Shown here: piece by piece, positions 1 through 64,000 of the stretch
Position numbering within the stretch: position 1 is the stretch's first letter
Layout of the letters: every line of letters begins with the position of its first letter
From: an uncultured Gammaproteobacteria bacterium
GTDB taxonomy: Bacteria > Patescibacteriota > Patescibacteriia > SG8-24
Length of the DNA: 64,000 bases
Direction: 5' to 3'
Assembly (NCBI GenBank): GCA_964491475.1
Contig: CAZBFO010000002.1
Span: forward strand, 144,501 to 208,500
Made by a program: the position numbers and the translations under genes
The notes under the pieces: generated by a model
What the model saw: only the letters and a program-made list of their open reading frames with translations
Told to the model about the DNA's origin: nothing
Databases searched by the model: none

Positions 1-1
1 G

Positions 2-1798
2 CCGAGCGGCCCGGACCTCTACGAGGACCAGATTGCGGCCATGAGAGTGCTCATTCATCAGTGGAACATGAAGGGTTCACCGGGCGAGGAGCCGGCATAC
101 TTCATGTACCTCACCCCGCAAAACCACTGGAACAACTGGGTCCTTTACGCCGAAGACGCCTTCCCGACCAGCGACAAGTCAGGTTTCCGCTTGGGCTATG
201 ACGGCAAGGAACCGGACAGCTGCGACAACAACAATGACGGCGGCGATGCGGCCAAGAACTGGAACTGCAACGCCATTCATGCCAACTTCGATCCGGTCAC
301 GCACAAGCTGCTGGGCTTCACCGGCACCATCGTCGACAACGACAACCGCAAGCGCAAGCTGACGGCGCCGGTGCAGATTACCGCGCTGATGCGCGAGAAC
401 TGCCTGCAGCTGTCGCAGGTACACAGCAACGTCACCACGCCCAGGAACATCGCCTGGACAGATGTGCTGTACCAGTCGCAGCAAGGTAAGGACGACATCC
501 TCGGCTACAACATGCTGTACAAGCACAACACCTCCCGCACGAATTCGGTTCCTCCGAACGCGGAGTTGAAACCGTACGGCAACGCGATTTCCTCCAACTT
601 GATGACTTCTGGCAAGGACAACATCGACCTGAAGCATCCGGTAAGCCTGTGGTGGACCGAAGGCGGCAGCGGCTACACGTTCTACAACTACACCGGATCC
701 GCGCAGGACAGGCAGGAAAGCGGGGACGAGACCAAGGTGCACTTCGACGGCAAGAACAACCGCGCCTCGGATAACAGCGACGTGCCCGACGTCGGCGGCT
801 ATCCGTACGCCTGCTGGGGACCTTGCGGCGTGGGGGCTTCGTCGAAACTCTGGCCGCAGAATGCCTACGACATCGGCCAAGACAAGCTGTCCAAGTTCTT
901 CGTCACCAGCTGGAGGAAATTCACCTACGCTCCGGCGCAGGCGCCTGGAACCGTGTACAAGCCGGAAAACGGCCTCGATAATCGTCTCAAGTACGCAGGT
1001 TCGGGTGAGGCTCCACGAATCGCGTCGGTCAACCGCTTCAACTGCTCTTCGGACGTTCCCGGCATGTGTGAAGAAGGAACCGAGGGCCTGACCGTAAACA
1101 CTTCGCAGGCCTCGAACGTGATTCCGCAGCAGAAGGGCAAGTTCAAGGCGAGCATCTACTTCTACGCTTGGGCCGACAAGAACCGCTTGCCGCTCCGCAG
1201 GGTCATCGTCGACTTCGGCGACGACACCACGCGTGCGGGTCAGTCGGGCGCGTACCTGAACCACCGCGGCTGCGTCGGTACCGGATGCGGATCTCCCGCA
1301 AACCCGATCTGCGAAGCCAACAACGAGTGGGGCAAGACGAAGCAGACCTGCGAATCCCACTACTTCGAGTACAGCCACACCTACATCTGCACGCCCGACA
1401 TGATCACCGGTCCGGGCAAGTTCGACGCCTGTGATCCGGGGAATCCGCGGTTCCCGTGCCAGGACGGCGTCGCGTGCCACTTCCGGCCGCGCGTGCAGGT
1501 AATGGACAACTGGGGTTTCTGCAACGGTAACTGCAAGGGCATTACCAAGTCCGGCGGAAGGTGCTTCAACATGGGCAACGCCCAGACCGCACCGGACAAG
1601 ATTCAGGAGTTCCTCAACAGCATCTACGTGACCACCGGCGACGACGTCGATCCAGCGACCTGCAATGTCGGGCAGCCGAACGCGGTCAACGAGTGCTGGA
1701 CACTCTCGAACAAGTGCTACTCTGTCAAAGTCAACGGTGCCCAGGAAAAAGCCTGGACCGAATACGCAGGAGACATCATCCTGCAGCCGGAACAGTAG
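2..1798 (+). CDS. Cys-rich secreted protein, 5' end truncated by window edge
   Basis: Open frame runs from nt 2 with no upstream stop. More than 30 Cys spread through a hydrophilic sequence (CDNNNDGGD, NCSSDVPGMCEEG, CQDGVACHF, CNGNCKG). The codon usage matches neighbouring genes. A rho-independent terminator follows. Confidence 0.5.
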   Translation, partial: PSGPDLYEDQIAAMRVLIHQWNMKGSPGEEPAYFMYLTPQNHWNNWVLYAEDAFPTSDKSGFRLGYDGKEPDSCDNNNDGGDAAKNWNCNAIHANFDPVTHKLLGFTGTIVDNDNRKRKLTAPVQITALMRENCLQLSQVHSNVTTPRNIAWTDVLYQSQQGKDDILGYNMLYKHNTSRTNSVPPNAELKPYGNAISSNLMTSGKDNIDLKHPVSLWWTEGGSGYTFYNYTGSAQDRQESGDETKVHFDGKNNRASDNSDVPDVGGYPYACWGPCGVGASSKLWPQNAYDIGQDKLSKFFVTSWRKFTYAPAQAPGTVYKPENGLDNRLKYAGSGEAPRIASVNRFNCSSDVPGMCEEGTEGLTVNTSQASNVIPQQKGKFKASIYFYAWADKNRLPLRRVIVDFGDDTTRAGQSGAYLNHRGCVGTGCGSPANPICEANNEWGKTKQTCESHYFEYSHTYICTPDMITGPGKFDACDPGNPRFPCQDGVACHFRPRVQVMDNWGFCNGNCKGITKSGGRCFNMGNAQTAPDKIQEFLNSIYVTTGDDVDPATCNVGQPNAVNECWTLSNKCYSVKVNGAQEKAWTEYAGDIILQPEQ

Positions 1799-1812
1799 AC
1801 CCTTGCCCTGCA

Positions 1813-1847
1813 AAACGCCGCCTTTCCACAGGCGGCGTTTTTGCTTT
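1813..1847 (+). terminator. rho-independent terminator
   Basis: aaacgccgcc-tttccaca-ggcggcgttt hairpin followed by a T-tract. Confidence 0.7.
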
Positions 1848-1899
1848 GATTTTGCTTAAAAATCGGACTGGATAACTGCCTTCTTCGGCCCCTTGATTC

Positions 1900-4752
1900 G
1901 TGGTATGCTGTACGCGTGGCTATCCCGCAACGTACACGCGCATGTGGGCATCTTTACTGGTCGGAATCTCCGGCCTTCGCAAGCGACTTTTCGCCAGGCA
2001 TGACGATTCGCCGTCGTTGATCACCCGACGTGGACTTGTTGTCGTCGTCTTTTTGGTCGTCTTCGGAACGTTGTTCGTTTCGCATCCCTCCGTGCTCGCC
2101 GACAACACCTCCAACGGCGTCACGGAAGGCATCGGCAACGCCATCGCCACGGCCGTCGGCTTCATCATCGACCTGATGCTTGGCTTGGTGGGCCAGCTGC
2201 TGCTGATCATGATCGGCGCGCTGATCTGGGTGGCGCAATACAACGGGTTCGTGACGGCCGTGCCGGTGGCCCAAGGCTGGACCATCGTCCGCGACGTCAC
2301 CAACATGTTCTTTATCGTCATCATGCTGATTTACGCCTTCGGTACCATCCTCGGCGTAGATGCCTACAGCGCCAAGGGCGGCGCCATCGTCAAGCTGCTG
2401 ATCATGGCCGTCGTGGTCAACTTCTCGCGCACCATCTGCGGACTGCTCATCGATGCCAGCCAGGTGGTCATGCTGACGTTCGTCTACGGCTTCAAGGAAG
2501 CGGCCGGCGGCAACTTCGCCGACGCCCTCGGCATCACCAAGCTGATGCAGCTGAAAAACGAAGGAACCGTCTCCGCCTGGTCCGTGACGGTGTCCCTGAT
2601 GTTGGCACTGCTCATGACCTCCGTTTCGCTGATGGTCGTCGTGGTCATGACCATCTGCCTGGCGGTGCGCATCGTCATCCTCTGGCTGCTGATCGTCATG
2701 TCGCCGTTGGCTTTCCTGACGCGAACCGCGCCAGGAAGCTTTGCCAAAGGAAAGTATGCCGACTGGTGGAAGAAGTTCACCGCGCAGCTGGTCTTCGGTC
2801 CGGTAATGGCGTTCTTCCTGTGGTTGGCGCTGGTGAGCGTCGGTTCCTCCGAGTTTTCCGGCCAAGGGTTTCCTCCGATGAACTCGGGCGTAGGCAACGT
2901 CGGTACGGTCAACTCGAACGCTTCCGAGGCGTTCGGCGACATTCAGATCCAAAAGTTCATCATCGCCATCTGCCTGCTGTTCGGCGGCCTGCAAATGGCC
3001 AAGGAGGTGGCCGACAACATGTCCGTTTTGAGTCAGGCAAAGGACAAGGTCAAGGGCGCGTACTCGGCCGCCAAGGGCGTCTATGACCGCGGGAAGACCG
3101 TCGCCAAAGGCACGGCCAAGGTCGCCGGCGTCGCCGGATCCGCAGGCATCGGCCTGGTGGACATCGCCAGCGGAGGCAGGGGCACCAAGGCCAAGAACTG
3201 GGCGCTTACGCAAGCGGCAAAAGTTCCGCTTATCGGCGGCGCCGCAGAAGCAAAACTTAGTCGTGACAAGGCCGCGAACGAGGAGGTCGCGAAGAAGGCC
3301 GCAGGAAGGGCGTCCAAGGCCAGCGAGGAGCTGGTCAAGTCGCGCGCCAACGAGAAGCTGTCCGCCGTCACCATGGACGGCCAGATCGAGCGCAACGAGT
3401 TCCAGAAGAAGCGCGTGCAGGATCTCGCCAAGAAGTCCAAGAAGAAGCAGCTGACCCAAGAGGAACGGCAGGAATACTTCCGATTGGCCAAGAGCATCAA
3501 GAAACACGGTGACAAGTTCGATGACGACTCCGGCGACAAGGTGCTGGAGGGAATAGAGAAGAGGAACCCGTCGCTCATCGTCGACGAGAACGAGAAAGAC
3601 CCTGCCGAGAGGAAACGTCAGGCTGAAGCATTCGTGAAATCGGCGCGGTCCCTCAACAAGCAGGACTTGGCCGACATGGACCCGGATGCCCTCAAGGGCA
3701 ATGCCCAGCTGCAGGCGTTCCTGTCGCCCAAGCAGGTGCTGGAAGCGCAAAAGATCGCCACCGGCGACAACCTCGAGGCTCTCGAGAGAATGGGTTCCAA
3801 CGAGAGCGAAATCAAGGCTTATCAGGAGGGTTTGCGCAACCGCGCCGACGTCTTCGCCTTCAACTCCGAGCAAGACCGCGCGGCCCGCGTCTCCGGAATG
3901 TCCGAAGATCAGCTCAAGGAGCTGGCGGGCAATCCGGGAGTCGGTGCCGAGGCCTTCGGAGGTTCGGTGCTTCAGGCGGCCGTCGCTGCCGGTACTGCGG
4001 GGGCGCTTGCCGACAAGCTCGCGCCGACGCTCTCGGCCCAGACGCTGGAAGACAACGACGCACTCGCCGATCAGATCGCCAGGGGCATCAGCGCCAGCTC
4101 GCTGGCGAGCCTGTCAAAGGATGTCGGCGACGTGCTCCGCGAACGCGTCGCGGAAACCGATCCGGCAAAGGCGATGGCCGGAGGAGCCAAAATGGAACAG
4201 GTCTTCGGCGGCTACGGCGGAGACGGCAGCTTCGATACGGTCGAGAATCGCGCCGCATTCGAGAAGTACCTGCAGGACGGACTTACGGACAAACGCGCCG
4301 GCTCGATTCCGGCCGATGCCATCGCCAGGAACGGCGGCATCAACGACGTCTCCATCTCGATGATCAAGAACCTTGAAGTGAGCGACCTGCAGAAGATGGC
4401 CAAGGACGGCAAGACCGGTCAGGTATCGGAACTGCTGTCCGCCATGGAGAAGTTCTCCAAGGTCGACACCAGCGATCAGGCGGCGGTCGATAAGTTCATC
4501 GTTGAGAATGCCGGCGTCACGGTGAACGAGCAGGAACTGCGCGCGGTCATGACCAAGGCGGCCCAGACTCTGGCCGACTCCGCCGGCGCCAACAGCCCCA
4601 TCCGCGCGGCCCAGCAGGAAAAGGCCACGATGCGCGCGGTCGAGGCTGCCGCCCGCAAGGCGGCCGAAGCGGAAAACCGGCGTCAGGCTTTCGAGCGGAA
4701 GCTTCTAGGCAGGATACCCAAGCGCGACCGACGCACCAGCAGGAATAAATAG
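1900..4752 (+). CDS. VirB6/TrbL-like polytopic T4SS membrane protein with long C-terminal hydrophilic extension
   Basis: The N-terminal ~300 aa contain 6-7 predicted TM helices (GLVVVVFLVVFGTLFV, IIDLMLGLVGQLLLIMIGALIWV, MFFIVIMLIYAFGTILG, LLIMAVVVNF, LMLALLMTSVSLMVVVVMTICLAVRIVILWLLIVMSPLAF, VFGPVMAFFLWLALV). The following ~650 aa are Ala/Lys/Glu-rich and low-complexity, as in ConG/TcpH/PrgH-type VirB6 homologues. It is the first gene of an operon that contains VirB3 and VirB4. Start codon is uncertain (GTG 1900 or ATG 1942). Confidence 0.55.
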   Translation: MVCCTRGYPATYTRMWASLLVGISGLRKRLFARHDDSPSLITRRGLVVVVFLVVFGTLFVSHPSVLADNTSNGVTEGIGNAIATAVGFIIDLMLGLVGQLLLIMIGALIWVAQYNGFVTAVPVAQGWTIVRDVTNMFFIVIMLIYAFGTILGVDAYSAKGGAIVKLLIMAVVVNFSRTICGLLIDASQVVMLTFVYGFKEAAGGNFADALGITKLMQLKNEGTVSAWSVTVSLMLALLMTSVSLMVVVVMTICLAVRIVILWLLIVMSPLAFLTRTAPGSFAKGKYADWWKKFTAQLVFGPVMAFFLWLALVSVGSSEFSGQGFPPMNSGVGNVGTVNSNASEAFGDIQIQKFIIAICLLFGGLQMAKEVADNMSVLSQAKDKVKGAYSAAKGVYDRGKTVAKGTAKVAGVAGSAGIGLVDIASGGRGTKAKNWALTQAAKVPLIGGAAEAKLSRDKAANEEVAKKAAGRASKASEELVKSRANEKLSAVTMDGQIERNEFQKKRVQDLAKKSKKKQLTQEERQEYFRLAKSIKKHGDKFDDDSGDKVLEGIEKRNPSLIVDENEKDPAERKRQAEAFVKSARSLNKQDLADMDPDALKGNAQLQAFLSPKQVLEAQKIATGDNLEALERMGSNESEIKAYQEGLRNRADVFAFNSEQDRAARVSGMSEDQLKELAGNPGVGAEAFGGSVLQAAVAAGTAGALADKLAPTLSAQTLEDNDALADQIARGISASSLASLSKDVGDVLRERVAETDPAKAMAGGAKMEQVFGGYGGDGSFDTVENRAAFEKYLQDGLTDKRAGSIPADAIARNGGINDVSISMIKNLEVSDLQKMAKDGKTGQVSELLSAMEKFSKVDTSDQAAVDKFIVENAGVTVNEQELRAVMTKAAQTLADSAGANSPIRAAQQEKATMRAVEAAARKAAEAENRRQAFERKLLGRIPKRDRRTSRNK
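1901..1909 (+). promoter_or_regulatory. candidate extended -10 element (TGgTATGCT) upstream of the T4SS operon
   Basis: TGGTATGCT matches the TGnTAnnnT extended -10 consensus. It overlaps the GTG at 1900 that the ORF track uses as the start. The true start of the VirB6-like gene may therefore be downstream, for example ATG 1942. Confidence 0.25.
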
Positions 4753-4760
4753 CACTTCCT

Positions 4761-6062
4761 ATGGAAGAGGCGCAACAGGCGACAACTGAAACGGCGGCCG
4801 AGGCTCCCGCTAAATCGCCAGAAGGGCAGGTCATCGCGCCGGTCGCAGAGAACGACGATGCGGGCGGCGGACCCGAAGTCGGCGTTTTGGTGCGCATCAA
4901 AAGCCTGCCCCAGGCGGTCTTCGATTATCTGATGTCAGACGACCTGGTGAAGCTGCATCAGACCGTCTATGACCAGCACGGCCTCAAGCCCGAGGAGCGC
5001 GATGCCGTCTATTACGCCGAACTGCAGACGTTCCTCGGCGAGCTCGGCCTCAAGGAATTTCCGGGGGAATTGTGGAGCCGCCTCGGTTGGGAAGAATCGC
5101 GCGACGAGCAGGTCATCGCCTTGGCCGTGGACGTGCTCGGTTTCGTCTTCTTGCCGGCGCAGGCGCATCTCGGAGACGTTGCCGGCGTCATCGCCGAGCT
5201 CGGCGGGGACATCAAGGCGTTTCCCGAAAAGCAGCTTGAGGTACGCAGGATCACTTACGCGCAGGGATCGGCGGAAATCGCCGAAGTGGCCGATTTGGGC
5301 GAAGAGGACGACGGCACTATGCGCAAGCGCCTGGCGTTCATCATCGAGTCGCGGTTGCGCCACGTGCGCACCAACGTCGCCGTAAAGGAGATGCTGATGC
5401 GCGGCAAGAAGACCGGCGGCATGGACCTTTCGGAGCAGGAAGCCGACAAGATCATCGAACTCCTGGAGTCGAAGACCCGCATGACCTCGTACGCCGACGT
5501 CCTCGGAGAAGAGCCTGCCGCGGCTGCCGGGGGAGAAGAGCCGGAATATGCCGCAGAGGACATCAAGAGGATTTTTGCAGGTACTGCCGAAGAACAGGAG
5601 GCGCTCGGGAAGCGCATAGGACGTTTCGCCTCGGTCACTGCCGGCGACCCGTCCAAGATGCGCGACGCCTTTTACCAGGTGATCGCGCCTGCCGACGGCA
5701 GTCCCATCGATCCGCCGTACGTCGTCGCCGGACTCATTTCGATGGCTGACGGCGACAAGATTTCCGACGCTTTGGCCGAAGACGAGCGCTATCGCACGTT
5801 CGTCCGCGAATACCTCAAGGGAAAAAAACGCGACGCCGAAGCAGAGGCCTTCGATGCAGATCCGACCGATGCCAAGTACATGAACATCCTGCTGCAGTAC
5901 CTCTTGCGGGGCATCGCAGGCTACGACGATGCCGATTCCGCCCGCCTCGGGCTGCACGTCATCAACCTGCTCAACAAGCAGGGGTACAATCGCTACGCCG
6001 AGCTGGTGGCCTTCGACATGAAAGAAGGCGAATTCCGATGGAAAGACCTTGTTGAACCATAG
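4761..6062 (+). CDS. hypothetical acidic protein (T4SS operon member)
   Basis: 433-aa acidic ORF, 9 nt after the VirB6-like gene and in the same operon. No recognisable motif. Confidence 0.5.
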   Translation: MEEAQQATTETAAEAPAKSPEGQVIAPVAENDDAGGGPEVGVLVRIKSLPQAVFDYLMSDDLVKLHQTVYDQHGLKPEERDAVYYAELQTFLGELGLKEFPGELWSRLGWEESRDEQVIALAVDVLGFVFLPAQAHLGDVAGVIAELGGDIKAFPEKQLEVRRITYAQGSAEIAEVADLGEEDDGTMRKRLAFIIESRLRHVRTNVAVKEMLMRGKKTGGMDLSEQEADKIIELLESKTRMTSYADVLGEEPAAAAGGEEPEYAAEDIKRIFAGTAEEQEALGKRIGRFASVTAGDPSKMRDAFYQVIAPADGSPIDPPYVVAGLISMADGDKISDALAEDERYRTFVREYLKGKKRDAEAEAFDADPTDAKYMNILLQYLLRGIAGYDDADSARLGLHVINLLNKQGYNRYAELVAFDMKEGEFRWKDLVEP

Positions 6063-6077
6063 CTGAACGAGTCCCGT

Positions 6078-7376
6078 ATGGCCGATACCACCTCCCTTCC
6101 CGGTTCCGACGCAACGTCGGACGCAGCCAAAAAAGCGCCTTCGAACGACGGGGGATTGACCAAGGAGTCTTGGCTCGACCTGTCCGACGCCTCCATTCCC
6201 GTGATCGACCCGCAGGGCAAACAGGTGGTCCTGAAAGGGGCCGGCTTTGTCGATCCTGCTCCTGCGCCAGTCCCGGCGGTTCCCGCTGCCTCGCAGCCGG
6301 CTGTCGCCAAGGCGGCACCCCCTCCTCCGAACCTTCCTTTGGTGGAAGAAAAACCGATTACGGCCGAGCCGGTCGGCGCGCAACCTGTCACCTCGCTGGC
6401 CGATCTCGGACTCGACGACGCCGCGGACGTCGCCGAAATCAAGAAGATCGAACAGAAGACGGCGGTGAAGTCCGTGGACGCTTCCGTAAAGAAGGACTTG
6501 CCGCTGCTGGAGTCGATGGTCGAGGATGCCGTCAACGGCACGGACGCCAACGTCACCGACGTCAGCATGCGCCGCCGTTTCAGCCTTCTCATTTCGCTCT
6601 TCTTCCGCGACTTGCGCGACGGCCTGGAAACGAAGTCCAAGTTCACCATGCCGGTACAGAGCGGGGGGATGGGCTTCGACGACGCTACCGCCGATCGGGT
6701 GCTGGAAGAGCTGGTAAGGCGCAACAAGTCGTACAAGGAGGCGCTCACCGGCAAGGCGGCAGACGACAAGTCGCAATACGTCGCCAAGCGCACCGAGACC
6801 GTCCTCAACCTGCAGGAGAACATCGACCGCGCCGAGCAGGAACGCGGCGACAAGGCGTTCGAGGGCCTGATGCAGCGCGTCGGCACGCGTGCCGAGGAGC
6901 AGCCGGCGCCGCGGCCCGCAGAACCAAGGTCGATTCCGGTCATCGGTCTCGACAAGAAACCGACGCCTTCGGCCGCGCCGCAAGTCGTCGGCACCGCCGG
7001 GATCGGCTCCGTCAACCGTCCCACCGTCTCGGATGTCGCCTATGCGCCGAAGCTCACCGGGCCGGTGGAAGAGCTTCGCCAGCTGACCCTCAAGGACTTC
7101 CGCCGCCTTTCCCGCGACCCCAAGGAGGCTACGCTCAAGATCAAGGACAAGATCGACCTTCTCGAGGAGCAGTCTTTCGAAGTGAAAACCGCTGGCGTCA
7201 GCGCCTGGCACGATTGCGAGGTGAACCGGCTGTACTTGGAAATCCTCCGGCAAAGCTTGGACGGAAAACCGATCATGGACGTGATAGCCGATCTCGACCA
7301 GAAGGCATTGCCTGCGCTCACCAAAGACGAATTCGACGTGATCATGCAGTTGAATCAAAAATTGCGCTTTGGTTAG
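6078..7376 (+). CDS. hypothetical protein with Pro/Ala-rich low-complexity N-half (T4SS operon member)
   Basis: 432-aa ORF with a PAPAPVPAVPAASQPAVAKAAPPPP tract and a C-terminal globular region. Tightly spaced in the operon. Confidence 0.5.
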   Translation: MADTTSLPGSDATSDAAKKAPSNDGGLTKESWLDLSDASIPVIDPQGKQVVLKGAGFVDPAPAPVPAVPAASQPAVAKAAPPPPNLPLVEEKPITAEPVGAQPVTSLADLGLDDAADVAEIKKIEQKTAVKSVDASVKKDLPLLESMVEDAVNGTDANVTDVSMRRRFSLLISLFFRDLRDGLETKSKFTMPVQSGGMGFDDATADRVLEELVRRNKSYKEALTGKAADDKSQYVAKRTETVLNLQENIDRAEQERGDKAFEGLMQRVGTRAEEQPAPRPAEPRSIPVIGLDKKPTPSAAPQVVGTAGIGSVNRPTVSDVAYAPKLTGPVEELRQLTLKDFRRLSRDPKEATLKIKDKIDLLEEQSFEVKTAGVSAWHDCEVNRLYLEILRQSLDGKPIMDVIADLDQKALPALTKDEFDVIMQLNQKLRFG

Positions 7377-7433
7377 CGAAATAAAGTGTGGAAAGGTGCA
7401 CGGCCTTAGGTGTGCTATAGTGTAAGCAGCGAT

Positions 7434-7859
7434 ATGCGATACGTGGTACCGCAGTTCATCGACGTGGAAGACAAAATTCTCGGCCCGCTGACGGTCCGGC
7501 AGTTTTTGATCCTGCTCGCCACCGCGCTGGTCATGTTCGTCGAGTACAAGCTGTCCGACTTCGGGCTGTTTCTCGCGGTGAGCATTCCCTCGTTCGCCAT
7601 CGGCGGCACCTTCGCCTTTTTCCGGGTGAACGGCCAGCCGTTCCACTTCTTCCTGCTGAACCTGCTGCAGACGTTCCGTCGTCCGCCTCTCCGGAGCTGG
7701 GACAAGGAACAGTCCGACGCCGAACTGCTGGACATCATCCGCAAGCCGCCGCCGCCCGCGCCGCCGGCCCGCATTCGCAAGGAGGCGCTGGCCAGCACCA
7801 AGCTGACGGAGCTTTCCCTGGTCGTCAACACGGGCGGCGTCTACAATCCCGACGCATAA
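7434..7859 (+). CDS. VirB3/PrgI-like small membrane protein
   Basis: About 140 aa. The N-terminus reads FIDVEDKILGPLTVRQF followed by two hydrophobic helices (LILLATALVMFVEY, LFLAVSIPSFAIGGTFAFF). It lies immediately upstream of VirB4, the canonical VirB3-VirB4 synteny. An alternative GTG start lies at 7410. Confidence 0.55.
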   Translation: MRYVVPQFIDVEDKILGPLTVRQFLILLATALVMFVEYKLSDFGLFLAVSIPSFAIGGTFAFFRVNGQPFHFFLLNLLQTFRRPPLRSWDKEQSDAELLDIIRKPPPPAPPARIRKEALASTKLTELSLVVNTGGVYNPDA

Positions 7860-7877
7860 GACACGTACTCCACGCAC

Positions 7878-8591
7878 ATGGCGCAGGAACAAGAGATGCA
7901 ATCAAGGAAGTTGGCCGGCGGCAAGCCGGGTCCCGCGACCCAGCGATTCTTGGATATCGCCGAAGTCAAGGAGGACGTGATGGTCATGAAGGACGGCACC
8001 ATGCGCGTGGTGCTGATCGTTGCCAGCATCAACTTCGCGCTCAAGTCCGAGGACGAGCAGAACGCCATCATCTCCGCCTACGTGCAGTTCCTCAATGCGC
8101 TGGAGTTCCCGCTGCAGGTGGTGATTCAGTCGCGCCGCCTGAACATCGACAAGTACATCGAGCGCCTCAAGGAGTCGGAAAAGAACCAGACCAACGAGCT
8201 GCTCCGCATGCAGATCAAGGACTACCGCAACTTCGTGCAGGAACTGGTCACGCTCGGCCAGATCATGCAGAAGCAGTTCTTCGTGGTCGTCCCGTACAAC
8301 CCGTTGTCCGACAAGCGCAAGGGCTTTTTCTCGCGCCTGTCCGAGGCTTTTTCGCCGACGCTGTCCGTCCGCCTGGCAGAGGACCGTTTCCGCCAGCGCA
8401 AGAACGACCTGCAGACCCGCGTCGACCACATCATCAGCAACTTGGGCAGCATGGGCCTCAAGGCCGTCCAGCTCGACACGCAGAGCCTGATCGAGCTGTT
8501 CTACCGCGTCTACAATCCGGAAACCTACGACACGCAGAAGATGCAGGACTCTTCCAAGCTCCGCGTCACCGATGAAATCACGACCGTCTAA
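7878..8591 (+). CDS. VirB4 N-terminal domain encoded as a separate ORF (split VirB4)
   Basis: MVMKDGTMRVVLIVASINFALKSEDEQNAIISAYVQFLNALEFPLQVVIQ matches the N-terminal KDG...(L/I)N(F/Y)...SEEEQ...F...LN module of Gram-positive VirB4s (ConE/TcpF/PrgJ type). It ends 5 nt before the ATPase ORF, which lies in the -1 frame. Confidence 0.5.
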   Translation: MAQEQEMQSRKLAGGKPGPATQRFLDIAEVKEDVMVMKDGTMRVVLIVASINFALKSEDEQNAIISAYVQFLNALEFPLQVVIQSRRLNIDKYIERLKESEKNQTNELLRMQIKDYRNFVQELVTLGQIMQKQFFVVVPYNPLSDKRKGFFSRLSEAFSPTLSVRLAEDRFRQRKNDLQTRVDHIISNLGSMGLKAVQLDTQSLIELFYRVYNPETYDTQKMQDSSKLRVTDEITTV

Positions 8592-8596
8592 CGCCT

Positions 8597-10507
8597 ATGG
8601 CATTCACCCCCGGACAATTCGCTCCCGGCACCGGTCCGACGCCGCAACAGCAGCGGAAGGCGGCTGCGGCGCCGACGAAGAAGGCGCAGGAATCCGAGCA
8701 GATCGCCAAGGAGAGGGAAGTGCTCGAAGAGGAGCGCATCTACCGCCGCGGCGTCATCTCCATCAAGGACGTCATCGCGCCGGCCGGCATGAAGATCGAG
8801 CCGACGTACCTGGTGCTCAACGAGACCTTCGTTCGCACCATCTTCGTCGTGACTTATCCGCGTTACATCTCTCTGGGATGGTTTGCTCCCATCGTGAACA
8901 TGAACCACCCGCTCGACGTGGCGATGTTCTTCTATCCGGTGAAGCCGGAAGTCATTCTCAAGCAGCTCAAGAAGAAGGTCGGTACGCTCGAAGCGCAGAT
9001 CATGTCGGACTCGGAGAAAGGCGCGCCCCGCGACCCCATCCGCGAAACCGCCCTCCGCGACATCGAAGAATTGCGTGACTCGCTTTCGCAGGGAACCGAG
9101 CACTTTTTCCAGTTCGCGCTCTACGTCACCGTCTACGCCAAGGACAAGAAGGAGCTCGACAAGCAGACCGAGGACGTCGAAGCGCTCTTCGGCGGCAAGC
9201 TCATCTATACCAAGCGCGTCTTCTATCAGTCGGAGCAAGGCTTCAACTCGACCATGCCGCAGGGCAACGACGAGCTGATGATCACCTTCAACATGAACTC
9301 GTCGCCGGTGGCGTCGTCGTTCCCGTTCATCTCGGCCGACCTGACCACCGACAACGGCATCCTTTTCGGCGTCAACCGCCACAACAACAGCCTGGTCCTG
9401 TTCGACCGCTTCTCGATGCAGAATGCCAACTACATCGTGTTCGCCACTTCCGGCGCAGGCAAGTCGTACTGCGTCAAGCTCGAGATTCTGCGATCGCTGA
9501 TGGTCGGCACCGAGGTCATCGTCATCGACCCGGAAATGGAATACAAGCACCTGTCCGACGCGGTCGGCGGCACCTACATCAACCTGTCGCTGGCTTCCGA
9601 CGCCAAGATCAACCCGTTCGACTTGCCGCGCGCGGTCGGCGAGCAGATCACCACCGAGGACATCATCCGCAGCGCCGTCATCACCGTGAAGGGCCTTTTG
9701 CGCATCATGTTGGGCGGCAACGTCTCGCCGCAGGACGACTCCACCCTCGACCGCGCCCTGCTCGAAACCTACGCCAAGAAAGACATCACCCCCGACGCCG
9801 ACCTGGCCAAAGTGGAACCGCCGATCATGCAGGACTTCGTGGAAGTGCTCGAGGGCATGGAAGGCACCAAGGACATCGTCATCCGCCTCAAGAAGTTCAC
9901 CGAGGGCACCTTCGCCGGCCTGTTCAACTCGCCGACGACCATCACCATGCGCAACGTGCTGGTGACCTTCTCGGTCCGCGACCTCGAGGACGAACTGCGC
10001 CCGCTGGCCATCTACGCCATCGTCAACTACATCTGGAACGTCGTCCGCTCGGAGCGCAAGAAGCGCATCCTGGTCATCGACGAAGCCTGGTGGCTCATGC
10101 AGAACGAGGACTCCGCCAAGTTCATCTTCGCGCTGGTCAAGCGCTGCCGCAAATACTACCTGGGCGTCACCACCATCACGCAGGACGTCAACGACTTCCT
10201 CCGCAGCCCTTATGGCCAGGCCATCGTCACCAACTCGGCCATGCAGATGCTGCTCAAGCAGTCGCCGGCGGCCGTCGACAACATTGCCAAGACCTTCCTG
10301 CTGACGGAAGGGGAGAAGTTCCTGCTCTTGGAGTGCGGCGTCGGCGAAGGCATCTTCTTCGCCGGCAACAAGCATGCGGCCATCAAGGTCGTGGCCTCGT
10401 ACGCCGAAGACCAGGTCGTGACCACGAACCCGCAGCAGCTGCTCGAGATCGAGCAGGCCAAGAAGGATTTCCAGAAGGCCCAGGAAGAGGAGGCCAACAA
10501 GAAGTAG
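8597..10507 (+). CDS. virB4: VirB4/TrbE/CagE-family T4SS ATPase
   Basis: Middle-domain signature TYLVLNETFVRTIFVVTYPRYISLGWFAPIV. Walker A is FATSGAGKSY and Walker B/DEAW box is RILVIDEAWWLM. The C-terminal region reads TTITQDVNDF. Confidence 0.85.
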   Translation: MAFTPGQFAPGTGPTPQQQRKAAAAPTKKAQESEQIAKEREVLEEERIYRRGVISIKDVIAPAGMKIEPTYLVLNETFVRTIFVVTYPRYISLGWFAPIVNMNHPLDVAMFFYPVKPEVILKQLKKKVGTLEAQIMSDSEKGAPRDPIRETALRDIEELRDSLSQGTEHFFQFALYVTVYAKDKKELDKQTEDVEALFGGKLIYTKRVFYQSEQGFNSTMPQGNDELMITFNMNSSPVASSFPFISADLTTDNGILFGVNRHNNSLVLFDRFSMQNANYIVFATSGAGKSYCVKLEILRSLMVGTEVIVIDPEMEYKHLSDAVGGTYINLSLASDAKINPFDLPRAVGEQITTEDIIRSAVITVKGLLRIMLGGNVSPQDDSTLDRALLETYAKKDITPDADLAKVEPPIMQDFVEVLEGMEGTKDIVIRLKKFTEGTFAGLFNSPTTITMRNVLVTFSVRDLEDELRPLAIYAIVNYIWNVVRSERKKRILVIDEAWWLMQNEDSAKFIFALVKRCRKYYLGVTTITQDVNDFLRSPYGQAIVTNSAMQMLLKQSPAAVDNIAKTFLLTEGEKFLLLECGVGEGIFFAGNKHAAIKVVASYAEDQVVTTNPQQLLEIEQAKKDFQKAQEEEANKK

Positions 10508-10510
10508 CCT

Positions 10511-11131
10511 ATGCAGCGCCGCACCAAGATCATCATCGCCGTCATCGTCCTCGTCTTGCTCGCGCTGATCGCGATGCTGTTCCTGCTGAAGCCTCCGGCG
10601 GCCGCTCCGGCCCCCAAGCCGACGCCCGCGCCTGCGGCCAACGTCAACGTGAACAGGCCGACGACGCAGAACACCAACAACCGGCCCGCAGGTAACGTCA
10701 ACGTCGCGGTCAGCACCAACGCGCCGCCACCCGCGCCGGCCGACGACAAGACCGGTCTCAAGAACACCGCGCGTTCGTTTGCCGAGCTGTTCGGCAGCTC
10801 CTCGACCGAAGGCAATTATCAGAACATCGTCGACGCCGAGTACTACATGACGGCCTCGGTTAAGGCCTGGGCGGAACAGTACGTCGCCGAGCAACGCGCC
10901 AAGCCGAAGACCGGCGAGTTTTCCGGCACTACCACCCGTGCCATCTTCGAACCTGACGTGCTGGCGTATGACAAGGACGCAGGCACGGCGACGGTCGTGG
11001 TGAAGACCCGCCGCATCGAGACCGGCGCCACCATCGGCGCGCAGAACGTGTACTACCAGGACCTGACCCTGAACTTCGTGAAGGCGGGGGAGGCCTGGAA
11101 GGTGAACCGCTTCACTTGGGGAGACAAGTAA
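10511..11131 (+). CDS. membrane-anchored protein with Pro-rich linker and about 120-aa C-terminal domain (VirB8-like candidate)
   Basis: N-terminal TM helix (IIIAVIVLVLLALIAMLFLL), then a PAAAPAPKPTPAPA linker, then a globular domain ending EAWKVNRFTWGD. Its position directly after VirB4, together with this architecture, fits VirB8/ConB-like bitopic components. No sequence-level proof. Confidence 0.4.
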   Translation: MQRRTKIIIAVIVLVLLALIAMLFLLKPPAAAPAPKPTPAPAANVNVNRPTTQNTNNRPAGNVNVAVSTNAPPPAPADDKTGLKNTARSFAELFGSSSTEGNYQNIVDAEYYMTASVKAWAEQYVAEQRAKPKTGEFSGTTTRAIFEPDVLAYDKDAGTATVVVKTRRIETGATIGAQNVYYQDLTLNFVKAGEAWKVNRFTWGDK

Positions 11132-11150
11132 AAGGAAATCTGCACGTGAG

Positions 11151-11177
11151 GCGAGCCCGCGAGGCTCGCTTTCGGTT
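11151..11177 (+). terminator. weak hairpin/attenuator between T4SS operon and comFC
   Basis: gcgagcc-cgcga-ggctcgc followed by tttcggtt. Confidence 0.3.
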
Positions 11178-11210
11178 CTCCGCCAGCCGATTTGCGCCGC
11201 TTCGTCCGAC

Positions 11211-11918
11211 GTGGTAAGCGGACCCCGTATGCCGATGCCTTCGCTTCGGGTCGCCGCCGAACTGGCCTGCAGGGTCGTCTTTCCGCACTTTTGCGTGGGC
11301 TGCAAAGAGGAAGGGCAGGTGCTTTGCGCTGACTGCGATCTGGAGTTGCGCGTCTTGGGGAGCGGCAGCTTCGGCTTACCGCCGAAGGGAGACGGCCGCT
11401 ATGCCATCGACTCCCTTGCCAGCGCGCTGCCGTACGCGGAGCCGGTGCCGCGCACCTTGCTGCAACAGTACAAGTACGAGCGCGTAGAGGAGGCTGGCGC
11501 GGCGGTCGTCGAGGCGTTCGGACGTTTCGTGCGATGGAACGAAGAACGTTTCTGCGCCATGGCCGAAGGCGCGGTCGTGCTGCCAGTGCCCATGCATCCG
11601 TGGAAGCAGGCGTGGCGCGGCTTCAATCAGGCCGAGACGCTTGCCGCCGTCTTTGCCGTAAACACCGGCTCGCGAGCGGCGAGAGGCGTCCTTTGCCGGC
11701 GCTTCGGACTGAAGGCGCAGGCCCAACTGCGGGATCGCGACATGCGAAGCGCCAACGCCTCGGGAAGCGTGCGGGTCGCGCGAAAGTTTCCCGCCGGAAC
11801 CCGCTTCATTTTGGTCGACGACGTCTTTACGACGGGAGCGACGCTTGACGCCTGCGCGGACGCGCTCAAGCGCGCCGGAGCCGGGGAGGTCCATGCCGTC
11901 ACGTTCCTGAAAGGATAA
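11211..11918 (+). CDS. comFC: ComF-family competence protein (ComFC, phosphoribosyltransferase domain)
   Basis: N-terminal zinc-finger cysteines (CVGCKEEGQVLCADCDLEL). The C-terminal PRTase motif is FILVDDVFTTGATLDACADALKRAGA. Confidence 0.8.
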   Translation: MVSGPRMPMPSLRVAAELACRVVFPHFCVGCKEEGQVLCADCDLELRVLGSGSFGLPPKGDGRYAIDSLASALPYAEPVPRTLLQQYKYERVEEAGAAVVEAFGRFVRWNEERFCAMAEGAVVLPVPMHPWKQAWRGFNQAETLAAVFAVNTGSRAARGVLCRRFGLKAQAQLRDRDMRSANASGSVRVARKFPAGTRFILVDDVFTTGATLDACADALKRAGAGEVHAVTFLKG

Positions 11919-11958
11919 AAAAAGCGAGCCGGACACTTGCGTGCCGCGCTCGCGGAAG

Positions 11959-12438
11959 TCATTGGCGGTATTCCTGCAGCACCTTGACGAAGGGATACTT
12001 CTTGGCGCTGTAGCCGTAGCCGCGGAGAAGATCTCTGGTACCGCGGTACTCCTCGTCGTAGCCCCAGTTGAAGGAGACCCGATTGGCCCACCAGTAATAG
12101 TAGAACCCTTCGGTGGTCACGAACTCCCTGTACTCGGTCGGAACGAACTGCACCAGTTTGCAGTCGTAGCCCCGTCCGGCCGAAGTGACGCAGACGCGCA
12201 TCGGGCGGGTGTCGACCTTGGCGACCTCCACCCATGGGGCCGAGACGTTCCAGCCGGGCGTGTCGAGCTTGATCTCGCCGCTGAACACGTCGCGCATGAT
12301 GCCGACGTGCCCGTAGTCGGTGTAATGGACGAAGGCCAGCCAAAACAGGGTGATGACTGACATCGTCGTGACGGCTGCGATCCGGCGCGGCGTTCCGACG
12401 AGACGTTTCGCGGCCTTGAGCGCCGACGTCCGGTTCAT
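11959..12438 (-). CDS. small membrane-anchored protein, paralogue A
   Basis: MNRTSALK start. TM helix VTTMSVITLFWLAFV, then a beta-rich domain with RPMRVCVTSAGRGYDCKLVQFVP. It is a paralogue of the upstream gene. The ATGA start/stop overlap indicates translational coupling. Confidence 0.5.
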   Translation of the reverse strand: MNRTSALKAAKRLVGTPRRIAAVTTMSVITLFWLAFVHYTDYGHVGIMRDVFSGEIKLDTPGWNVSAPWVEVAKVDTRPMRVCVTSAGRGYDCKLVQFVPTEYREFVTTEGFYYYWWANRVSFNWGYDEEYRGTRDLLRGYGYSAKKYPFVKVLQEYRQ

Positions 12439-12926
12439 TTCCGCGTGTCGTCCGCGCCGTTTTCCGGCTTCAGCTCGCGGATCACGGTCATGAAGGGATA
12501 CTCCTTGCCAGAGCCGTCGAAGGCGTAGCTGGTGAGTATCTGGGTGAGGTTGCCTCCGTACGCGTGGCCGTTGCTGTCGACGGATGAACCGCCTTTGTAA
12601 TCGCCGTTGCCGTGCCAGCTGAGGAACGTGTCGAGCCCTTGCGGGTTGAACTTCACAAGCTTGCAGTTGAGCACGCGCGAGTTGGCGTTGATGCACACCT
12701 GCATCGGGCGGAGGTCGACCGTGTAGACCTTCACCAGGATGGGCGACGTCACCACGTAACCCGGGTGAGTCAGCACGGTCACCCGTCCGGTTCTGGAGTC
12801 GAACACGTAGCCGAGCTCGTAGTTCTCGACGTGGTTGACCCAGCCGATCCGGAAGACGAGAAGTCCGAAAAGTCCGAGGAGGAACGTTCCCAGCAGGGCC
12901 GCGCCTGCCTTTTCCAATCGGTTCAT
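12435..12926 (-). CDS. small membrane-anchored protein, paralogue B
   Basis: TM helix ALLGTFLLGLFGLLVF, then a domain with RPMQVCINANSRVLNCKLVKFNP. It shares the RPM(Q/R)VC...CKLV(K/Q)F core with paralogue A. Confidence 0.55.
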   Translation of the reverse strand: MNRLEKAGAALLGTFLLGLFGLLVFRIGWVNHVENYELGYVFDSRTGRVTVLTHPGYVVTSPILVKVYTVDLRPMQVCINANSRVLNCKLVKFNPQGLDTFLSWHGNGDYKGGSSVDSNGHAYGGNLTQILTSYAFDGSGKEYPFMTVIRELKPENGADDTRK

Positions 12927-13054
12927 GTTTTGCCTTTTTTTGTCCTGCAGAACGCCGCAGTTTCTTGCGGCCGAAATGAGCGTATGCTCGCTGTTTCCTT
13001 AGCAGAGGCACGGGCCATTGTCAATCAGCGCCGCTTTGCTACAATCGGCTGACC

Positions 13055-13558
13055 ATGCATAAAAACGTCAAGCAGTTCTTTTTGGACGCGCGGCCCATTC
13101 TCGACGCGCTGGACCAGTGGGCCGGGGCCTACGGGCCTGCCGTGGTCGCCGACCACGTCTGCTACAAGTGCGGCAGCCGTCAGGAGTTCGAGGCGCTCCG
13201 CCGCCTTTTCGAGGACGAGAGCGCTTACGTCTACCAGTCGATCATTTCCGGCCGGCGGATCGCCGTCATCAAGTTCAGGCGTCCCCTCAAGACGCTGCTC
13301 GGCGACATCTGGTTCCTGGAGCTTTCCGACCAGAAGCCCGACGGCAGCCAGGAGAGCGGCTTCGATCACGTCGAGGCCTACCCGGTCGCCGGAACCGTCG
13401 AAGAGACGGTCAACGTGCTGCGGGCAAAAGGTTTCGGCTTTGATCGGACCGTCCGCCCGCATCACACCACCTACGACGCCGCGCTCGGCAAGGCGTACAA
13501 GATACGCCTGGAACCGGAGCGGCTGGTCCAGAAGATCAAGAACGACGAAATGCACTGA
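13055..13558 (+). CDS. YecM-like VOC-superfamily protein
   Basis: ADHVCYKCGSRQEFEALRRLFE...ISGRRIAVIKF...FLELSDQKPDGSQESGFDHVEAY parallels E. coli YecM (ADHISLRC...RRGFE...INGRPICLFKL...ELPWP...EGWEHIEI). Confidence 0.55.
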   Translation: MHKNVKQFFLDARPILDALDQWAGAYGPAVVADHVCYKCGSRQEFEALRRLFEDESAYVYQSIISGRRIAVIKFRRPLKTLLGDIWFLELSDQKPDGSQESGFDHVEAYPVAGTVEETVNVLRAKGFGFDRTVRPHHTTYDAALGKAYKIRLEPERLVQKIKNDEMH

Positions 13559-13562
13559 CACG

Positions 13563-13586
13563 CACGGCCTTCGGGCCGTGTTTTTT
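13563..13586 (+). terminator. rho-independent terminator
   Basis: cacggcc-ttcg-ggccgtg followed by tttttt. Confidence 0.75.
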
Positions 13587-13590
13587 GCAT

Positions 13591-13619
13591 GAAAAAGCGA
13601 AGCCCGTGCAGGGCTTCGC
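13591..13619 (-). terminator. rho-independent terminator for the minus-strand gene
   Basis: On the minus strand this reads gcgaagccc-tgcac-gggcttcgc followed by ttttt. Confidence 0.65.
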
Positions 13620-13623
13620 GCAT

Positions 13624-14205
13624 TCAGGTCTTGGCGAAGAAGTGGTGGTCGAGCTCGGGGCCCCAACGGCACTGCTGGCTTAGTTTCCCGGATTCCGGTT
13701 CGCTCACGGGCGGTACGAACGGTTTTCGTTCGCTCCAGGCCGCTTGCACCGTGGCGCCGATGTGGCCGTTGTAAGTGGCACCGTTCGCGCTGCTTGCGGA
13801 GATGACGCCGACTTCGGGGAAGGCGTCGTCCTGTCCGCAAAGCGCGGCGGCGAGGGCTGCCGCGTGGCAGCAGTCGTTGACGACGAGCGTCGGACCTTTC
13901 CGGCACAGGCCCAAAGCGTCGACGAGCCTGGCATACGGCAGCTCCAGCCAGGTGTCGGCGTCATGCTTGCCGTACGCCCAACCGTCCTCGGAGCCGTGTC
14001 CGATGTAGACGATCAGCAGCGGTTGCCGTCCCGCCAGGTAGCCCTGGTTGGCAATCAGGCCCAAGAGAAGGGAATCCGTCTTGTTCCAGGCGGATATCTG
14101 CTTCACCAGCTTGATGCCGGCGCGCACGTGGAGAAAGTATTCGAACGATTGCGCCTCTTCATGCGCCTGCAGTTCGTGACCCACGACGATGACTGCTCGT
14201 GACAT
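13624..14205 (-). CDS. clan CD (caspase/legumain-like) cysteine peptidase-domain protein
   Basis: An ordered His-Gly ... Asp-x-Cys pair (LLIVYIGHGSEDGW and TLVVNDCCHAAALAA) sits after a small beta-alpha core. This is typical of the C13/C14 catalytic dyad. There is no signal peptide. Confidence 0.4.
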   Translation of the reverse strand: MSRAVIVVGHELQAHEEAQSFEYFLHVRAGIKLVKQISAWNKTDSLLLGLIANQGYLAGRQPLLIVYIGHGSEDGWAYGKHDADTWLELPYARLVDALGLCRKGPTLVVNDCCHAAALAAALCGQDDAFPEVGVISASSANGATYNGHIGATVQAAWSERKPFVPPVSEPESGKLSQQCRWGPELDHHFFAKT

Positions 14206-14294
14206 GCGTTACTCCTCGTTGCCATATGTAGCCCAAAAAGGCGTTTCAGTCAATACGCAAGGATCTCACGCGATGGCGCGAGGTCCGTGCCCGT

Positions 14295-14546
14295 TTAACG
14301 ATGTTTGCACCCGACCCAGCAGCACGGCCGGCGCCTGCCCTCGATGATTTCCGTCCAAGTCCTTTTGATTCGGTGCGCCCGCGTTTCTTCTTTTTTGGCG
14401 TCCTCGATCCAGCAGATGAATTCGTTGCGGGCGAGGGGAGTGATGTCCTCCCAGGCGGCCCTTGCTTTCGGAGATGCCAAGAGCGCCTCCCGCAGGTCCG
14501 GGGGGAGCTTGTGGACGACGCCTGCGGAGATTCTTTGCGTCTGCAT
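14295..14546 (-). CDS. YdeI/OmdA-domain protein
   Basis: PPDLREALLASPKARAAWEDITPLARNEFICWIEDAKKEETRAHRI matches the YdeI/OmpD-associated (DUF1801-like) C-terminal motif. Confidence 0.55.
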   Translation of the reverse strand: MQTQRISAGVVHKLPPDLREALLASPKARAAWEDITPLARNEFICWIEDAKKEETRAHRIKRTWTEIIEGRRRPCCWVGCKHR

Positions 14547-14577
14547 ACCTGCGTCAGCTTCGCCAAGGTCGCCGCGA

Positions 14578-15660
14578 TTATTTTTTTATGAACTTGATGC
14601 CGAATTTTTTCGTCAGCGCCTGCTGCACGCTGTCGTTGTCCGGATTCCTGTCCGGTCCGACGAATTCGGCGAGGGCTTTCTTCTGCAGGCCGATGACCGC
14701 GGTGCACATTTCCTGATACTCCATGGTTTCCAGTCGGCCTCGCAGGTTTTCGGCTTCCTCCGTGATGGCTCCGTTGCCGACCAGTTCCGCCAGCAGCTTC
14801 GCCGTCGCGACCATGTCTTCCGCCGCGCGCGGATTCCGGCTCTTTTGCTGCATGAACGTCTTGGCGTTTTCCTGAACGACCCTGCTCATGTCCGAAACGA
14901 CGTTCGTCTGCCTGTCGATGACGATGGCACGCAGCTCGCCGGGCATGATGACGTTGGCGCCGAGAACTTCATCCTGATATGCCGTCGGATTACCCACCTT
15001 GTATTCTTCTCCCACGACCTGGCTCTTTATGCCGTGGCCGTAGCCGGTCGTAGGGTCCCTCTCGGCGTCGGTCGCGCCGAACGTCTTGATGTCAGGATTG
15101 ATCAGGTACATGACGTTGCCGGGCGGGGTGAACGTCTGTTCCGCGTATTTCGAAAGGGAGATGCTGTCGGCCTCCTGATAGCTGCCGCCCTGTTTAGTAC
15201 GCAGGCCGTTCATCTGTCGTGCCAATTTCTCGGCATCGGGATGGTCCTTACGCAGGGCATCGAACCTGTTTTTGAAGTTGTTGCTCTGTATGCCGAAACG
15301 GAGAATCTGAAAAACGTTGCCCGCCTTCGAGTAGTGCATCAGCGGCTGCTCGCGCTTGGCATCTTCCAGCGAATACTCCGGGCGCTCGGCGTTCGTCTTT
15401 TTCAGCTCCTCGAGCGCCTGCCTCGTGGTGGTGATTTCGGGCGCGGCAGGTCCCATCTCGAGCTGCTCTCGCAGCGCAGACACCTTTTCCTGCTCGTCGA
15501 CGAACCTGTCGACACGTTCGAGCATCAATCTGCGCGCTTCCCGGTATTCTTCCGTGGTTTTCGCCCGATGCAAAATCTCGCGCCGCTTTTCCTTGTCGGG
15601 CTCATTCCTGACGTCTTTCGCGAGTTCGTCGCGGTAGTGCCGCGATTCGGATTCGTTCAT
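14578..15660 (-). CDS. hypothetical protein (360 aa) in lower-GC islet
   Basis: Long ORF with coherent codon usage and no recognisable motif. GC is visibly lower than the surrounding sequence. Confidence 0.45.
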   Translation of the reverse strand: MNESESRHYRDELAKDVRNEPDKEKRREILHRAKTTEEYREARRLMLERVDRFVDEQEKVSALREQLEMGPAAPEITTTRQALEELKKTNAERPEYSLEDAKREQPLMHYSKAGNVFQILRFGIQSNNFKNRFDALRKDHPDAEKLARQMNGLRTKQGGSYQEADSISLSKYAEQTFTPPGNVMYLINPDIKTFGATDAERDPTTGYGHGIKSQVVGEEYKVGNPTAYQDEVLGANVIMPGELRAIVIDRQTNVVSDMSRVVQENAKTFMQQKSRNPRAAEDMVATAKLLAELVGNGAITEEAENLRGRLETMEYQEMCTAVIGLQKKALAEFVGPDRNPDNDSVQQALTKKFGIKFIKK

Positions 15661-15743
15661 AACCGGCGCTGTGAGGTAGTTCAGTATCCCAGACTGCTGT
15701 ACATGTTAGGGCTTTTTCAGGAAGTCCCCGAAATTTTCCGTTC

Positions 15744-16184
15744 TTATTGTGCAGGCGCAGCATCTTTTGGGTCAAACTCCACCGTCCATTCGATGCCGTA
15801 CTTGTCCCTGAACATGGCAAATGAGGTGCCCCAAGGGCTTTCATCCAATGGCATTTCAACGGTGCCTCCTTCCGAAAGACCCCTGAAGAGCTTATCGGCT
15901 TCTTCCTTCGTTTCGGCGATGATCGCTATCTTGGACCTGTTTTCGTTCTCGTTCACTCGCCCCATGCTTTCCGGAACGTCATTGGCAATCAAGACGTTTT
16001 TGCCGATAGGCAAGGCGATGCGCATGATCTTATTCGCCTCGTTCTCCGGTACCTGAAATTCGGGGCTTGAGAGGTCCTTGAAACGAAGGATCTTGGTAAA
16101 CTCTCCGCCAAATACCGATTTGTAGAAAGTAAATGCCTCTTCGGCATTTCCATTGAAGTTGATGTAGGGATTGATCGTTGCCAT
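15744..16184 (-). CDS. VOC-family protein (PhnB-like, 3-demethylubiquinone-9 3-methyltransferase-domain type)
   Basis: MATINPYINFNGNAEEAFTFYKSVFGGEF at the N-terminus, and WGTSFAMFRDKYGIEW near the C-terminus, are typical of PhnB-like VOC proteins. Confidence 0.7.
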   Translation of the reverse strand: MATINPYINFNGNAEEAFTFYKSVFGGEFTKILRFKDLSSPEFQVPENEANKIMRIALPIGKNVLIANDVPESMGRVNENENRSKIAIIAETKEEADKLFRGLSEGGTVEMPLDESPWGTSFAMFRDKYGIEWTVEFDPKDAAPAQ

Positions 16185-16313
16185 AGCGGGTTGCGGTTTC
16201 TGCCATTATCTACAAAGAAAATCCTAACTATTTCGACATTCCGGCGTTCGCTCGAAAGGTTTACTGATTGGCCGCCGTACTCCGTTACAGTCCGCCGTAT
16301 ATCGCACGGCGGA

Positions 16314-17141
16314 TTATGCGACATGCCGTTCCACCCAAACATTTGTTCCGTCATTCGTTCCGTAAAATGCTTCTTTCTTACTCAAAAGATTTTTTGCTGT
16401 TACGAATCTCTTTTGTTTTTTTGCCATCTCCCCATCAAAATTTATTTCGGTGGTGTATATGCTTGGAAATTTTCCGGAAGTCGTATCGGTAGGATTAGTA
16501 GGGTCGTAAATATAAACGTTGTCTCCTTGCCGAATAATAACGAAGCTATGCTCTTCGGAAAATTCCTCGTTTTTATTCCAAAGTACATCACCGCTGAAAT
16601 AAGTCGAAGGAACGCCTTCTCGCTGCAGGTATGCTTGAGCGAGCGCGGCGATTTCCGCACACTCGGCAGTATTCGCATTAAAAATATCGCTCAACTTAAC
16701 TTCTTTACCTTTCTCGCCATAAAGTTTTCGCCGCGCCTCCACTCTTCCAGGATTGTCAGGATATTTTTCTTCAAACTTTTTGGTAAACGCAAAAAGTGTT
16801 GCAAACAATTTTTCGTCAATTTCTATCCCTTGCGAACCCAGCCATTCTTTCAATTTTGGCAAATCATACTTACCAGCGAATTCGTGAGCTTCACCGAGAA
16901 ATTGCTTCAGATTTTCAAAATCCCCAGTAACTTTGATATCTGCCTCGGTAGAAAAAATACTTTCACCGCCAACAGGGATACGATCTCCTTCGTCGAACTT
17001 GGATATTTCAAAGCAATGTCCGAAAAGCTTTTTTATTTTTTCTACTTTCTCGGCTTCAGCTTCCGGAGTCGGAGCTTGTTCTTCTGGATTAAATTTTGGC
17101 CCGTTTTCTGTGCTCATATATTTGTTCAGTTCGCATCCCAT
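16314..17141 (-). CDS. transglutaminase-like (papain-fold) Cys-His-Asp domain protein
   Basis: NTAECAEIAALAQAYLQREGVPSTYFSG (Cys within the conserved helix) ... EEHSFVIIRQGDNVYIYDPTN (His, then Asp). This reproduces the transglutaminase-like core order and spacing. The gene is AT-rich (about 45% GC) against a 65% background. Confidence 0.5.
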   Translation of the reverse strand: MGCELNKYMSTENGPKFNPEEQAPTPEAEAEKVEKIKKLFGHCFEISKFDEGDRIPVGGESIFSTEADIKVTGDFENLKQFLGEAHEFAGKYDLPKLKEWLGSQGIEIDEKLFATLFAFTKKFEEKYPDNPGRVEARRKLYGEKGKEVKLSDIFNANTAECAEIAALAQAYLQREGVPSTYFSGDVLWNKNEEFSEEHSFVIIRQGDNVYIYDPTNPTDTTSGKFPSIYTTEINFDGEMAKKQKRFVTAKNLLSKKEAFYGTNDGTNVWVERHVA

Positions 17142-17244
17142 TGGCCCGCTACCCTAAAAATCATCAGATTTATTACTAAATTTGCTGGCGGTGTACGCGA
17201 GTTCAGTACCCTGTATGTACGGACAATGCGTCCAGGTTGACGCG

Positions 17245-17781
17245 TCAGATGTCTAAAGCGTAGACAGCTTCGTGCTCCACGTCGGCGACGGAGCTGCGGT
17301 CGTGCAGCAGATGCAGCATCCGGATGATCCCGCTGTGCGTCACGACGAGCGGCTTCTTCCAGCGGCCGCCACGCAGGCTGTCGACGAACCGCGTCAGCCG
17401 TTCCTGCACCTGCGCCGCCGATTCGCCCCCGAACTCCCGATAGTCAAACAGCTGCGCTCGGTCCTTTTCACGGATGTCCGGGCCGAGTTTGGCCTTCACG
17501 TCCTCCCACGTCAGCCCCTCCAAGGTCCCGAAATGTCGCTCACGAATGTCTTCATCTTGCACGAGCGGGAGGTTGAGCTGCTCTCGAAAGATCTCCGCCG
17601 TCTGGCACGCTCTTTTCAGCGGCGAACTCACGATGACGTCAAATGTCTCCCTGGATAGTTTGGCGAGCAGCGTCCGGGATTCGGCGATACCATCTTCGTT
17701 CAACACCGGATCGGACCACCCCGAAATCCGCTTATCGCGACCCCAGTCGGTTTTGCCGTGTCGCACGAGGACGATGCGCAT
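17245..17781 (-). CDS. histidine phosphatase family protein (phosphoglycerate mutase-like)
   Basis: RHG catalytic motif (IVLVRHGKTDW) and C-terminal VVTHSGIIR. Confidence 0.85.
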   Translation of the reverse strand: MRIVLVRHGKTDWGRDKRISGWSDPVLNEDGIAESRTLLAKLSRETFDVIVSSPLKRACQTAEIFREQLNLPLVQDEDIRERHFGTLEGLTWEDVKAKLGPDIREKDRAQLFDYREFGGESAAQVQERLTRFVDSLRGGRWKKPLVVTHSGIIRMLHLLHDRSSVADVEHEAVYALDI

Positions 17782-17865
17782 ATGTGCGAAGGGTTATCAA
17801 TGGAAACCTTCATCGGCCTGACCCCGCACCCGAATGCACGCGAGTCGCACGATAAGAACTTGTCG

Positions 17866-17953
17866 TGGCGGAGGGGGTGGGATTCGAACCCACGGAACCT
17901 TTCAGTTCGGCAGATTTCAAGTCTGCTGCCTTAGACCGCTCGGCCACCCCTCC
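17866..17953 (-). tRNA. tRNA-Ser (anticodon UGA)
   Basis: Reverse complement is GGAGGGGTGGCCGAGCGGTCTAAGGCAGCAGACTTGAAATCTGC...GTGGGTTCGAATCCCACCCCCTCCGCCA. Anticodon loop is CUUGAAA. It has a long variable arm, a TpsiC loop and an encoded CCA. Confidence 0.85.
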
Positions 17954-18058
17954 ACGTGTCCGTAGTGTACGGTCGGAGGCCCATTTTATCAATACTTTAG
18001 CCTTATCTTCAGCCCTTCACAAAAACGGGTCGAGCCGATAGTATGTCCGTACAAACGG

Positions 18059-18147
18059 GGAGGGCTGCGCCGAATGGTAAGGCACCAGTTTGCTAAACTG
18101 TGACTCCGCAAGGAGTCTTGTGGGTTCGAGCCCCACGTCCTCCGCCA
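18059..18147 (+). tRNA. tRNA-Ser (anticodon GCU)
   Basis: GGAGGGCTGCGCCGAATGGTAAGGCACCAGTTTGCTAAACTGTGACTCCGCAAGGAGTCTTGTGGGTTCGAGCCCCACGTCCTCCGCCA. Anticodon loop is UUGCUAA. It has a long variable arm (GACUCCGCAAGGAGUC), a TpsiC stem-loop and CCA. Confidence 0.8.
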
Positions 18148-18150
18148 GAA

Positions 18151-18177
18151 AGACGTCTCATGCGAGACGTCTTTTTG
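18151..18177 (+). terminator. rho-independent terminator after tRNA-Ser
   Basis: agacgtctc-atgc-gagacgtct followed by ttttt. Confidence 0.75.
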
Positions 18178-18236
18178 ATTGCGCGCGTTGACCGCCGCGC
18201 TTTTTGTTGCTTCACTCTTTTTTGGGAGAACCGTTC

Positions 18237-19253
18237 ATGACAAGCATGGTCCAATCCTTTCCGCTCATTTCCGTTTCGGGCGAACCGTACGAGCGCGGGC
18301 AGAGTTACGGTCGGCAGTGCGCGCAACGCATCGCCGCCGTCATCGGTTACTATCGCGGGCGCATCCGGCTCCCGGAATCGCGCATAAGCGCGGTCTCCAG
18401 AGCGGCGCTCACGGCCACGCACCTGCGCGCTCCCGAACTTCGGGAAGAGATGCGCGGCATCGCCCAGGGCGCCGGCGTTTCCGAGCTGGACATCGGTCTG
18501 CTCAATGCCCGCAGCGAGCTCATCGATGCCGACGAATGCACTTCTGCCGCCCTTCCGTCCGCAAGACTGATGGGCCAGACGTGGGACTGGTCGGCGCGGC
18601 TGACCGAATTGACCGTTCTGCTGCATGTGACCAGGCCGGACGGCCTGCGGCTGCTGATGCTGGTCGAGCCGGGCATGGTGGGGAAGATCGGTCTGAGCTC
18701 CGTCGGCCTCGGCGTGTGCATCAACTTCCTCAAGAATCCCGAGCCGGCCGGAGGCGGACTGCCGTTCCATGTGCTGTCGCGCGTGGCGCTCGAGGCTCCG
18801 TCCGCCGATGCGGCCGTCGACGTCATCAGCCGCAACGATCGCGGCTGTGCGGGGCACCTGCTCGTTTCCGACGGGCGAGGCGTCGCTGCCAGCATCGAGC
18901 TGTCCGGCAGGGACATGAGCGTCGAACGCTCCAGCGTCTACGGGCTCTGTCACACCAATCATTACGTGCGGCGCACCGGCCGGCGCCGCGGTCTCCTCCG
19001 CGATTTCGATTCGCGGGCCCGGTTGGACCGCGTCGGCATGGACCTGTGCGAGGCGGCTGCGGCCGAGTCGTCCTTGCAGCTCGTTTTGAGTGACAGCCGC
19101 GGATTCTTTCCGGTCTGCAAGCCGAGGGGCTCGCGTTTCATGAAAGATCCGGTCGTTACGGTTGCCGTGCTTACCATGGACCTGCGGCTCGGACGCCTTT
19201 CCGTCCGTCCCGGACAGGCGGAGGACGCGCCGTTCGCGGAATACCATGTCTAG
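18237..19253 (+). CDS. peptidase C45 / acyl-CoA:6-aminopenicillanic-acid acyltransferase family protein
   Basis: ISVSGEPYERGQSYG N-terminal region. DECTSA carries the autoproteolytic Cys nucleophile. GH..L.SDG region follows. A GGGAGAA ribosome-binding site precedes ATG 18237. Confidence 0.65.
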   Translation: MTSMVQSFPLISVSGEPYERGQSYGRQCAQRIAAVIGYYRGRIRLPESRISAVSRAALTATHLRAPELREEMRGIAQGAGVSELDIGLLNARSELIDADECTSAALPSARLMGQTWDWSARLTELTVLLHVTRPDGLRLLMLVEPGMVGKIGLSSVGLGVCINFLKNPEPAGGGLPFHVLSRVALEAPSADAAVDVISRNDRGCAGHLLVSDGRGVAASIELSGRDMSVERSSVYGLCHTNHYVRRTGRRRGLLRDFDSRARLDRVGMDLCEAAAAESSLQLVLSDSRGFFPVCKPRGSRFMKDPVVTVAVLTMDLRLGRLSVRPGQAEDAPFAEYHV

Positions 19254-19258
19254 CTTTC

Positions 19259-19283
19259 AACGCGCCTCGGGGCGCGTTTTTTG
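19259..19283 (+). terminator. rho-independent terminator
   Basis: aacgcgcc-tcgg-ggcgcgtt followed by tttt. Confidence 0.75.
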
Positions 19284-19305
19284 TTTTGTGCTATCCTTGC
19301 CATGT

Positions 19306-19548
19306 ATGAAAGCGAGTCTCGTCGAGTGCGTCGGATGGTACGGCATGGCCGCGGTAGTTCTGGCTTATGCGCTGGTCAGTTTTTCGGTGCTGCGGAGTTC
19401 CGACGTTTCCTATCAGCTGCTCAACATCACCGGTTCGGTCGGTTTGGCCGTCGTGTCGTTCAAAAAGAAGGCGTATCAGCCGGGCGTGCTGAACGTGATC
19501 TGGATGCTCATCGCGCTCGCGGCCTTGGCGAGGATGGCCCTCCGCTGA
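19306..19548 (+). CDS. small two-helix membrane protein (80 aa)
   Basis: MKASLVECVGWYGMAAVVLAYALVSF...LLNITGSVGLAVVSF...VIWMLIALAALARM. Located just upstream of aroK. Confidence 0.4.
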   Translation: MKASLVECVGWYGMAAVVLAYALVSFSVLRSSDVSYQLLNITGSVGLAVVSFKKKAYQPGVLNVIWMLIALAALARMALR

Positions 19549-19555
19549 AACCGAT

Positions 19556-20065
19556 ATGATTGTCACCCTCATCGGCATGCCCGGTTCGGGGAAGTCCTCG
19601 GTCGGCAAGGCCCTGGCCGCAAAGTTGGGCCTTTCGTTCGTCGATACCGACAAGGTCATTGAGGCCGCGCACGGCAAGCGCCTGCAGGAGGTGCTCGACG
19701 GCTTGGGCGGCGGACGTTTTTTGGAGGTCGAGGCGGACGCGGTGGCGGCAAGTTTGCGGCAGGGAACGGTCGTCGCCCCGGGCGGCAGCATCGTCTACTC
19801 CGAGGGTGCCATGCGCCAAATCTCTGCCGCATCGACGGTGGTGTACTTGCGCTGCGGATTGGCGGTGCTGGAACGGCGCATCGGCGGGAAGCCTCGGGGA
19901 ATCGTGGGCGGCGCGGCGAAGACCTTGGCGGAATTGTATGCCGAGCGCGCGCCGCTGTATGAAAAGTGGGCGCTGCTGACCGTGGACGGGGAGTCCCAGG
20001 CAGAGACCCTGGCGGACTCGATCGCCGTCTCGTTGCGGCATATGGCGAACGGTCGCCGTACGTAG
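19556..20065 (+). CDS. aroK: shikimate kinase
   Basis: Walker A GMPGSGKSSVGKALA, a DTD motif, and a size of about 170 aa. Confidence 0.9.
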   Translation: MIVTLIGMPGSGKSSVGKALAAKLGLSFVDTDKVIEAAHGKRLQEVLDGLGGGRFLEVEADAVAASLRQGTVVAPGGSIVYSEGAMRQISAASTVVYLRCGLAVLERRIGGKPRGIVGGAAKTLAELYAERAPLYEKWALLTVDGESQAETLADSIAVSLRHMANGRRT

Positions 20066-20087
20066 CAAAAAAAGGTATACTGTGACC

Positions 20088-21455
20088 ATGCGTACGTCTT
20101 TTTCCGGAAAATGGCATGCTCTCCTTCGGATGTCGGTCGTCGCTGCGTCTGCCGCTTTTTTTGCGCTCAGTTTGGCTGCGCAACCGGCCGCCGCGCTTTT
20201 GCCCAACGAGCTGCAGTTCACCAAGGACGTGGACGTGAACTTCGTGACCTCTGACACCGGCGTGCTGACGCGCGTGGTCGAGTCCAGCGGCGGCAAGGTG
20301 TCGTTCGTCGACGTGCGCGCCGATTACATGGAGATTACCCTCGATGCCGGTTCGCTTATGACGCTGACTGCGGTCGGTGCCAGCCGGCGCCTGGTCATCA
20401 CCCGGCAGTCCGGTTCGCATGACTTCTCCGTTTCGCCGAGCTGCCCTACGACCACCGCAACGCTTTCCGGTACCGGCGGTACGGCGGTGTTGCGCGTACA
20501 GGTAGTGACCTCCGGCGGCTGCACCGAGGCGGGAATGGATGGCGTTGGCGCGGTAGCGCAACCGACGTCGACTTCGACGGCTCCGGCGACCGGCGGCGGC
20601 GATGCGGCGACCGCCTCCTTGTCAGCGGTCGGCGTCGTTCCGCACGACCTCATTAAGCTGCCCAGCGACAACGACCCCAGGACGCAGCAGGACTCCACCG
20701 TGTACTATGTGGGTGCAGACGGGCGACGACACGCCTTCCCTGACGGTCGAGTCTATGCCAGCTGGTACTGCGATTTTTCCCGGGTGAAGACGGTTTCGTC
20801 GGAGGTGATGGCCAAGATTCCGCTGGGAAAGAACGTCGTCTACCGCTCCGGCCTGCGTCTGGTGAAGTTCGTCAGCGTGCCGACAGTGTATCTGGTACAG
20901 CCCGCGGCCGCGCTTCGTGCCGTCGCGGACGAGGCATCGGCGCAGGCGCTGATGGGCGAGGGCTGGGCGAAGACCGTCTCCGACATCGCCGATGGCAATT
21001 ACGTCGACTATCGCATTGGTGACCCGTTGCCGGCTCTGGCGGCTGCCGATGCGGCCGGCTACGACACTTCCGCCACCTATCCAAGCGGCAATATGGGCAT
21101 TGCCGGCTATGTCGATCCGGGCAACGTCGGCGGCACCATCCGTTGCGCGACAGTGCCGGCCGCCGGCGTTCTCGCGCTTTCACGGGGTTCGTTGCCGCTG
21201 GTTCCTAAGACCTTCGTATTCGATCAGCTTCTCTCGGTGAACGCGTTTGATCCGCAGCAGGTGCGCTACTTGCAGATGCTGCTTTCCGCCTTGGGCAAAG
21301 GCATCTACCCGGAACAGGTGGTCAACGGCAACTTCGGTCCCGCCACGCAGGCGGCAGTGAAGCGCTTCCAGGCAGCCAACGGCATCGAGCAAAAGGGATA
21401 CGTCGGAGAGATGACCCGCGCGGCACTGAACAGGCTGCTCGAAGAGACCCGATAA
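20088..21455 (+). CDS. secreted protein with C-terminal peptidoglycan-binding (PG_binding_1) domain
   Basis: Signal-like VVAASAAFFALSLAAQPAAA. The C-terminus reads LQMLLSALGKGIYPEQVVNGNFGPATQAAVKRFQAANGIEQKGYVGEMTRAAL, which is the PG-binding repeat signature. Confidence 0.6.
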   Translation: MRTSFSGKWHALLRMSVVAASAAFFALSLAAQPAAALLPNELQFTKDVDVNFVTSDTGVLTRVVESSGGKVSFVDVRADYMEITLDAGSLMTLTAVGASRRLVITRQSGSHDFSVSPSCPTTTATLSGTGGTAVLRVQVVTSGGCTEAGMDGVGAVAQPTSTSTAPATGGGDAATASLSAVGVVPHDLIKLPSDNDPRTQQDSTVYYVGADGRRHAFPDGRVYASWYCDFSRVKTVSSEVMAKIPLGKNVVYRSGLRLVKFVSVPTVYLVQPAAALRAVADEASAQALMGEGWAKTVSDIADGNYVDYRIGDPLPALAAADAAGYDTSATYPSGNMGIAGYVDPGNVGGTIRCATVPAAGVLALSRGSLPLVPKTFVFDQLLSVNAFDPQQVRYLQMLLSALGKGIYPEQVVNGNFGPATQAAVKRFQAANGIEQKGYVGEMTRAALNRLLEETR

Positions 21456-21466
21456 GCGACACCGCC

Positions 21467-21904
21467 ATGGAACTCCGTTCCGAACACATCACTTTCCTGA
21501 TCGTGCATCACACCGCGACCTCGCGCGACCTGACCACGGCCGAGGCGGTGCGCCGCTATCACGTGGAGAGCAGGGGGTGGGGAGACATCGGTTACCACTA
21601 CTTCATCGAGGCCGACGGGCGCCTGCGGAAGGGGAGGCCGGATAACGTCCGCGGGGCGCATTGCCGGGCGGACGAAATGAACGGCAAGTCGTTGGGTATC
21701 TGCCTGGCAGGCCACTTCGACCTGGAGCCGCCGACTATCGAGCAGATGATCACCCTGGCCGCACTGCTCAAGGCGCTGATGAGCAAGTACGAGGTGCCCG
21801 CAGGAAAGGTACTTGGTCACTGCGAGGTGCCGGGGACCGACACCTCCTGCCCGGGCGAAGTCATGCGCGAGTGGGTCAAGATTTTCCGGGCCGAGAACGC
21901 CTAG
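21467..21904 (+). CDS. N-acetylmuramoyl-L-alanine amidase (amidase_2/PGRP fold)
   Basis: LIVHHTAT, GYHYFI, and the C-terminal HCEV...TSCPG zinc ligands. Confidence 0.85.
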   Translation: MELRSEHITFLIVHHTATSRDLTTAEAVRRYHVESRGWGDIGYHYFIEADGRLRKGRPDNVRGAHCRADEMNGKSLGICLAGHFDLEPPTIEQMITLAALLKALMSKYEVPAGKVLGHCEVPGTDTSCPGEVMREWVKIFRAENA

Positions 21905-21941
21905 AAAAAAGAGACGCCCGGGAAATCCCGGACGTCTTTTT
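21905..21941. terminator. bidirectional terminator hairpin
   Basis: aaaaaa, then gagacgcccggg-aaat-cccggacgtct, then ttttt. Confidence 0.65.
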
Positions 21942-23355
21942 AAGTGATGTCCTGACGCGTGCCGTCGGCGTTCTCGTGCATGCCCCTGGTGAACCAGCCG
22001 CGGAAGGCGATCATCACCAACGGACCGGCGATGGCGAAGGCGCCGAGCAGCAGCCACATCATCTCGGGCGAATCGCCGTAGCCGAGCGCACGGCTGGCGA
22101 TGACGTCGTGCAGCGGGCGCGAAACGCCGTCGACGGTCAGGCTTTCCGGGCACCAGCGCGTCAGCAGCAGGCCGGAGACGAATCCCGCCACTGTCTTGCC
22201 GATGAACCACGGTAGCGCCGCGAAGGAAGAGTATGCCCCCTCCTGTCCGTGCGGCGCGATGGCGATGATGTAGTGCGACAGCCGCGGCGAGAACATCATC
22301 TCGCCGAAGGCGAAGACGCACATCGACACCGCGCTCATGGCGTAGTAGGCGGTGTTGACGTCGTTGCTGACCCAATACCACGGCAACGCCAGCGGCAGGA
22401 AGCTGATGCCGGAGACCAGCGCTCCGAACGTCAGCATCTTGAAGGTGCTGAAGCGGTTGATGACCGGCACGAGCAGCAGCAAGCCGATGATGATCACCAG
22501 CGGGTTGATGGCGGTCAGCAGGCCCACTCGCGCCGAGTGACCGATGGTACGGTACCAGTACTTGGGGGACAGCACCGTCCAGTACAGGAAGGCCGCGCGC
22601 ACTCCGGTGAGCAGCGTGACCGCGCTCATCATGCGCAGGAAGGCGGCGTGGCGGACGACGTCCTTCACGTAGAGCCAGCGTCTGCGCCAGCCGTCGGCGG
22701 CATGCGCTCGCTTGGGCGCGACAGGTTCGCGGGAGGAGTCGTCGCGAATCCAGAACATGGCCATTGGCAGCGCGACGATCGCGTCGAAAAGGCCGAAGGT
22801 GATGATCCAGGCGAAGTCGAGCTTGAGCGAGAGGTGGATGAAGTCCACCAGCAGGCCTGCGCCGACGGCGCCGACGTTCACCACGATGTACCAGACGTTG
22901 AATGCCGCGCCCTGCGAACGGGGAGTGGAGAAGCGCCGATTGCCGACATGGTTGACGGTGGAACGCACCGCGCCGGGCAGGCAGCCCGACACCAGGCAGG
23001 CGACGAAGACGGCGTTTCGGTGCGGCATGGCCGTCCAGAATGCCGCGGCGGTCAGCGTGCCGCGGATGAGCAGGGCGCCGACCAGCGCGCCGTACAGCGA
23101 CTTCTTGATGCCGAAACGGTCGATGATCGGCCCGGCGGCGAAAAGGAAGACGGAGGTGGCGATTCCCAGCCAGGTGATGACCGCGCCCGCGGCCATGTCG
23201 CTGTAGCCCAGGTTCTTGCTCATGAACACCGTCGCCACGGTGACCGAGGCGAAGGCGTAGACGCAGTCGAGCAAGTTGATCGCCTGCACGCCCCAGTACT
23301 CGCGCCGCGCTTCCTTGAGCACGGCAAAATCCTTGAGATAGGCCCGCAGTTCCAT
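21940..23355 (-). CDS. MFS transporter
   Basis: Twelve hydrophobic segments. An MFS-type loop GPIIDRFGIKKSL lies after TM2. Confidence 0.8.
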   Translation of the reverse strand: MELRAYLKDFAVLKEARREYWGVQAINLLDCVYAFASVTVATVFMSKNLGYSDMAAGAVITWLGIATSVFLFAAGPIIDRFGIKKSLYGALVGALLIRGTLTAAAFWTAMPHRNAVFVACLVSGCLPGAVRSTVNHVGNRRFSTPRSQGAAFNVWYIVVNVGAVGAGLLVDFIHLSLKLDFAWIITFGLFDAIVALPMAMFWIRDDSSREPVAPKRAHAADGWRRRWLYVKDVVRHAAFLRMMSAVTLLTGVRAAFLYWTVLSPKYWYRTIGHSARVGLLTAINPLVIIIGLLLLVPVINRFSTFKMLTFGALVSGISFLPLALPWYWVSNDVNTAYYAMSAVSMCVFAFGEMMFSPRLSHYIIAIAPHGQEGAYSSFAALPWFIGKTVAGFVSGLLLTRWCPESLTVDGVSRPLHDVIASRALGYGDSPEMMWLLLGAFAIAGPLVMIAFRGWFTRGMHENADGTRQDIT

Positions 23356-23496
23356 GCTTTTCGTTTCCGTCTTTGGGAAAAGAGCCGTATGCAGTTGACC
23401 ATGAACCTGATCGAAATGAAAGGCATCCCGCAGGCGGCTTGTCGGTTTCCTCCAAGATGCTATTCTCTCCGTAGCTATTCATCTATCTGCATCACT

Positions 23497-23895
23497 ATGG
23501 CCAACGGCGTCGTACACTTTGAAATTCACGCGGAGAACCCCGAACGCGCAGCCGATTTTTACACCAAGGTCTTCGGCTGGGACATCAAGAAGTGGGAGGG
23601 CGGTTCCATGGAATATTGGATGGTGATGACCTGCCCCAAGGATGCGCCCAACGCCATCAACGGCGGCCTGATGCGCAGGATGGGTGCCTCTCCGGTCGGC
23701 GGGGAGCCGGTAAATGCCTACGTCTGCACCTTGCTGGTCGACAATTTCGACGAGTCGGCGGCCAAGATTACGGCGCATGGCGGCACGGTGGCGCTGCCCA
23801 AGATGGCCATTCCCGGCATGGCTTGGCAGGGGTATTTCAAGGACACCGAGGGCAACATCTTCGGCATTCATCAGCCCGATACCAACGCGAAATAG
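23497..23895 (+). CDS. VOC family protein (glyoxalase/bleomycin-resistance fold)
   Basis: VVHFEIHAENPERAADFYTKVFGW ... GNIFGIH. Confidence 0.8.
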   Translation: MANGVVHFEIHAENPERAADFYTKVFGWDIKKWEGGSMEYWMVMTCPKDAPNAINGGLMRRMGASPVGGEPVNAYVCTLLVDNFDESAAKITAHGGTVALPKMAIPGMAWQGYFKDTEGNIFGIHQPDTNAK

Positions 23896-23900
23896 AGGAA

Positions 23901-23928
23901 ACGGCCCTTGATGGGCCGTCTTTCTTTA
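23901..23928 (+). terminator. rho-independent terminator
   Basis: acggccc-ttgat-gggccgt followed by ctttcttt. Confidence 0.65.
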
Positions 23929-24013
23929 CTTGTCCTTATCCACGTCCGGATGCTGGCAAGAAGGCCGGAAATGCGGTATATATGAAGAGTAAGCAAGACT
24001 ATGCTTTTGCCTT

Positions 24014-24535
24014 ATGGCAGTTAAAAAGGTTCAAGAAATACCGCTGGAACAGCTCGAGGGCGCCTTCGGACCGGAGCAGATCGGTTGGGAGGTCAAGGAG
24101 TACCGCCGTTACCAACGCGGTCGCCTTTGGCATCTCCTGATGGGCCTCGCGGGCGTCGGCCTCTTGATTTATACGGTGGCTTCTGCTAACTTTCTCTTCG
24201 CGCTCATCATCATGATGTTCGCGTTGATCATCTACGTCACTTCCGTCGTCGAACCGCGGACCGTCAGGTTCGCAGTGACCGACTCGGGCGTGCGGTTCGG
24301 CAGGACCATACGAAGGTTCCGCGATGCCAGCCGTTTCTGGCTCGTCTATGAACCGCCAGAGGTGAAGTCCCTGTACATCGAGTTCAAGGGCATGACCTCG
24401 CCCCGCATGGTCGTTGATCTCGGCGAAATGAACCCGAACGAGGTCAGGAACATCCTAGGTCAGTTCATCCGGGAAGATCTCGAGGAAGACATCGAACCGT
24501 TCTCCGATTTCATCGGACGGGTGCTCAAGATTTAG
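24014..24535 (+). CDS. hypothetical membrane protein
   Basis: Two adjacent TM helices (LLMGLAGVGLLIYTV, FLFALIIMMFALIIYV), then a soluble domain. Confidence 0.45.
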   Translation: MAVKKVQEIPLEQLEGAFGPEQIGWEVKEYRRYQRGRLWHLLMGLAGVGLLIYTVASANFLFALIIMMFALIIYVTSVVEPRTVRFAVTDSGVRFGRTIRRFRDASRFWLVYEPPEVKSLYIEFKGMTSPRMVVDLGEMNPNEVRNILGQFIREDLEEDIEPFSDFIGRVLKI

Positions 24536-24549
24536 GTGCAGCGCATCGT

Positions 24550-24626
24550 GCGTCCGTAGCTCAGTTGGATAGAGCGCAGCCCTGCGAAGGCTGAGGTCCG
24601 ACGTTCGAATCGTCGCGGACGCACCA
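24550..24626 (+). tRNA. tRNA-Arg (anticodon read as GCG)
   Basis: GCGTCCGTAGCTCAGTTGGATAGAGCGCAGCCCTGCGAAGGCTGAGGTCCGACGTTCGAATCGTCGCGGACGCACCA shows a canonical cloverleaf with CCA. Anticodon loop is CUGCGAA. A GCG anticodon is unusual for bacteria, where ACG is typical. Confidence 0.8.
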
Positions 24627-24633
24627 CGAAAAC

Positions 24634-24658
24634 ACGCCAGCATGTCTGGCGTTTTTTC
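24634..24658 (+). terminator. rho-independent terminator
   Basis: acgccag-catgt-ctggcgt followed by tttttt. Confidence 0.8.
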
Positions 24659-24725
24659 GTTGCGCCGCGGAGGGCGAGAAATAAAAAAGCACCGTGCAGA
24701 AAGTCTGCACGGTGCGAAGCGGCGA

Positions 24726-25724
24726 TCAGCGCCGCTTCTTGCCCTTGGCCTGCGTCTCGGGCTTGGCCTGCTTCTCCTTGACCTTGTAGGTCGCGGGGAT
24801 GGTCAGGCTGGCCTTGCTCGAGGCCTGGGCGCTGGCGATGCGCTGCTGCTTCTTGGCGTCGGCTCGCGTGGCGTGATCGGCAGCGATCTTGGCGCGCACG
24901 TCCGCGAGCTCCTGCTTCTTCGCCTTGACGGCGTCGATGGCGGCGCGTCGGACATCGGCGCGGGTCTCGTTGCCTTCCTCGGGCGGAAGGGCCTTGAGGG
25001 CCTCTTCCATCTCCGCGATGGTCGTCTTGAGCGCCGCGGCCTGCTTTTCCAGGTCGCTGGGCTTGCCGGTGACCTTCGGAGCGTCGTGCTTCCGCTCGGC
25101 CGTGAGGCTGTTCGAGAAGCGCGGGCTGCCGTTGTGGCTGCCGGAGTTCCCCTGCGGACGACGGTTGCCCGTCTTCTGCCGGGGCTGCGTCGACCGCTTG
25201 ACCCGCGCGATGAAGTTCTTCACTTCCTCGGCGGCCTGGGCGATCATCTCCTCCGTCAGCATGGTGCCTTCCGGAGCGATCTGCCGGCGCTTGGCGGTAC
25301 CGAGCACGTCGTTGATCGCGCCCTCGATCTTCTGGATCTCGGACGGGTCCCAGCGGCGCATCTTCTTGTACATGTCCTCGGCCAGGACGAACGGCCTCTC
25401 GGACGCCTCGAGCTTGGCTTTGGCGACCAGCGCCGTCAGCAGCTCCGGACCCTTCGGCCGTTCCTCGCGGACCGGCTTGGGGTGTTCGGCGCGTTCGCGA
25501 TCGAGGAACGCGGAGAAGGCCTTGGCCTGCTCCGGATCCTTGATCTGCTTGAGCAGCGTGCCTTCGCCCCAGGGGAGCGCTCGCCGCACGGCGGCGGAGA
25601 TCGGTTCCTTGAAGCGTGCGACGTTCTTGTCGACGGCGCCGTCGAAGCAATCGACGGCCGTCTGGAGCGTGTGCTCGTGAGCGGCAGGCATGGACGTGGT
25701 GGAAGGAGCGGTATTCGTGGTCAT
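24726..25724 (-). CDS. hypothetical protein with basic Lys/Ala-rich C-terminus
   Basis: MTTNTAPST start. Coherent 333-aa ORF with no recognisable motif. Confidence 0.4.
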   Translation of the reverse strand: MTTNTAPSTTSMPAAHEHTLQTAVDCFDGAVDKNVARFKEPISAAVRRALPWGEGTLLKQIKDPEQAKAFSAFLDRERAEHPKPVREERPKGPELLTALVAKAKLEASERPFVLAEDMYKKMRRWDPSEIQKIEGAINDVLGTAKRRQIAPEGTMLTEEMIAQAAEEVKNFIARVKRSTQPRQKTGNRRPQGNSGSHNGSPRFSNSLTAERKHDAPKVTGKPSDLEKQAAALKTTIAEMEEALKALPPEEGNETRADVRRAAIDAVKAKKQELADVRAKIAADHATRADAKKQQRIASAQASSKASLTIPATYKVKEKQAKPETQAKGKKRR

Positions 25725-25919
25725 GACTTGTACCTCCGTGTCACTGTAGGAGAAAAAAGGTCGCCTAACGTGACCCGATAACATAGCATAAAAACGCTAT
25801 TTTGTCAACCTGCACCGTCAGTGCTACCAAGCCCGCTGCTGGGCGTCTTTTTTGGCTAAAGTCAGCTCAATCGCTACTTTCTAGTGCAGACCCGCATTTT
25901 GGCTTATGATTAGCGGCGT

Positions 25920-28055
25920 ATGGTGAGACTGGAAACGGCGGTTTCGGCCTTGGGGCCGGTGGCCAAGCGGCGCGCCGCGCTGCTGTCGGAACTGGGATTG
26001 GAAACGGTCCGGGACGTGCTTTTGCATTTCCCCAGCCGTCACGAAAATTTCCAGACAGGCACGCCGTTGGCCGAGATCGAGCCGGGAACGAACGTCTCCG
26101 TGATCGCGCAGGTGGTCCGTGCCAAGAGCAGGCCGCGGTTTGGCCGCCGGATGTCGATGTCAGAAGCGGTGCTGACGGACGGGACGGCTGAAATAAAAGC
26201 TGTCTGGTTCAATCAGCCGTATCGCGCCAAATCGCTCACGGAGGGAAAGTCGTTCCGGTTTTCGGGGAAGGTGACGCAATCAAGGTTCGGCCTGCAGCTG
26301 CAGAACCCGCAGGTGGAGGCGATTTCGGGGTTCGCGCCGTCGGCTCCGGGCGAAGGCGACGATCCGAAGGAGGGGGAAGTGCTTGGCGGCGCGGACTTGC
26401 TGCCGGTGTATCCGACCACCAACGGCGTCACGCAGCAGACGCTGCGTCTGATCGCGCGATTGGCACTGCCGGCAGTCGGACAGCTGTCCGATCCGTTGCC
26501 CGAGCACGTGCGCCGCACGTACTCGCTGCCGACGCTGCCCGACGCGGTGCGCTGGGCGCATTTTCCCGTCTCTGCCGAGGATGCCGCCAAGGCTCGCCGC
26601 CGGATCGGCTTCGACGAGATGCTGCGGATGCAGTTGTCCATCGGCAAGATGCGGCGGCTGCGTCAGGCGCGATCGGCTCCGATGATTGTCTTCGACGAGC
26701 CTGCTACCAAGTCGTTCGTGCGGTCATTGCCATTCGCGTTGACCGACGATCAGCGCAAGGCTGCTTGGCTGGCGCTCAAGGACATGACCACCGGTTTTCA
26801 GATGCACAGGCTTCTCGACGGCGACGTCGGGAGCGGTAAGACGGTCGTGTCGGCCATAGTGATGATGAACGTCGCTCGCGCCGACTATCAATCCGCGTTG
26901 ATGGCGCCGACCGAAATCCTGGCGGCGCAGCACTTCGCCACGCTGTCGCGTTTCTTCAGGAGGGAGCCGTTCACGGTGGCCATCTGGACGCAATCGTACA
27001 AGCGCGCCGTCCGTGGCGGCAAGGAGATCGTCTGCAAGACCAAGAAGGAAGTCGAGCGCCTGGGAAAGGAGATCGCCGACGGGGAAATCGCCGTCGTCGT
27101 GGGAACGCATGCGCTGGTGGAGGATGCGCTCAAGTTCAACGCGCTGGCGCTGGCGGTGGTGGACGAGCAGCACCGCTTCGGCGTGCGGCTGCGCAGCCTG
27201 TTGGTGGGGAAGAGCGGCATGAGGGGCGTGGAGCCGCACCTGCTCTCGATGACTGCTACGCCGATTCCGCGTTCGTTGGCGCTGGCGATGTTCGGCGATT
27301 TGGACCTGTCGCTGCTCAAGGAGAAGCCGAAAGGCCGCATCGACACCGAGACGCGCCTGGTGCTTCAGAAAGAGCGTGCCAAAGCGTACGAGAAAGTCCG
27401 GTCAGAAGTCGCGGCCGGCCGTCAGGCGTTCGTGGTCTGTCCGCTGATCGATCCGTCGGACGCGCTGGGCGCGGCTTCGGTCACCGAGGAATACGAGAAC
27501 CTGCGCAAGAGGGAACTCAAGGGCATTCCGATGGGCATGCTGCACGGCAAGCTGTCCGCAGAAGAGAAGGAGAAGGTGATGGCCGACTTTCTGGCGAGCA
27601 AGATCATGGTGCTGGTCTCCACTTCGGTGGTGGAGGTGGGCGTGGACGTGCCGAACGCCACCGTCATGTGCATCGAGGGTGCGGAGCGTTTCGGCCTGTC
27701 GCAGCTGCACCAGTTCCGCGGGCGCATCGGGCGCGGCGAACATCCGTCGTACTGCTTCCTGCTGCCGAGCAGCTTCTCGCCGAGCGTGAAGGAACGCATG
27801 TCGGCCGTGGTGCGCCACAAGGACGGCTTTTCGCTGGCCGAGAAGGACCTGCAGATGCGCGGTCCCGGCGACATGCTGGGAACGGCGCAGTCCGGTTTCC
27901 CAGAATTCCTGATGGCCGCGTTCGGCGACGCCATGCTGATTGCCGACGCCAAGGAGGCGGCCGAGGCATTGCTCGAAGAAGATCCGGAACTGGTGCGGCA
28001 CGAGGCCTTGCGGAAGGACCTGCGGGCCGCCGCGGAGCGCGTACATTTGGAATAA
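25920..28055 (+). CDS. recG: ATP-dependent DNA helicase RecG
   Basis: Wedge domain, Walker A GDVGSGKT, a DEQHRFGV box, and helicase C motifs. Confidence 0.9.
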   Translation: MVRLETAVSALGPVAKRRAALLSELGLETVRDVLLHFPSRHENFQTGTPLAEIEPGTNVSVIAQVVRAKSRPRFGRRMSMSEAVLTDGTAEIKAVWFNQPYRAKSLTEGKSFRFSGKVTQSRFGLQLQNPQVEAISGFAPSAPGEGDDPKEGEVLGGADLLPVYPTTNGVTQQTLRLIARLALPAVGQLSDPLPEHVRRTYSLPTLPDAVRWAHFPVSAEDAAKARRRIGFDEMLRMQLSIGKMRRLRQARSAPMIVFDEPATKSFVRSLPFALTDDQRKAAWLALKDMTTGFQMHRLLDGDVGSGKTVVSAIVMMNVARADYQSALMAPTEILAAQHFATLSRFFRREPFTVAIWTQSYKRAVRGGKEIVCKTKKEVERLGKEIADGEIAVVVGTHALVEDALKFNALALAVVDEQHRFGVRLRSLLVGKSGMRGVEPHLLSMTATPIPRSLALAMFGDLDLSLLKEKPKGRIDTETRLVLQKERAKAYEKVRSEVAAGRQAFVVCPLIDPSDALGAASVTEEYENLRKRELKGIPMGMLHGKLSAEEKEKVMADFLASKIMVLVSTSVVEVGVDVPNATVMCIEGAERFGLSQLHQFRGRIGRGEHPSYCFLLPSSFSPSVKERMSAVVRHKDGFSLAEKDLQMRGPGDMLGTAQSGFPEFLMAAFGDAMLIADAKEAAEALLEEDPELVRHEALRKDLRAAAERVHLE

Positions 28056-28194
28056 GCCCGACATCTGACGGCCTCGCCGGCCATGTTGACTTTTACCGGT
28101 CTTTTTGCGACTGTGCAGCCGTTCCGGGCACGTGCTCGGCAACCGTCCGCCGCATTGGCGGGCGAACGCACATTGCCAACAAAACGGAGCTCAA

Positions 28195-30120
28195 ATGCCA
28201 AACGACACGCTCTCAACGCTCACGAGCTACTGGTGGGTCATACCCGTCGTTCTCGTCCTGGTGCTTTCCATCGTCCTGTACCGGTTCGCATTGCGACTCT
28301 TCGGAATCGTGATCGTGCCCGACGACAGCATCGGCATCGTCACCAAGCGCTTCGTGATCTTCGGTTCGAACAAGCGGCTTCCCGACGGCGCCATCGTGGC
28401 GCTCAAGGGAGAAGCCGGCATTCAGGTCGATCCGCTCGCGCCGGGCCTCCACTTCTTCCTGTGGCCGTGGCAGTACGACATCGACCTCGAGAAGTTCGTC
28501 ACCGTCGACCAGAACACGGTCGGCGTGGTCGAAGCCCGAGACGGCGCCAAGCCGGAGACGGGACGCGTCCTCGGGCAGAGCGTCGGCTGCGACTCTTTCC
28601 AGGACGGAAGGAAGTTCCTGGAGAACGGCGGCCAGCGCGGACCGCAGATGGCGGTCATCACGCCGGGAACGTACCGCATCAACACGCGGCTGTTTCACGT
28701 GACGGCATACAAGGCCACCGAGATCGACGACAAGATGGTCGGCGTCATCACCACCAAGGACGGCATGGCGCTGTCGAAGGACGACATCGCCGGCAAGCCG
28801 ATCGAAGGCCACCGTTCGTTTCAGGACGGTGACGCCTTCATCGCCGGCGGCGGGTATCGCGGTCTGCAGGAGCAGGTGCTCCTGGCCGGCCGCTACTACC
28901 TCAACCCGCTCTTCGTCACGGTCGAGACGGTGCCGATGACGGTGGTGCCGATCGCCAGCGCCGGCGTCATGATCTCCTACGTCGGCGAGCCGGGCGTGGA
29001 CGTGACCGGCAAGGACTTCGAACACGGCAATCAGGTGAACAAGGGACAGAAGGGCGTCTGGGCCGACCCGCTCGACCCGGGCAAGTACCCCGTGAACCCG
29101 TTTACCCACAAGCTGGAGTGCGTCTCGACGGCCAACATCGTCCTGAACTGGGCCACCGGCAAGAACGAGTCGCACATGCTGGACGAGAAGCTCTCGACCA
29201 TCAAGCTCCGTTCTTCCGACGGCTTCGCGCTGACGATGGACGTGAGCGTCATCATCCACATCCCGCGCAACGACGCGCCGAAGGTGATCGCGAGATTCGG
29301 CAACCTCCAGAACCTGGTCACCCAGGTGCTCGAGCCCCTCATCTCCAACCACTTCCGCAACGCGGCGCAGCAGGCCGACGCCATCGAATTCCTCCGCAAC
29401 CGCACGCAGCGGCAGCTGGAGGCGAAGGAGACCATCAAGCAGGCGCTCGCCAAGTACAACGTCGTCGGCGTCGACACGCTCATCGGCGACATCAACCCGC
29501 CGGCCGAGCTGATGAAGACGCTCACCGACCGGAAGATCGCCGAGCAGGAGAAGGTCACCTTCGATACGCAGCGCGAGGCCGCCGAGCAGCGGCAGAAGCT
29601 CGAACAGGCCAACGCGCTGGCGGCCACGCAGTCGCGCGTCGTCGACGCCGAACGGAAGGTGGCCATCGCGGAGTACGACGCCCAGTCGGCGGTCAAGCGG
29701 GCCGAAGGCGAAGCCAAGGCCAAGACCATCAACGCGCAGGCCGACGCCGCGGTGCTCATTACCGTCGGCGAGGCCGAAGGCAAGAAGATCACGGCGGTGG
29801 GCGAGGCCGAGGCCGAGGTCATCCAGAAGAAGACCAACGCCATCGGCGCCGCCAACTACGCCCTGATCGAGACCGCGCGTTCCATCGCGCATTCCGGTCA
29901 GGCGCTGGTGCCGCAGATCGTGGTCAGCGGCGGCAAGGACGGACGCCAGGGAAGCCTGGTGGACGTGCTGGTCGCCAAGCTGGCCAAGGACGGGCTCGCG
30001 GAAGGCGCGCAGACGCCCTCTGCCAAGACGGCGCCGCCCCCTTCGAAGCCGTCCGGCGCATTGCCGTCGCCGAGCTCCGGCAGCGGCGACACGCAGCTGG
30101 GTAACGGCGCAAAATCTTAA
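28195..30120 (+). CDS. flotillin/SPFH (band-7) family protein
   Basis: N-terminal TM helix, an SPFH domain, then a long Ala/Glu/Lys coiled-coil region (EAAEQRQKLEQANALAA...). Confidence 0.8.
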   Translation: MPNDTLSTLTSYWWVIPVVLVLVLSIVLYRFALRLFGIVIVPDDSIGIVTKRFVIFGSNKRLPDGAIVALKGEAGIQVDPLAPGLHFFLWPWQYDIDLEKFVTVDQNTVGVVEARDGAKPETGRVLGQSVGCDSFQDGRKFLENGGQRGPQMAVITPGTYRINTRLFHVTAYKATEIDDKMVGVITTKDGMALSKDDIAGKPIEGHRSFQDGDAFIAGGGYRGLQEQVLLAGRYYLNPLFVTVETVPMTVVPIASAGVMISYVGEPGVDVTGKDFEHGNQVNKGQKGVWADPLDPGKYPVNPFTHKLECVSTANIVLNWATGKNESHMLDEKLSTIKLRSSDGFALTMDVSVIIHIPRNDAPKVIARFGNLQNLVTQVLEPLISNHFRNAAQQADAIEFLRNRTQRQLEAKETIKQALAKYNVVGVDTLIGDINPPAELMKTLTDRKIAEQEKVTFDTQREAAEQRQKLEQANALAATQSRVVDAERKVAIAEYDAQSAVKRAEGEAKAKTINAQADAAVLITVGEAEGKKITAVGEAEAEVIQKKTNAIGAANYALIETARSIAHSGQALVPQIVVSGGKDGRQGSLVDVLVAKLAKDGLAEGAQTPSAKTAPPPSKPSGALPSPSSGSGDTQLGNGAKS

Positions 30121-30125
30121 CCTAA

Positions 30126-30153
30126 AAGCACGGACGATCGTCCGTGCTTTTTT
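30126..30153. terminator. terminator with perfectly palindromic stem (cggacgatcgtccg)
   Basis: aagcacggacg-at-cgtccgtgc followed by tttttt. It sits between convergent genes. Confidence 0.8.
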
Positions 30154-33100
30154 CGTGTCATGCTCAGGCGATTTTTCTCACCGTTCCCGCCGGCGCCCCG
30201 ACGGGCGCAGGACTCATCGCCGCAATGGCGTCCTTGACGGTGCGGACGTCCGCGGTGCGTATGCCGGCGACGGGTTTCTTGGTTCCGGAGCGCGGAAAGC
30301 CGGCGATGGCCACGGTCATGCCGAGTGCGGCGGATTCTGCCAGGCGGCGATCATGCGCGGTGACCGGCCGCACTTCGCCGCCGAGCCCGAGCTCGCCCCA
30401 GGCAACCAAGTGGGAGGGGAGCGGTACGTGCTTGAAGGCCGATGCCAAAGCCAGAGCGACGGCCAGGTCCGCGGCCGGTTCTTTTATCTTGATGCCGCCG
30501 ACGACGTTCACGTACACGTCGTATTCGCCGAAGTCCAAGCCGGCGCGCCGGCCGAGCACGGCCAGCAGCATCTCCACGCGCGACTGGTCCACGCCGGAAC
30601 TCTTGCGTGACGGGTAGCCGAAGGAGGTGCGCTGCGCCAGCGCCTGGATTTCGACCAGCATCGGCCGCGACCCTTCCATGATGCAGCAGATGGCCGAACC
30701 GGGGACGCCTTCGAGTCGCGCGTCGAGCAGGTACGCCGACGGATTCTTGATCTCCGTCAGGCCCGCGTCGTTCATCTCGAAGATGCCGCTCTCGTCGGTG
30801 GAGCCGAAGCGGTTCTTGAGGGAGCGCAGCACCCGCAGCGGATGATCGCGCTCGCCCTCGAACGACAGCACCGTGTCGACCAGGTGTTCGAGCGTCTTGG
30901 GGCCGGCGACGTTGCCGTCCTTGGTGACGTGTCCGATGAGCAGCAGGGGAACGCCGGAGGATTTGGCCAGCGACACCAGGCGGGCGGCCGCCGCGCGCAC
31001 CTGCCCGACTGCGCCCGCTTCTGCGGGCACGTCGTCGCAGTGCAGCGTCTGTACCGAGTCGATGACCGCGAAGGCGGGCTGCTCGGAGAGCACCGTGGCA
31101 GAGAGCACCGCCACGTCGGTCTCGTTCAGGAAGAACAGGCCGTGCTGGTCGAGCCCCAAGCGGTCGGCGCGCATCTTCACCTGGCTGGCGGACTCTTCGC
31201 CCGAAACGTACAGCACCTTCTTGCCGGCGGCCGCCAAACGCGCGGCCAGCATGATGGAAAGCGTCGACTTGCCGATGCCCGGTTCGCCGCCGAGCAGGGT
31301 GATCGAACCCGGCACGATGCCGCCGCCGAACACGCGGTCGGCTTCGGTCATGCCGGTGGGAATGCGGCGCTCGCGCTCGGAGGCGAGGCCTTCGAAGGCG
31401 GAAACCTTGGCGGGCTTGGCCGTCGCCGCTGCGGCGCCGCCTGCTGCTCCGAACGACAAGCTGGCCTTCCTGGCCGGCACCGCCTCTGCGCTCATCGTGC
31501 CCCAGTGGCCGCATTGGAGGCACTGTCCGGTCCACTTCGGGCTCTGCGCGTCGCAATCCTTGCAGGTGTAGATGGTGGTGGGGGCTTTCATACTTCGGCA
31601 TTTTCGCACGAATGCATCGGTGCGGCAACGCGCTGCTTACGCCAACGAAAAAGCCGCGTCAAGTGACGCGGCTCGCGGGATCAGAGCAGGTCTCTTCGCC
31701 GTTTTTTGGTCCCGTGGCGCTTTTGGAAGAGCAGCACCTTGGCCTTTTTCTCTGCAGGCAGTCCGGCGCGCAACGCCGCGGAACGGTTGAGGCGCGCTTG
31801 CAGCACGCCTTCGTTCTGCAGGAGCGCGGCGGCGATCATCTCGTTGAACGGTTTGCCGCCGTGCTGACGGAGCAGGGCCAGGAGCGACAGCATGCTGCGG
31901 CTGTCGGCCAGCAGCAGGTTCAGGAAGCGCGGCGCGTTCGGGTTGGTCAAGTCCACGCTGCCGCAACGGCCGCAGGCCCAACCGATCCAATGGATGCGGT
32001 CGCCACCGTGCGTCGCGACCAGCGGCGTTTCGCCCAGCATTCGGATGGCGTGAGCGTCGCAGGTGGTGCAACGGCTGTTCGGGTGCAACCTGCTGACGCA
32101 GACGGCGTATTCCGCCTGCGGTGCCGTGGCCGTGATGGAAACGTCGGCGCTTTCGTGCCAGCGGAAGCCGAGCTTTTCCAGCTCGATCAGCCAGGCGGGC
32201 GGGTCAGGTTCGGACAGGGGAGCTGCCCGCGCAGTCTCGGCCTCGGGAACGGCTTCCGGCTCGGGATCCGGGACGCGCATGACGGGCGGCTTGCGGCGGC
32301 CAAAGTTGCGCAGCAGGCCCGCAATCGTCACCGCCATGAGAGCAGCGACGATGATGGCTGCTGCACCTAGCGATGCGTAAACGTAAACGGGCATTGCGGC
32401 TCCTTGGCAAGGGGAAAAGGACGACGGGGGACCGTACCAGAAGGCAGGCGCCGCGTCAAAGAGCCGACCTCCCGTACCGTCTACTTGGTGTGCGTGTTGT
32501 TTGGCGAAAGCAGGCAGTGATCCTGCATCACCTGGAGAAGCACGGGGACGTAGTTTTCCGCCGTCGCGTAGCCCCACGATTTTACGAACTTCGCGTAGCC
32601 GACCGGGTTTTTTGAATAATCCCTCCAATTTTTTCGGGTGACCACCTTGTTGTGCGCCTCGAAGGCGTCGTCCATGGAATTGAAGCGCTGAAAACAGGAG
32701 TAGAAGGGCACCTGACCCTTGCCGTCGTGCAGGTCCTCCTTGGTGGCCGCGCTGATGCAGTCGTCGGGGCAGGTGGGACGTTCGATGCCCTCGCCGCCGC
32801 GTTTGTCGCGGCCGCCGGAATAGCACTTGATGCCGAAACAGTTGTACTTGCCGATGCAGTTCTTCCCGAATCCGGACTCGACGCCGAACTGCGCCAGCGT
32901 CAGCGCGGCAGGCACGCCGGTCTTTTCCTGAAGCCGCACTGCGGCATCGCGCATCTCCTGCGTGACCGCCTTGTTCTTGCAGTCAGCCGTCTTGGGCACC
33001 GTCAAATCTTGAGGCTCCTTGTCGCTTTCGTTGAGCGCGGGAATCGGACCCATGCTCGAGGACATGAAAGCGGCGTTTTCGGGACCGGGGAAGTGCTCGA

Positions 33101-36100
33101 ACACCTTCTTTTCCACGTTCAGCACGGAGAGCACTGCCGGACTTACCAGTTCGGGATTGACCAGCCTCAAGATGGCGTTCGCTCCGGCAACCAGGACCAG
33201 GCCGACCAATGCATCGGTAATGCGCTTCTTGCCGGCCGTCACTCGGGCGGCATCGCCGCCGGCAGTGAGATACTGGAATCCGCCGATCATGCACATCACC
33301 GTTGCCAGCAGACCGGCGAATCCGAACGCATACTTGTAGACGCCGTTGACGTATTGCGCCAGCCAGGGGATGTCGATGTATTTCGTCGTTCCGTCCTGCC
33401 TCGAAGTGTATTTGGTGAAGTTGACGTCCGGGATGGGAATGGTCAGCGCCGGTCGGAAGGATTCGGTGGAGTCCGCCTTGTTGGAAGGGGTGGGCACGGG
33501 ATTGCCTTTCGAATCCTTGCCGGTCGCGGCCTCGATGGTGGTGTTGGTCGGGACTTCGGCGCGGGCAGGAAAAGCCTGCAGCAGCGTCGCTGATGCCGTC
33601 AAAAGGCCGAACGCGAAAAACGCAAACGTCGTCGCGCGCGCAGTTGATGAAGAGGGTCGGTGGAGAAGGCGTCGCATTCGGTGTCTAATTACGTTTATAC
33701 CGGCTGGTCACCGTCTTTCGGCGGCGAGAAATCATGGTGCCGAGGCCGGAGGATTGGTCTTGCACTTTTCGTAGTTCGAAATACGTTTGAGGATGATGGG
33801 GTTGTCAGGCGCGATCGTCCCGGCATAGCAGACGTAGCCCGCGGCGACGTTGGAACCGTTGGACGTCCTTCCCCAGCAGTTCTTGTAGTGGTCGACCATC
33901 GCTTCTGCCTGTTTCTGCGAGTCGAGCAGTTCGGGGATGGTATAGCAGGTTCTTCCGTTGATGCTGAAGCCCCTGCCCATGCTTTCCTTTCCCGCGCAGG
34001 GCGGGCTATTCGGGAAGATGGTCGATTGGCCTGATCCGAAACCGTGCGAGAAGCGCCAGTCCAGCCCGTAGTCCGGCGGTTTCGTCACGTCGAAGGTTCC
34101 GATGTCGTCGTTGACTGACGGTCCCTGCTTTTGGCAGCTTTTGTCGTTGCAACCGGCCGCGGGGAACGTGGCGCCCGAATACATTTTTCCGCTGTTGATG
34201 AACTGTCGTCGAGCTCCGACGCTGAAGACGTCCGTTGCGGCGTTCTCATCGTGACCGAGCGCATCTTGCCTTCCGCCGGATTCCTCCTGCATGGACGCGT
34301 AAATGAAGCAGGCGAAGTCGTCGCCTGGAATTTTTTCGCGAGCCACCTTCATGGCCAGCCCGATCATTTTGCCCGAGGGAAGTGCCGCATGTCCGGTGGC
34401 GGCGATCATGTTCTGGGCGGAAATCCTTTCGAACTGCTTGGGTGGTACGGTTTGCACCCTTAGGACCGTAAGGGACACGAGCCCGCTGTTCACCGTGCGG
34501 AGCAGCGCGTTGGCACCGAGCAAGAGCAGCAGGCCGACCAGGGCGTCCGTGATCCGCTTCTTGCCCGCGTCGACACGTCCCTTGTCGCCGCCGGCGGTCA
34601 GGTATTGGAATCCGCCGACCATGAACATCACCGCTGCCACTATTGAGGCGATGGTGACGGCATAACGGTAGGCGGCGTTGACGTATTCCGCCAGCCAAGG
34701 CACGTCAATGTATCCCGTATCAGATTTTGCCTTGATTGTGGAAAAGGTGAGACCGGGGACGGGGATGCTGATGGGCGGTCGGAAAGATTCGGTGGAGCTG
34801 GAGGGGTTTGACGGTTCAGGCACGGTCGTTTGCGGGGCTGGAGCGCTGGGAGCGGGACTCAACCACTCGGCGCGAGCGGCGGGGGCGGTCAGCAGGAGCG
34901 ATGTCGCGACGAGCAGCGCTTGCGTTACCAGGAAAAGACGGACGGTCAAGAGGGGGCGCCTTGCCGCGCCTCGCGTGTTTTCACGGTGTCCGTCGCGGTT
35001 CGCTTTCGTCATAGGCGGTCGATGTCATCGTGTTGCTTTTTCTGGCCGTCCGTTTGATGCCGATCCTTCAAGGAATCTTGCACGGCCTGGACGTGGCAGC
35101 TTCTTCGGCCCTGCATTTGTAGTAGCGGGGATCCCAAAAGTTCACGGCAGGCGAGGGAACGGTAAGAGTGACCTGTCGCGCTTCGCCGCCCTTCTTGAGG
35201 ATATCCGCGATGTCCGCCACCGGCGTCGACGCGCTGCCGCCGTTAAGCATGATGTCGACGAAGGAACTGGGGCAATTCAGGAGGGCGCAGCGCTGGCTCG
35301 TGTCCGGGGCAGAACCGTTGGTGTAGTTGACGATGAAAGTCTTGCAGACGAGCGTGTTGTTGAAGCCGGCACCGCAGTCGCCGTCGCTCGAGCATTTGGC
35401 CGGCGGATTCAGCTTGCCGGCCGGCCCTTCGCCATGGGTGGTGGCACCGGGAAGGATGGCATTCAGTGCGGCCCTGCGGTCCTCGGCGTACAAAGGCGGC
35501 ACCGAGTAATAAAATACGGCGAACGAGAACGTGGCAGAGGCAAACCGGATGCCCCATCTGAAAAAAATTTCCATTCGCGCATTCGCGTGAGTCGACATAG
35601 CTATCTGCAATCGTTTTTTAGCAGGTCACCGCCCAAGAAAAAGCAATGGCTTCCTCCCACGCTTTCCCGATTTCCTGACGGATGGTCGAGCTGTATCTCG
35701 TAGTGCCATGTCTCCACGCAGAGCCGTACCCATCCGTGCTGTTCCATGAAAGCCGGGACGTAGACCTTGTCCTTCATCTTGCAGACCGATCCGTCTATTT
35801 TCATGTCCATCGCGCGGCCCGAGGCATGGCCCGTCGCGCAGCAGCTGTTCGACGGCGCGGGAACGCCGGCATAGCGATTGCCGCAGGCCGCCGTGATTTC
35901 CGCGTATCGGCCGAACTGGCCCTCTTGGGTTCTGGTCGTATCGGAGATTTCCATGACGGAGCCGCGTTCCGCGACCGCCTGCGAAAGTTCTACGAGATTC
36001 TGGGACAAGGCGGAATTGATCAGGAGGCTGGTTTTTCCGCCCTTGAACGCACTGAGATTTATGCCGGGAATTTTATCGATGCGCATGAAATCCCGCGTAC

Positions 36101-39100
36101 AGGCCGCAGCCGGAACTGCCGTCCCTCCTCCCGGGCCGCAAGCGGCGGGCCCGCCTTTGCCACCGCCGCCGCCGGCCGCGGCCGGGGTCGGAAGCGCGTC
36201 GATCATGGGTTTGCCGTCGAAAGTGAGGTCGTTGAAGCTGATGCGCTGGACAGTCTTCACCCGTATCGTATCGAGGACGGTCAAATTGGGATTGACCACC
36301 ACGAGCAGGGCGTACGAACCTAGGGCGAGCACGAGTCCGACTATGGCGTCGGTGATGCGCGTTTTGGCCTTGCTTACTCGGCTCGCGTCGCCGCCCGCCG
36401 TGAGGTACATGAATCCGCCGATCATGAAAATGACCATGGCCAAAAGGGTCGCCAAACCGACGGCGTACTTGTAGGCGCCGGTGACGTACTCGGCAATCCA
36501 CGGCACGTCGATGTATCCCGAGTCGGAATCCACCTTTATGGCGCTCAAGCTGACGTTGGGAATAGGAATGGCAAGGGGCGGCACGTTGGACTTTGGCGCG
36601 GCGGGAAGCGCATTCCCTTTCGAATCCTTGCCAGTGGCCGCCTCAATCGCCGTATTGGTCGGCACCTCCGCGCGAGCCGCCGGCGAATAAGGCAGCAGGA
36701 TGGCAAAAACGAATGCAAAAAAGGCGGCTACCGCAGCGGTAAAAATTCGGAGGCGTCGCGTGGGCATAAGCTTTGTTCTGCATAAATAATAGCACCTCCG
36801 GGGTCGTTTTGCGACCGGTCGGAGGCGCTCTGTCCCTATGGGGAAAACCGCTTTATTTGGGGCTCCTGTCGATGACCTGTTTGCCGAGTTTGGCCATTTC
36901 CGAGTCAACGTAGGACTGGAGCTGCTCGAGGCCGACGTCACCCTTTACCACGCGATCGTTGATGAACAGGTAGGGCGTGGCGTCGATGCCCAGGCGCAGG
37001 CCTTCTTCCAGGTCCCGCTTGACGACAGGAACGTCCCGCTTGTTGTCGATGCAGCTCTGGAAGCTGTCGAGATCCAACTTGAGCTGGGCGGCGAAAGTCG
37101 GGTAGTTCTTGGGGTCGAGAGCCGCCTGCTGCCTCATCAGCAGGTCGTGATACTGCCAGAAGGCTCCTTGATCGCCCGCGCAGCGGGCCGCCGCAGCCGC
37201 CGGAATCGCCTGCGCATGCAACGACCCGTTTGGCATGTCCTTCCATACGATGCGGACGTCTTTGGGGTACTCCTTGAGTATCTGCTTGAGCGAGTCCTCA
37301 ACCGAGGAGCATGGACCGCATTCGTAGTCGCCGTAGGAGAAAATCGTCACCGCAGCGCCTTTTGGTCCCAGCGTGGGGTTGCCGAAGGACAACGTCGGAT
37401 GCTTGAGCGGCACGATAACGCGGTCAGAAAGATTGGCCAGGTTCTTGTCCGGGCCGGCGTCGGGGGAAAGCGCGGCCAAACTGAACAGGAACAGCAGCAC
37501 TGCGGCGCAAAGGATGACGCTGGCGATGAACAGGTTTGATTGGCGCATACGCTTCGGTCGGGGCAGCTACAGCGAAATCTTATTGAGGACGCCGGTGCCC
37601 TTGTCGGTGAAATACAGGGTCTTCTTGTCGGGGGAGAGCATCATGGTGTCCACGGTATGGGTGCCTTCGGGGACGGCCACCTTGGTCTGGAGGCCCGTAG
37701 TCAGGCTGATCTTGTATATGGTGTCAGGGGTGCCGTCGGCGATGTCGGGCTGCAGGCCGGCGCCGCGGGGCAAGTCGTTGGGTACGCCGCAGTACATGGT
37801 GCTGTCGTCGGCAAAAGTGCACTTGTTCGCCCAAGTGTTGACGTTGAGATTGCGGCGGTTGCGGCCGATGTCGTCGCCTTGCGCGTCGACGACCCACAGT
37901 CCCGGCTTCCAGTCGTTGGCATGGCCCGAAACGCTGTAGAGCATCTGCTGACCGCTCGGCGCCCACTTGGGCTGGAATCCGAGGCCTTCCACCACCATCG
38001 ACTTGAAGTTCTGGCCGTATTGACCGAGGAGATACACTTCCTGACGGTCGACGTCCAGCGTCCTGCCCGTTGTGGCGGTGGCCAGAATGTCGTTGTTGGG
38101 CGACCAGGCTACCTGCACCTTGTCCTGATTTTCGCCGAGTTCTTGGAACGGATGGGCGCCGGAGCCGTCGGGATTGACGGTGACGAGGAAGCGGGCGTCA
38201 GGGTCGGTGCCGACGCTCTTGGCCACGATCTGCTGGCCGGACGGGCTGAAGTCGAAATCTTCCCAGTGCTTGGGGAGCGTCACCTGCCGGTTGGTGGTAA
38301 AGTCGTAGACCACGTTGGAGCCGTCCGGGTATTCGATGACGGCCTTGTCGCCCTTGGGATCGAATTTGGCGTTGCTGACGTCGTAGAAGACGTTGTTGGA
38401 AAGGGCGCTGACCGTACCGTCATTGGTGACACGATAGAATTTGCCGTCCGCGCGATTGTAGTAGTTGAGGTTGCCGTTGGCCGAAATCGACGCGCCCTCG
38501 GTCGGAGCGGCCACGACGGGCGTTACGGCAGTCAGTCCGCCATTTGCGGTGGGCGAAACGATGGGAACCTGACTCGGCGGCAGGACGGTCGGGGCGTTTA
38601 CTCCGCCGCTCGGGACCGGCGCGCCCTGCCCTGCGGTAGGCAGGCCCACGCCGCCGCCCGCGTTGACGTTCTCGTTACCGGTCGGCGTCACTTCGGCCGG
38701 CTGGAAGCCCCGGAAGAACATGTAATACAGCCCGAAGCCGATGCCGACGGATATGGCGAGGAAGCCGATGAACAGGAGGACCTTCTTGAGTTGCATATGC
38801 CGCTGGTCAGAAGAGCTTAAGGTAGTTGAAGACGTCGCGGAAACCGAGCTGCTTTGCCATGTCGAGGGCGCAGGACGGCGTGAAGGCGCACGCGAGTATC
38901 GACACGATGGTGAACAAGAACACGAGTATCATCAGCTCAATCAGCGTCGCCAGTCCCAGCTGAAAGTGCTCTCGGAGCGTCGGTTTAAAGGTGCCCTTTA
39001 CCTTCAGCATCGCGCAGACCCACCAAAATTGCAGAATGACCAGAGCGATGATGCAAGAGCCGTCAACGACGTCGAGGAGATCCGGCCACACTACTTTGTC

Positions 39101-42100
39101 AAGCAATTCTTTGATGCCGATGGCCAGGGCGTTCTCCGCAAGTTGAGAGGCGCTTGCCTGTCCCGAAAGGATGTTCTTGGCGGCATTGATACTCTGCATT
39201 TCAGAGCCGCCCGTGGCACCGCCTCCCGCGACCCCTTCCGCTCCCGGACCGGGAAAAAAACCCGGAGACCGTTGCAGCGCGAGCGCCTGCGACATCTCCA
39301 GCTCGCGCTTCCAGCGCAGCTGATCCTCCGACGTGGCGGATTGGAGCGGTTCGTTAGGCATGGGTTTTGGCGCGTGCGTTGGCTTTCTTGCGGGCAATGA
39401 CGATGGCGCCCTCCTTGGCGTCGATGTTCATGACGTCGCCGGGGTTGCAGTTCTCGGAGAGCAGTTCCTTGGCCAGCGGGTTCTCCACCAGCTCCTGAAT
39501 CTGGCGGCGGACGCCGCGGGCGCCGTACAGCGGGTTCCAGCTCTTTTCGGCGACCATCGAGACCGCGCCGTCCTCGTAGACCAGGCCGACCTGGTAGTCG
39601 TCGGCCAAGCGCTTGCCCAGCTCCGCCATCTGCAGGCGGACGATCGACTCGAGGTCCTTCTGCGACAGGGGATTGAAGATGGCCACCTTGTCGATGCGGT
39701 TGATGAACTCGGGGCGGAAGGAGCCTTCCAGCTCGCGCATGATGGCGCTGCGGGTTTCCTCGTTCTCGGCGGCCGTGAAGGAACCGTCCTGCTTGGTGGT
39801 GAAGCCCATCGGTTCGGTGCGCAGCACGTTGGAACCGACGTTCGAGGTCATCACGATGATGGAGTGCTTGAAGTTGATCTTGCGGCCGGTGGCGTCGGTG
39901 ACATGCCCGTCTTCAAGAATTTGCAGGAGCAAGTTATGGACATCGCCATGCGCCTTTTCGATCTCATCGAAAAGTACGAGAGAGTGCGGGCGGCGCTTCA
40001 CCACGTCGGTCAGCTTGGTCTCGTCGCGGTAACCGACGTAGCCGGCAGGCGCGCCGACCAGCTTGGACATGTTGAAGCCTTCGGAAAATTCCGACATGTC
40101 GATGCGTACCAGCGCGTTCGGATCATGGAATACCTGCTCGGCCAAGGTCTTGGCCATCTCGGTCTTGCCCACGCCGGAAGGACCCAGGAACAGGAACGAG
40201 GCCAGCGGGCGGTTGGGGGAGGAGATGCCGGCCTTGGCGCGGCGCACCAGTTCGGCGACGGCGTTGACCGCCTCGTCCTGGCCGACTACGCGGGAGCGCA
40301 GGGCGTCTTCCAGCTTGAGCAGGTGGGCCTTTTCTTCGGCCAGCAGGTCGGTCACCGGAATGCCGGTGGCGCGGGCCACGACTGCGGCGATCTCCTTGCG
40401 ACTGATCGAACCGATCTTCGGCTTGGCCTTGCCGCTCTCCTTGCGGCCGAGCTCCTTGAGCTCGTTTTCCAATTCTTTTTCTTTCGACTTCAGCTCCAGC
40501 GCCTCGATGAAGTTCTCGCCGGTGACCGCCTTTTGCTTCTTGCGCTTGACCTTGTCGAGTTCTTCCTCGACCGCCTTCATCCGCTTGGCATCGCTCTCGG
40601 TGGTGTTGGCCACGCGCAGCACGGCCGCGGCCTCGTCGACCAGGTCGATGGCCTTGTCGGGGAGCTGACGGTCGGTGAGGTAGCGCTCGGAAAGTTCGAC
40701 CGCGGCATCGATGGCCTCGTCGGTGATGGTGACGCCGTGGTAGGTCTCGTAGCTGTCGCGCAGGCCGCGCAGGATGTGCTTGGCCACTTCGGGGCTGGGC
40801 TGTTCGACCGTCACCGGCTGGAAGCGGCGCTCCAGCGCGCCGTCGGCCTCGATGTGCTTCTTGTATTCGGCCAGGGTGGTGGCGCCGATGCAGCGCAGGT
40901 CGCCGCGGGCCAGCGCCGGCTTAAGCAGGTTGGCGGCGTCCACCGAACCGTTGGTGGAACCGGCGCCCATGATGTTGTGCAGCTCGTCGATGAACAGGAT
41001 GATGTCGCTGTTGGACTTGAGCTCGTCCACGATCTGCTTGACGCGGCCTTCGAACTCGCCGCGGTAGATCGTGCCGGCCAACATGAGTCCGAGGTCCAGC
41101 GAGAAGATGCGCTTGTCCTGCAGCACTTCAGGCACGTCGCCATCGACAATTTTTTTCGCCAGACCTTCCACGATGGCCGTCTTGCCCACGCCCGGCTCTC
41201 CCAGCAGCACCGGATTGTTCTTGCGGCGCTGCGAAAGGATCTGGATGGTGCGCTCGATTTCCTTTTCGCGCCCGATGACCGGATCGATGCCTTCCTGCAG
41301 CTTGGGGTTGGTGAGCTCGGTCGCGAAGAAGTCCAGCGCCGGCGTCTTGGCGTTGGCGGCCTTCTTGGCGGCCTTCTTTTCGGCGACCGCTTTTTTGTCG
41401 GCTTTCTCTTCGGACTTCTTGGGGGCCTTGCCCTCGTCGAAAGTTTCGGTGATCTCCGGGAACTTCGAAGTGCTCTTCAGCACCGTGTCCACCTGGCTGC
41501 GCAGCTCGCGGATGTCGATGTCCTGCTCGGTGAAGGCGGCGTCGATGGCCGGGGAGTCGATCTGCAGCAGCCCGGAGAGCAGATGCTCGGTGCCCACGTA
41601 CTTGTGCTCGTTGGTGTTGGCGGTCAGCACGGCTTTCTCGACGGCGCGCTTGGCGTCGTCGGAAAGGTGAGGGGCGCCGTCAGCCACGGCATTGTCGCGC
41701 TTGGCCAATTCGTCGGCAAGATGCAGCACGCGGCGAACCTCCTCGGCGCTCACGTTGGCCTTGCGCAAAATCTCGCCGCCGATGCTGCCCTTCTGCTGCA
41801 AGAGCGACAAAAGCAGGTGCTCCGGATTGATTGCCGGAGACTGCATTTCGGTGGCGAGCTTGTAGGCGTTTGCCAGCACGTTCTTCAGGTGGGATGTGAA
41901 CTTGTCGAGAATGTCTTGCATGGGGACTGGGCTCGTGAATAAGAGGCTGCACGATGCCGAAATTATAGCATTTTTACCGTCATTTTGGAGGAATGAAGCG
42001 GGCTTTTATCCACACGTCGACCGCAGGCGAGAACGCCGCCGAAGCGGACAGCAAAAAACCCGCGTTGGCTGCGCGGGTTTTTGTGATTTGGCTCGATTTT

Positions 42101-45100
42101 TAATGGCTTTTGCCCAGCTTTAGGCGCGAGGACCGGCCATCTTTTCCAGTTCGGCGATGCGCTTTTCGATCGGCGGATGCGTCGAGAACAGCGCGGCGAA
42201 CGCCTTGCCGTTAAACGGGTTGGCCAGGAACAGGTGGGCGGTGGAGGCGTTGGCGTGAGCCATCGGCAGGTTCTCGGCTTGGATTTTCCGCAACGCGTTG
42301 GCCAGGCCTTCGGGGTAGCGGGTCATCAGCGCGCCGGAGGCGTCGGCAAGATATTCGCGGCGGCGCGAGACGGCCAGCTTGATGAGCTGCGCCACGATGG
42401 GCGAGACGATCAGCAGCACCAAACCGATGAGCATGAACACTCCGGCAGCGTTGCCTCCGCGATCATTGCCGCGCCGTCCGCCGAACCGCCCCATTCGGAA
42501 GAACAAGTTGGCCATCACCGAGATGACGCCGACCAGCACGATAACGACCGTCATCACGCGGATGTCGTAGTTCTGGATGTGCGACAGCTCGTGCGCCAGC
42601 ACGCCTTCCAGTTCCTCGTTGGTGAGCTTGGACAATGCGCCGCTGGTCACGGAGATCGAGGCGTGCTGCGGATCGCGGCCGGTGGCGAAGGCGTTGATGG
42701 CCGGATCGTTCATCACGAACACCTTCGGTTTGGGCATGCCTTGCGAGATGCACAGGTTGTCGACCATGCGCACCAGGTAGGGATTCTCCTGTTCGGACAC
42801 TTGCTGCGCGCCGGACATCGCCAGCGCGATCTTGTCGCCGGTGTAATAGCTGATCAGCGCCGAGACGGTCGAGTAGATGATGGCGATGGTCAGGAAGGCG
42901 CCGCCGGTGTCGTAGGCCTGGTCGATGGCCCAGCCCAGGAGCAGCACCAATGCCGAAAAGACCGCGATGAGGATCACGGTCTTCCGCTTGTTGGCGGCGA
43001 TGAAATCGTAGGTAGTCATCGGGGGAGTTTAGAGATGAAAGTGAAAAGTTTAGAGTGTGCCGTTTTCCGTTCTTTAAACTTTATAACTTTACACTTTCGA
43101 CTCTTCTAGAACTTCACCTGCACGGCGGCGCGCTCGCCTTCGGCGGCCTCGAAGAAGTCGTACTTCTTGAAGGACATGCGTGCCGCGATGATGTTGTTGG
43201 GGAAGACCTGGATCTTGGTGTTGAAGTCGCGGACGTTGGCGTTGTAGAAGCGGCGAGCGGCCTGGATCTTGTCTTCGGCGTCCTTCAGGTCGTCCTGCAG
43301 CTGCATGAAGTTCTGCGAGGCCTTCAGTTCCGGATACGCCTCGGCCACCGCGAAGATGGACTTGAGCGTCTGCGAGAGCTGGTTCTCGGCGACGGCCTTG
43401 TCGCCGACGGACTGCGCGCCCATGGCGGCCGCGCGAGCCTGCACGACCTTCTCGAAGGTTTCGGACTCGTGCTTGGCGTAGCCCTTCACCGTCTCGACCA
43501 GGTTGGGGATGAGGTCGTAGCGGCGCTTGAGCTGCACGTCGATGTCGGACCAGGCTTCGTCGGTGCGGTTGCGCAGCGTGATCAGGCCATTGTAGACGCC
43601 GATGAGCCACAGGACCACGACGACGAGCACGACTCCCAGAAGGAGTACGAACGTATTGAGCGAACCCATAGTTGAGATGTTGCGGTTGGTGAAATTAGTG
43701 ACTATTATGCGTATTATACTTGAAATTCGCGATAAATGAAAGGGTAGCAGGTTCCCTATGTCCATCAACCCCAAAGTCTTCAAAGCTTACGACATCCGCG
43801 CCTTGTCTCCGCAGGAACTCGACGCCGACTTTGCCTACAAATTAGGCCAAGCTTTCGTAAAATTCACCAATGCCAAGACGGTGGTGGTCGGCCGCGACAT
43901 GCGCGAAACCACCCCGATGCTGTTCGACGGTTTGGCCAAGGGAATTCTTTCGCAGGGCGCCGACGTCATCGACATCGGCCTGGTCACCACCCCCATGTTC
44001 TACTACGCCGTGGGCGACTACGACCTGCACGACGCCGGCATCATGATCACCGCCTCGCACAACCCCAGCGAGTACAACGGTTTCAAGATGGTCTTCGGCG
44101 ACGTCATGCCCATCGGCGCCGAGACCGGCATGTGGGACATCCGCGACCTGGTGCTGGCCGGTCCGTATCCCACGCAGCCCGAAGGCACCATAGTGAGCAC
44201 CAGCATCCAGGAAGCGTACGTGCAGAAGCTGCTGTCGCTCGTCGACGTCGAGCATCTGCGCTCGATGAAGGTGGTGGTCGACACCGCCAACGGCATGGAA
44301 GGCGTGGTCATCGCCGACATCCTCGACCAAATCAAGGGCGTCACCTGGGAAGGCATGTACTTGGAACCCGACGGCAGGTTCCCGAACCACGAGGCCAACC
44401 CGCTCAAGGAAGAAACGCTAGACGCGCTCAAGGAACGCGTGGTCTCCACCGGCGCCGACATCGGCGTGGCCTACGACGGCGACGCCGACCGCGTCGGCCT
44501 GGTTGACGAGAAGGGCGAGACCGTCCGCGGCGACATGATCCTGGCGCTGCTCGCGCCCGTCCTGCTCAAGAAGCACCCCGGCGAGAAAGTGCTCTACACC
44601 GTCAACTGCAGCATGATGGTGCCCGAGGAAATCTCTGCCGCCGGCGGCAAGCCCGTGTTCACGCGCGTGGGCCACGGCCTGCTCAAGCCCCACATGCGCA
44701 AGGAAAACGCGCTGTTCGCCGGCGAACTGTCCTGCCATTTCTTTTTCCGCGAACTCCACAACGCCGAGTGCGCCGACTTGGTGATGCTTTCGGTTTTCGC
44801 GCTGATGACGCGAACCGGCAAGACTTTGTCAGAATTGGTTGCGCCGCTCAAGCGCTACTTCCACTCTGGTGAAATCAACTCCACCGTTGAGGATAAGGAT
44901 GCGGTGCTCGCCGCGCTCGAAGCCAAGTACGCGCCGCTGGCGACGACAGTGAACAAGATCGACGGCATCCGCATGGACTTTCACGATGAAGCCGATTCGA
45001 TGGGGGACTGGTGGTGGAATGTGCGGGCTTCGAATACGGAGCCTTTGTTGCGGTTGAACCTTGAAGCGAAGACGAAGGAGAAGATGGAGCGGATGCGGGA

Positions 45101-48100
45101 GGAGATTTTGGGGGTTATTCGCGGGTAGATCAAATCAAGTCTGTGGCGCAATGTTGAGATGAGAAATCGGGCTTACGGAGAGCCTGATTTTTTATGCATT
45201 GACGGCATTTTCGAAAGTGTTAAAACACGCGCCGCGCCAATAATTTTCATGGGTTTTTACAAATGCATACGTCAAAAAGAAACTTCGCCTTTATCGACGC
45301 GCAAAATCTGCATTTGGGCGTCAAAGACCAAGGGTGGACCATCGACTATCGTAGGTTTCGACGGTATCTCAAGGAGAAATACGGCGTTACGGAAGCGTTC
45401 TTGTTCATCGGTTACCGTGCGGGCAATGAGCGCCTCTACGAATTTCTGCAGCGCGCAGGGTATTTGTGCGTGTTCAAGCCGACCCTGGAACTGCCCAACG
45501 GTGAAGTGAAGGGAAACGTCGATGCGGAACTGGTGCTGCACTCAATGATCGAATATCAGCACTATGAGAAAGCGGTCATCGTGACGGGAGACGGCGACTT
45601 CCGATGCCTGATTGCCTACTTGCTCGAACAGGACAAGTTGGAGAAAACGATTATCCCGAACGCAAAGAAATATTCCGCCCTGCTCAAGTCGTTGAGCGCC
45701 CCGGACCGAAACATCTTCGCATTCATGAACGGTTTGCGGGAAAAACTTGGTCGAGATCCGGCGCGGACGAAGACGAACGAAGACAAAAAAGAAAAGGGCT
45801 CCTCTCGGGACAAAACCCTTCAGGAACCCCTTTCGTCGTGATGTCGGCATAATAGCATGACCGGACGCACAGGTCAATGCGCAGCGATGAAGTCGGCATG
45901 TGGACATTGTTTACGTAAAAAACTACTCTTAGGTCACCGCCCTTATTTTTGTCGTGAAATCCGCGCGGTGAATAGTCGGTTGTATGGCTTTACTGAAAAT
46001 CAATTTTAAAGTCGAAGTAAACAGGTGGACGAATTTTTATTTTTTCCTGCAGAACCTGTCCGAATGGAATGATCATTTTCGCAAAGAATATAATGAAACA
46101 TGGATACGGGAATTGGAAATTCCCGCGACTCTCCTCGCGGAACTCAAGATGTTCGCACGGATTCACCGTCGGTACGCCAGGCCTGCGCGACACTTGGCCC
46201 GACCGTTCCTCAACGGCAAAAATCCCTTTATCGCATTGCGAAGAATGGTCACGCAAAAGGAGTGCCATGAGGTCAATCTCGCATTTCGGAAATTCGCGCC
46301 ATTTTTTGATCGGCTATGGAAAGTTGAAGAGGTTCGGTTGCGCAACTGGAGCCGTCGTCTGACTTCAGGTCTGACGCAAAGCAGGAAGAGGTCGGTTTTT
46401 GAGTCAACGTTGTCGAAATTGTACGCGCCAAAGGCGTCGTCGGCGAAAATTCTGGTCACTCTCGTTTGTTCCGCGGGCAATACGCTCGGAGGTCAGGTGC
46501 AAGACGTCGGTGACGGAAAAAAACGCGTCATCGTTGAGATCTCTCGCGCCGGTGATGACCGAGCAAACTTTGCGGAAGGCATAGTCTGGCACGAAACCAT
46601 TCACGCGGCATTTGATGGGGCGACGCTCAAACCTGCGCTCAAGAAAATGAAAATGGAAAGAATGTCTATCCATGAAATTGCTGCCGGTCTTTTGTTTCCT
46701 CGCGGCGTTTTGGGTCAGGAATATTTGGGGATTTCACCTCCCAAAAACGGATTTATCAGGTCCTATCCGCAGGCGAATGAAGAACTGCTCGCGCTGATGC
46801 GTGACCGCGTATCCTCGGAGAGGGTGCTTGACCGTACCTTTGTCGAAGAGGTCGTTCGCTTGTACAAAAAAGCCCCCTGAGTACAGGGGGCAGGAGTTTG
46901 CGGGAGTCAGACCCGTTCGGGTCCTTCTTCACGCCAGGCGCCGGAGTTCTCGTAGTCGTCCCAGTCTTCCCAATTGCGCCAGCCGTCGGCGTGGCGGGTT
47001 TCCTGAGAGTTCGAGAGCTCGAGCTCTTCGTGTGTCGGGTTTCGCGTTGCGAGCCTGGCGAGGGCGGCTGAAACCGCCTTACTGCCTGGCTGCGAACGTG
47101 CTGTCTGCGCCGTTTCCATGGGTTCCTTCTTCCTGCTGTTGTGTCATTTGCGCCACCTTTTCCTTCAGGTGCGCAAATATCTGCTTCCGCGTTTCGCAGA
47201 AGTAGAACTTTCCGGAGAGACCGCCCTTGCGGTGATGCGAGCAGCCGTTGTGGCACGCTTTTTGCCACTCGCATTGCGCGCAGTCGGGATGCAGCTGGTT
47301 GACCGCATCGGCGAACTCCATCCTTTTCTGGCCATTGAGCACTTCGGCAAGCGTTTGATCGCCGATGTCGCCGTAAAGCAGCTCGCTGCGGTTCGAGAGT
47401 CGATCGCACGGATACACCCTGCCATCGTACTCCACCGTGAAGTACGAAGAACAGGTGCCGTTGAACGCGCAGTTGCTTGCGCATCGACCGGAGATGCCGG
47501 CGAGGAAGTTCTCGATGTCGCGCACGCGCAAGTCTGCTCGATCGGCGGAGAGCCAGAGGTCGACATACTTCTTCATGTACGCGGTAAGCTCCGCGTTCCC
47601 CAGCGTCTGGTTGAGCATCCGCTTGTTGAGGTTGATGACGTCGAGATAGTCGTTGAGACCCCATGACTTCGCCTTCAGACCGTCGGCGAAAAAGGCAAAG
47701 TCTTGTTCGACGCTTTCGAGACTTGATGCGGTCACCGTATGGATGAAGCCGGGTTCGACACCGAACTCGCGGAGCTTCGCGATGCCGCGCATGACCAAGT
47801 CAAACGAGCCTTGTCCTCCGCAACGCGTGCGGAACCGGTCGTGGCTGATCTTGTCGCCATCTATACTCACCCCGACGCCGAACTTGTTGTTCGAGAAAAA
47901 CCGCGCCCACTCGTCAGTGACAAGCGTTGCGTTCGTCTGGACCACGTTGCTGATGCGGTGGTCGGCGCTGCGGTGTTTGCTTTGGAACTCGACGATTTTT
48001 TCGAAAAACCGCAGTCCGGCGAGCAGCGGCTCTCCTCCGTGCCAGATGAACTGCACGTTGCCATCGAACAGCTCAAGGTATTGTCTGACGAAGCTTTCGA

Positions 48101-51100
48101 GCATCTCTTCCGACATGACGTGGGGAGTCTGCTGGTCGAGCGTGTTGTAGAAGCAGTAAGCGCAACGCAAGTTGCAGAAATCGCCAACCACCTTGATGAT
48201 GGGCGTCATCGTCCTTTTCGGGGACGTCTGGATGACCGACAGTTTTCTCATCGCTTTTTCCCTTTTTGAAGGTCCTTTTTCGTCAGGGTCTGCCGAGCGC
48301 GGCATCTCTGACGAACACGGCACGGTAACAATTTTTTCCGCATTTGTCAACGCCTGTCAGTGGCAGGGAAGGCATTCTAGGGCGGCACGGCATGGGTAGA
48401 CAATCCCCCCGCAAAACCCTACCCTTACAGGACTATGCTCGCCCTCTTCGACTCCGGCCTCGGCGGCCTCACCGTCGTTCGTGAGATGTTCCGCCAGCTT
48501 CCGGGATACGACACCATCTACTTCGGCGATACGGCTCGCGTGCCGTATGGCTCCAAGAGTCCCGAAGTCATTCGGCGTTTTGCTGCGCAGAACACCGACT
48601 TTTTGCTGTCCAAGGGGGCGAAGGCGGTGGTGATCGCCTGCAACACGGTTTCTGCTTTGGCGGCGGACGTGGTGCGTAAGCATGCCAAGGGCGTGCCGGT
48701 GTTCGAGGTGGTCTCTCCGGCGGTCGCCAAGGCGGCAGAGGTGACCAAGGGGCGCGTGGGGGTCATCGGCACCCGCGGCACGGTGGCCAGCGGCGTGTAT
48801 ACCGAAAAAATGGCCAAGATTGCGCCAAAGGTGAAGGTGTTCGGGCAGCCGGCGCCGTTGTTCGTGCCGCTGGTCGAGGAGGGGTGGGCCGGAAGCAAAG
48901 AGGCGGCTTCGATTGCCAACGAGTACCTTCGTCCGTTACGATTACGACGCATCGATACCTTGATTCTGGGCTGCACGCACTACCCGTTCCTCAAGCAGTG
49001 CATCGCCAAGTCCGCACCGGGGGTACGGCTGGTGGATCCCGCACAGCAGACCGTCGCCGCGGTCGCGCGGTACTTGGAGGCCAATCCTTCTTTCCGCAAG
49101 AGCCTTTCCAAGAAGAACAGGCATCTCTTTTACGCCAGTGACACCAGCGCGCATTCGCAGGACATCGCCTCGCGCTGGCTCGGTCGCCGCATCGTACTCA
49201 ACAAAGTCACACTCGAATGATTCTCACGATCGTCATTTTCGTAGCCGTCCTGTCGCTGCTGGTTTTCGTGCACGAGTTCGGGCACTTCATCACGGCCAAG
49301 AAGGCGGGCATTCGCGTGGACGAGTTCGGTTTCGGATTTCCGCCGCGCGCCTTCGGCATCAAGCGCGGGCAGACCATCTACTCGATTAACTGGATTCCGC
49401 TGGGAGGCTTCGTGCGCATCAAGGGCGAGGCAGGAGAGCATCGCGGCGACAAGGACAGCTTCGCCAACAAGAGCGGCTGGATCCGCTTGCTGGTGCTGAC
49501 GGCAGGCGTGGTCATGAACGTTTTGCTGGCCTGGTTCCTGTTCTCTTTCGGCTACGTGGTCGGCATGCCGCAGGTGGTCGAGGACTTGCCGCAGTTCGCG
49601 CACGTCACCGACGACCAGACGCAGGTGATGGACGTGCTCAAGGATTCTCCGGCGGAGAAGGCCGGCTTCAAGCCCGGCGATATCCTCGTGTCGGTCGACG
49701 GTCGGCCGGTCGCGGGCGCGGACAGCGTGCGCGAGTATACCCGCACGCGCGAGAACCAGCCGATTACCGTCGTCTTCAAGCAGGACAACCAGACCATGAC
49801 GCGCAGCGTGACGCCGGTCCGCATTGGCGAGGCGCAGCAGGCGGCCATGGGTTTGGCGCTGGTGCGTACCGGCATGGTGTCGTATCCGTTCTGGTACGCG
49901 CCGGTGCAGGGCGCGGTCGCCACCTGGGTGATGGGCCGCGAGATCGTCTTCTCCTTCGGCGCGCTTTTCCGCGACCTGTTCACGGGGCACGGCGTCAACG
50001 TCGACCTCTCCGGACCGATTGGTATCGCCGTCATCACCTCGCAAGTCGCGGCGCGCGGTTTCCGTCACCTGATTCAGTTCACTGCGTTGCTCTCTTTGAA
50101 CCTGGCCATCATCAACATCCTGCCATTCCCGGCGCTCGACGGCGGGCGCGTGCTGTTTTTGGCCATCGAGAAGGCGCGTGGCCGGGCGGTCAGCCGCAAC
50201 GTCGAGATCGTCGCCCACAACCTCGGCTTCGCGCTGCTGATGATCCTGGTGCTGTTCGTGACCATCGGCGATTTCCGCAAGTTCGGCGGGGGAATGATGC
50301 AGGGGCTTTCCCGTTTCTTCACCGGAGGGTAGTATTTTTTGCGTACACCGAATGCGGATTTTATGAAGGACCAGCTCCAAAATTTGGCTAATACATTGAA
50401 GCAACAGATTGCCTCTCTCAAAGACTTGGCGGCACTGGAGGCTTTTTCGGTTGAGAAGCTGGGCCGCAAGAGCGAGTTCAACAACCTTTTGAAGGGTCTC
50501 GGCGCGCTGCCTGCAGAGGAACGCGCGGCGGTCGGCAGCCTGGCCAACACGCTCAAGCAGGAGGTGCAGGCCGCTTTCGATGCCAAGAAGTCCGAACTGG
50601 AATCCGCCTCCGCCGGCGCCATCGCCGAGACGGAGTGGATTGACGTGACCGTCCCGGGCACGCGCCCGCAGAAAGGGCATCTCCACCTGACGACGCAGGC
50701 CATTCAGGAAGTCACCGACATCTTCCGCCGCATCGGCTTCACTCGCGTGCGCCACCCCGAAGTGGAGTGGGACTGGTACGCCTTCGAGGCGCTCAACATG
50801 CCGCCCGACCATCCTGCCCGCGACGAATGGGAAACGTTTTTCGTCGACGCGCCCGTGTCAGAGAAGAACGGCAAGATGGTGCTGACGCCGCACACCTCCT
50901 CCGGCCAGATACGCGAGATGCAGAAGAAGCACCTGCCCATCCGCATGATCAACATCGGGAAATGTTATCGCCGCCAAATCGACGTCTCGCACGTCCCGAT
51001 GTTCCACCAGTTCGAGGGGCTTCTCATCGACAAGAACGTTTCGGTCACGCACCTCAAGGGCGTGCTCGACTATTTCGCCAAATCGTTTTTCGGTCCGGAC

Positions 51101-54100
51101 CGCGTCACGCGCCTGCGCCCGTTCCACTTCCGTTTCACCGAGCCGAGTTTTGAAGTCGACATCAGCTGCGGCATCTGCGGCGGCACCGGCAAGCTGGAAG
51201 ACGGAGCCAAGTGCCGTCTCTGCAAGGAGGGTTGGTTGGAACTCGGCGGCGCCGGCATGGTCCATCCGAACGTGCTAAAGGCCTGCAAGATCGACCCCGA
51301 AACGTATGGCGGTTTCGCCTTCGGTTGGGGAGTGGAGCGCACCATGGCCATGAAGTCCGGCGTGCGCATCGACGACATCCGCGTGCTCTACAAGAGCGAC
51401 TTCCGTTTCCTGCGCCAGTTCTAGCGCCTGCGGCCTTGCAATATGAACATTCTCGCATCGTACAACTGGATCAAGGAATACGTGGCCCTCAAGGAGTCGC
51501 CCGAAGCTTTCGCGCGCAGACTTGCGCTGTCCGGCCCGGCACCGGAGCGCCTGTATCCGCAGGCTCTGCCGTACGACAAGATGGTTGTCGGGCAGATTAA
51601 GGAAGTGAAGGCTCACCCGAACCCTAAGGTCACCAAGCTCCGTGTGGTCGCTGCCGACATCGGCGAGGCGCAACCGTTGGAGTTGGTTTGCGGCGGTTCA
51701 AATTTGGAAGTGGGCATGAAGGTCGTCGTCGCGCTGGTCGGCGCAAAGGTGAAGTGGCATGGTCAGGGCGATCTTATCGAACTGCAGCCGGCCGTCATTC
51801 AAGGCATCGAGTCCAAGGGCATGATTTGCGGCGCCAACGAAATCGGTCTGGCCGACGCCTTCCCGCACGCCGAGCGCGAAATCATGGACGTGAGCTGGCT
51901 CAAGGCCAAACCCGGGACCTCACTCGCCAAGGCGCTCGACCTCGATGACACCGTTTTCGACATCGAAGTCACTACCAACCGCCCCGACGCCTACTGCATG
52001 GTCGGCCTCGCTCGCGAGGCGTCCGCCGTGCTCGGCGCCAAGTTCCTGTGGCGCGAACCCGTCGTGCCGTCGATGGCCAAGGGCATGACGGCCATGGAGC
52101 TGCACGTCAAAGTGAGCGCTTCCAAAGTCTGCACGCGCTACCAGGCCGTCGTCATGACCGACGTGACCGTCGGTCCGTCGCCGTGGTGGCTCAAGCGCCG
52201 CCTTATCCAGTCCGGCCTGCGCCCAATCAACACCGTGGTCGACATCACCAACTACGTCATGTTGGAGTACGGGCAGCCTTTGCATGCATTCGATTACGAT
52301 CAACTTGCCGGCCACTCCATCGTGGTTCGCAACGCCAAGGAAGGGGAGAAGATCCTGATGCTCGACGGCGTTGAGCGCACGCTCAAGACTTCCAACGTGG
52401 TGATTTGCGACGCCGACAAGCCGATGGCCGTCGCCGGCGTCATGGGCGGCGAAAACTCCGGCGTCCACGAGAACACCAAGACCATCGTGTTCGAGGCCGC
52501 CACCTTCGATGCCGTTTCCATCCGCCGCACCGCTCGCTCGCTGGGCGTGCAGACCGATTCGTCGCTGCGCTACGAGAAGGGCTTGCCCGAAGACCTCACC
52601 GCCGCTGCGCTCGCGCGTGCCGTGGAGCTGTGCCAGGAAGTCGCCTGCGGCCGCGTGGCCAGCAAGGTGTTCGACGAACGCTCGGTCGCCCACAAGAAGG
52701 TGAAGTACTCCTTCCGCCCCGAAAAGGCCGAAGCGCTGATCGGCATCACCATCCCGCCCAAGGACATGAAGAAGATTCTGGTCTCGCTCGGCTTCGGCGT
52801 GAGCGGTGCGGGCAAGAAGTGGGACGTGACCGTGCCGTATTGGCGCGAGAAGGACATCGAAGGGGAGCGCGACTTCACTGAAGAGATCGCCCGCGTCTAC
52901 GGTTACGCCAACCTCCCGTCGGTGATGCCCACCGGCGAGATTCCCACTTACGGCTTCGACGCGCTGCTCGACGACGAAGATCGCGCCAAGCGCTTCTTCA
53001 AGGGCGTGGGCTGCACCGAGCTCATCAACTACTCGCTGGTGCCCGCGGCACATCTCGAGAAGTGCGGATTCAAGTTGGCCGACGCCATCCGCATCGCCAA
53101 CCCGCTCTCCGCCGACTTCGAGTACCTCCGCATGAGCCTGCTCCCCGGTTTCCTCCAGACGATTCAGGAGAACCAGGGCTTGTTCCCCGAAGGGAAAATC
53201 TTCGAGGTCAGCAACGTCTATTGGAAAAAAGAAGGCGACCTCCCCGATGAAATCCTGGCAATGGCCGGCGCGGTCTACGGACCGTACGACGACGACCGCC
53301 TGTTCCGCGAGGCCAAAGGACTGTTCGAGGCCTATGCCGCCGAGGTCGGCGTGCGCGTGGCCTATGAGCGCATGAGCGGCGGCCCGCAGCACCCCGGCCG
53401 CGCCGTGAAGATTCTCGCCGACGGCGAGTTCGTGGGTTGGATCGCCGAAACGCACCCCAACGTCTGCAAGAAGTTCGGCGTCGACTGCCGCGTGGCGGCA
53501 TTCGAAGTGCCGCTGGCCAAGTTCCTGACCCACCGCAGCACCCACGCCAAGTACGTCCCTATCCCGCTGTTCCCCCCGGCCAAGCGCGACCTGGCGCTGC
53601 TGGTCGAAGAGAAGGCGGAGTTCGGCGGCATGTACGAGGCGCTGCTCACCGGCAGCGCGTTGCTCAAGGACGTCGAGCTGTTCGACGTCTATCGAGGAAA
53701 AGGAGTTGAGCCCGGAAAAAAGAGCCTGGCGATGCACCTGACTTTCGCGGACAACGAGCGCACGCTCACCGCCGAGGAGGTCGACGCGGCGATTACGTCG
53801 CTGACTGGAGCCCTAAAAGAGAAGTTCGGCGCGACGGTGCGGGGTTGACACCCGCGCCGTTTTCGTCTATTTTGATTGGCAACGAAAGCGAGGTTCTTTC
53901 AATGGAAAACCATCCTGTCGTACAGGCGGCGCTGGAGGGTGCGAGAATGGACGTATTGTGGCTGCTCATTGCCCTTCTGATGGTGGTATCAGTTCCGCTG
54001 TATCTCATGAACCGGGCCGCTGCATGGTCCGAACAGACTTGGAACGTGCTGGCCGTCGGCACCGTGCTCGAGACGGTCGTGGCACCGATGCCGCACCTCG

Positions 54101-57100
54101 GCACGGTTCCCGACGACTCGTATCCGGGCACGAGGGAAGTGCAGACGGTCATCACCTTCACGGATGGCAGGCGCATCGCCATCTGCGGGAACTACTCCGT
54201 CGATCTCGAGCAGGGCGCGTACGTGGTCATCTCGCAAAACGGTTCCTGCCGATTGCGCATCGACCGCCCGGCTGCGGAGCAGCCGATGGGGGTGTACCGT
54301 GGCTGACACCGGCTTCGTCGGCGGGCTTCTGCTCGCCTGCGCCGTCGGCATCGCGCTGGTCACCGTGGCCACGTTGGCGCTCATCCGCATCGGCGGCCGG
54401 CGCTGGCGGGTGGTGGGCGAAGGCGTCGTCGACCGCACCGAGCTTCACGAAGTGCCCGCCGGCGTCACGCCGATGGAGAACGGCTTCATCTCGCCGCCGG
54501 TGTCCATGAACATGGTGCGGTTTGCCGACGGCTCCCGCGTCGAGATTCCGCACGAGCAGGTCTCGCGCTGCGAGAAGGGCAAGCGCATCCGCGTCAGCCG
54601 CAACTGGCTGGGGGAGCTGCGCATCGAGGACGTGCAGTGACTTTGGGACGGCGATCGCCGTCCTTTTTCTTTTGCGCAGTTGCGTACCCCCTCCGGGCCC
54701 GTGCTATACTTGCCCCGTACAAACCTGTCCCCCTCATTTATGCTCATCGAGACGAGCAAAGACCTGCTGTTCGTGGTCCTGGCGTTCTGCGCGCTGTGGC
54801 TCACCGTCTTCGCGCTCTGGCTGATGTACTACGTCATCGCCATCGTCCGCGACGCCGAGGCGCTCATCCGCCAGATCAAGGGTGCCGTCGGCAAGGTGGA
54901 CGCCCTGGCACACGTCGCCCACGAGAAGATGGAGCGCTCGGCGGCCTCGCTCACGCTCATCGCCCAGGCGGTGAAGGAGCTGATCGTCTGGGGCATCCAG
55001 GAGCGCGCCAAGACTTCGGCCCCCAAGTCCTCGCGAAAAAAGTAGTTTGACAGCGCCGAAAGGGGACGTCACGATGCAAGTGGCGTCCTTTTTTTTGCGG
55101 CTTACGGAGGCTGTCATGGCTGACGAGAATGGTAACGGCGATAACGACGGCGACGAAAACGATGAGCGTACCCCTCTGCAGGAACGGCTTCATCGGCTGC
55201 AGGGACTGGTGATGCAGCACGCGCTCCCGCACGTGCGGGCGGAGGTGCGGAAGCACATTGCCGAATTGCATCTGGTGCCCGAGCGCGTCGACTTGATCGT
55301 GGACGAGATGCGTCAGGAAATCGAGGCGCAAGGCGCGACGCCCGAAGAAGTCGAGGAAGCCGTCGCTGTCGGGCGCGAAAATCTGCTCCAGATGGGACGC
55401 GGCGAACCGGGTCCCGTCGAGGAGATTGTCGGCATGGTGCTGCTTGAAGTCGCGCCGAAGGTGGTCGTCGCCTGGGTCAACGTCCTGGGCACCTATGCCA
55501 GCCGCCGTGACGGTCTCGCCTGGTTGCGGCTTTCGACCCTCGGTCCCGACATGCTGCCCCTGGGCGACAAGGAGTGCGACCAGGAGTTCGATGAGGAATT
55601 CAATCAGGATTCTCCCATCGACGGCGCGGCCGCCCGTGCCATCCTGCGCGACATTCGCGCCTCGCTGCCCGCAGGCAAAACCCTGCCGGAAGACATGATT
55701 CAGGCCCTTGATCTCGCTTGGAGCATCATGGTCGTTCCTTAGTTTTTTACCGGCTTGTAGCCGGTTTTTTGCTGCGGAGCCTGACCGTTGACAGGAGCCG
55801 CGGAACGTGCCAAGGTCAGACGTCCTGCTTGAGAAAGGAGGACGAAATGTTCGAAAAAAGGCCTTACGAGTGGGTGGAGGAACTCATCGCCATCTTGGAG
55901 TCAGATCAGGTCGTGCCGCCGAAGCACGTCGTCCGCGTCGACCTGTACCGCTTGCATCTGGAAATGGCTCTCGACGTCCTTCGGGACGAACTGGATCGTT
56001 GGCGGTCCGCCGGCAAGCCGGCCAACCTGATGCGTCCTTCGGACCTGTCCGACGAAGCGGCAGACGCATTCTGCTGTTCTCTGAAGAAGGCGTCCTGGTG
56101 CGCATTCATGCCCGCGCGTGACAACGACGATTTTGCCTCGTCCGGAGTCATCGAGGTTGGCGAGACGGTCGCGGTGAGCGGCATCGTCTCCGTCGCGGCA
56201 CAGCCGATTTTTTCGCAAACGGCCGCGTCACGTCGCGGCGGGCGGTCCTAGTGGCCGCTTTTTTTATTTTCTGCGGCGGCACCGTTGACAGTCAGCCCGT
56301 TTTCTGCCATGGTGAGGAGCGTATGAACGACAACGTCATGCACAAGCCGACTACGTCGATCGCCCAGGACTGCGTCCTTGGTACTTTCGTCGTGTTGTCG
56401 GCCCGCATGGCGCCTGATCGCGAGTAATCCTCGCGCATATCAGACGGCAAGCGGTCCGGAAAACACCGGACCGCTTTTGTTTCTGCCGCTGCTCCATGGG
56501 GGAGTGCGGAGGTACAAGGGCTCATCGCAGTTCCTTCGAAAACGGAGTAACGCATGCATCCGACATTCGTCTATGTGCTGTTCACGGCACTTTGGGGCGC
56601 GGGCATGGGAGCAACGGCCACCACTTACTCGCCGAACCTCCTGGCTCACGGGCTCTCGCTCTCGGACGTCGCGGCGGTCAACCTGTTTTTCTGGGTTTCC
56701 GTCTCGGTCTCGGAGCTGCCGACCGGCCTGTTCGCGGACGGAAAGGGGAGGGCTTGGTCGGTCCGCGCAGGCGCGCTCGTCCACGTCATCGGCTCCTTCG
56801 GTTACGCCACGGCGACGACCTTCTGGCAGGCGGTCCTGTGGGAGTGCATCATCGGCGTCGGCATCGCCTTCCTTTCGGGGGCGCAACAGGCGTGGCTCAC
56901 GGATGCGCTCATCAAGCGCGGCGAGGCGCACCTGATCAGCCGGGCCTTCGGTACAGCCGCCGCAACTCGGGCAATGGCCGCGATCGTCTCCGGTACGCTG
57001 GGCGCGCTGCTTGGCGTTCTCGACCTGCGTCTCGGCTGGGTGCTCTCGGGAGTGCTGCACGTCGGCGCGGCTTACGTGGCCTTCCGCTGCATGAACGGCG

Positions 57101-60100
57101 ACGGCGAACCGGAGAAGCGCATGACCGAACGTCAGGCGTTCGCGGCCAGCTTTACCGCCACGCGGCGCATCCGCGGCCTCGGCTGGGCCATGGTCATGGC
57201 CATCGTCTTCGGCTTCGTCCTGCCGTTCAATCATTTCTGGGCCCCGTTCTTCAACGCGAAGGTCGGCCAGGCAGGAATGTCGTACGTCTGGGCACCGCTG
57301 ATTCTCGGCGTGGTCATCGGCGGACTGGCGGTGCGGCGCGGCGGCTTCCTTGCCGGCGCCGACCGGCGCGGCATCGTGGTGAGCCATCTCGTTTCGGGCG
57401 GCGGATTGGTCGTCGCCGGGCTGTGCTCCGGTTTCGCCGTGCCGTTCCTCGCCTGCATCGTCCACGAAGTGGGCAGGGGAATGTACGAGCCGCTGATGGA
57501 CGCCTACGTCCAAAAGCGGGTCGAGTCCGGCTACCGCGCCACCTACGCCTCGGTGCAGTCGCTGATTCAGCGCGCGGGGTTCGCCGTCATCCTTGGCGGC
57601 GTCATCCTGTGCACCAGGAACAAGCCTTCGAACGTCGAGACGGTCTCGGTCACGTGGGCCGTTTCCGGCGCGCTGATGTGCGTCTGCGCGGTCGTCGGCT
57701 GGCTGGCGTGCCGCACGAAGACCAAGTCCGTCGCGGAATCGACAGTCTGACTGAATGCCCTCCCATGCGGAGGGTTTTTCTTTTCTGCTGCCCGCAACAA
57801 AAAAGAGCCTCGATTGAGGCTCATCGGTCAGAAGTCGCAGACCGTGTACGGCTTCATCACCGGGTGCGCGGCGAAGAAGGCACGCAGCTGCCCTTCGTCG
57901 AGCTGCCGGCGGCCGAGCCGTTCGGGCTGGCGCATGATCTCTTCGCCCAGGGCGCGGACTACGTTGCGGTTGGTCTGCACCACCGACTGGGCGCAGTACT
58001 GCGCGGCGCGGACGTCGTCCATGAAGTCCAGGATGTCCTTCTCGTTTTCCAGCGCTCTCATGCCGCGCTCGGCGGCGATCGGGTCGTCGGTGTAGCGGCC
58101 CATCAGCGCGCGCGTGGCTTCCCTGCGGTCGGAGCCGCTGGAATCGGACTGCCTCTTGAGCAGCTCTTCTTCGGCGGAAGCCCCGGCATACATGATGACG
58201 GCGATGCCAAGGGCGTCGGCGCGCACGTCGGGACGGATGGTCACGTCCACGTCCGACTGTCCGTAGAGCGTATCTGCGGCGTCGCGGGGCACGGCGACAT
58301 ACACCTTGGTGGAATGCACCGAGCCGGCGCCGTGCAGCGTCACCGAGGCCACCACGTGGGCGGCTTCGTGCAACGCGGTCACGTTCTGCCTGTCGGCCGA
58401 GACGGGGACGGACTTGCGCGAGGCCCAGTTGACCGCGTCCGTCACCAGCTGCAGCGTTGGCCCGTGCATGAACACCAGCAGGGTCACGAGCAGCAGCCCG
58501 ATGATGGCGAGACGGATGGCTATTGCGGGCGGGATGCTTTTGCGCACGATTGCTCCTGTGCGGCGAGAGGAAATGAGCTGCGAGCAGTGAACGCCAAAAT
58601 CGGCCGCATGTCAATGCCGCGAAGCCCGGCGCGCCGGACAAAAAACCGCCCCGAAGGGCGGTTTTGCTTTCTGCTCACAGTTCCTTTATGTCGCGGCGAA
58701 GGTTCTCGATCTTCTCGTCATCGGCCGCGGCACTGGCGGCTTCCGGCGTGGGAGTGTAGCGTTCGCCGCGCTCGAATCGGGTCATGTCGCGCATGAGCTC
58801 GTCGAACGACATCGATTCGCGCTCCTGCGCCAGGCGCCCGGCTTCGCGGATGGAATCGTCGAACCGCGAATAGAGCCGTCGGATCTCCGCCTTTGCGGCC
58901 TCGGGAAGGTTGCCAAGCTCTTCTTCGAGGCGCTTCTTGCGCCCCTCGGCAAACCCGACCTGGCTCTTCGTCCACTTCCGGAGACGCGCGGCTACGGCCT
59001 CTTTCTCTTCATCGGTCATGCCCTCGGTCTTCTTGGGGTCATTGACCAGATCCAGCACGTCGAGGTTCTCCTCGATGAAGAGACGGTCGCCGCCCTCGAG
59101 GTATCCTTCCGGATCGGTGCCGGACTCGCCAAGGTCGGCGAGGGCGACGGCGCGGGCGATGACGGACGATTCGCCGTCCAGCTTCGGCTGCTTGACGGTC
59201 CCGGCGGCAACGTCCCATCCGGGGACGGTCGCATCGAGCGCCTCGCGCAGCACCGCTCGGTGCTCTTCCGTGAACACTTCGGGCTGGCCGGCATCGCGCC
59301 GCTGCTGATTGACACGGTCCATGTAGGCGATGGCACCGTCGGCGCTGGCAGCCTCGTTACGTTCCGCGAAGCGCTTGCGGAATTCCTTGGCGCCGCCTCG
59401 CGCGCTGTTGTCGATCGTTTCCCAGTCCTGCACGGTGTCGTGGTTGCTGGCGGCGAGCCGGCCGATGGCCACCGTCTCGTCGCTGACCATTTCCGGGGCG
59501 GCATTGCGCACGGCCTGCAGCACGAGTTCGGTCCGCTTCACGACGCCGCCGGTGTGCTTGGTGTCGTGGAACGTGAGCCGCTCGCGGTTCCGCGGCTTCT
59601 CGAACTTTTCGCGGATGCCGTCGATCGCCTCTTCCACGCCGCGCTCGGTGGCTTGTTCGAGGGCTTCCTTCTTCTCCCGTATCTCCTTTTGTTCGGGATT
59701 TTCGACCTGCGGCTGGCGGCTTTCCGGCGTTGGCTCGGACATATCTTTCGAGAGTGGATGAATACGGCGATATTTTCGCATGCTGACTAGGAAAAGGAAA
59801 GGGGGCATGAAAAAACGCCCCGTGGGGCGTTGGCCGTTTGCGCCTATCGCGTCCAACCGACGGCGGCCAGCGCCTTGCCGATGGGCACGAAGTAGGTGCG
59901 CTTGTTGTCGACCGAAGTGGCGTACAGCATGCCGACCACCCGGCCGTCATCGGTCACCAGCGGCGCGCCGGAGTCGCCGTCGGCCGCGTCGATGTCAATG
60001 CGGATGGCGTCTTTGAGCACGCCGGCCTCGACCGACTTGGCCCTGACGGTGCAGGGCTGAAAACCGTGCCGTTTGCCGAAGTACCAGACGTGTTCGCCGG

Positions 60101-63100
60101 GTTCCGGCCGGTAGTCCGGCGCGACTTTCAGCGGCGTGCTGGGCAGGTCGGTGGCGGTCTCGAACAGCGCGGCGTCCTGCAGCACTTGCACCGCCTTCAG
60201 GGTGCCAGGCACCGCATCGCCGACCACGAAGCCGGGGATTTCCTTGTAGAAAGAGCGCGGATGCACCACCACCGACTTGGCGTCGGCCACCGAATGCGCG
60301 GGCAGCAGCACGTGCCGCGAATCGAGCACGATGCCGATGCCGCCGTGATGCACCTCGCCCGACTTCGGCGTGGCGTCGAGCAGCACGGTGCCCTCGATGC
60401 TGGTTTCCACCAGCTGGATGTTGTCGGTCAGCCATTTCGGCAGCGGACCGGACGAAGCGGCCCGCTGCCGGACGCAGCCGGGCACCGTCAGGGACAGCAG
60501 CAGCGCGAACAGGAAAAGGACCGAGGTTCGTTCCGTTTTTCGCATCAGAAAGATCTCCGAAAGTGTGTCCCTTGCTTAGCATGGGAGGCGCCTGCGGTCA
60601 AACCTGGCAGACCGGCTGGAGCAGGTTGACATCGGCGCTCCCGGATGCTACTAAGACCCCGTGCTTCTCAAGGAGGTTTGAGTTGAACACGACGAAAAAC
60701 ACCGTCCTTTTCCTGCTCTCGTTCGCGCTCATCATGGTCATCGCACCGACGGCGAAAGCCGGCGCGATGTTCATAATGGATCCAGCCGTTCAAGTGCAGA
60801 CTTCGCCGAACACGACCGTTTCGCCGACCCCGCAGCCGGCCGCCACGTCGCCGCCGGAAGCGACCCCGGCACCCGCTGCAGCCCCGCCCGCTGCCGCGCC
60901 GAAAGCTCCGGTGCACAAGGCCGTGCTGCCCGGCAGCATTTCGCCGCGCGATCGCGCCACCACTTGGGACTTGAATCTCGACGGCGCGCTCGGTTGGGCC
61001 CTTCCGGATACCGACGACAGCTGGCGCGACAAGCGCTTCACCGGGTTCGTGCGCGCACGCGCGGGCATCCTGCGCATCCACGACTCCTGGTACTTCTCCG
61101 CCGGACCCACCTTCGAGATGTCGAAGCTGCAGCCCGTCACGTTCGGTTTGCAGGGAGAAGTCATGAACCTCGAGATGGGCGCATGGGTCCAGGCCGGCGC
61201 GCTCTTCGACGGCGGCGCGCACCCGGGAGCGATGGGTGCCATCGGCTGGAGCCTCTTCGGCATCGAGGCCCAGTACCGGGTGTACGACAAGTACAATCTG
61301 GGCGAAGTGCCCGCCGTATACGTCAAGCTCCGCATCCCCATCGGCGTGTTCTTCAGCAAGTACGCCAAGCGGGACAAGCAATAACGCTGTCCGAAATCCG
61401 CCTCTTCTGTGGCGGATTTTTTTGCGCAAAAAAAGACGCGGAAAGTTCCGCGTCTCGTACACGCTACCTCCAGATGATGGAGTTGCGCGAAGGTCCGGTG
61501 GCCACCGCGACCACCTTGGTATTGCAGTATGCCTCGACCATGTCGACGTAGTTCTTGGCGTTTTGCGGCAACGCGTTCCACGAAGTGCAGTCGGCGATGG
61601 GCGTTTTCCATCCCGCCACCTTGGCGTAGATCGGGCGGCATTCGTCCAACAGTCCGGGAACGGCCTTGTGGCTCGGCTTCCTGTCCGGACCCGTGTAGGC
61701 CGTGCAGAAGTCGATGGTCTCGAAGGTCGAGAGCACGTCGAGCTTGGTGAGCACGATGCCGTCGGCGCCGTTGAGCTCGCAGGTGTAGGCGAGCAGCGGG
61801 GCATCGAACCAGCCGCAGCGCCGCGGACGGCCCGTGGTCGTGCCGAACTCGCGGCCCTCCGTGCGCAGCTTTTCGCCAATGTCATCGTCCCGCTCCGTGG
61901 GGAACGGACCGCTGCCGACGCGCGTCACGTACGCCTTGGCGATGCACAGCACTTCGCCGATGGACCGCGGCGGCAACCCGCTGCCGACGCAGGCGCCGGC
62001 CGAAGTAGCATAGGACGAGCTGACGTTCGGATAGGTGCCGAACTCCAGATCGAGCATGGTGCCTTGCGCGCCCTCGAGCAGGATCCTGCCGCCTTTGGCG
62101 TTGACGTCCCTGGCGATGCGGTCGGTGTCCGCGACGTGCCGTTCCAGGCGCCGCGCCGCTCCGTCGATCATCTTCATGATGTCGACGGTCGACGGCAGCT
62201 GCTCCTGCAAGGTGGCGATGTCGGCGAGGTCGCGCATTTTTTGGGCGCGCAGCTCGGCGATGCGCTGCGAGAGCGCGGAGTGGTACCCCAGCAGCTCGCA
62301 GACGCGAATGCCGCGCCGCGCCGCCTTGTCCTCGTAGCACGGGCCGATGCCGCGCCCGGTGGTGCCGATGGCCGTCTTGCCGCGCCGCGCTTCGGCGGCC
62401 CGGTCCAAGAGGGGATGCCAAGGCATCACCAGGTGGGCGTTGGTCGAAAGCGCGAAGTCCTTGGTGTCGACGCCGCGCGCGGCCAGCCCGTCGAGCTCCT
62501 GTACCAGCTGCTGCGGATCGACCACCGCGCCGTTGCCGATGGCGCAGCGGACGCCCGGATGAAAGATGCCCGAGGGCACCTGATGCAGTTTGAAGGTGCT
62601 GCCGTTGATGATGACCGTGTGCCCGGCGTTGGCGCCGCCGTTGTAGCGGATCACCATGTCGTAGCCGCGTTTGGCTACCAGCTCGTCGACGATCTTGCCT
62701 TTGCCTTCGTCGCCGAACTGCGCCCCGACTATCACCGTTGCTGACATGTCTGTCTCCTTGGCTATGAGCCTCAAGGAATGTGCCAGAGACGCACGCTTCG
62801 GTCAACCGTCCACCCTTGACCGGAGGGTCAAAAAATGGTAAATCTCTTGGGTGAACTGCTGGACAAACCCCTTCGGTTCACGTCCTTTCGAAAGGCAAAA
62901 TCATGTCCGTAAACAACGACGAGCAGCAGTCGCCCGAACCGCAGAAGAACGATAAGCCCGTCGTGCAAGAAGCGCGGCAGCTCGCTGTTCGCGCCAAGAC
63001 CGAGCTGGTCGCCTTCCGCACCTACCCCGATGCCGGCTGGCTCGGCGGCGTGTGTGCCGGCATCGCCTACCGCTTCGGCGTGCCGACCTGGATCGTCCGG

Positions 63101-64000
63101 CTCACCTGGTTCCTGCTCTTTGCCTGCGCCGGAGTCGGTTTCGTCCCGTACCTCGTCCTCTGGGTCTTCGTCCCCGAAGCCGGAACGCCCAGCGACTACG
63201 TCGATCGCACCGGCGATCAGGAGGACTGATCATCCGCAGCTTCGTCCGTCCCGGCAAGGGGCGGATTTTTTTGCGAAGATTTTTTACTAAAAAGACGCGG
63301 AGCGCCCGCGTCAGTCGTCAGTGATGTTGAGCCGCGGAGCTGCCGCATCAGTTGCGAGGCTCGCGTTGCGCCAGCCACTTGTCGATGGCCCGCATGATGC
63401 GCGCGTTGCCGTCTTGCGAGTAACGCGCCAGCTTCTTCTCGTAGCGGGGCAAGTTCTCCAAGAAGGTTTCGACAGCACCCGGCTCCTCGATGGATTCCGC
63501 CGCAAGGCCGTACCCCTTGAGCTGCAAGTAGCGCGCGTTCAGCACCTGTTCGAACTGCCCCTCGATGGGCACCGACAGCATCGGCTTGCCCAGGAAGACC
63601 GCTTCGCTCATCAGCGTGAAGCCGCCGCCGGCGATGACCGCGCGGCAAGAAGCCAGATCGTCGATGAACCCGCCTTCGCTGAACGGCTGGTAGCGCAAAT
63701 TGCCGACGACCGCCTCCTTTTTGAGATTGCGGCGCATGCCGTAGATGCGGCATTCCATTCCGGTCTTGCGCAGCGCCTGCGCGAAGGCCTTGTTGCCCTC
63801 GCCGGTGGTGTACACCAGCAGGTGCTTGCCACGACGCTTCTTTGCCGCCGCAGCCAGGATTTCCGGCCGAAGGATCGGCGGGAACAGCTGGGTGTTCTTC
63901 TTGGTGACCTTGGGACGAAAGAACGAGGTGATGAAGTAGTCGTCGCAGCCCGGCAGCTTTCCGCTCACGAACGCCTTGGTGACTTGGTACTCCACCAGGT

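Follow-up and report, generated by a model that had tools for sequence, protein, structure and literature searches.

The window, i.e., the whole 64-kb stretch of DNA that was analysed, carries a type IV secretion system (T4SS) operon that ends in a competence gene, and the locus thereby raises the question whether the encoded machine imports DNA, exports protein, or serves conjugation. The locus is almost certainly the chromosomal T4SS of a class-ABY1 (Uhrbacteria-like) patescibacterium, and its operon consists of eight co-directional genes on the plus strand (1942-11918):

1942..4752, plus strand, extended VirB6/TrbL-like polytopic membrane protein (hydropathy, PF04610 matches of homologues)
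4761..6062, plus strand, acidic protein 1 (433 aa, pI 4.6), without signal peptide
6078..7376, plus strand, acidic protein 2 (432 aa, pI 5.0)
7434..7859, plus strand, VirB3 homologue of the PrgI family with two transmembrane helices (PF12666)
7878..8591, plus strand, TrsD-like protein, the VirB4 N-domain as a gene of its own (PF11130, NF045975, NF041427)
8597..10507, plus strand, monoderm-type (MPF_FATA-like) VirB4 ATPase (NF045971, P-loop_TraG, Walker motifs)
10511..11131, plus strand, predicted VirB8-like bitopic protein (structure model)
11211..11918, plus strand, ComFC-type competence protein, last gene of the cluster (TIGR00201, Pribosyltran, DZR_2)

An earlier note on this DNA had described a minimal Gram-positive-style T4SS with a split VirB4 and ComFC at its end. 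The eight plus-strand ORFs that it listed all exist, their third-position GC (0.75-0.90, versus approximately 0.61 overall) is coding-like, and HMM matches for PrgI, TrsD, VirB4, and ComF bear out the description. Its spacing and two of its starts needed revision: the intergenic gaps are 3-57 nt instead of 4-34 nt, with the exception of at least 79 nt between the VirB8-like gene and comF, and VirB6 (936 aa) likely starts at 1942 instead of 1900 and PrgI (141 aa) at 7434 instead of 7410, as judged from the closest relative (L001) and from the genes called on a Logan contig identical to this DNA (L082).

The operon products form a cytoplasmic-membrane translocon that comprises the extended VirB6, VirB3/PrgI, the VirB8-like protein, and a VirB4 motor encoded by the TrsD-like and ATPase genes; two paralogous acidic cytoplasmic proteins and, in last position, ComFC complete the set. 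The VirB4 ATPase matches NF045971 (conju_CD1110) with 330.8 bits (cut-off 325; model positions 178-730 of 752) as well as P-loop_TraG (5.8e-25), and its translation shows intact Walker A (SGAGKS) and Walker B/DEAW (LVIDEAWW) motifs. The N-domain is supplied by the TrsD-like protein, which matches PF11130 (TraC_F_IV, 28.2 bits, cut-off 28.1), NF045975 (1.4e-12, model positions 107-233 of 894), NF045971 at positions 14-105, and NF041427 (TrsD, 4e-5). PrgI scores 37.4 bits against PF12666 (gathering cut-off 27), with transmembrane segments at residues 23-45 and 51-71. The VirB6-like protein has approximately 7-8 transmembrane segments within residues 37-371, followed by a hydrophilic, K/A/E-rich tail of some 580 aa according to its hydropathy profile; it gave no direct HMM match, TrbL/VirB6 PF04610 included. 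The earlier VirB6 call is nevertheless upheld, solely by transitivity: 44 homologues were found, and of the 27 that were aligned, 5 match the Pfam model that the window protein misses (best 3.5e-9). Similarly, the product of 10511-11131, for which no HMM match was obtained, is VirB8-like as had been suggested, judged by a structure model in which a disordered linker rich in P, A, and N connects an N-terminal transmembrane helix to an NTF2-like domain. Finally, ComFC combines a 4-Cys zinc finger (CxxC-x8-CxxC; DZR_2 0.0028) with a phosphoribosyltransferase domain (Pribosyltran 2.2e-8; TIGR00201 comF 4.3e-19; GntX 3.5e-15).

The two acidic proteins had been flagged as uncharacterised and lineage-specific, and neither matched a known family or a solved fold. 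Acidic protein 1, without a match in Pfam, NCBIfam or PDB sequences, has 419 homologue clusters, is detectable by tblastn in 28 of 54 loci, and represents a Patescibacteria-specific T4SS-associated family. In acidic protein 2, a disordered N-terminus is followed by two helical domains, one at approximately 140-270 and a very conserved one at the C-terminus (approximately 325-432). The two families share a common domain (hhalign 99.8%), and the two proteins are related to each other.

Upstream, the operon is bordered by two features:

2..1798, plus strand, C-terminal 599 codons of a giant Cys-rich protein (ORF open at the window start)
1810..1843, plus strand, intrinsic terminator, a U-run after a GC-rich stem of 12-14 bp

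The full product of the giant gene is 3254 aa (gene call on L082), for which the Pfam search gave nothing meaningful. In 13 close loci, too, this gene precedes the VirB6-like gene; it probably lies outside the T4SS operon. The terminator (-22.8 kcal/mol, z = -4.39, equalled by 0 of 200 shuffles) separates the two and constitutes the 5' boundary of the operon. At the other end, the 79-nt spacer 5' of comF contains a hairpin, with folding no better than that of shuffles, and comF is followed by a convergent gene and a terminator hairpin (11924-11953).

At least 456 relatives of VirB4 were detected, and 80 loci with 69-94% identity were kept, from Uhrbacteria, Magasanikbacteria, and Falkowbacteria MAGs representing different species-level genomes; the suspected reduced-genome organism has Patescibacteria MAGs as its relatives. 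Locus counts have different denominators: 80 kept loci, 71 for comF, 54 with enough upstream sequence for VirB6, acidic protein 1, and PrgI, and 45 for recG, radA, and the pilin genes. PrgI was found in all 54 and the VirB6-like gene in 50 of these; TrsD is a gene of its own in 78 of 80, with other genes between TrsD and virB4 in 5 loci, and the TrsD/VirB4 split is ancestral. Gene order is conserved, VirB4 identity follows taxonomy, and the GC content of the operon is like that of the remainder of the window. The Patescibacteria relatives, the kept gene order, and the GC content together establish that this T4SS is vertically inherited. It derives from monoderm (MPF_FATA-type) conjugation machinery.

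The extracellular parts are encoded some 20 kb away, with recG and radA situated between the operon and a pilin cluster:

25920..28055, plus strand, RecG helicase (RecG_wedge 2.3e-21, RecG_dom3_C, helicase domains)
30164..31591, minus strand, RadA/Sms recombination protein (Zn-ribbon, AAA_25/KaiC-like ATPase, ChlI-like C-terminus)
32481..33677, minus strand, VirB2-like T4SS pilin domain (PF18895, 2.2e-9, residues 107-172) fused to a glucosaminidase-type cell-wall hydrolase (PF01832, 3.4e-17, residues 244-387)
33732..35012, minus strand, second VirB2-like pilin-domain protein (PF18895, 7e-8) with a different Cys-rich C-terminal domain
35601..36767, minus strand, third VirB2-like pilin-domain protein (PF18895, 1.8e-6) with a third distinct Cys-rich C-terminal domain
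36853..37548, minus strand, DsbA-like thiol-disulfide oxidoreductase (Thioredoxin_4 1.6e-22, DSBA 1.2e-10)

Three VirB2-like pilin-domain proteins are thus present, at least one of which bears a cell-wall hydrolase, and this glucosaminidase would provide a VirB1-like activity. Over the N-terminal 170 aa the second protein is 53% identical to the first, and the third is 48-54% identical to the other two; the C-terminal domain of the second is without a Pfam match. The DsbA-like gene adjoins this Cys-rich array, to which its product may be functionally tied. The window further encodes an amidase and a peptidoglycan-binding protein. Among 45 loci, recG lies at most 10 kb downstream of virB4 in 22, radA downstream of virB4 in 18, and pilin-domain matches come after radA in 15, and recG and radA are part of the conserved ABY1 T4SS neighbourhood. 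The earlier note had not covered recG, radA, the pilin array (32.5-36.8 kb), the kinship of the acidic proteins, or the published association of comF, recG, and radA with ABY1 loci.

That association was reported by Quinonero-Coronel et al. 2025 (PMC12102498), and the same architecture together with comF, recG, and radA, all within the window, identifies the present T4SS as the one of that report. The system had been described in 2023-2025, and the present locus adds one further example. Its closest known counterpart is the ABY1 arrangement of the Patescibacteria T4SS (PMC12102498; Wang et al. 2023, PMC10633639), with which it has in common a VirB4 of MPF_FATA affinity, a separate TrsD, PrgI/VirB3, VirB6, VirB2-like pilin arrays that are unusual in a monoderm, a chromosomal location, the lack of a nearby relaxase or T4CP, and comF, recG, and radA in the neighbourhood; VirB8 homologues occur mainly in ABY1 (PMC12102498). 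There is no essential difference. In the window, comF and recG are separated by approximately 14 kb of lineage-specific genes (tRNAs, two low-GC islets, an MFS transporter, and a shikimate kinase among them), and the accessible parts of PMC12102498 contain no discussion of the two paralogous acidic proteins or of pilin-hydrolase fusions. Among conjugative plasmids, the order VirB6 ... VirB3 - VirB4 - VirB8 resembles prgH-prgI-prgJ-(prgK)-prgL of pCF10, and the TrsD/TrsE (VirB4) split resembles trsC-trsE of pGO1/pSK41. In contrast to these plasmids, the T4SS of the window has no T4CP (PcfC/TrsK), relaxase, oriT, surface adhesin or in-operon VirB1 gene, has two acidic proteins between VirB6 and VirB3, possesses VirB2-like pilins, and is chromosomal and vertically inherited.

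Our leading guess for the function, at slightly below an even chance, is ComFC-coupled DNA import. A link with DNA handling is suggested by the position of comF, which in 65 of 71 loci lies on the strand of virB4 and at most 2.5 kb beyond it in the downstream direction, by recG, radA, and pilin genes in a third to half of the loci, and by the lack of a relaxase, T4CP or VirB11 among the ORFs scanned across 64 kb; the earlier note had reported VirD4, VirB11, and relaxase to be missing from the operon. The Helicobacter pylori ComB system is also a T4SS without relaxase, T4CP, and VirB11, and the present system could, like ComB, cooperate with ComFC. The outer-membrane core of ComB consists of VirB7, VirB9, and VirB10, none of which was found here, and ComB moves DNA through the outer membrane ahead of the ComEC step, whereas the organism of the window is a monoderm. 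The comF gene of H. pylori is not known to lie in the ComB operon, whereas here it sits in the T4SS operon. Archaeal Ced (CedA/CedB), likewise based on a VirB4/HerA-type ATPase, imports DNA in an organism that lacks an outer membrane; however, the VirB4 of the window matches CedB weakly, at the P-loop level (3.4e-14, 52 bits versus a cut-off of 700), no CedA-like protein was found here, and the components are of the bacterial MPF_FATA type. The ComB analogy has been drawn previously (PMC11665869), DNA import has been proposed for the Patescibacteria T4SS (PMC11665869, PMC12102498), and the episymbiosis apparatus that the earlier note considered besides ComB-like uptake is also discussed in this literature (including PMC10633639). 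Against DNA import, a ComB-like first step would find no outer membrane to cross in a monoderm, neither comEC nor comEA is in the window, recG and radA are general repair genes at 14 kb from comF, and co-transcription of comF with the operon is putative in view of the spacer of at least 79 nt that precedes it.

Alternatively, the same machine may handle no DNA but assemble VirB2-like pili and export protein, for example the pilin proteins with hydrolase domains or other effectors, in order to bind the host cell wall, break through it, and obtain nutrients, with the position of comF, recG, and radA reflecting conserved synteny without a functional link; this is quite possible, at a probability clearly under one half. 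Such a role is consistent with the absence of T4CP and relaxase from the ORFs scanned, with pilin domains that are fused to, or paired with, domains resembling cell-wall hydrolases next to a DsbA-like gene, and with the amidase and peptidoglycan-binding protein of the window. In Ca. Southlakia epibionticum, a Saccharimonadia species and the sole patescibacterium tested, the T4SS is essential for epibiotic growth (PMC10633639) and comEC, comF, and dprA are dispensable (PMC10633639, PMC12857230), so that the essential role there is not ComEC-dependent DNA uptake; the pilins and the neighbouring lysozyme and peptidase genes are essential as well, and its authors lean towards protein export or some other role (PMC10633639; PMC12102498). 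However, in the same 65 of 71 loci, which come from several candidate phyla, the VirB8-like gene is followed on its strand by comF, mostly at 10-70 nt (tblastn maps), which is tighter than incidental synteny usually is. Moreover, no effector or secretion signal was identified, and T4CP-less protein-exporting T4SSs usually load from the periplasm, a compartment that a monoderm does not have.

It is improbable that the locus belongs to an integrated element and exports DNA by conjugation, using a coupling protein and a relaxase from another part of the genome. VirB4 does pass the conjugal-transfer ATPase model of NCBIfam, VirD4-like genes are common in Patescibacteria and usually far from virB4 (PMC12102498), and the search covered the 64-kb window, the rest of the source contig (approximately 386 kb) lying outside its scope. 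Nevertheless, the ORFs scanned over the window include no relaxase, T4CP, integrase or oriT-type features, the composition of the operon matches that of its flanks, chromosomal synteny is conserved in 80 species-level genomes with VirB4 identity tracking taxonomy, and a mere 109 relaxases, rarely near virB4, were found in 3,035 Patescibacteria genomes (PMC12102498). More improbable still, and effectively refuted by the conservation data, is a conjugation module of ancestral origin that has lost its function and is decaying. In its favour, T4CP, relaxase, and an in-operon VirB1 gene are absent and VirB4 is split in two genes. Against it, all eight ORFs and the VirB4 catalytic motifs are intact, VirB4 and gene order are conserved over the kept loci, the split is ancestral, and the homologous genes of S. 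epibionticum are essential (PMC10633639).

If DNA import coupled to ComFC is the function, VirB4 would power the assembly of a pilin-based conduit through the monoderm envelope at host-bacterium contact, and the fused hydrolases would help its assembly. The ABY1 channel would then carry DNA inward, the acidic proteins may serve as adaptors in the cytoplasm and stand in for the absent coupling protein, and the single strand would be taken over by ComFC at the cytoplasmic face, after which RadA and RecG would process it for recombination or nucleotide salvage.

The operon at 1942-11918 represents the system that Quinonero-Coronel et al. 2025 (PMC12102498) have described, and its host is a patescibacterium of class ABY1 that carries comF, recG and radA all at the locus. 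The VirB4-based scan of the genome collection yielded at least 456 relatives, of which 80 loci that are 69-94% identical were retained; these derive from metagenome-assembled genomes titled Candidatus Uhrbacteria, Magasanikbacteria, Falkowbacteria, Parcubacteria or Patescibacteria. Two of these groups, Uhrbacteria and Magasanikbacteria, supply some of the nearest relatives and are assigned to class ABY1 (PMC12577380). The gene order VirB6, acidic protein 1, acidic protein 2, PrgI, TrsD, VirB4, VirB8-like, ComF is kept throughout the related loci, with a median identity of 73% for VirB4 versus approximately 30-36% for the accessory proteins. Of the 71 loci with room for comF, 65 have the gene no more than 2.5 kb from virB4 and on the same strand; comF is the conserved final gene of the T4SS operon in ABY1. 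Further downstream of virB4, recG was encountered within 10 kb in 22 of 45 loci, radA in 18 and pilin genes in 15.

All eight plus-strand open reading frames that the earlier note had placed at 1900-11918 were present, with a third-position GC of 0.75-0.90, as expected for genuine genes in this genome (the GC content of the window is approximately 61%). An identical metagenomic contig (L082) carries gene calls that shifted the start of the VirB6-like gene to 1942 (936 aa), and the same contig together with the closest relative (L001) placed that of PrgI at 7434 (141 aa). The spacing of 4-34 nt given earlier was slightly off, as the measured intergenic gaps are 3-57 nt, but at least 79 nt ahead of comF. 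A hairpin between the VirB8-like gene and comF was considered as a terminator and dropped; it folds no better than shuffled sequences (z = 0.2) and is therefore evidence neither way. Both ends of the operon are clear, and are marked by the following features:

1810-1843: strong intrinsic terminator closing the upstream gene, on the 5' side of the operon (-22.8 kcal/mol, z = -4.4, U-run after the stem)
11959-12438, minus strand: convergent gene beyond comF, with a hairpin at 11924-11953

The gene closed by this terminator, immediately 5' of the operon, encodes a giant Cys-rich protein (3254 aa), the 3' end of which is at 2-1798 (1-5721 on the identical contig). In 13 close relatives this gene is likewise located 5' of the VirB6-like one. 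A Pfam scan of 1906 aa of the protein gave nothing meaningful.

HMM searches against Pfam and NCBIfam directly assigned four of the eight operon proteins, namely PrgI, the TrsD-like protein, the VirB4 ATPase and the ComF-family protein, which bears out the PrgI/VirB3, VirB4 N-domain, VirB4 ATPase and ComF identities proposed earlier. The VirB4 ATPase, in whose translation Walker A (SGAGKS) and Walker B (LVIDEAWW) motifs are readable, scored 330.8 bits against NF045971 conju_CD1110 (cut-off 325) and 271 bits against the Mycoplasma ICE VirB4 model, both well above its scores for the TraC-F (196) and VirB4_CagE (126) models; judged from these HMM scores, it appears to have monoderm (MPF_FATA) affinity. 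PrgI/VirB3 matched PF12666 at 37.4 bits (gathering cut-off 27). The TrsD-like protein (7878-8591) matched PF11130 at 28.2 bits (cut-off 28.1), VirB4_plasma at 1.4e-12 and TrsD at 4e-5. Since the TrsD-like protein covers positions 14-105 of the CD1110 VirB4 model and the ATPase covers 178-730, the two match complementary parts of one VirB4, split as in TrsD/TrsE of pGO1. Their genes are separate in 78 of the 80 loci. In one sub-lineage (loci L050, L057, L060, L062 and L079) 1-8 kb with several unrelated ORFs lies between them, and the two halves are therefore truly independent genes. The VirB6-like assignment stood in part: the protein itself had no direct Pfam or NCBIfam match, but its polytopic topology, with approximately 7-8 transmembrane segments followed by a hydrophilic tail of about 580 aa, fits VirB6. 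It was accepted as an extended VirB6 by transitivity, because 5 of 27 aligned homologues (28-48% identical to the window protein) match TrbL/VirB6 PF04610, the best at 3.5e-9.

The 206-aa protein that had been put forward as a questionable VirB8-like candidate gave no match in direct Pfam and NCBIfam scans. Its N-terminal transmembrane helix is connected through a disordered linker to a C-terminal domain that was modelled by AlphaFold with a pLDDT mostly above 90. In the predicted model this domain is NTF2-like, and VirB8 structures are its closest matches, ahead of generic NTF2-fold enzymes, with Gram-positive PrgL, TraM and TraH also among the structural matches. On the basis of this ranking the candidate is confirmed at the level of predicted fold and architecture. 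ComFC combines an N-terminal four-Cys zinc finger (CxxC-x8-CxxC; DZR_2, 0.0028) with a C-terminal type-I phosphoribosyltransferase domain (Pribosyltran, 2.2e-8), and scored 69 bits (E 4e-19) against TIGR00201, under the cut-off of 233 of that model.

The earlier gene inventory omitted recG (25920-28055), radA (30164-31591, minus strand) and an array of pilin genes, all of which lie in the same window. The array consists of three genes, at 32481-33677, 33732-35012 and 35601-36767, all on the minus strand, whose products are each about 400 aa long and contain a VirB2-like T4SS_pilin domain (PF18895). Over 170 aa that span a common signal peptide and the pilin region the products are 48-54% identical, but they end in three different Cys-rich C-terminal domains, one of which is a glucosaminidase-type cell-wall hydrolase. 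SLT-like and LAS/M15-like peptidase assignments for the C-terminal domains of the second and third proteins were a motif-based suspicion lacking Pfam support and are not claimed. The VirB2 and VirB1 functions are absent from the operon, and are thus encoded approximately 20 kb away by this pilin/hydrolase array, in which the fusion of pilin domains to wall hydrolases may provide the activity of VirB1 or target the wall of the host. Next to the pilin genes, within 32481-37548 (minus strand), are a DsbA-like gene and, at 35068-35598, a small ORF that is also Cys-rich. Between recG and radA a 641-aa membrane protein with an SPFH/Band-7 domain is encoded (28195-30120, plus strand), of which tblastn found no copy in the related loci.

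The distance between comF and recG is approximately 14 kb here (11919-25900) versus approximately 1-3 kb in many relatives (e.g., L002, L013 and L028). This interval holds unknown small genes and genes for YecM, a histidine phosphatase, tRNAs, an AAT-family acyltransferase and shikimate kinase, as well as a PG_binding_1 protein, Amidase_2, an MFS transporter and tRNA-Arg. Two low-GC islets (15700-17240 and 45160-46900; GC of 0.50 in the 16-18 kb block and 0.55-0.56 in the 44-48 kb blocks, versus approximately 0.62 elsewhere) carry a glyoxalase/VOC-family protein, a 275-aa unknown protein, an NYN-domain protein and a 298-aa unknown protein, and are possibly recent acquisitions. The first of these adjoins two divergent tRNA-Ser genes (17866-18147).

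The absence of VirD4, VirB11 and relaxase asserted in the earlier note held beyond the operon: the ORFs scanned over the 64 kb of the window include none for a coupling protein, VirB11, relaxase or integrase, and the flanks are housekeeping (PheS/T, ClpB, RseP, MurI and PurA, besides HtpX-like, phosphomannomutase and tRNA genes). The GC content of the operon is the same as that of its flanks, and together with the lack of mobility genes and the housekeeping context this argues that it is not part of a plasmid or ICE. In contrast to a conjugative T4SS or ICE, neither relaxase, type IV coupling protein, oriT nor integration/mobility genes were found in these 64 kb. The H. pylori ComB system differs in having the outer-membrane core VirB7/9/10, whereas here no window ORF matched VirB9 or VirB10. 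The likeness to the T4SS of the Patescibacteria clade includes a VirB4 with apparent MPF_FATA affinity, a separate TrsD-like gene, PrgI near virB4, VirB2-like pilins, and a chromosomal location with no relaxase or coupling protein near virB4 within 64 kb. Quinonero-Coronel et al. 2025 (PMC12102498) describe a Patescibacteria-specific VirB4 clade nested in MPF_FATA, in which TrsD, PrgI/VirB3, VirB6 and arrays of VirB2-like pilins are abundant, relaxases are almost absent and coupling proteins are encoded far from virB4; according to the same paper, T4SS loci of class ABY1 commonly include comF, recG and radA, and VirB8 homologues occur almost only in ABY1. A 2025 review regards the Patescibacteria systems as unique among monoderm T4SSs (PMC12857230).

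The two acidic proteins (4761-6062, 433 aa, and 6078-7376, 432 aa) have pI values of 4.6 and 5.0, and both lack a signal peptide and any convincing transmembrane segment. No Pfam, NCBIfam or PDB sequence match was obtained for either, family profiles included: PDB sequence searches with single proteins and family profiles returned low-complexity or chance matches only, and a Pfam scan of 40 homologues of acidic protein 1 returned isolated chance matches only. Acidic protein 1 has 419 homologue clusters in a representative library of 1.84 billion proteins, and the records of distant family members all read 'hypothetical protein, Patescibacteria group bacterium'. Among the 54 related loci with enough upstream sequence, acidic protein 2 is present in all, and acidic protein 1 was detected by tblastn in 28. 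Both have a motif of approximately 55-60 residues in common (BLASTP 7e-6; consensus roughly RL..I.ES.LR.VRD..ET...L.K..K.GG..L....A), which occurs twice in longer family members (about 600 aa). Profile-profile comparison of the two families gave 99.8% probability (E 3.5e-30, 186 columns), and the N-domain of acidic protein 1 recurs at the N-terminus of the longer, approximately 600-aa homologues of acidic protein 2; the two families are related. In the model of acidic protein 2, disordered Pro/Ala-rich segments connect two all-helical domains that are predicted with confidence (140-270 and 325-432), and in tblastn maps the C-terminal domain is 45-64% identical in many loci, even where PrgI is only approximately 45-65% identical. 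Structural similarity to helical bundles of the PWI/Nab2 type is weak and not significant. Both acidic proteins are genuine T4SS-associated components, conserved and cytoplasmic, and, as two related proteins of no known fold inside the operon, are candidates for its missing substrate-handling parts.

With the parts list, conservation and chromosomal, non-mobile context of the system established, its function can be considered. VirB4 with TrsD, VirB3, VirB6 and VirB8 would form a translocon in the cytoplasmic membrane, which would build a conduit of VirB2-like proteins at contact with the host cell, helped by the fused hydrolases. We tentatively favour DNA import coupled to ComFC, RadA and RecG as the task of the ABY1 T4SS, because comF is conserved at the end of the operon and the two groups of T4SS genes enclose two recombination genes. 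The earlier interpretation of the operon as a minimal T4SS was right without being new, and DNA import by the Patescibacteria T4SS, in analogy with H. pylori ComB, had already been proposed (PMC11665869, PMC12102498). The main competing explanation, an almost equally probable one, is a machine for protein export and attachment in which the comF neighbourhood is incidental, and it is supported by Saccharibacteria genetics. Wang et al. 2023 (PMC10633639) showed that Ca. Southlakia epibionticum cannot grow epibiotically without the homologous cluster and its pilins, and that comEC, comF and dprA are dispensable for growth and needed for transformation in this organism. Conjugation is improbable; an ICE or plasmid was rejected on the synteny conserved across 80 genomes, on composition and on the lack of mobility genes. 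A system in decay is the least probable of all, the gene order being kept throughout the related loci.

Patescibacteria account for a large share of bacterial diversity, and to our knowledge theirs is the only T4SS known to be essential for the growth of its owner. The present locus adds little beyond one more example of a described system, in which a VirB8-like component recognisable by predicted structure is present; what remains of interest are the two orphan acidic proteins, which are related to each other, the pilin-hydrolase fusions and the operonic comF. A more specific version of DNA import, which we consider speculative and rather unlikely, is that the ABY1 T4SS is a monoderm DNA-import machine in which the paralogous acidic proteins (4761-7376) form a new adaptor module in place of the coupling protein, one that would relay single-stranded DNA entering through the VirB4/VirB6 channel first to ComFC, itself encoded in the operon, and afterwards to RadA and RecG, with hydrolase-bearing VirB2-like proteins opening the host wall. 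If true, this would add to ComB and Ced a third, independent T4SS-type route by which DNA is taken up, and would supply nucleotides to organisms that are unable to make them.

Follow-up and report, generated by a model that had tools for sequence, protein, structure and literature searches.

The locus described here raises the question of whether a VirB4 ATPase that is spread over two adjacent reading frames represents one damaged gene, one gene read through a ribosomal frameshift, or two genuine genes. In the window, i.e. the whole 64,000 nucleotide stretch of DNA that was analysed, two ORFs of 237 and 636 amino acids lie 5 nt apart, the second in the -1 frame, as described in a first-pass annotation with which both the coordinates and the junction sequence agree. 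That annotation left a genuine domain split, a programmed -1 frameshift and an assembly indel as possible explanations. The locus is composed of the following features:

6078..7376, + strand, conserved upstream gene of 432 aa, without Pfam family, part of the conserved neighbourhood
7410..7859, + strand, PrgI-family (VirB3-like) small membrane protein (Pfam PrgI 37.4 bits, cut-off 27)
7878..8591, + strand, ORF1, TrsD-like protein of 237 aa, with an ATG start and the stop codon TAA at 8589-8591
8592..8596, + strand, spacer of 5 nt (CGCCT, read from the sequence) between the TAA of ORF1 and the ATG of ORF2
8597..10507, + strand, ORF2, VirB4 ATPase of the CD1110 / MPF-FATA type, 636 aa, ATG start
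10511..11131, + strand, small downstream gene of 206 aa with a hydrophobic N-terminus, without Pfam family
11211..11918, + strand, ComF-like phosphoribosyltransferase-domain protein (Pfam Pribosyltran 34 bits, weak double zinc ribbon)

The true start of the PrgI gene is probably the ATG at 7434, where the sequence reads MRYVVPQF, and ORF1 could start at the ATG at 7896 instead of 7878, since many homologues begin with an invariant methionine that corresponds to M7. In a Pfam scan, no family was matched by the 206 aa downstream ORF or by any of the four large ORFs upstream (41-7376). RecG, PheT, a phosphoglucomutase-family enzyme and tRNAs are encoded in the window and indicate a chromosomal context. 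Neighbouring genes were counted in 80 related loci. In 73 of them tblastn places a relative of the 432 aa upstream gene directly 5' of the prgI homologue, and the PrgI gene lies directly 5' of the ORF1 homologue in 78. Downstream of virB4, a relative of the 206 aa gene is present in 31 of the 80 loci (tblastn) and the ComF-like gene in 60, the latter being a conserved neighbour. With few exceptions, the 80 loci keep the strict order prgI - trsD-like - virB4.

ORF1 encodes a module that stands alone and corresponds by homology to the initial ~180 residues of fused VirB4. The motifs on which the first-pass annotation had based its VirB4 N-terminal assignment are present (KDG at residues 38-40, INF at 51-53, SEDEQ at 57-61 and FLN at 71-73) and sit in invariant or near-invariant columns of the family alignments. 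Profile matches, hhalign and fold search all agree on this homology. ORF1 reaches 28.2 bits against Pfam TraC_F_IV (cut-off 28.1; profile positions 13-175 of 375), and it matches positions 107-233 of 894 of the NCBIfam VirB4_plasma model (E 1.4e-12) and positions 14-105 of 752 of the CD1110-family VirB4 model. The family profile of ORF1 aligns by hhalign to residues 5-176 of a fused 754 aa VirB4 with a probability of 98% (E 6.5e-14). Against the NCBIfam TrsD/TraD family NF041427 the score of 23.5 bits (E 4.1e-5) is far below the curated cut-off of 200, so that the link to the staphylococcal TrsD is one of remote homology and not of subfamily membership, and the name used here is TrsD-like. The gene has the placement of a TrsD-type protein, which is a stand-alone product of ~200-240 aa encoded between the VirB3-like gene and the VirB4 ATPase gene. 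Pfam PF26593 is found in precomputed annotation on nearly all ORF1 homologues; it was absent from a direct Pfam scan of ORF1 and ten homologues.

The fold of ORF1 was modelled by AlphaFold from an 81-sequence alignment (pLDDT 88.5), which replaced a shallower input of 21 close homologues that had given an unusable model (pLDDT 49.8). The fourteen best PDB matches of the model in Foldseek are all TrwK/VirB4 chains of the R388 T4SS, with a probability of 1.00 and a moderate TM-score of 0.33-0.50 on the query, the matched TrwK residues not being given by the output. TrwK/VirB4 was reached through fold comparison only, as the ORF1 family profile searched against PDB sequences retrieved nothing relevant, the best match being a ketoacyl-ACP reductase (E 1.1).

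ORF2 encodes the remainder of the protein. It scores 330.8 bits against NCBIfam NF045971, the CD1110 family (cut-off 325), over positions 178-730 of 752; the first ~177 model positions are missing from the match, showing that ORF2 is not a full-length single-chain VirB4. The Walker A motif SGAGKS (in ATSGAGKSY) and the Walker B motif ILVIDEAW (in RILVIDEAW) are visible in the translation, and the Pfam matches are P-loop_TraG (88.2 bits), AAA_10 and CagE_TrbE_VirB. Residues 1-57 form a variable leader rich in glycine, proline, glutamine and charged residues. In BLASTP, ORF2 aligns to residues 186-750 of the fused VirB4 (E 2e-72). Its residues 75-201 match CagE_TrbE_VirB and positions 274-349 of TraC_F_IV, which places the break inside the single Pfam N-terminal TraC/VirB4 domain and not at a clean border between N-domain and ATPase. 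The earlier description of ORF2 as carrying the middle and ATPase domains is compatible with such a position. By hhalign no TrsD-like region is found inside ORF2 (probability 0.09%).

ORF1 and ORF2 align end to end, collinearly and without overlap, to one fused VirB4 of 754 aa encoded on plasmid pCCELLA01, with the break at about residue 180 of this relative. Low-complexity variable tails flank the break on both sides (residues 214-237 of ORF1 and 1-57 of ORF2). ORF2 lacks exactly the segment which ORF1 supplies, so that the two halves complement each other to one VirB4. The window very probably holds a normal chromosomal T4SS locus of Patescibacteria (Uhrbacteria-like) in which the VirB4 function resides on two separately translated genes.

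The junction was compared in 76 Patescibacteria loci from species-level genomes. The first gene ends in a stop codon in all 76 and the genes overlap in none. Spacers of 1 to 352 nt occur, those of 52 loci being no longer than 12 nt, and the relative frame is 0 in 22, +1 in 30 and +2 in 24. The ORF2 homologue starts with ATG-GCN in 69 of the 76 loci and is preceded by a Shine-Dalgarno-like motif in 14. ORF1 relatives are encoded in 588 species genomes. The best 120 of 6,438 ORF1 homologues are all stand-alone proteins of 226-241 aa with 64-93% identity, and among the best 150 of 2,565 clusters at 50% identity, with lengths of 116-453 aa, none is fused. All of the nearest relatives come from MAGs of Patescibacteria / Uhrbacteria and share the three-gene order. 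Against the closest of them (L001, dS about 0.5), dN/dS is 0.125 for ORF1 and 0.075 for ORF2, values that show purifying selection on both. The comparison of orthologous loci, suggested as a check in the first-pass annotation, thus finds the two-gene form again in 76 related genomes, and with at least 76 species-level genomes and the best 150 clusters unfused, the genuine domain split is decisively supported. Judged from these comparisons, the division of VirB4 over two genes is ancestral and conserved.

Fusions of PrgI to the TrsD-like protein were looked for among the homologues checked and none was found. Apparent fusions in loci L002 and L016 (ORFs of 373-374 aa) are artefacts, because the prgI stop codon lies just within the BLAST hit. 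In the homologues with N-terminal extensions of 80-140 aa (P0198, P0137 and P0125), the added sequence is of low complexity, rich in Q and P, and contains no PrgI domain.

The two-gene arrangement of TrsD and VirB4 is already published and conserved, and is neither a frameshift nor a sequencing error. Quinonero-Coronel et al. (Microb Genom 2025, PMC12102498) report that, of the T4SS components in Patescibacteria, the TrsD-like protein is the most abundant; it usually adjoins virB4, shows remote homology to the N-terminus of VirB4 and was given no function. This study counted 2,272 Patescibacteria homologues in 2,221 assemblies, of which 1,664 were virB4-associated by a near-virB4 criterion. 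The same source, citing Wang et al. 2023, gives the T4SS of Ca. Southlakia epibionticum ML1 as needed for epibiotic growth and lists the TrsD homologue as essential. TrsD is not mentioned in the main text of Guglielmini et al. 2014 (PMC4027160). As in our window, the Patescibacteria T4SS described in PMC12102498 is chromosomal and has PrgI/VirB3, a TrsD-like protein and a VirB4 nested in MPF-FATA, with the trsD-like gene adjoining virB4. By its best hits the VirB4 of the window would likewise belong to the MPF-FATA-derived clade of Patescibacteria. We see nothing of substance that differs; the absence of the TrsD segment from the neighbouring VirB4 is not stated explicitly in that report, to which the complementarity of the TrsD-like protein and the VirB4 ATPase is a small addition. 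The placement of a free N-domain beside a free VirB3, which the first-pass annotation had regarded as mechanistically interesting, is for its part no discovery, being contained in PMC12102498, and the order is alike on pGO1.

On pGO1, a conjugative plasmid of Staphylococcus aureus, the order TrsC-TrsD-TrsE equals the order VirB3-like, TrsD-like, VirB4 of the window, with the VirB3-like gene at 25492-25899, trsD at 25886-26569 and the ATPase gene at 26584-28602. TrsD has 227 aa, TrsE 672 aa and the spacer 14 nt. The ORF1 family profile aligns with TrsD by hhalign (probability 84%, E 7.7e-6; TrsD residues 31-217 with ORF1 residues 18-214), and ORF2 matches TrsE in BLASTP with 24% identity (E 1e-41), residue 8 of TrsE corresponding to residue 28 of ORF2. 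The break point of pGO1 is therefore that of Patescibacteria within about 10-20 residues. pGO1 is a plasmid and carries a relaxase and a coupling protein; the locus of the window is chromosomal. TraD and TraE of pSK41 are the equivalents of TrsD and TrsE. Other split pairs are found on a Pontibacillus plasmid (274 and 621 aa) and a C. botulinum plasmid (334 and 660 aa), and fused VirB4 proteins are encoded on the Carboxydocella plasmid pCCELLA01 (the 754 aa protein used above) and on B. cereus pJ62_2 (830 aa). The single-chain VirB4 of Gram-positive bacteria (CD1110 family) is one polypeptide, whereas in the window a stop codon, a 5 nt spacer and a new ATG occur at the position equivalent to ~residues 177-185. 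VirB3-VirB4 fusion proteins, also cited in PMC12102498, exist in some Gram-negative systems, e.g. on Campylobacter and Actinobacillus plasmids. They concern the same interface of VirB3 and the VirB4 N-terminus, in the opposite direction, being fusions where the window has a fission, and they illustrate that gene boundaries are fluid at this interface.

A wider reading, which we consider unlikely, is that a single ancient fission is common to pGO1-type plasmids and all Patescibacteria and has been kept because an N-terminal module that can detach would permit a regulated docking of the ATPase ring, in timing or stoichiometry, on the PrgI/VirB3 membrane platform. Such a fission would not be a neutral change of gene boundary. 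The coincidence of the break between pGO1 and Patescibacteria, within the 10-20 residues given above, touches on this reading, as does the alternation of split and fused forms in Bacillota.

It appears rather improbable that the TrsD-like protein, though descended from a VirB4 N-terminus, is now a factor of its own, accessory or regulatory, and has ceased to function within VirB4. Examples of such a factor would be an assembly chaperone or a component with a different stoichiometry, as opposed to a half that docks onto the ATPase. About a quarter of the Patescibacteria TrsD homologues are not near virB4, those of Gracilibacteria generally not (PMC12102498), and the spacer exceeds 60 nt in 15 of the 76 loci, but the strict order of the three genes in nearly all of the 80 loci speaks for a close tie to virB4. 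Long disordered Q/P-rich extensions on some ORF1 homologues, and a conservation that is lower in ORF1 than in ORF2 (median identity 61% versus 72%), could also suit an independent factor, whereas ORF2 lacks precisely the segment of ORF1 and both lie collinear and non-overlapping on the fused VirB4. In addition, some of the related Bacillota plasmids carry the fused and others the split form, as expected for a functionally neutral fission and fusion.

A programmed -1 ribosomal frameshift near the end of ORF1, yielding a single VirB4 of 870 aa and possibly a free N-terminal product besides, has hardly any chance of being correct. The junction reads ...acc gtc TAA cgcct ATG gca..., and with 7878 mod 3 = 0 and 8597 mod 3 = 2 the frame of ORF2 is -1 (equal to +2) relative to ORF1. 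This geometry in the one window, with the ORF2 frame open from 8576, is all that favours a frameshift, and as a TGA in that frame occupies 8573-8575, the permissive interval is limited to 8576-8588, which contains neither a heptamer of the type X_XXY_YYZ nor a homopolymer run. A zero-frame slippery heptamer X_XXY_YYZ is absent from 8470-8591, and homopolymers at the junction stay below 4 nt; the RNA at and downstream of the junction does not fold better than its shuffles (z = +0.95). The ORF2 homologue has its own ATG in all 76 loci, and the mixture of frames 0, +1 and +2 together with spacers of up to 352 nt makes a conserved frameshift impossible. The frameshift proposed in the first-pass annotation is thus refuted.

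That a single virB4 gene only looks split through an indel of assembly or sequencing, or was recently pseudogenised by mutation, can be dismissed as next to impossible, since nothing except the short 5 nt spacer and the frame offset suggests it, whereas the independent assemblies of 76 species share the two-gene structure with differing frames, spacers and own ATGs, the best 120 homologues are stand-alone, the junction has no homopolymer and both halves are under purifying selection.

Returning to a VirB4 function carried by two separately translated genes, ORF1 would be the TrsD-like counterpart of residues 1 to ~180 in the single-chain VirB4 of Gram-positive bacteria, and ORF2 would provide the rest, i.e. 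the second half of the N-terminal domain and the P-loop ATPase domain. The two products may assemble non-covalently and thereby reconstitute the N-terminal domain of VirB4, through which VirB4 contacts VirB3 at the membrane in the solved R388 machine. Experimental reports of an association of the TrsD-like protein with the VirB4 ATPase or with PrgI were searched for in the literature and none was found. Translation of ORF2 is probably coupled to that of ORF1, by termination followed by re-initiation, because its start lacks an upstream Shine-Dalgarno-like motif. Coupling over the 5 nt spacer would give roughly equal amounts of the halves, and no fusion protein would be produced. Such coupling cannot be universal, given the 15 relatives with spacers longer than 60 nt.

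The complementary halves are an incremental clarification of a published observation and no discovery, and their significance lies mainly in annotation. The 237 aa gene should be annotated as a TrsD-like N-terminal module of VirB4, and it would be a mistake to take the pair for a frameshifted or disrupted virB4 pseudogene. The complementarity also offers a concrete hypothesis for the function of TrsD, as the protein would be that part of VirB4 which is expected to hold VirB3/PrgI.

The VirB4 ATPase of this locus is divided between two adjacent genes, which follow a PrgI-family gene on the same strand:

7410-7859, + strand: PrgI-family VirB3-like gene directly upstream of ORF1, listed start GTG 7410
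7878-8591, + strand: ORF1, 237 aa, TAA stop at 8589-8591
8597-10507, + strand: ORF2, VirB4 ATPase gene, 636 aa, ATG start at 8597

The ORF1/ORF2 junction reads '...ACC GTC TAA CGCCT ATG GCA...', with a 5-nt spacer and ORF2 in frame -1 (equal to +2) relative to ORF1, exactly as described in the first-pass annotation. A TGA at 8573-8575 in the ORF2 frame confines any fusing frame change to 8576-8588. The ORF1 start, listed at 7878, is ambiguous and may really be ATG 7896. The equivalent of M7 is the first residue in many homologues (of 231-234 aa), and M7-Q8-S9 is invariant in a 21-sequence alignment. For the PrgI gene, ATG 7434 (MRYVVPQF...), which fits the N-terminus of the family, is the more likely start.

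ORF1 had been proposed as a homologue of the VirB4 N-terminal domain, and it does match N-terminal parts of VirB4 models: Pfam TraC_F_IV by a narrow pass (28.2 against a gathering score of 28.1 bits; profile positions 13-175 of 375), NCBIfam VirB4_plasma (positions 107-233 of 894, E 1.4e-12) and the NCBIfam CD1110-family VirB4 (positions 14-105 of 752). The match to the stand-alone TrsD/TraD family, that of staphylococcal plasmids, is weak (E 4.1e-5), at 23.5 bits against a curated cut-off of 200, and from remote homology and context ORF1 is classified as TrsD-like. A structure model of ORF1 from a shallow alignment was poor (pLDDT 49.8), and one from an 81-sequence alignment was good (pLDDT 88.5, pTM 0.78). 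In a Foldseek comparison of the model with the PDB the 14 best matches were all TrwK/VirB4 chains of the R388 T4SS (8RTB, 8RTD, 7O41, 7O42, 7O43; probability 1.00, E 8.5e-4 to 1.3e-2, query TM-score 0.33-0.50), and the matches below these were noise; a sequence-profile search of the PDB with the ORF1 family gave no match.

The ORF2 translation carries both Walker motifs, A (SGAGKS) and B (ILVIDEAW), and scores 330.8 bits against the CD1110-family VirB4 (curated cut-off 325), over positions 178-730 of 752 only. By these matches it is a CD1110-family VirB4 lacking the first ~180 residues. As ORF2 residues 75-201 are still covered by N-terminal VirB4 families of Pfam, namely CagE_TrbE_VirB and TraC_F_IV (positions 274-349), the break falls inside Pfam's VirB4/TraC N-terminal domain and not at the boundary between N-domain and ATPase.

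The two products were aligned with a single-chain VirB4 of 754 aa from the Carboxydocella plasmid pCCELLA01. The ORF1 profile (alignment A2, 81 diverse homologues) matches its residues 5-176 (hhalign probability 98%, E 6.5e-14), and ORF2 residues 58-618 align with residues 186-750 (BLASTP E 2e-72). No TrsD-like segment was found within ORF2 by hhalign with the ORF1 profile (probability 0.09%), so that the two are non-overlapping, collinear halves of one VirB4, and a VirB4 accompanied by an extra paralogous domain is rejected. Judged by alignment, the adjoining VirB4 is without a TrsD-equivalent segment and the halves are complementary, with the break near residue 180 of the fused relative. Low-complexity variable tails flank it (ORF1 residues 214-237, ORF2 residues 1-57).

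Three explanations had been offered for the division: a genuine split, a programmed -1 frameshift or an assembly indel. The best 120 of 6,438 ORF1 homologues are all 226-241 aa long (identity 64-93%). ORF1 was also searched exhaustively against 1.84 billion representative proteins, with 2,565 clusters at E <= 1e-3; in the best 150 of these, which extend to ~33% identity, every length lies within 116-453 aa and no full-length VirB4 occurs. When one genome per species was scanned, 588 stretches proved to hold an ORF1 relative; the best 80, all from Patescibacteria/Uhrbacteria-type MAGs, were analysed as loci, and 76 contained both genes. In 76/76 the ORF1 homologue has a stop codon and the ORF2 homologue its own ATG (ATG-GCN in 69), without a single overlap, which together with the stand-alone homologues bears out the genuine split. 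Against the closest relative (L001, dS ~0.5), ORF1 has a dN/dS of 0.125 and ORF2 one of 0.075, which marks both as functional genes. A conserved frameshift signal is impossible given the spread of gene 2 frames (0, +1 and +2 in 22, 30 and 24 loci) and of spacers (1-352 nt; <=12 nt in 52, >60 nt in 15); moreover, near the window junction there is neither an X_XXY_YYZ heptamer nor a homopolymer run of >=4 nt, and the RNA fold is no better than shuffles (z = +0.95). An indel artefact is refuted, since it cannot be common to 76 independent assemblies. In one related locus (L055) the ORF2-homologue ORF (~4754-8656) is ~1,300 aa, double the usual length, which suggests a fusion with a downstream gene or a stop missing from that assembly.

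The two-gene arrangement is already published, is phylum-wide and has a plasmid prototype, pGO1. Quinonero-Coronel et al. (PMC12102498) counted 2,272 TrsD homologues across 2,221 assemblies and found 1,664 to be associated with VirB4; they place its other occurrences in the MPF-FATA subclass of pGO1. They also note that TrsD has no assigned function and that the homologue of Ca. Southlakia epibionticum ML1 is listed as essential. The pGO1 genes are:

25492-25899: VirB3-sized protein
25886-26569: trsD, 227 aa
26584-28602: ATPase (TrsE), 672 aa

The ORF1 profile aligns with TrsD residues 31-217 (probability 84%, E 7.7e-6) and ORF2 with TrsE from residue 8 (E 1e-41), which places the break at the same point in pGO1 and the window, within ~10-20 residues. 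Among other Bacillota plasmids, those of Pontibacillus (274 + 621 aa) and C. botulinum (334 + 660 aa) carry the split form, whereas those of Carboxydocella (754 aa) and B. cereus (830 aa) carry the fused one. What is added here is confined to the explicit demonstration of complementary halves and the junction statistics over 76 species.

Five ORF1-homologue proteins (P0198, P0137, P0125, P0147, P0270) have N- or C-terminal Gln/Pro/Ser-rich extensions of 80-230 aa. These low-complexity extensions resemble the Gly/Pro/Gln-rich leader of ORF2 and are not PrgI fusions. Upstream of prgI lie four large co-oriented ORFs, none with a Pfam family:

41-1798, + strand
1900-4752, + strand
4761-6062, + strand
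6078-7376, + strand

These are candidate T4SS components, e.g. VirB6-, VirB8- or pilin-like. The last is kept upstream of prgI in 73/80 loci; in some loci (L010 and L037) the tblastn matches of the last two overlap, a hint of a common domain. Downstream of virB4, a ComF-like gene (11211-11918, + strand) with a phosphoribosyltransferase domain and a weak double zinc ribbon has a relative, likewise downstream of virB4, in 60/80 loci, so that a competence-type gene is conserved next to the T4SS ATPase. Two ORFs antisense to the T4SS genes, 4935-7901 (988 aa) and 8588-11305 (905 aa), both on the - strand, are most likely GC-driven open frames and not genes; the window has 61.5% GC, and support for the genes on the sense strand is good. 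A divergent tRNA-Ser pair, TGA (- strand) and GCT (+ strand), ~105 nt apart, lies within 17866-18147, and a tRNA-Arg (GCG) at 24550-24626. Housekeeping genes place the locus on the chromosome, not on a plasmid or obvious mobile element:

25920-28055: RecG helicase
43758-45128: phosphoglucomutase/phosphomannomutase-family enzyme
51443-53848: phenylalanyl-tRNA synthetase beta chain

The order prgI, trsD-like, virB4 is conserved, with the genes adjacent and co-oriented and the latter two separately initiated; a PrgI homologue is detected in 78/80 loci, and in all those for which its position was tabulated it lies directly upstream. Because the spacer is mostly short (commonest length over the 76 relatives 1 nt, 'TAATATGGC') and SD-like motifs ahead of gene 2 are rare (14/76), gene 2 is probably translated mostly through termination/re-initiation coupling, which would yield near-equimolar TrsD-like and ATPase products. 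The TrsD-like protein probably packs on the N-terminal region of the ATPase and so rebuilds the VirB4 N-terminal domain. In the R388 cryo-EM structures of Mace and co-workers from 2022 (PDB 7O41 and related), this domain reportedly touches VirB3 at the membrane, and PrgI, encoded immediately upstream, would be its expected partner. That the fission was a single ancient event, retained because it lets docking of the ATPase on the VirB3 platform be regulated, seems to us an unlikely explanation.

What the first reader, a model, noticed from the sequence alone, without database searches (positions are those of the whole stretch)
14578..17240. Lower-GC islet next to the tRNA-Ser pair encoding a transglutaminase-like protein, a PhnB-like VOC protein and a large hypothetical
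GC falls visibly to about 45% across 15660-17240, against about 65% background. The AT-rich stretches are plain in the raw sequence. The islet abuts a histidine-phosphatase gene and a tRNA-Ser, and tRNAs are classic integration sites. No integrase is present.

The 275-aa protein has the Cys...His...Asp order of transglutaminase-like or papain-fold enzymes, which are often toxins or effectors. The 360-aa protein has no recognisable motif.
Basis: seen in the sequence. Interest (0 to 1): 0.55.

Follow-up and report, generated by a model that had tools for sequence, protein, structure and literature searches.

The report
Imported cysteine-enzyme gene beside tRNA-Ser
The low-GC patch is real, but it is essentially one horizontally acquired gene for an uncharacterised Cys-His-Asp enzyme that moves between ultra-small (Patescibacteria/CPR) bacteria and tends to sit next to tRNA-Ser genes. 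Its "motif-less" 360-aa neighbour is a resident ADP-ribosyltransferase-like protein whose ~50-residue N-terminal tag is shared by hundreds of otherwise unrelated proteins.

Summary
The GC dip is confirmed: 15660-17240 is 44.9% GC against 62% elsewhere (z = -5.9). It is not a three-gene island.

- **275-aa gene (16314-17141, minus strand):** clearly foreign, with GC 40.9% and GC3 0.36 (z = -4.1).
- **VOC gene:** intermediate, GC3 0.62.
- **360-aa gene:** native composition, GC3 0.77.

No integrase and no tRNA-derived repeats are present. A gene of native composition, the histidine phosphatase, lies between the tRNA and the foreign gene. DNA similarity to other genomes stops at the ORF ends (16321-17126).

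The 275-aa protein belongs to an unnamed family with invariant Cys161, His198 and Asp213 and a papain/transglutaminase/NAT-like fold. The family is 50-93% identical across Patescibacteria classes and stays AT-rich whatever the host GC. It is strikingly linked to tRNA-Ser genes: 18 of the 27 tRNAs near family members are tRNA-Ser. In the closest relative it is an Xre-HTH + enzyme cassette between relics of a serine recombinase gene.

The 360-aa protein has a weak DarT-like ADP-ribosyltransferase fold. Its ~50-aa N-terminal module occurs on 232 protein clusters, and 112 examined fall into 84 C-terminal types, with ADP-ribosyltransferases the commonest recognisable domain.

Biochemical function is inferred only. 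The most likely roles are conflict or effector enzymes.

The parts
16314..17141 (-). Horizontally acquired gene for a ~267-275-aa Cys-His-Asp (papain/transglutaminase/NAT-like) enzyme. The probable real start is Met9 at 17117. Catalytic candidates are C161, H198 and D213.
   Evidence: GC 0.409, GC3 0.362, z -4.1. There are 139 homologues at 50-93% identity, almost all from Patescibacteria. The triad is invariant. The AF2 model has pLDDT 86.5, with Cys at a helix N-terminus and His and Asp on successive strands. Foldseek hits are 3isr, TglA, NATs, TGase, TgpA, SseI and vasohibins. dN/dS against the nearest relative is 0.03.
16321..17126 (-). Extent of nucleotide similarity to foreign (low-GC Patescibacteria) DNA. 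This marks the boundaries of the imported segment.
   Evidence: blastn gives 85.1% identity over 806 nt to L002-L006 and 75% to L007/L008. Nothing matches outside the ORF.
15744..16184 (-). PhnB/YjdN-type VOC (glyoxalase/bleomycin-resistance fold) protein of 146 aa, with intermediate composition.
   Evidence: Pfam Glyoxalase 46.6 bits (cut-off 20.6) and 3-dmu-9_3-mt 37.4 bits (cut-off 24). NCBIfam YjdN scores below its cut-off. GC3 0.619, z -1.7. Homologues at 41-42% identity lie downstream of the 275-family gene in L013 and L021.
14578..15660 (-). Resident 360-aa protein with three parts: an N-terminal ~50-aa leader module (residues 1-53), a DarT-like ADP-ribosyltransferase-fold core (~95-250; invariant H109, R137, S160, near-invariant Y161, N224, E231) and a C-terminal helical domain.
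   Evidence: Native composition, GC3 0.765. 39 homologues in CPR plus a Micrarchaeota MAG. AF2 pLDDT is 87.7. The top five Foldseek PDB hits are all DarT (8baq prob 0.96, E 0.026). The module HMM hit scores 85 bits.
15502..15660 (-). Coding region of the N-terminal leader module (consensus MExFExQxYRxNLAKEIKxEPDKEKRREILxxAKxTxEYQEAR).
   Evidence: The module is shared with a subset of the 275-aa family and with a nucleotidyltransferase (P0168). A profile search finds 232 cluster representatives at E<=1e-3, nearly always at residues 1-50. 112 of them fall into 84 C-terminal clusters.
17245..17781 (-). Histidine phosphatase (His_Phos_1) gene of native composition, lying between the tRNA-Ser and the foreign gene.
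   Evidence: Pfam E 3.4e-45. GC3 0.771. No close homologue in 5.8 billion proteins at E<=1e-20.
17866..17953 (-). tRNA-Ser(UGA), on the same strand as the foreign gene and 724 nt upstream of it.
   Evidence: ARAGORN and Rfam. The family-wide tRNA-Ser linkage is shown.
18059..18147 (+). tRNA-Ser(GCU), divergent from the first tRNA-Ser.
   Evidence: ARAGORN and Rfam.
14295..14546 (-). OmdA/YdeI-type small protein (83 aa), part of the same accessory patch.
   Evidence: Pfam OmdA E 1.4e-19. A homologue lies next to the VOC homologue in L021.

Best explanation
**What the dip is.** The GC dip marks a single-gene horizontal acquisition, not a tRNA-integrated island. A ~0.8-kb ORF was imported from a low-GC member of the Patescibacteria (CPR) gene pool into a 62%-GC chromosome. 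It landed in a small accessory patch between a native histidine-phosphatase gene and a VOC gene, 0.7 kb from a tRNA-Ser pair.

**How the gene moves.** Elsewhere the gene travels as cargo. In the closest relative it is an Xre-HTH + enzyme cassette. That cassette lies between 121-nt repeats that are relics of the 5' end of a large-serine-recombinase gene, directly downstream of a tRNA-Ser. In WWE3 genomes an intact large serine recombinase lies 1.2 kb away. In the window the helper parts are gone and only the ORF remains.

**What the 275-aa protein is (inferred).** It is a thiol enzyme with a Cys161-His198-Asp213 triad. The triad spacing (37 and 15 residues) and the fold are closest to arylamine N-acyltransferases and transglutaminase-like cysteine proteases. 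It would form an acyl- or thioester-enzyme intermediate and would hydrolyse, deamidate or transfer an acyl group on a protein or small-molecule amine.

**What the 360-aa protein is.** It is long resident. It probably is (inferred) an NAD+-dependent ADP-ribosyltransferase of DarT-like fold, with H109 and E231 as candidates for the NAD-binding His and the catalytic Glu. It is fused to a ~50-aa helical N-terminal module that is shared by hundreds of proteins with unrelated C-terminal enzymatic domains.

**Overall reading.** Together with the VOC and OmdA genes, the patch looks like a set of accessory conflict enzymes (effector, toxin or resistance) typical of CPR bacteria.

**Shown:** composition, boundaries, family distribution, conserved triad, tRNA-Ser linkage, cassette repeats and module sharing.
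**Inferred:** enzymatic activities, targets, the role of the module, and CPR identity of the host.
For: **Composition.** The 275-aa gene has GC3 0.362 against a genome mean of 0.79 (z -4.1). The 360-aa gene is at z -0.2 and the VOC gene at z -1.7.

**Boundaries.** 85% nucleotide identity to L002 is confined to 16321-17126.

**Junctions are real.** An independent Logan contig, L001, is 100% identical over its aligned part (window 15957-17400), which spans HisPhos, the 275-aa gene and the start of VOC. By its length it should continue to about 17894, up to the tRNA-Ser.

**Family distribution.** 19 genome loci were found, nearly all Kaiser-, Saccharibacteria, Magasanik-, Minisyncoccia, Kerfeld-, Levyi-, Zambryskibacteria or WWE3. 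Identity is 76-85% across classes. The gene's GC is 30-45% whatever the flank GC (31-57%).

**Selection and timing.** Against the nearest relative dS is 1.19, dN 0.036 and omega 0.03. There is no AT->GC drift (39 against 32 sites), so residence in the GC-rich host is short and the gene is under strong purifying selection.

**tRNA-Ser linkage.** Of 24 evaluable lineages, 8 have a tRNA-Ser within 1 kb and 12 within 5 kb. The anticodons are gct, tga, cga and gga. 18 of 27 nearby tRNAs are tRNA-Ser, where about 10% would be expected. Flanking protein genes are not syntenic.

**Cassette and recombinase relics.**
- L002 has a 121-nt repeat in three copies, each followed by an Xre-HTH gene plus cargo.
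- The repeat encodes residues ~28-68 of a serine recombinase N-terminus.
- Its first 26 nt follow the stop codon in four further lineages.
- An intact Resolvase + Recombinase + Zn_ribbon protein is present in L026.

**Fold of the 275-aa protein.** pLDDT is 86.5. Cys lies at the N-terminus of helix 161-174, His in strand 196-205 and Asp just after strand 208-212. Foldseek hits are listed. 17 of 27 members give sub-threshold NAT hits, 6 give Tox-PLDMTX and 6 give Transglut_core.

**The 360-aa protein.** DarT takes the top five Foldseek hits. The model has a beta core with H109 in its first strand and E231 opening a later strand. These match the DarT features described in PMC11543638.

**The module.**
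Against: - No donor and no close relative of the host genome is available. The direction and timing of transfer therefore rest on composition alone.
- The window keeps no HTH gene, repeat or recombinase relic, so the insertion mechanism here is not shown.
- Partial synteny with L013 (tRNA-Ser(tga), then the family gene, then a VOC gene) could mean the locus is old and only the allele is new.
- Structural matches are weak: TM about 0.3 and E 9e-4 for the 275-aa protein, and E 0.026 for the 360-aa protein.
- No Pfam or PADLOC model reaches threshold.
- A profile-profile comparison of the 360-aa core with the module-bearing ART cluster found nothing.
- No immunity or antitoxin gene is evident next to either enzyme, which weakens a classical toxin reading.
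- Host taxonomy is inferred, not demonstrated.
Confidence: 0.65

Rival explanations
1. This is a classical genomic island of three genes, integrated site-specifically at the tRNA-Ser, whose integrase has since been lost.
For: The region is close to two tRNA-Ser genes. The composition dip is real. The family is linked to tRNA-Ser in other genomes, and recombinase relics exist in L002 and L026.
Against: - The 360-aa gene has native codon usage.
- A native HisPhos gene lies between the tRNA and the low-GC gene.
- No repeat of the tRNA 3' end of 10 nt or more flanks the region.
- Foreign similarity is limited to one ORF.
- No recombinase fragment or 121-nt repeat is present in the window.
Confidence: 0.08
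2. The locus tRNA-Ser / Cys-His-Asp gene / VOC is ancestral in this lineage. The low GC would reflect replacement of a resident copy by a foreign AT-rich allele through recombination within or beside the conserved gene, rather than a new insertion.
For: L013 (Magasanikbacteria) has tRNA-Ser(tga), then the family gene 164 nt downstream, a kinase gene, and then a VOC homologue. L021 has the family gene followed by OmdA and VOC homologues. This explains why the imported DNA is exactly ORF-sized and why VOC has intermediate, older-looking composition.
Against: A GC-rich resident allele and an AT-rich incoming allele would share too little DNA identity for efficient homologous exchange. Flanking protein genes are otherwise not syntenic. 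VOC linkage is seen in only 3 of about 40 lineages.
Confidence: 0.2
3. The 275-aa enzyme is not a toxin or effector. It would be a NAT-like N-acyltransferase or detoxification enzyme that spreads like a resistance gene, and the patch (VOC, OmdA/YdeI, YecM) would be a small-molecule resistance cluster.
For: - The best sequence-level signal is to arylamine N-acetyltransferase (17 of 27 members, best E 4e-5).
- The triad spacing of 37 and 15 residues matches my recollection of about 38 and 15 for Salmonella NAT (Cys69, His107, Asp122); this was not checked with the tools here.
- Many Foldseek hits are NATs or amide synthases.
- The neighbours are VOC, OmdA and YecM.
- The gene usually stands alone, with no immunity partner.
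- Another module-bearing protein has an aminoglycoside-nucleotidyltransferase-type domain (P0168).
Against: No member passes the NAT gathering threshold. TM scores are about 0.3. The N-terminal half (residues 30-155) is unlike NAT domain I. Some members hit the Tox-PLDMTX toxin family. Some members are Xre-controlled cassettes sitting among restriction/TA-like cassettes.
Confidence: 0.3
4. The low-GC segment is an assembly or binning chimera that joins a low-GC CPR read set to a high-GC contig.
For: The source is metagenome-derived. There is an extreme 20-point GC step at the gene boundaries.
Against: An independently assembled Logan contig (L001, 1938 nt) reproduces both junctions at 100% identity. 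The gene differs by 15% in DNA from every other known copy, so it is not a mis-joined known sequence. The flanking intergenic regions have intermediate composition.
Confidence: 0.03

Closest known systems
Arylamine N-acetyltransferases (Pfam PF00797) and transglutaminase-like cysteine proteases (PF01841; e.g. PDB 3isr, TgpA, vasohibins), all in the papain-like Cys-His-Asp superfamily. This group also includes the toxin domain Tox-PLDMTX (PF15645).
   Same: The order is Cys...His...Asp. Cys sits at a helix N-terminus and His and Asp on consecutive strands. The spacing is 37 and 15 residues. There are weak but consistent Pfam and Foldseek hits.
   Different: No model reaches threshold. TM is about 0.3. 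The family has its own helical N-terminal half. It is restricted almost entirely to Patescibacteria, is extraordinarily conserved (50-93% identity), and is linked to tRNA-Ser. Substrate and chemistry are unknown.
DarT, the DNA ADP-ribosyltransferase toxin of DarTG toxin-antitoxin systems.
   Same: The predicted fold of the 360-aa core is closest to DarT1/DarT2. An invariant His lies in the first strand, followed by an N-x-x-x-I-L-x-x-G helix. Invariant Arg and Ser-Tyr are present, and an invariant Glu opens a late strand, as in the H-Y-E layout.
   Different: No DarT HMM hit was found in Pfam or PADLOC. No DarG macrodomain or NADAR partner lies next to it, either here or in three other genomes. 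The protein has an extra N-terminal module and a ~100-aa C-terminal helical domain. The gene sits among housekeeping genes.
Polymorphic toxin or effector families with a constant N-terminal trafficking domain and variable C-terminal enzymatic domains (LXG, MIX, Rhs/PAAR types), and ART-PolyVal domains of polyvalent proteins.
   Same: One ~50-aa N-terminal module is fused to at least 84 unrelated C-terminal types, with ADP-ribosyltransferases the commonest recognisable domain (ART-PolyVal 14, PARP 5, DUF3990 4).
   Different: The module is much shorter than LXG or MIX and matches no Pfam or NCBIfam model. No adjacent immunity genes have been shown. No link to a secretion machine has been shown; a VirB4/TraC gene pair lies about 4-6 kb away in the window. 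Some cargo domains look metabolic (PALP, D-Ala-D-Ala ligase, MaoC).
tRNA-linked genomic islands, integron-like cassette arrays and large-serine-recombinase elements.
   Same: The family gene lies next to tRNA genes. In L002 it is one of three repeat-bounded cassettes.
   Different: No tyrosine integrase, no attC-like sites and no duplication of the tRNA 3' end are present. The repeats are fragments of a serine-recombinase coding sequence. In the window none of these parts is present.
PhnB/YjdN VOC-family metalloproteins.
   Same: The Pfam Glyoxalase and 3-dmu-9_3-mt domains span the full length of the protein, above their cut-offs.
   Different: The score is below the NCBIfam YjdN equivalog cut-off (43.8 against 122 bits). 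Function is unknown.

Membership tests
tRNA-integrated genomic island | Integrase or recombinase gene within the island. | tested here: not met
   No such domain was found in any ORF from about 7.9 to 20 kb. No recombinase fragment was found by tblastn.
tRNA-integrated genomic island | Direct repeat of the tRNA 3' end at the distal border. | tested here: not met
   The repeat finder found nothing. A search for exact matches of 10 nt or more also found nothing.
tRNA-integrated genomic island | Island starts at the tRNA and has uniformly foreign composition. | tested here: not met
   A native HisPhos gene intervenes. The 360-aa gene has GC3 z -0.2, VOC z -1.7 and only the 275-aa gene z -4.1.
Papain-like / transglutaminase-like Cys-His-Asp superfamily | Invariant Cys (at a helix N-terminus), His and Asp on successive strands, in that order. 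| tested here: met
   C161, H198 and D213 are invariant in 27 sequences. The secondary-structure placement fits.
Papain-like / transglutaminase-like Cys-His-Asp superfamily | Significant sequence-profile or structural match. | tested here: inconclusive
   All Pfam hits are below gathering (Transglut_core 13.8 bits against 23; NAT 15 bits against 22.8), although they recur across members. The best Foldseek hit is 3isr, E 9.3e-4, TM 0.28.
Arylamine N-acetyltransferase (PF00797) | Pfam gathering score, three-domain NAT fold, and use of acetyl-CoA. | tested here: not met
   The score is below the cut-off. Only the triad region (residues 161-215) aligns. Cofactor use cannot be tested here.
DarT (DarTG toxin) | ART fold with an NAD-binding His and a catalytic Glu. 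| tested here: inconclusive
   The top five Foldseek hits are DarT, but the best E is only 0.026. H109 and E231 are invariant.
DarT (DarTG toxin) | Match to the DarT sequence model. | tested here: not met
   No Pfam or PADLOC hit was found for the window protein or for 26 family members.
DarT (DarTG toxin) | Adjacent DarG macrodomain or NADAR antitoxin. | tested here: not met
   The neighbours are VOC and OmdA in the window. No macrodomain was found in L073, L075 or L076.
Polymorphic toxin/effector family | Conserved N-terminal domain fused to many unrelated C-terminal domains. | tested here: met
   232 representatives carry the module, at residues 1-50. 112 examined fall into 84 C-terminal clusters and hit 32 Pfam families.
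Polymorphic toxin/effector family | Cognate immunity gene immediately downstream, and a link to a secretion system. | tested here: inconclusive
   No conserved downstream partner was found. A VirB4/TraC-like gene pair lies about 4-6 kb away in the window, and a VirD4-like gene lies 10 kb away in L007. This is suggestive only.
Type II toxin-antitoxin (Xre antitoxin + toxin) | Small HTH gene directly upstream and overlapping or abutting. | tested here: not met
   It is absent in the window, where only 103 nt separate the gene from HisPhos. It is present in L002, L034 and L016 with a 4-nt gap.
VOC / PhnB-like | Glyoxalase/3-dmu-9_3-mt domain above the Pfam cut-off. | tested here: met
   46.6 and 37.4 bits against cut-offs of 20.6 and 24.

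The most novel reading that the evidence does not exclude
The ~50-residue N-terminal module on the 360-aa protein, and on a subset of the 275-aa family, could be the delivery or recognition tag of a previously undescribed effector repertoire of Patescibacteria. In this reading it is an address label that marks dozens of different enzymes for export into, or action on, the host bacterium. Those enzymes include ADP-ribosyltransferases, thiol enzymes, nucleotidyltransferases, methyltransferases and phosphatases. Export might use the VirB4-type machine encoded about 4-6 kb away. The tRNA-Ser-linked, serine-recombinase-derived cassette arrays would then be the platform on which such genes are exchanged between CPR lineages.
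Probability: 0.15. Interest if true: 0.85.

Novelty: new variant of a known kind. Interest (0 to 1): 0.55.

Why it matters
How ultra-small episymbiotic CPR bacteria manipulate or fight their hosts is largely unknown, and most of their genes have no annotation. This locus gives three concrete handles.

1. **A mobile thiol-enzyme family.** It is highly conserved, under strong purifying selection (omega 0.03), and crosses class boundaries within the CPR.
2. **A short N-terminal module.** It ties together at least 232 protein clusters with unrelated catalytic domains, with ADP-ribosyltransferases the commonest recognisable type. This could be used to list candidate effectors genome-wide.
3. **A recurrent insertion neighbourhood.** tRNA-Ser genes, with serine-recombinase relics and Xre-controlled cassettes, hint at a cassette-exchange mechanism not described for these organisms.

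If instead the enzymes prove to be ordinary detoxification proteins, the finding is a routine single-gene transfer.

Tried and rejected
- **Sequence search of both families against PDB chains:** nothing found.
- **Foldseek of the 360-aa model against viral structures:** nothing significant.
- **Both families in IMG/VR viral contigs:** none found, so there is no evidence of phage carriage. The module alignment was too short for that scan.
- **PADLOC defence models:** no hits.
- **Profile-profile comparison of the 360-aa core with the module-bearing ART-PolyVal-like cluster:** only the N-terminal module aligned (91.9% probability). The cores gave 0.5% probability.
- **tRNA-derived att repeats:** none of 10 nt or more beyond the gene. 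A 6-nt CCGCCA after the stop codon turned out to be the start of a recombinase-derived repeat, not a copy of the tRNA end. In the window it is part of a local GC-rich hairpin.
- **Shared 12-25-nt motif upstream of both the 275-aa and 360-aa genes (15665-15689 and 17187-17211):** 6 of 100 shuffles did as well, so it is not significant.
- **Host identification:**
  - HisPhos has no relative at E<=1e-20. I set that threshold too strictly.
  - RecG is not on record.
  - Cluster look-ups carry no names.
  - The SRA run is not mentioned in any held paper.
- **Conserved protein-coding neighbours of the 275-aa family:** essentially none, apart from VOC in 3 loci and generic ABC ATPases.
- **Literature searches for the module or for a CPR effector tag:** nothing relevant.

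Full report
**1. The observation**

The window averages 61.5% GC. The stretch 15660-17240 is 44.9% GC, the lowest of all equal-sized windows (z = -5.9).

Gene by gene the picture changes:

| Gene | GC | GC3 | z of GC3 |
|---|---|---|---|
| 275-aa (16314-17141, -) | 0.409 | 0.362 | -4.1 |
| VOC (15744-16184, -) | 0.494 | 0.619 | -1.7 |
| 360-aa (14578-15660, -) | 0.578 | 0.765 | -0.2 |
| Histidine phosphatase (17245-17781, -) | 0.611 | 0.771 | -0.2 |

The mean over 56 other ORFs is GC3 0.79. The 275-aa gene also has a CAI z of -2.8. The "islet" is therefore essentially one gene.

**2. This is not a classical tRNA island**

- No integrase or recombinase domain occurs in the neighbouring ORFs, and no recombinase fragment was found by tblastn.
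- No direct repeat of either tRNA-Ser 3' end flanks the region.
- Nucleotide similarity to any other sequence is limited to 16321-17126. It is 85% to a JGI contig (L002) and 75% to a Saccharibacteria contig (L007).
- Similarity fades about 9 nt upstream of an internal ATG (Met9). The real product is therefore probably 267 aa, like its nearest relative.
- An independently assembled Logan contig reproduces HisPhos, the 275-aa gene and VOC at 100% identity, which argues against a chimera.

**3. The 275-aa protein**

- No Pfam, NCBIfam or PADLOC model passes threshold.
- The protein has 139 homologues at 50-93% identity.
- In a scan of species-representative genomes, 19 loci were found. Nearly all are Patescibacteria: Kaiserbacteria, Saccharibacteria, Magasanikbacteria, Minisyncoccia, Kerfeldbacteria, Levyibacteriota, Zambryskibacteria and WWE3.
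- C161, H198 and D213 are invariant.
- The AF2 model (pLDDT 86.5) puts Cys161 at the N-terminus of helix 161-174, His198 in strand 196-205 and Asp213 just after strand 208-212. This is the papain/transglutaminase/NAT arrangement.
- Foldseek returns a transglutaminase-like putative cysteine protease (3isr, E 9e-4), TglA, many arylamine N-acyltransferases, TGase, TgpA, SseI and vasohibins, all at TM about 0.3.
- Among 27 family members, 17 give sub-threshold NAT hits, 6 give Tox-PLDMTX and 6 give Transglut_core.

Membership of any named family is not.

**4. Evidence for horizontal movement**

- The gene is 30-45% GC in hosts whose flanks range from 31 to 57% GC, and in most loci it is more AT-rich than its surroundings.
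- It is 76-85% identical in protein between CPR classes.
- Against the nearest known copy, dS is 1.19, dN is 0.036 and omega is 0.03. Synonymous differences show no AT->GC bias (39 against 32 sites). The gene is thus under strong purifying selection and has not sat long in a 62%-GC genome.
- Neither this family nor the 360-aa family occurs in IMG/VR viral contigs.

**5. An unexpected regularity: tRNA-Ser**

In 40 dereplicated lineages, 24 have enough flanking DNA to evaluate. Eight of those have a tRNA-Ser within 1 kb and twelve within 5 kb. Most often the tRNA is just upstream on the same strand, at 38-641 nt.

Four different anticodons are involved (gct, tga, cga, gga). Of the 27 tRNA genes in these loci, 18 are tRNA-Ser, against roughly 10% expected. 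Flanking protein-coding genes are not conserved. This therefore looks like a site preference rather than inherited synteny.

The window fits the pattern: tRNA-Ser(tga) lies 724 nt upstream on the same strand.

**6. How the gene travels elsewhere**

In L002, the closest relative, the order of features is:

1. A tRNA-Ser(gct).
2. A 73-aa ORF that is the truncated N-terminus of a serine recombinase (MKYFIYTRKST...SIEAQL...).
3. Three copies of a 121-nt repeat, which itself encodes residues ~28-68 of that recombinase.

Each repeat copy is followed by an Xre-HTH gene plus cargo. The three cargos are the Cys-His-Asp enzyme, a 112-aa protein plus a HIT protein, and an NmeDI-like restriction endonuclease.

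- The HTH + enzyme unit is shared at 74-84% DNA identity with two other lineages.
- The first 26 nt of the repeat follow the stop codon in four further lineages.
- In WWE3 genomes an intact large serine recombinase (Resolvase + Recombinase + Zn ribbon) lies 1.2 kb away.
- The window has none of these parts. It holds a bare cargo ORF.

**7. The 360-aa protein**

It is compositionally native. It has 39 homologues in CPR genomes and one Micrarchaeota MAG. In other genomes the gene is AT-rich and sits among housekeeping genes, with no constant partner.

The AF2 model (pLDDT 87.7) has three parts:

- An N-terminal three-helix segment.
- A beta core (~95-250).
- A C-terminal helical bundle.

The five best PDB matches are all DarT, but they are weak (prob 0.96 and E 0.026 for the best).

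The invariant residues are H109 in the first strand, followed by the N-x-x-x-I-L-x-x-G helix; then R137, S160, N224 and E231, with Y161 near-invariant. E231 opens a strand. This layout fits the DarT H-Y-E / Arg / catalytic-Glu arrangement described in PMC11543638.

No DarT sequence model matches, and there is no DarG or NADAR neighbour. I therefore call it DarT-like in fold only, with moderate confidence.

**8. The N-terminal module**

Residues 1-53 of the 360-aa protein follow the consensus MExFExQxYRxNLAKEIKxEPDKEKRREILxxAKxTxEYQEAR. The same module recurs on 8 of 120 members of the 275-aa family, on 19 of 38 members of the 360-aa family, and on a nucleotidyltransferase.

A profile search of 1.84 billion cluster representatives finds 232 proteins at E<=1e-3. 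The module is almost always at residues 1-50, and the proteins are 37-1681 aa long.

The 112 longer ones fall into 84 clusters by their C-terminal parts. Their Pfam hits include:

- ART-PolyVal (14), PARP (5) and DUF3990 (4).
- Methyltransferases, poly(A) polymerase-type nucleotidyltransferase and HD.
- His_Phos_1, PALP and D-Ala-D-Ala ligase.

No Pfam or NCBIfam model covers the module. In the 64-kb window only the 360-aa gene carries it.

A constant N-terminus with hypervariable enzymatic C-termini is the architecture of polymorphic effector or toxin families. The role of the module (trafficking, tethering or regulation) is inferred, not shown.

**9. Context and host**

The window is chromosomal. 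It carries RecG, RadA, a ClpB/ClpC-type ATPase, PheT and phosphomannomutase. It comes from a 386-kb NCBI contig.

About 4-6 kb from the patch lies a TraC/VirB4-type ATPase pair (7878-10507) among large ORFs with no annotation.

I infer that the host is a high-GC Patescibacteria. The grounds are the resident CPR-specific 360-aa family and the gene content. I could not demonstrate it.

**10. Verdict**

The island interpretation fails. The fold call for the 275-aa protein holds. The "motif-less" 360-aa protein is the more informative gene.

The most likely biology is an accessory patch of conflict or effector-type enzymes. One of them is a recently imported, tRNA-Ser-associated cargo gene of the CPR mobile gene pool. 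A detoxification (NAT-like) role for that enzyme is a serious alternative.

Noticed in passing
L002:9270-14000 (also L003, L004, L030): There is a cassette array downstream of tRNA-Ser(gct). A 121-nt repeat occurs three times (9582-9702, 10795-10915, 12028-12148) and is derived from the 5' coding region of a serine recombinase. Each copy is followed by an Xre-HTH gene plus a different cargo: the Cys-His-Asp enzyme, a 112-aa protein plus a HIT protein, and an NmeDI-like restriction endonuclease.
   Followed up: partly
window 45984-46880 (+), region 45000-47000: This is a second lower-GC stretch (50-52% GC). Its 298-aa ORF has GC3 0.555 (z -2.3) and no Pfam hit, so it may be another acquired gene.
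   Followed up: partly
window 7878-10507 (+) and 41-7376: A TraC-like ORF (237 aa) and a VirB4/TraG-P-loop ATPase (636 aa) follow four large ORFs (433-950 aa) with no Pfam hit. This is a type IV secretion-like cluster of native GC, about 4-6 kb from the patch. In L007 a VirD4/TrwB-like gene lies 10 kb from the 275-aa family gene.
   Followed up: partly
window 16191-17240 (+): A 349-aa open reading frame runs antisense across the whole AT-rich 275-aa gene. That is unusually long for AT-rich DNA. It is probably a by-product of the sense gene's codon choice (few TTA, CTA or TCA codons). Shorter antisense ORFs recur in 14 homologous loci.
   Followed up: no
window 15665-15689 and 17187-17211 (-): A 25-nt motif (GG(G/A)TACTGAACT...CAC(C/A)GC(G)CC) lies upstream of both the 360-aa and the 275-aa start codons, at 76% identity. 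It is not statistically significant (6 of 100 shuffles did as well), but it could be a shared promoter or leader.
   Followed up: partly
window 17866-18147 and 24550-24626; L017, L043, L059, L016, L041: The trio tRNA-Ser(tga), tRNA-Ser(gct) and tRNA-Arg(gcg) recurs within a few kb of the family gene in several CPR genomes as well as in the window. This suggests a conserved tRNA neighbourhood that acts as a hotspot.
   Followed up: partly
window 13624-14205 (-): A 193-aa protein gives weak caspase/Peptidase_C25-like hits (Pfam E 9.5e-4; NCBIfam caspase_w_EACC1 E 4.6e-3). It lies in the same accessory patch.
   Followed up: no
window 11959-12926 (-): Two overlapping tandem genes (159 and 163 aa) are paralogues at 31% identity, with no Pfam hit. 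They are flanked by a YecM (VOC-fold) gene and a phosphoribosyltransferase gene.
   Followed up: no
window 16283-16313 (-): Immediately after the stop codon of the 275-aa gene lies a GC-rich 8-bp hairpin (TCCGCCGT gcgatat ACGGCGGA) of host-like composition. It may be a terminator or the junction of the insertion.
   Followed up: no
L053:4303-4540 and L022:310-632: A short second copy of the tRNA-Ser 3' end lies between the tRNA and the family gene (13 nt ACTCCCTCCGCCA in L053, 10 nt in L022). This may be a footprint of an earlier insertion or excision at the tRNA end.
   Followed up: no
L073:5885-7083: In one genome the 360-aa family gene lies 32 nt downstream of tRNA-Leu(cag). In three of four loci examined the gene is 5-7 GC points below its flanks, so that family may also be mobile. 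The window copy, in contrast, is fully ameliorated.
   Followed up: partly
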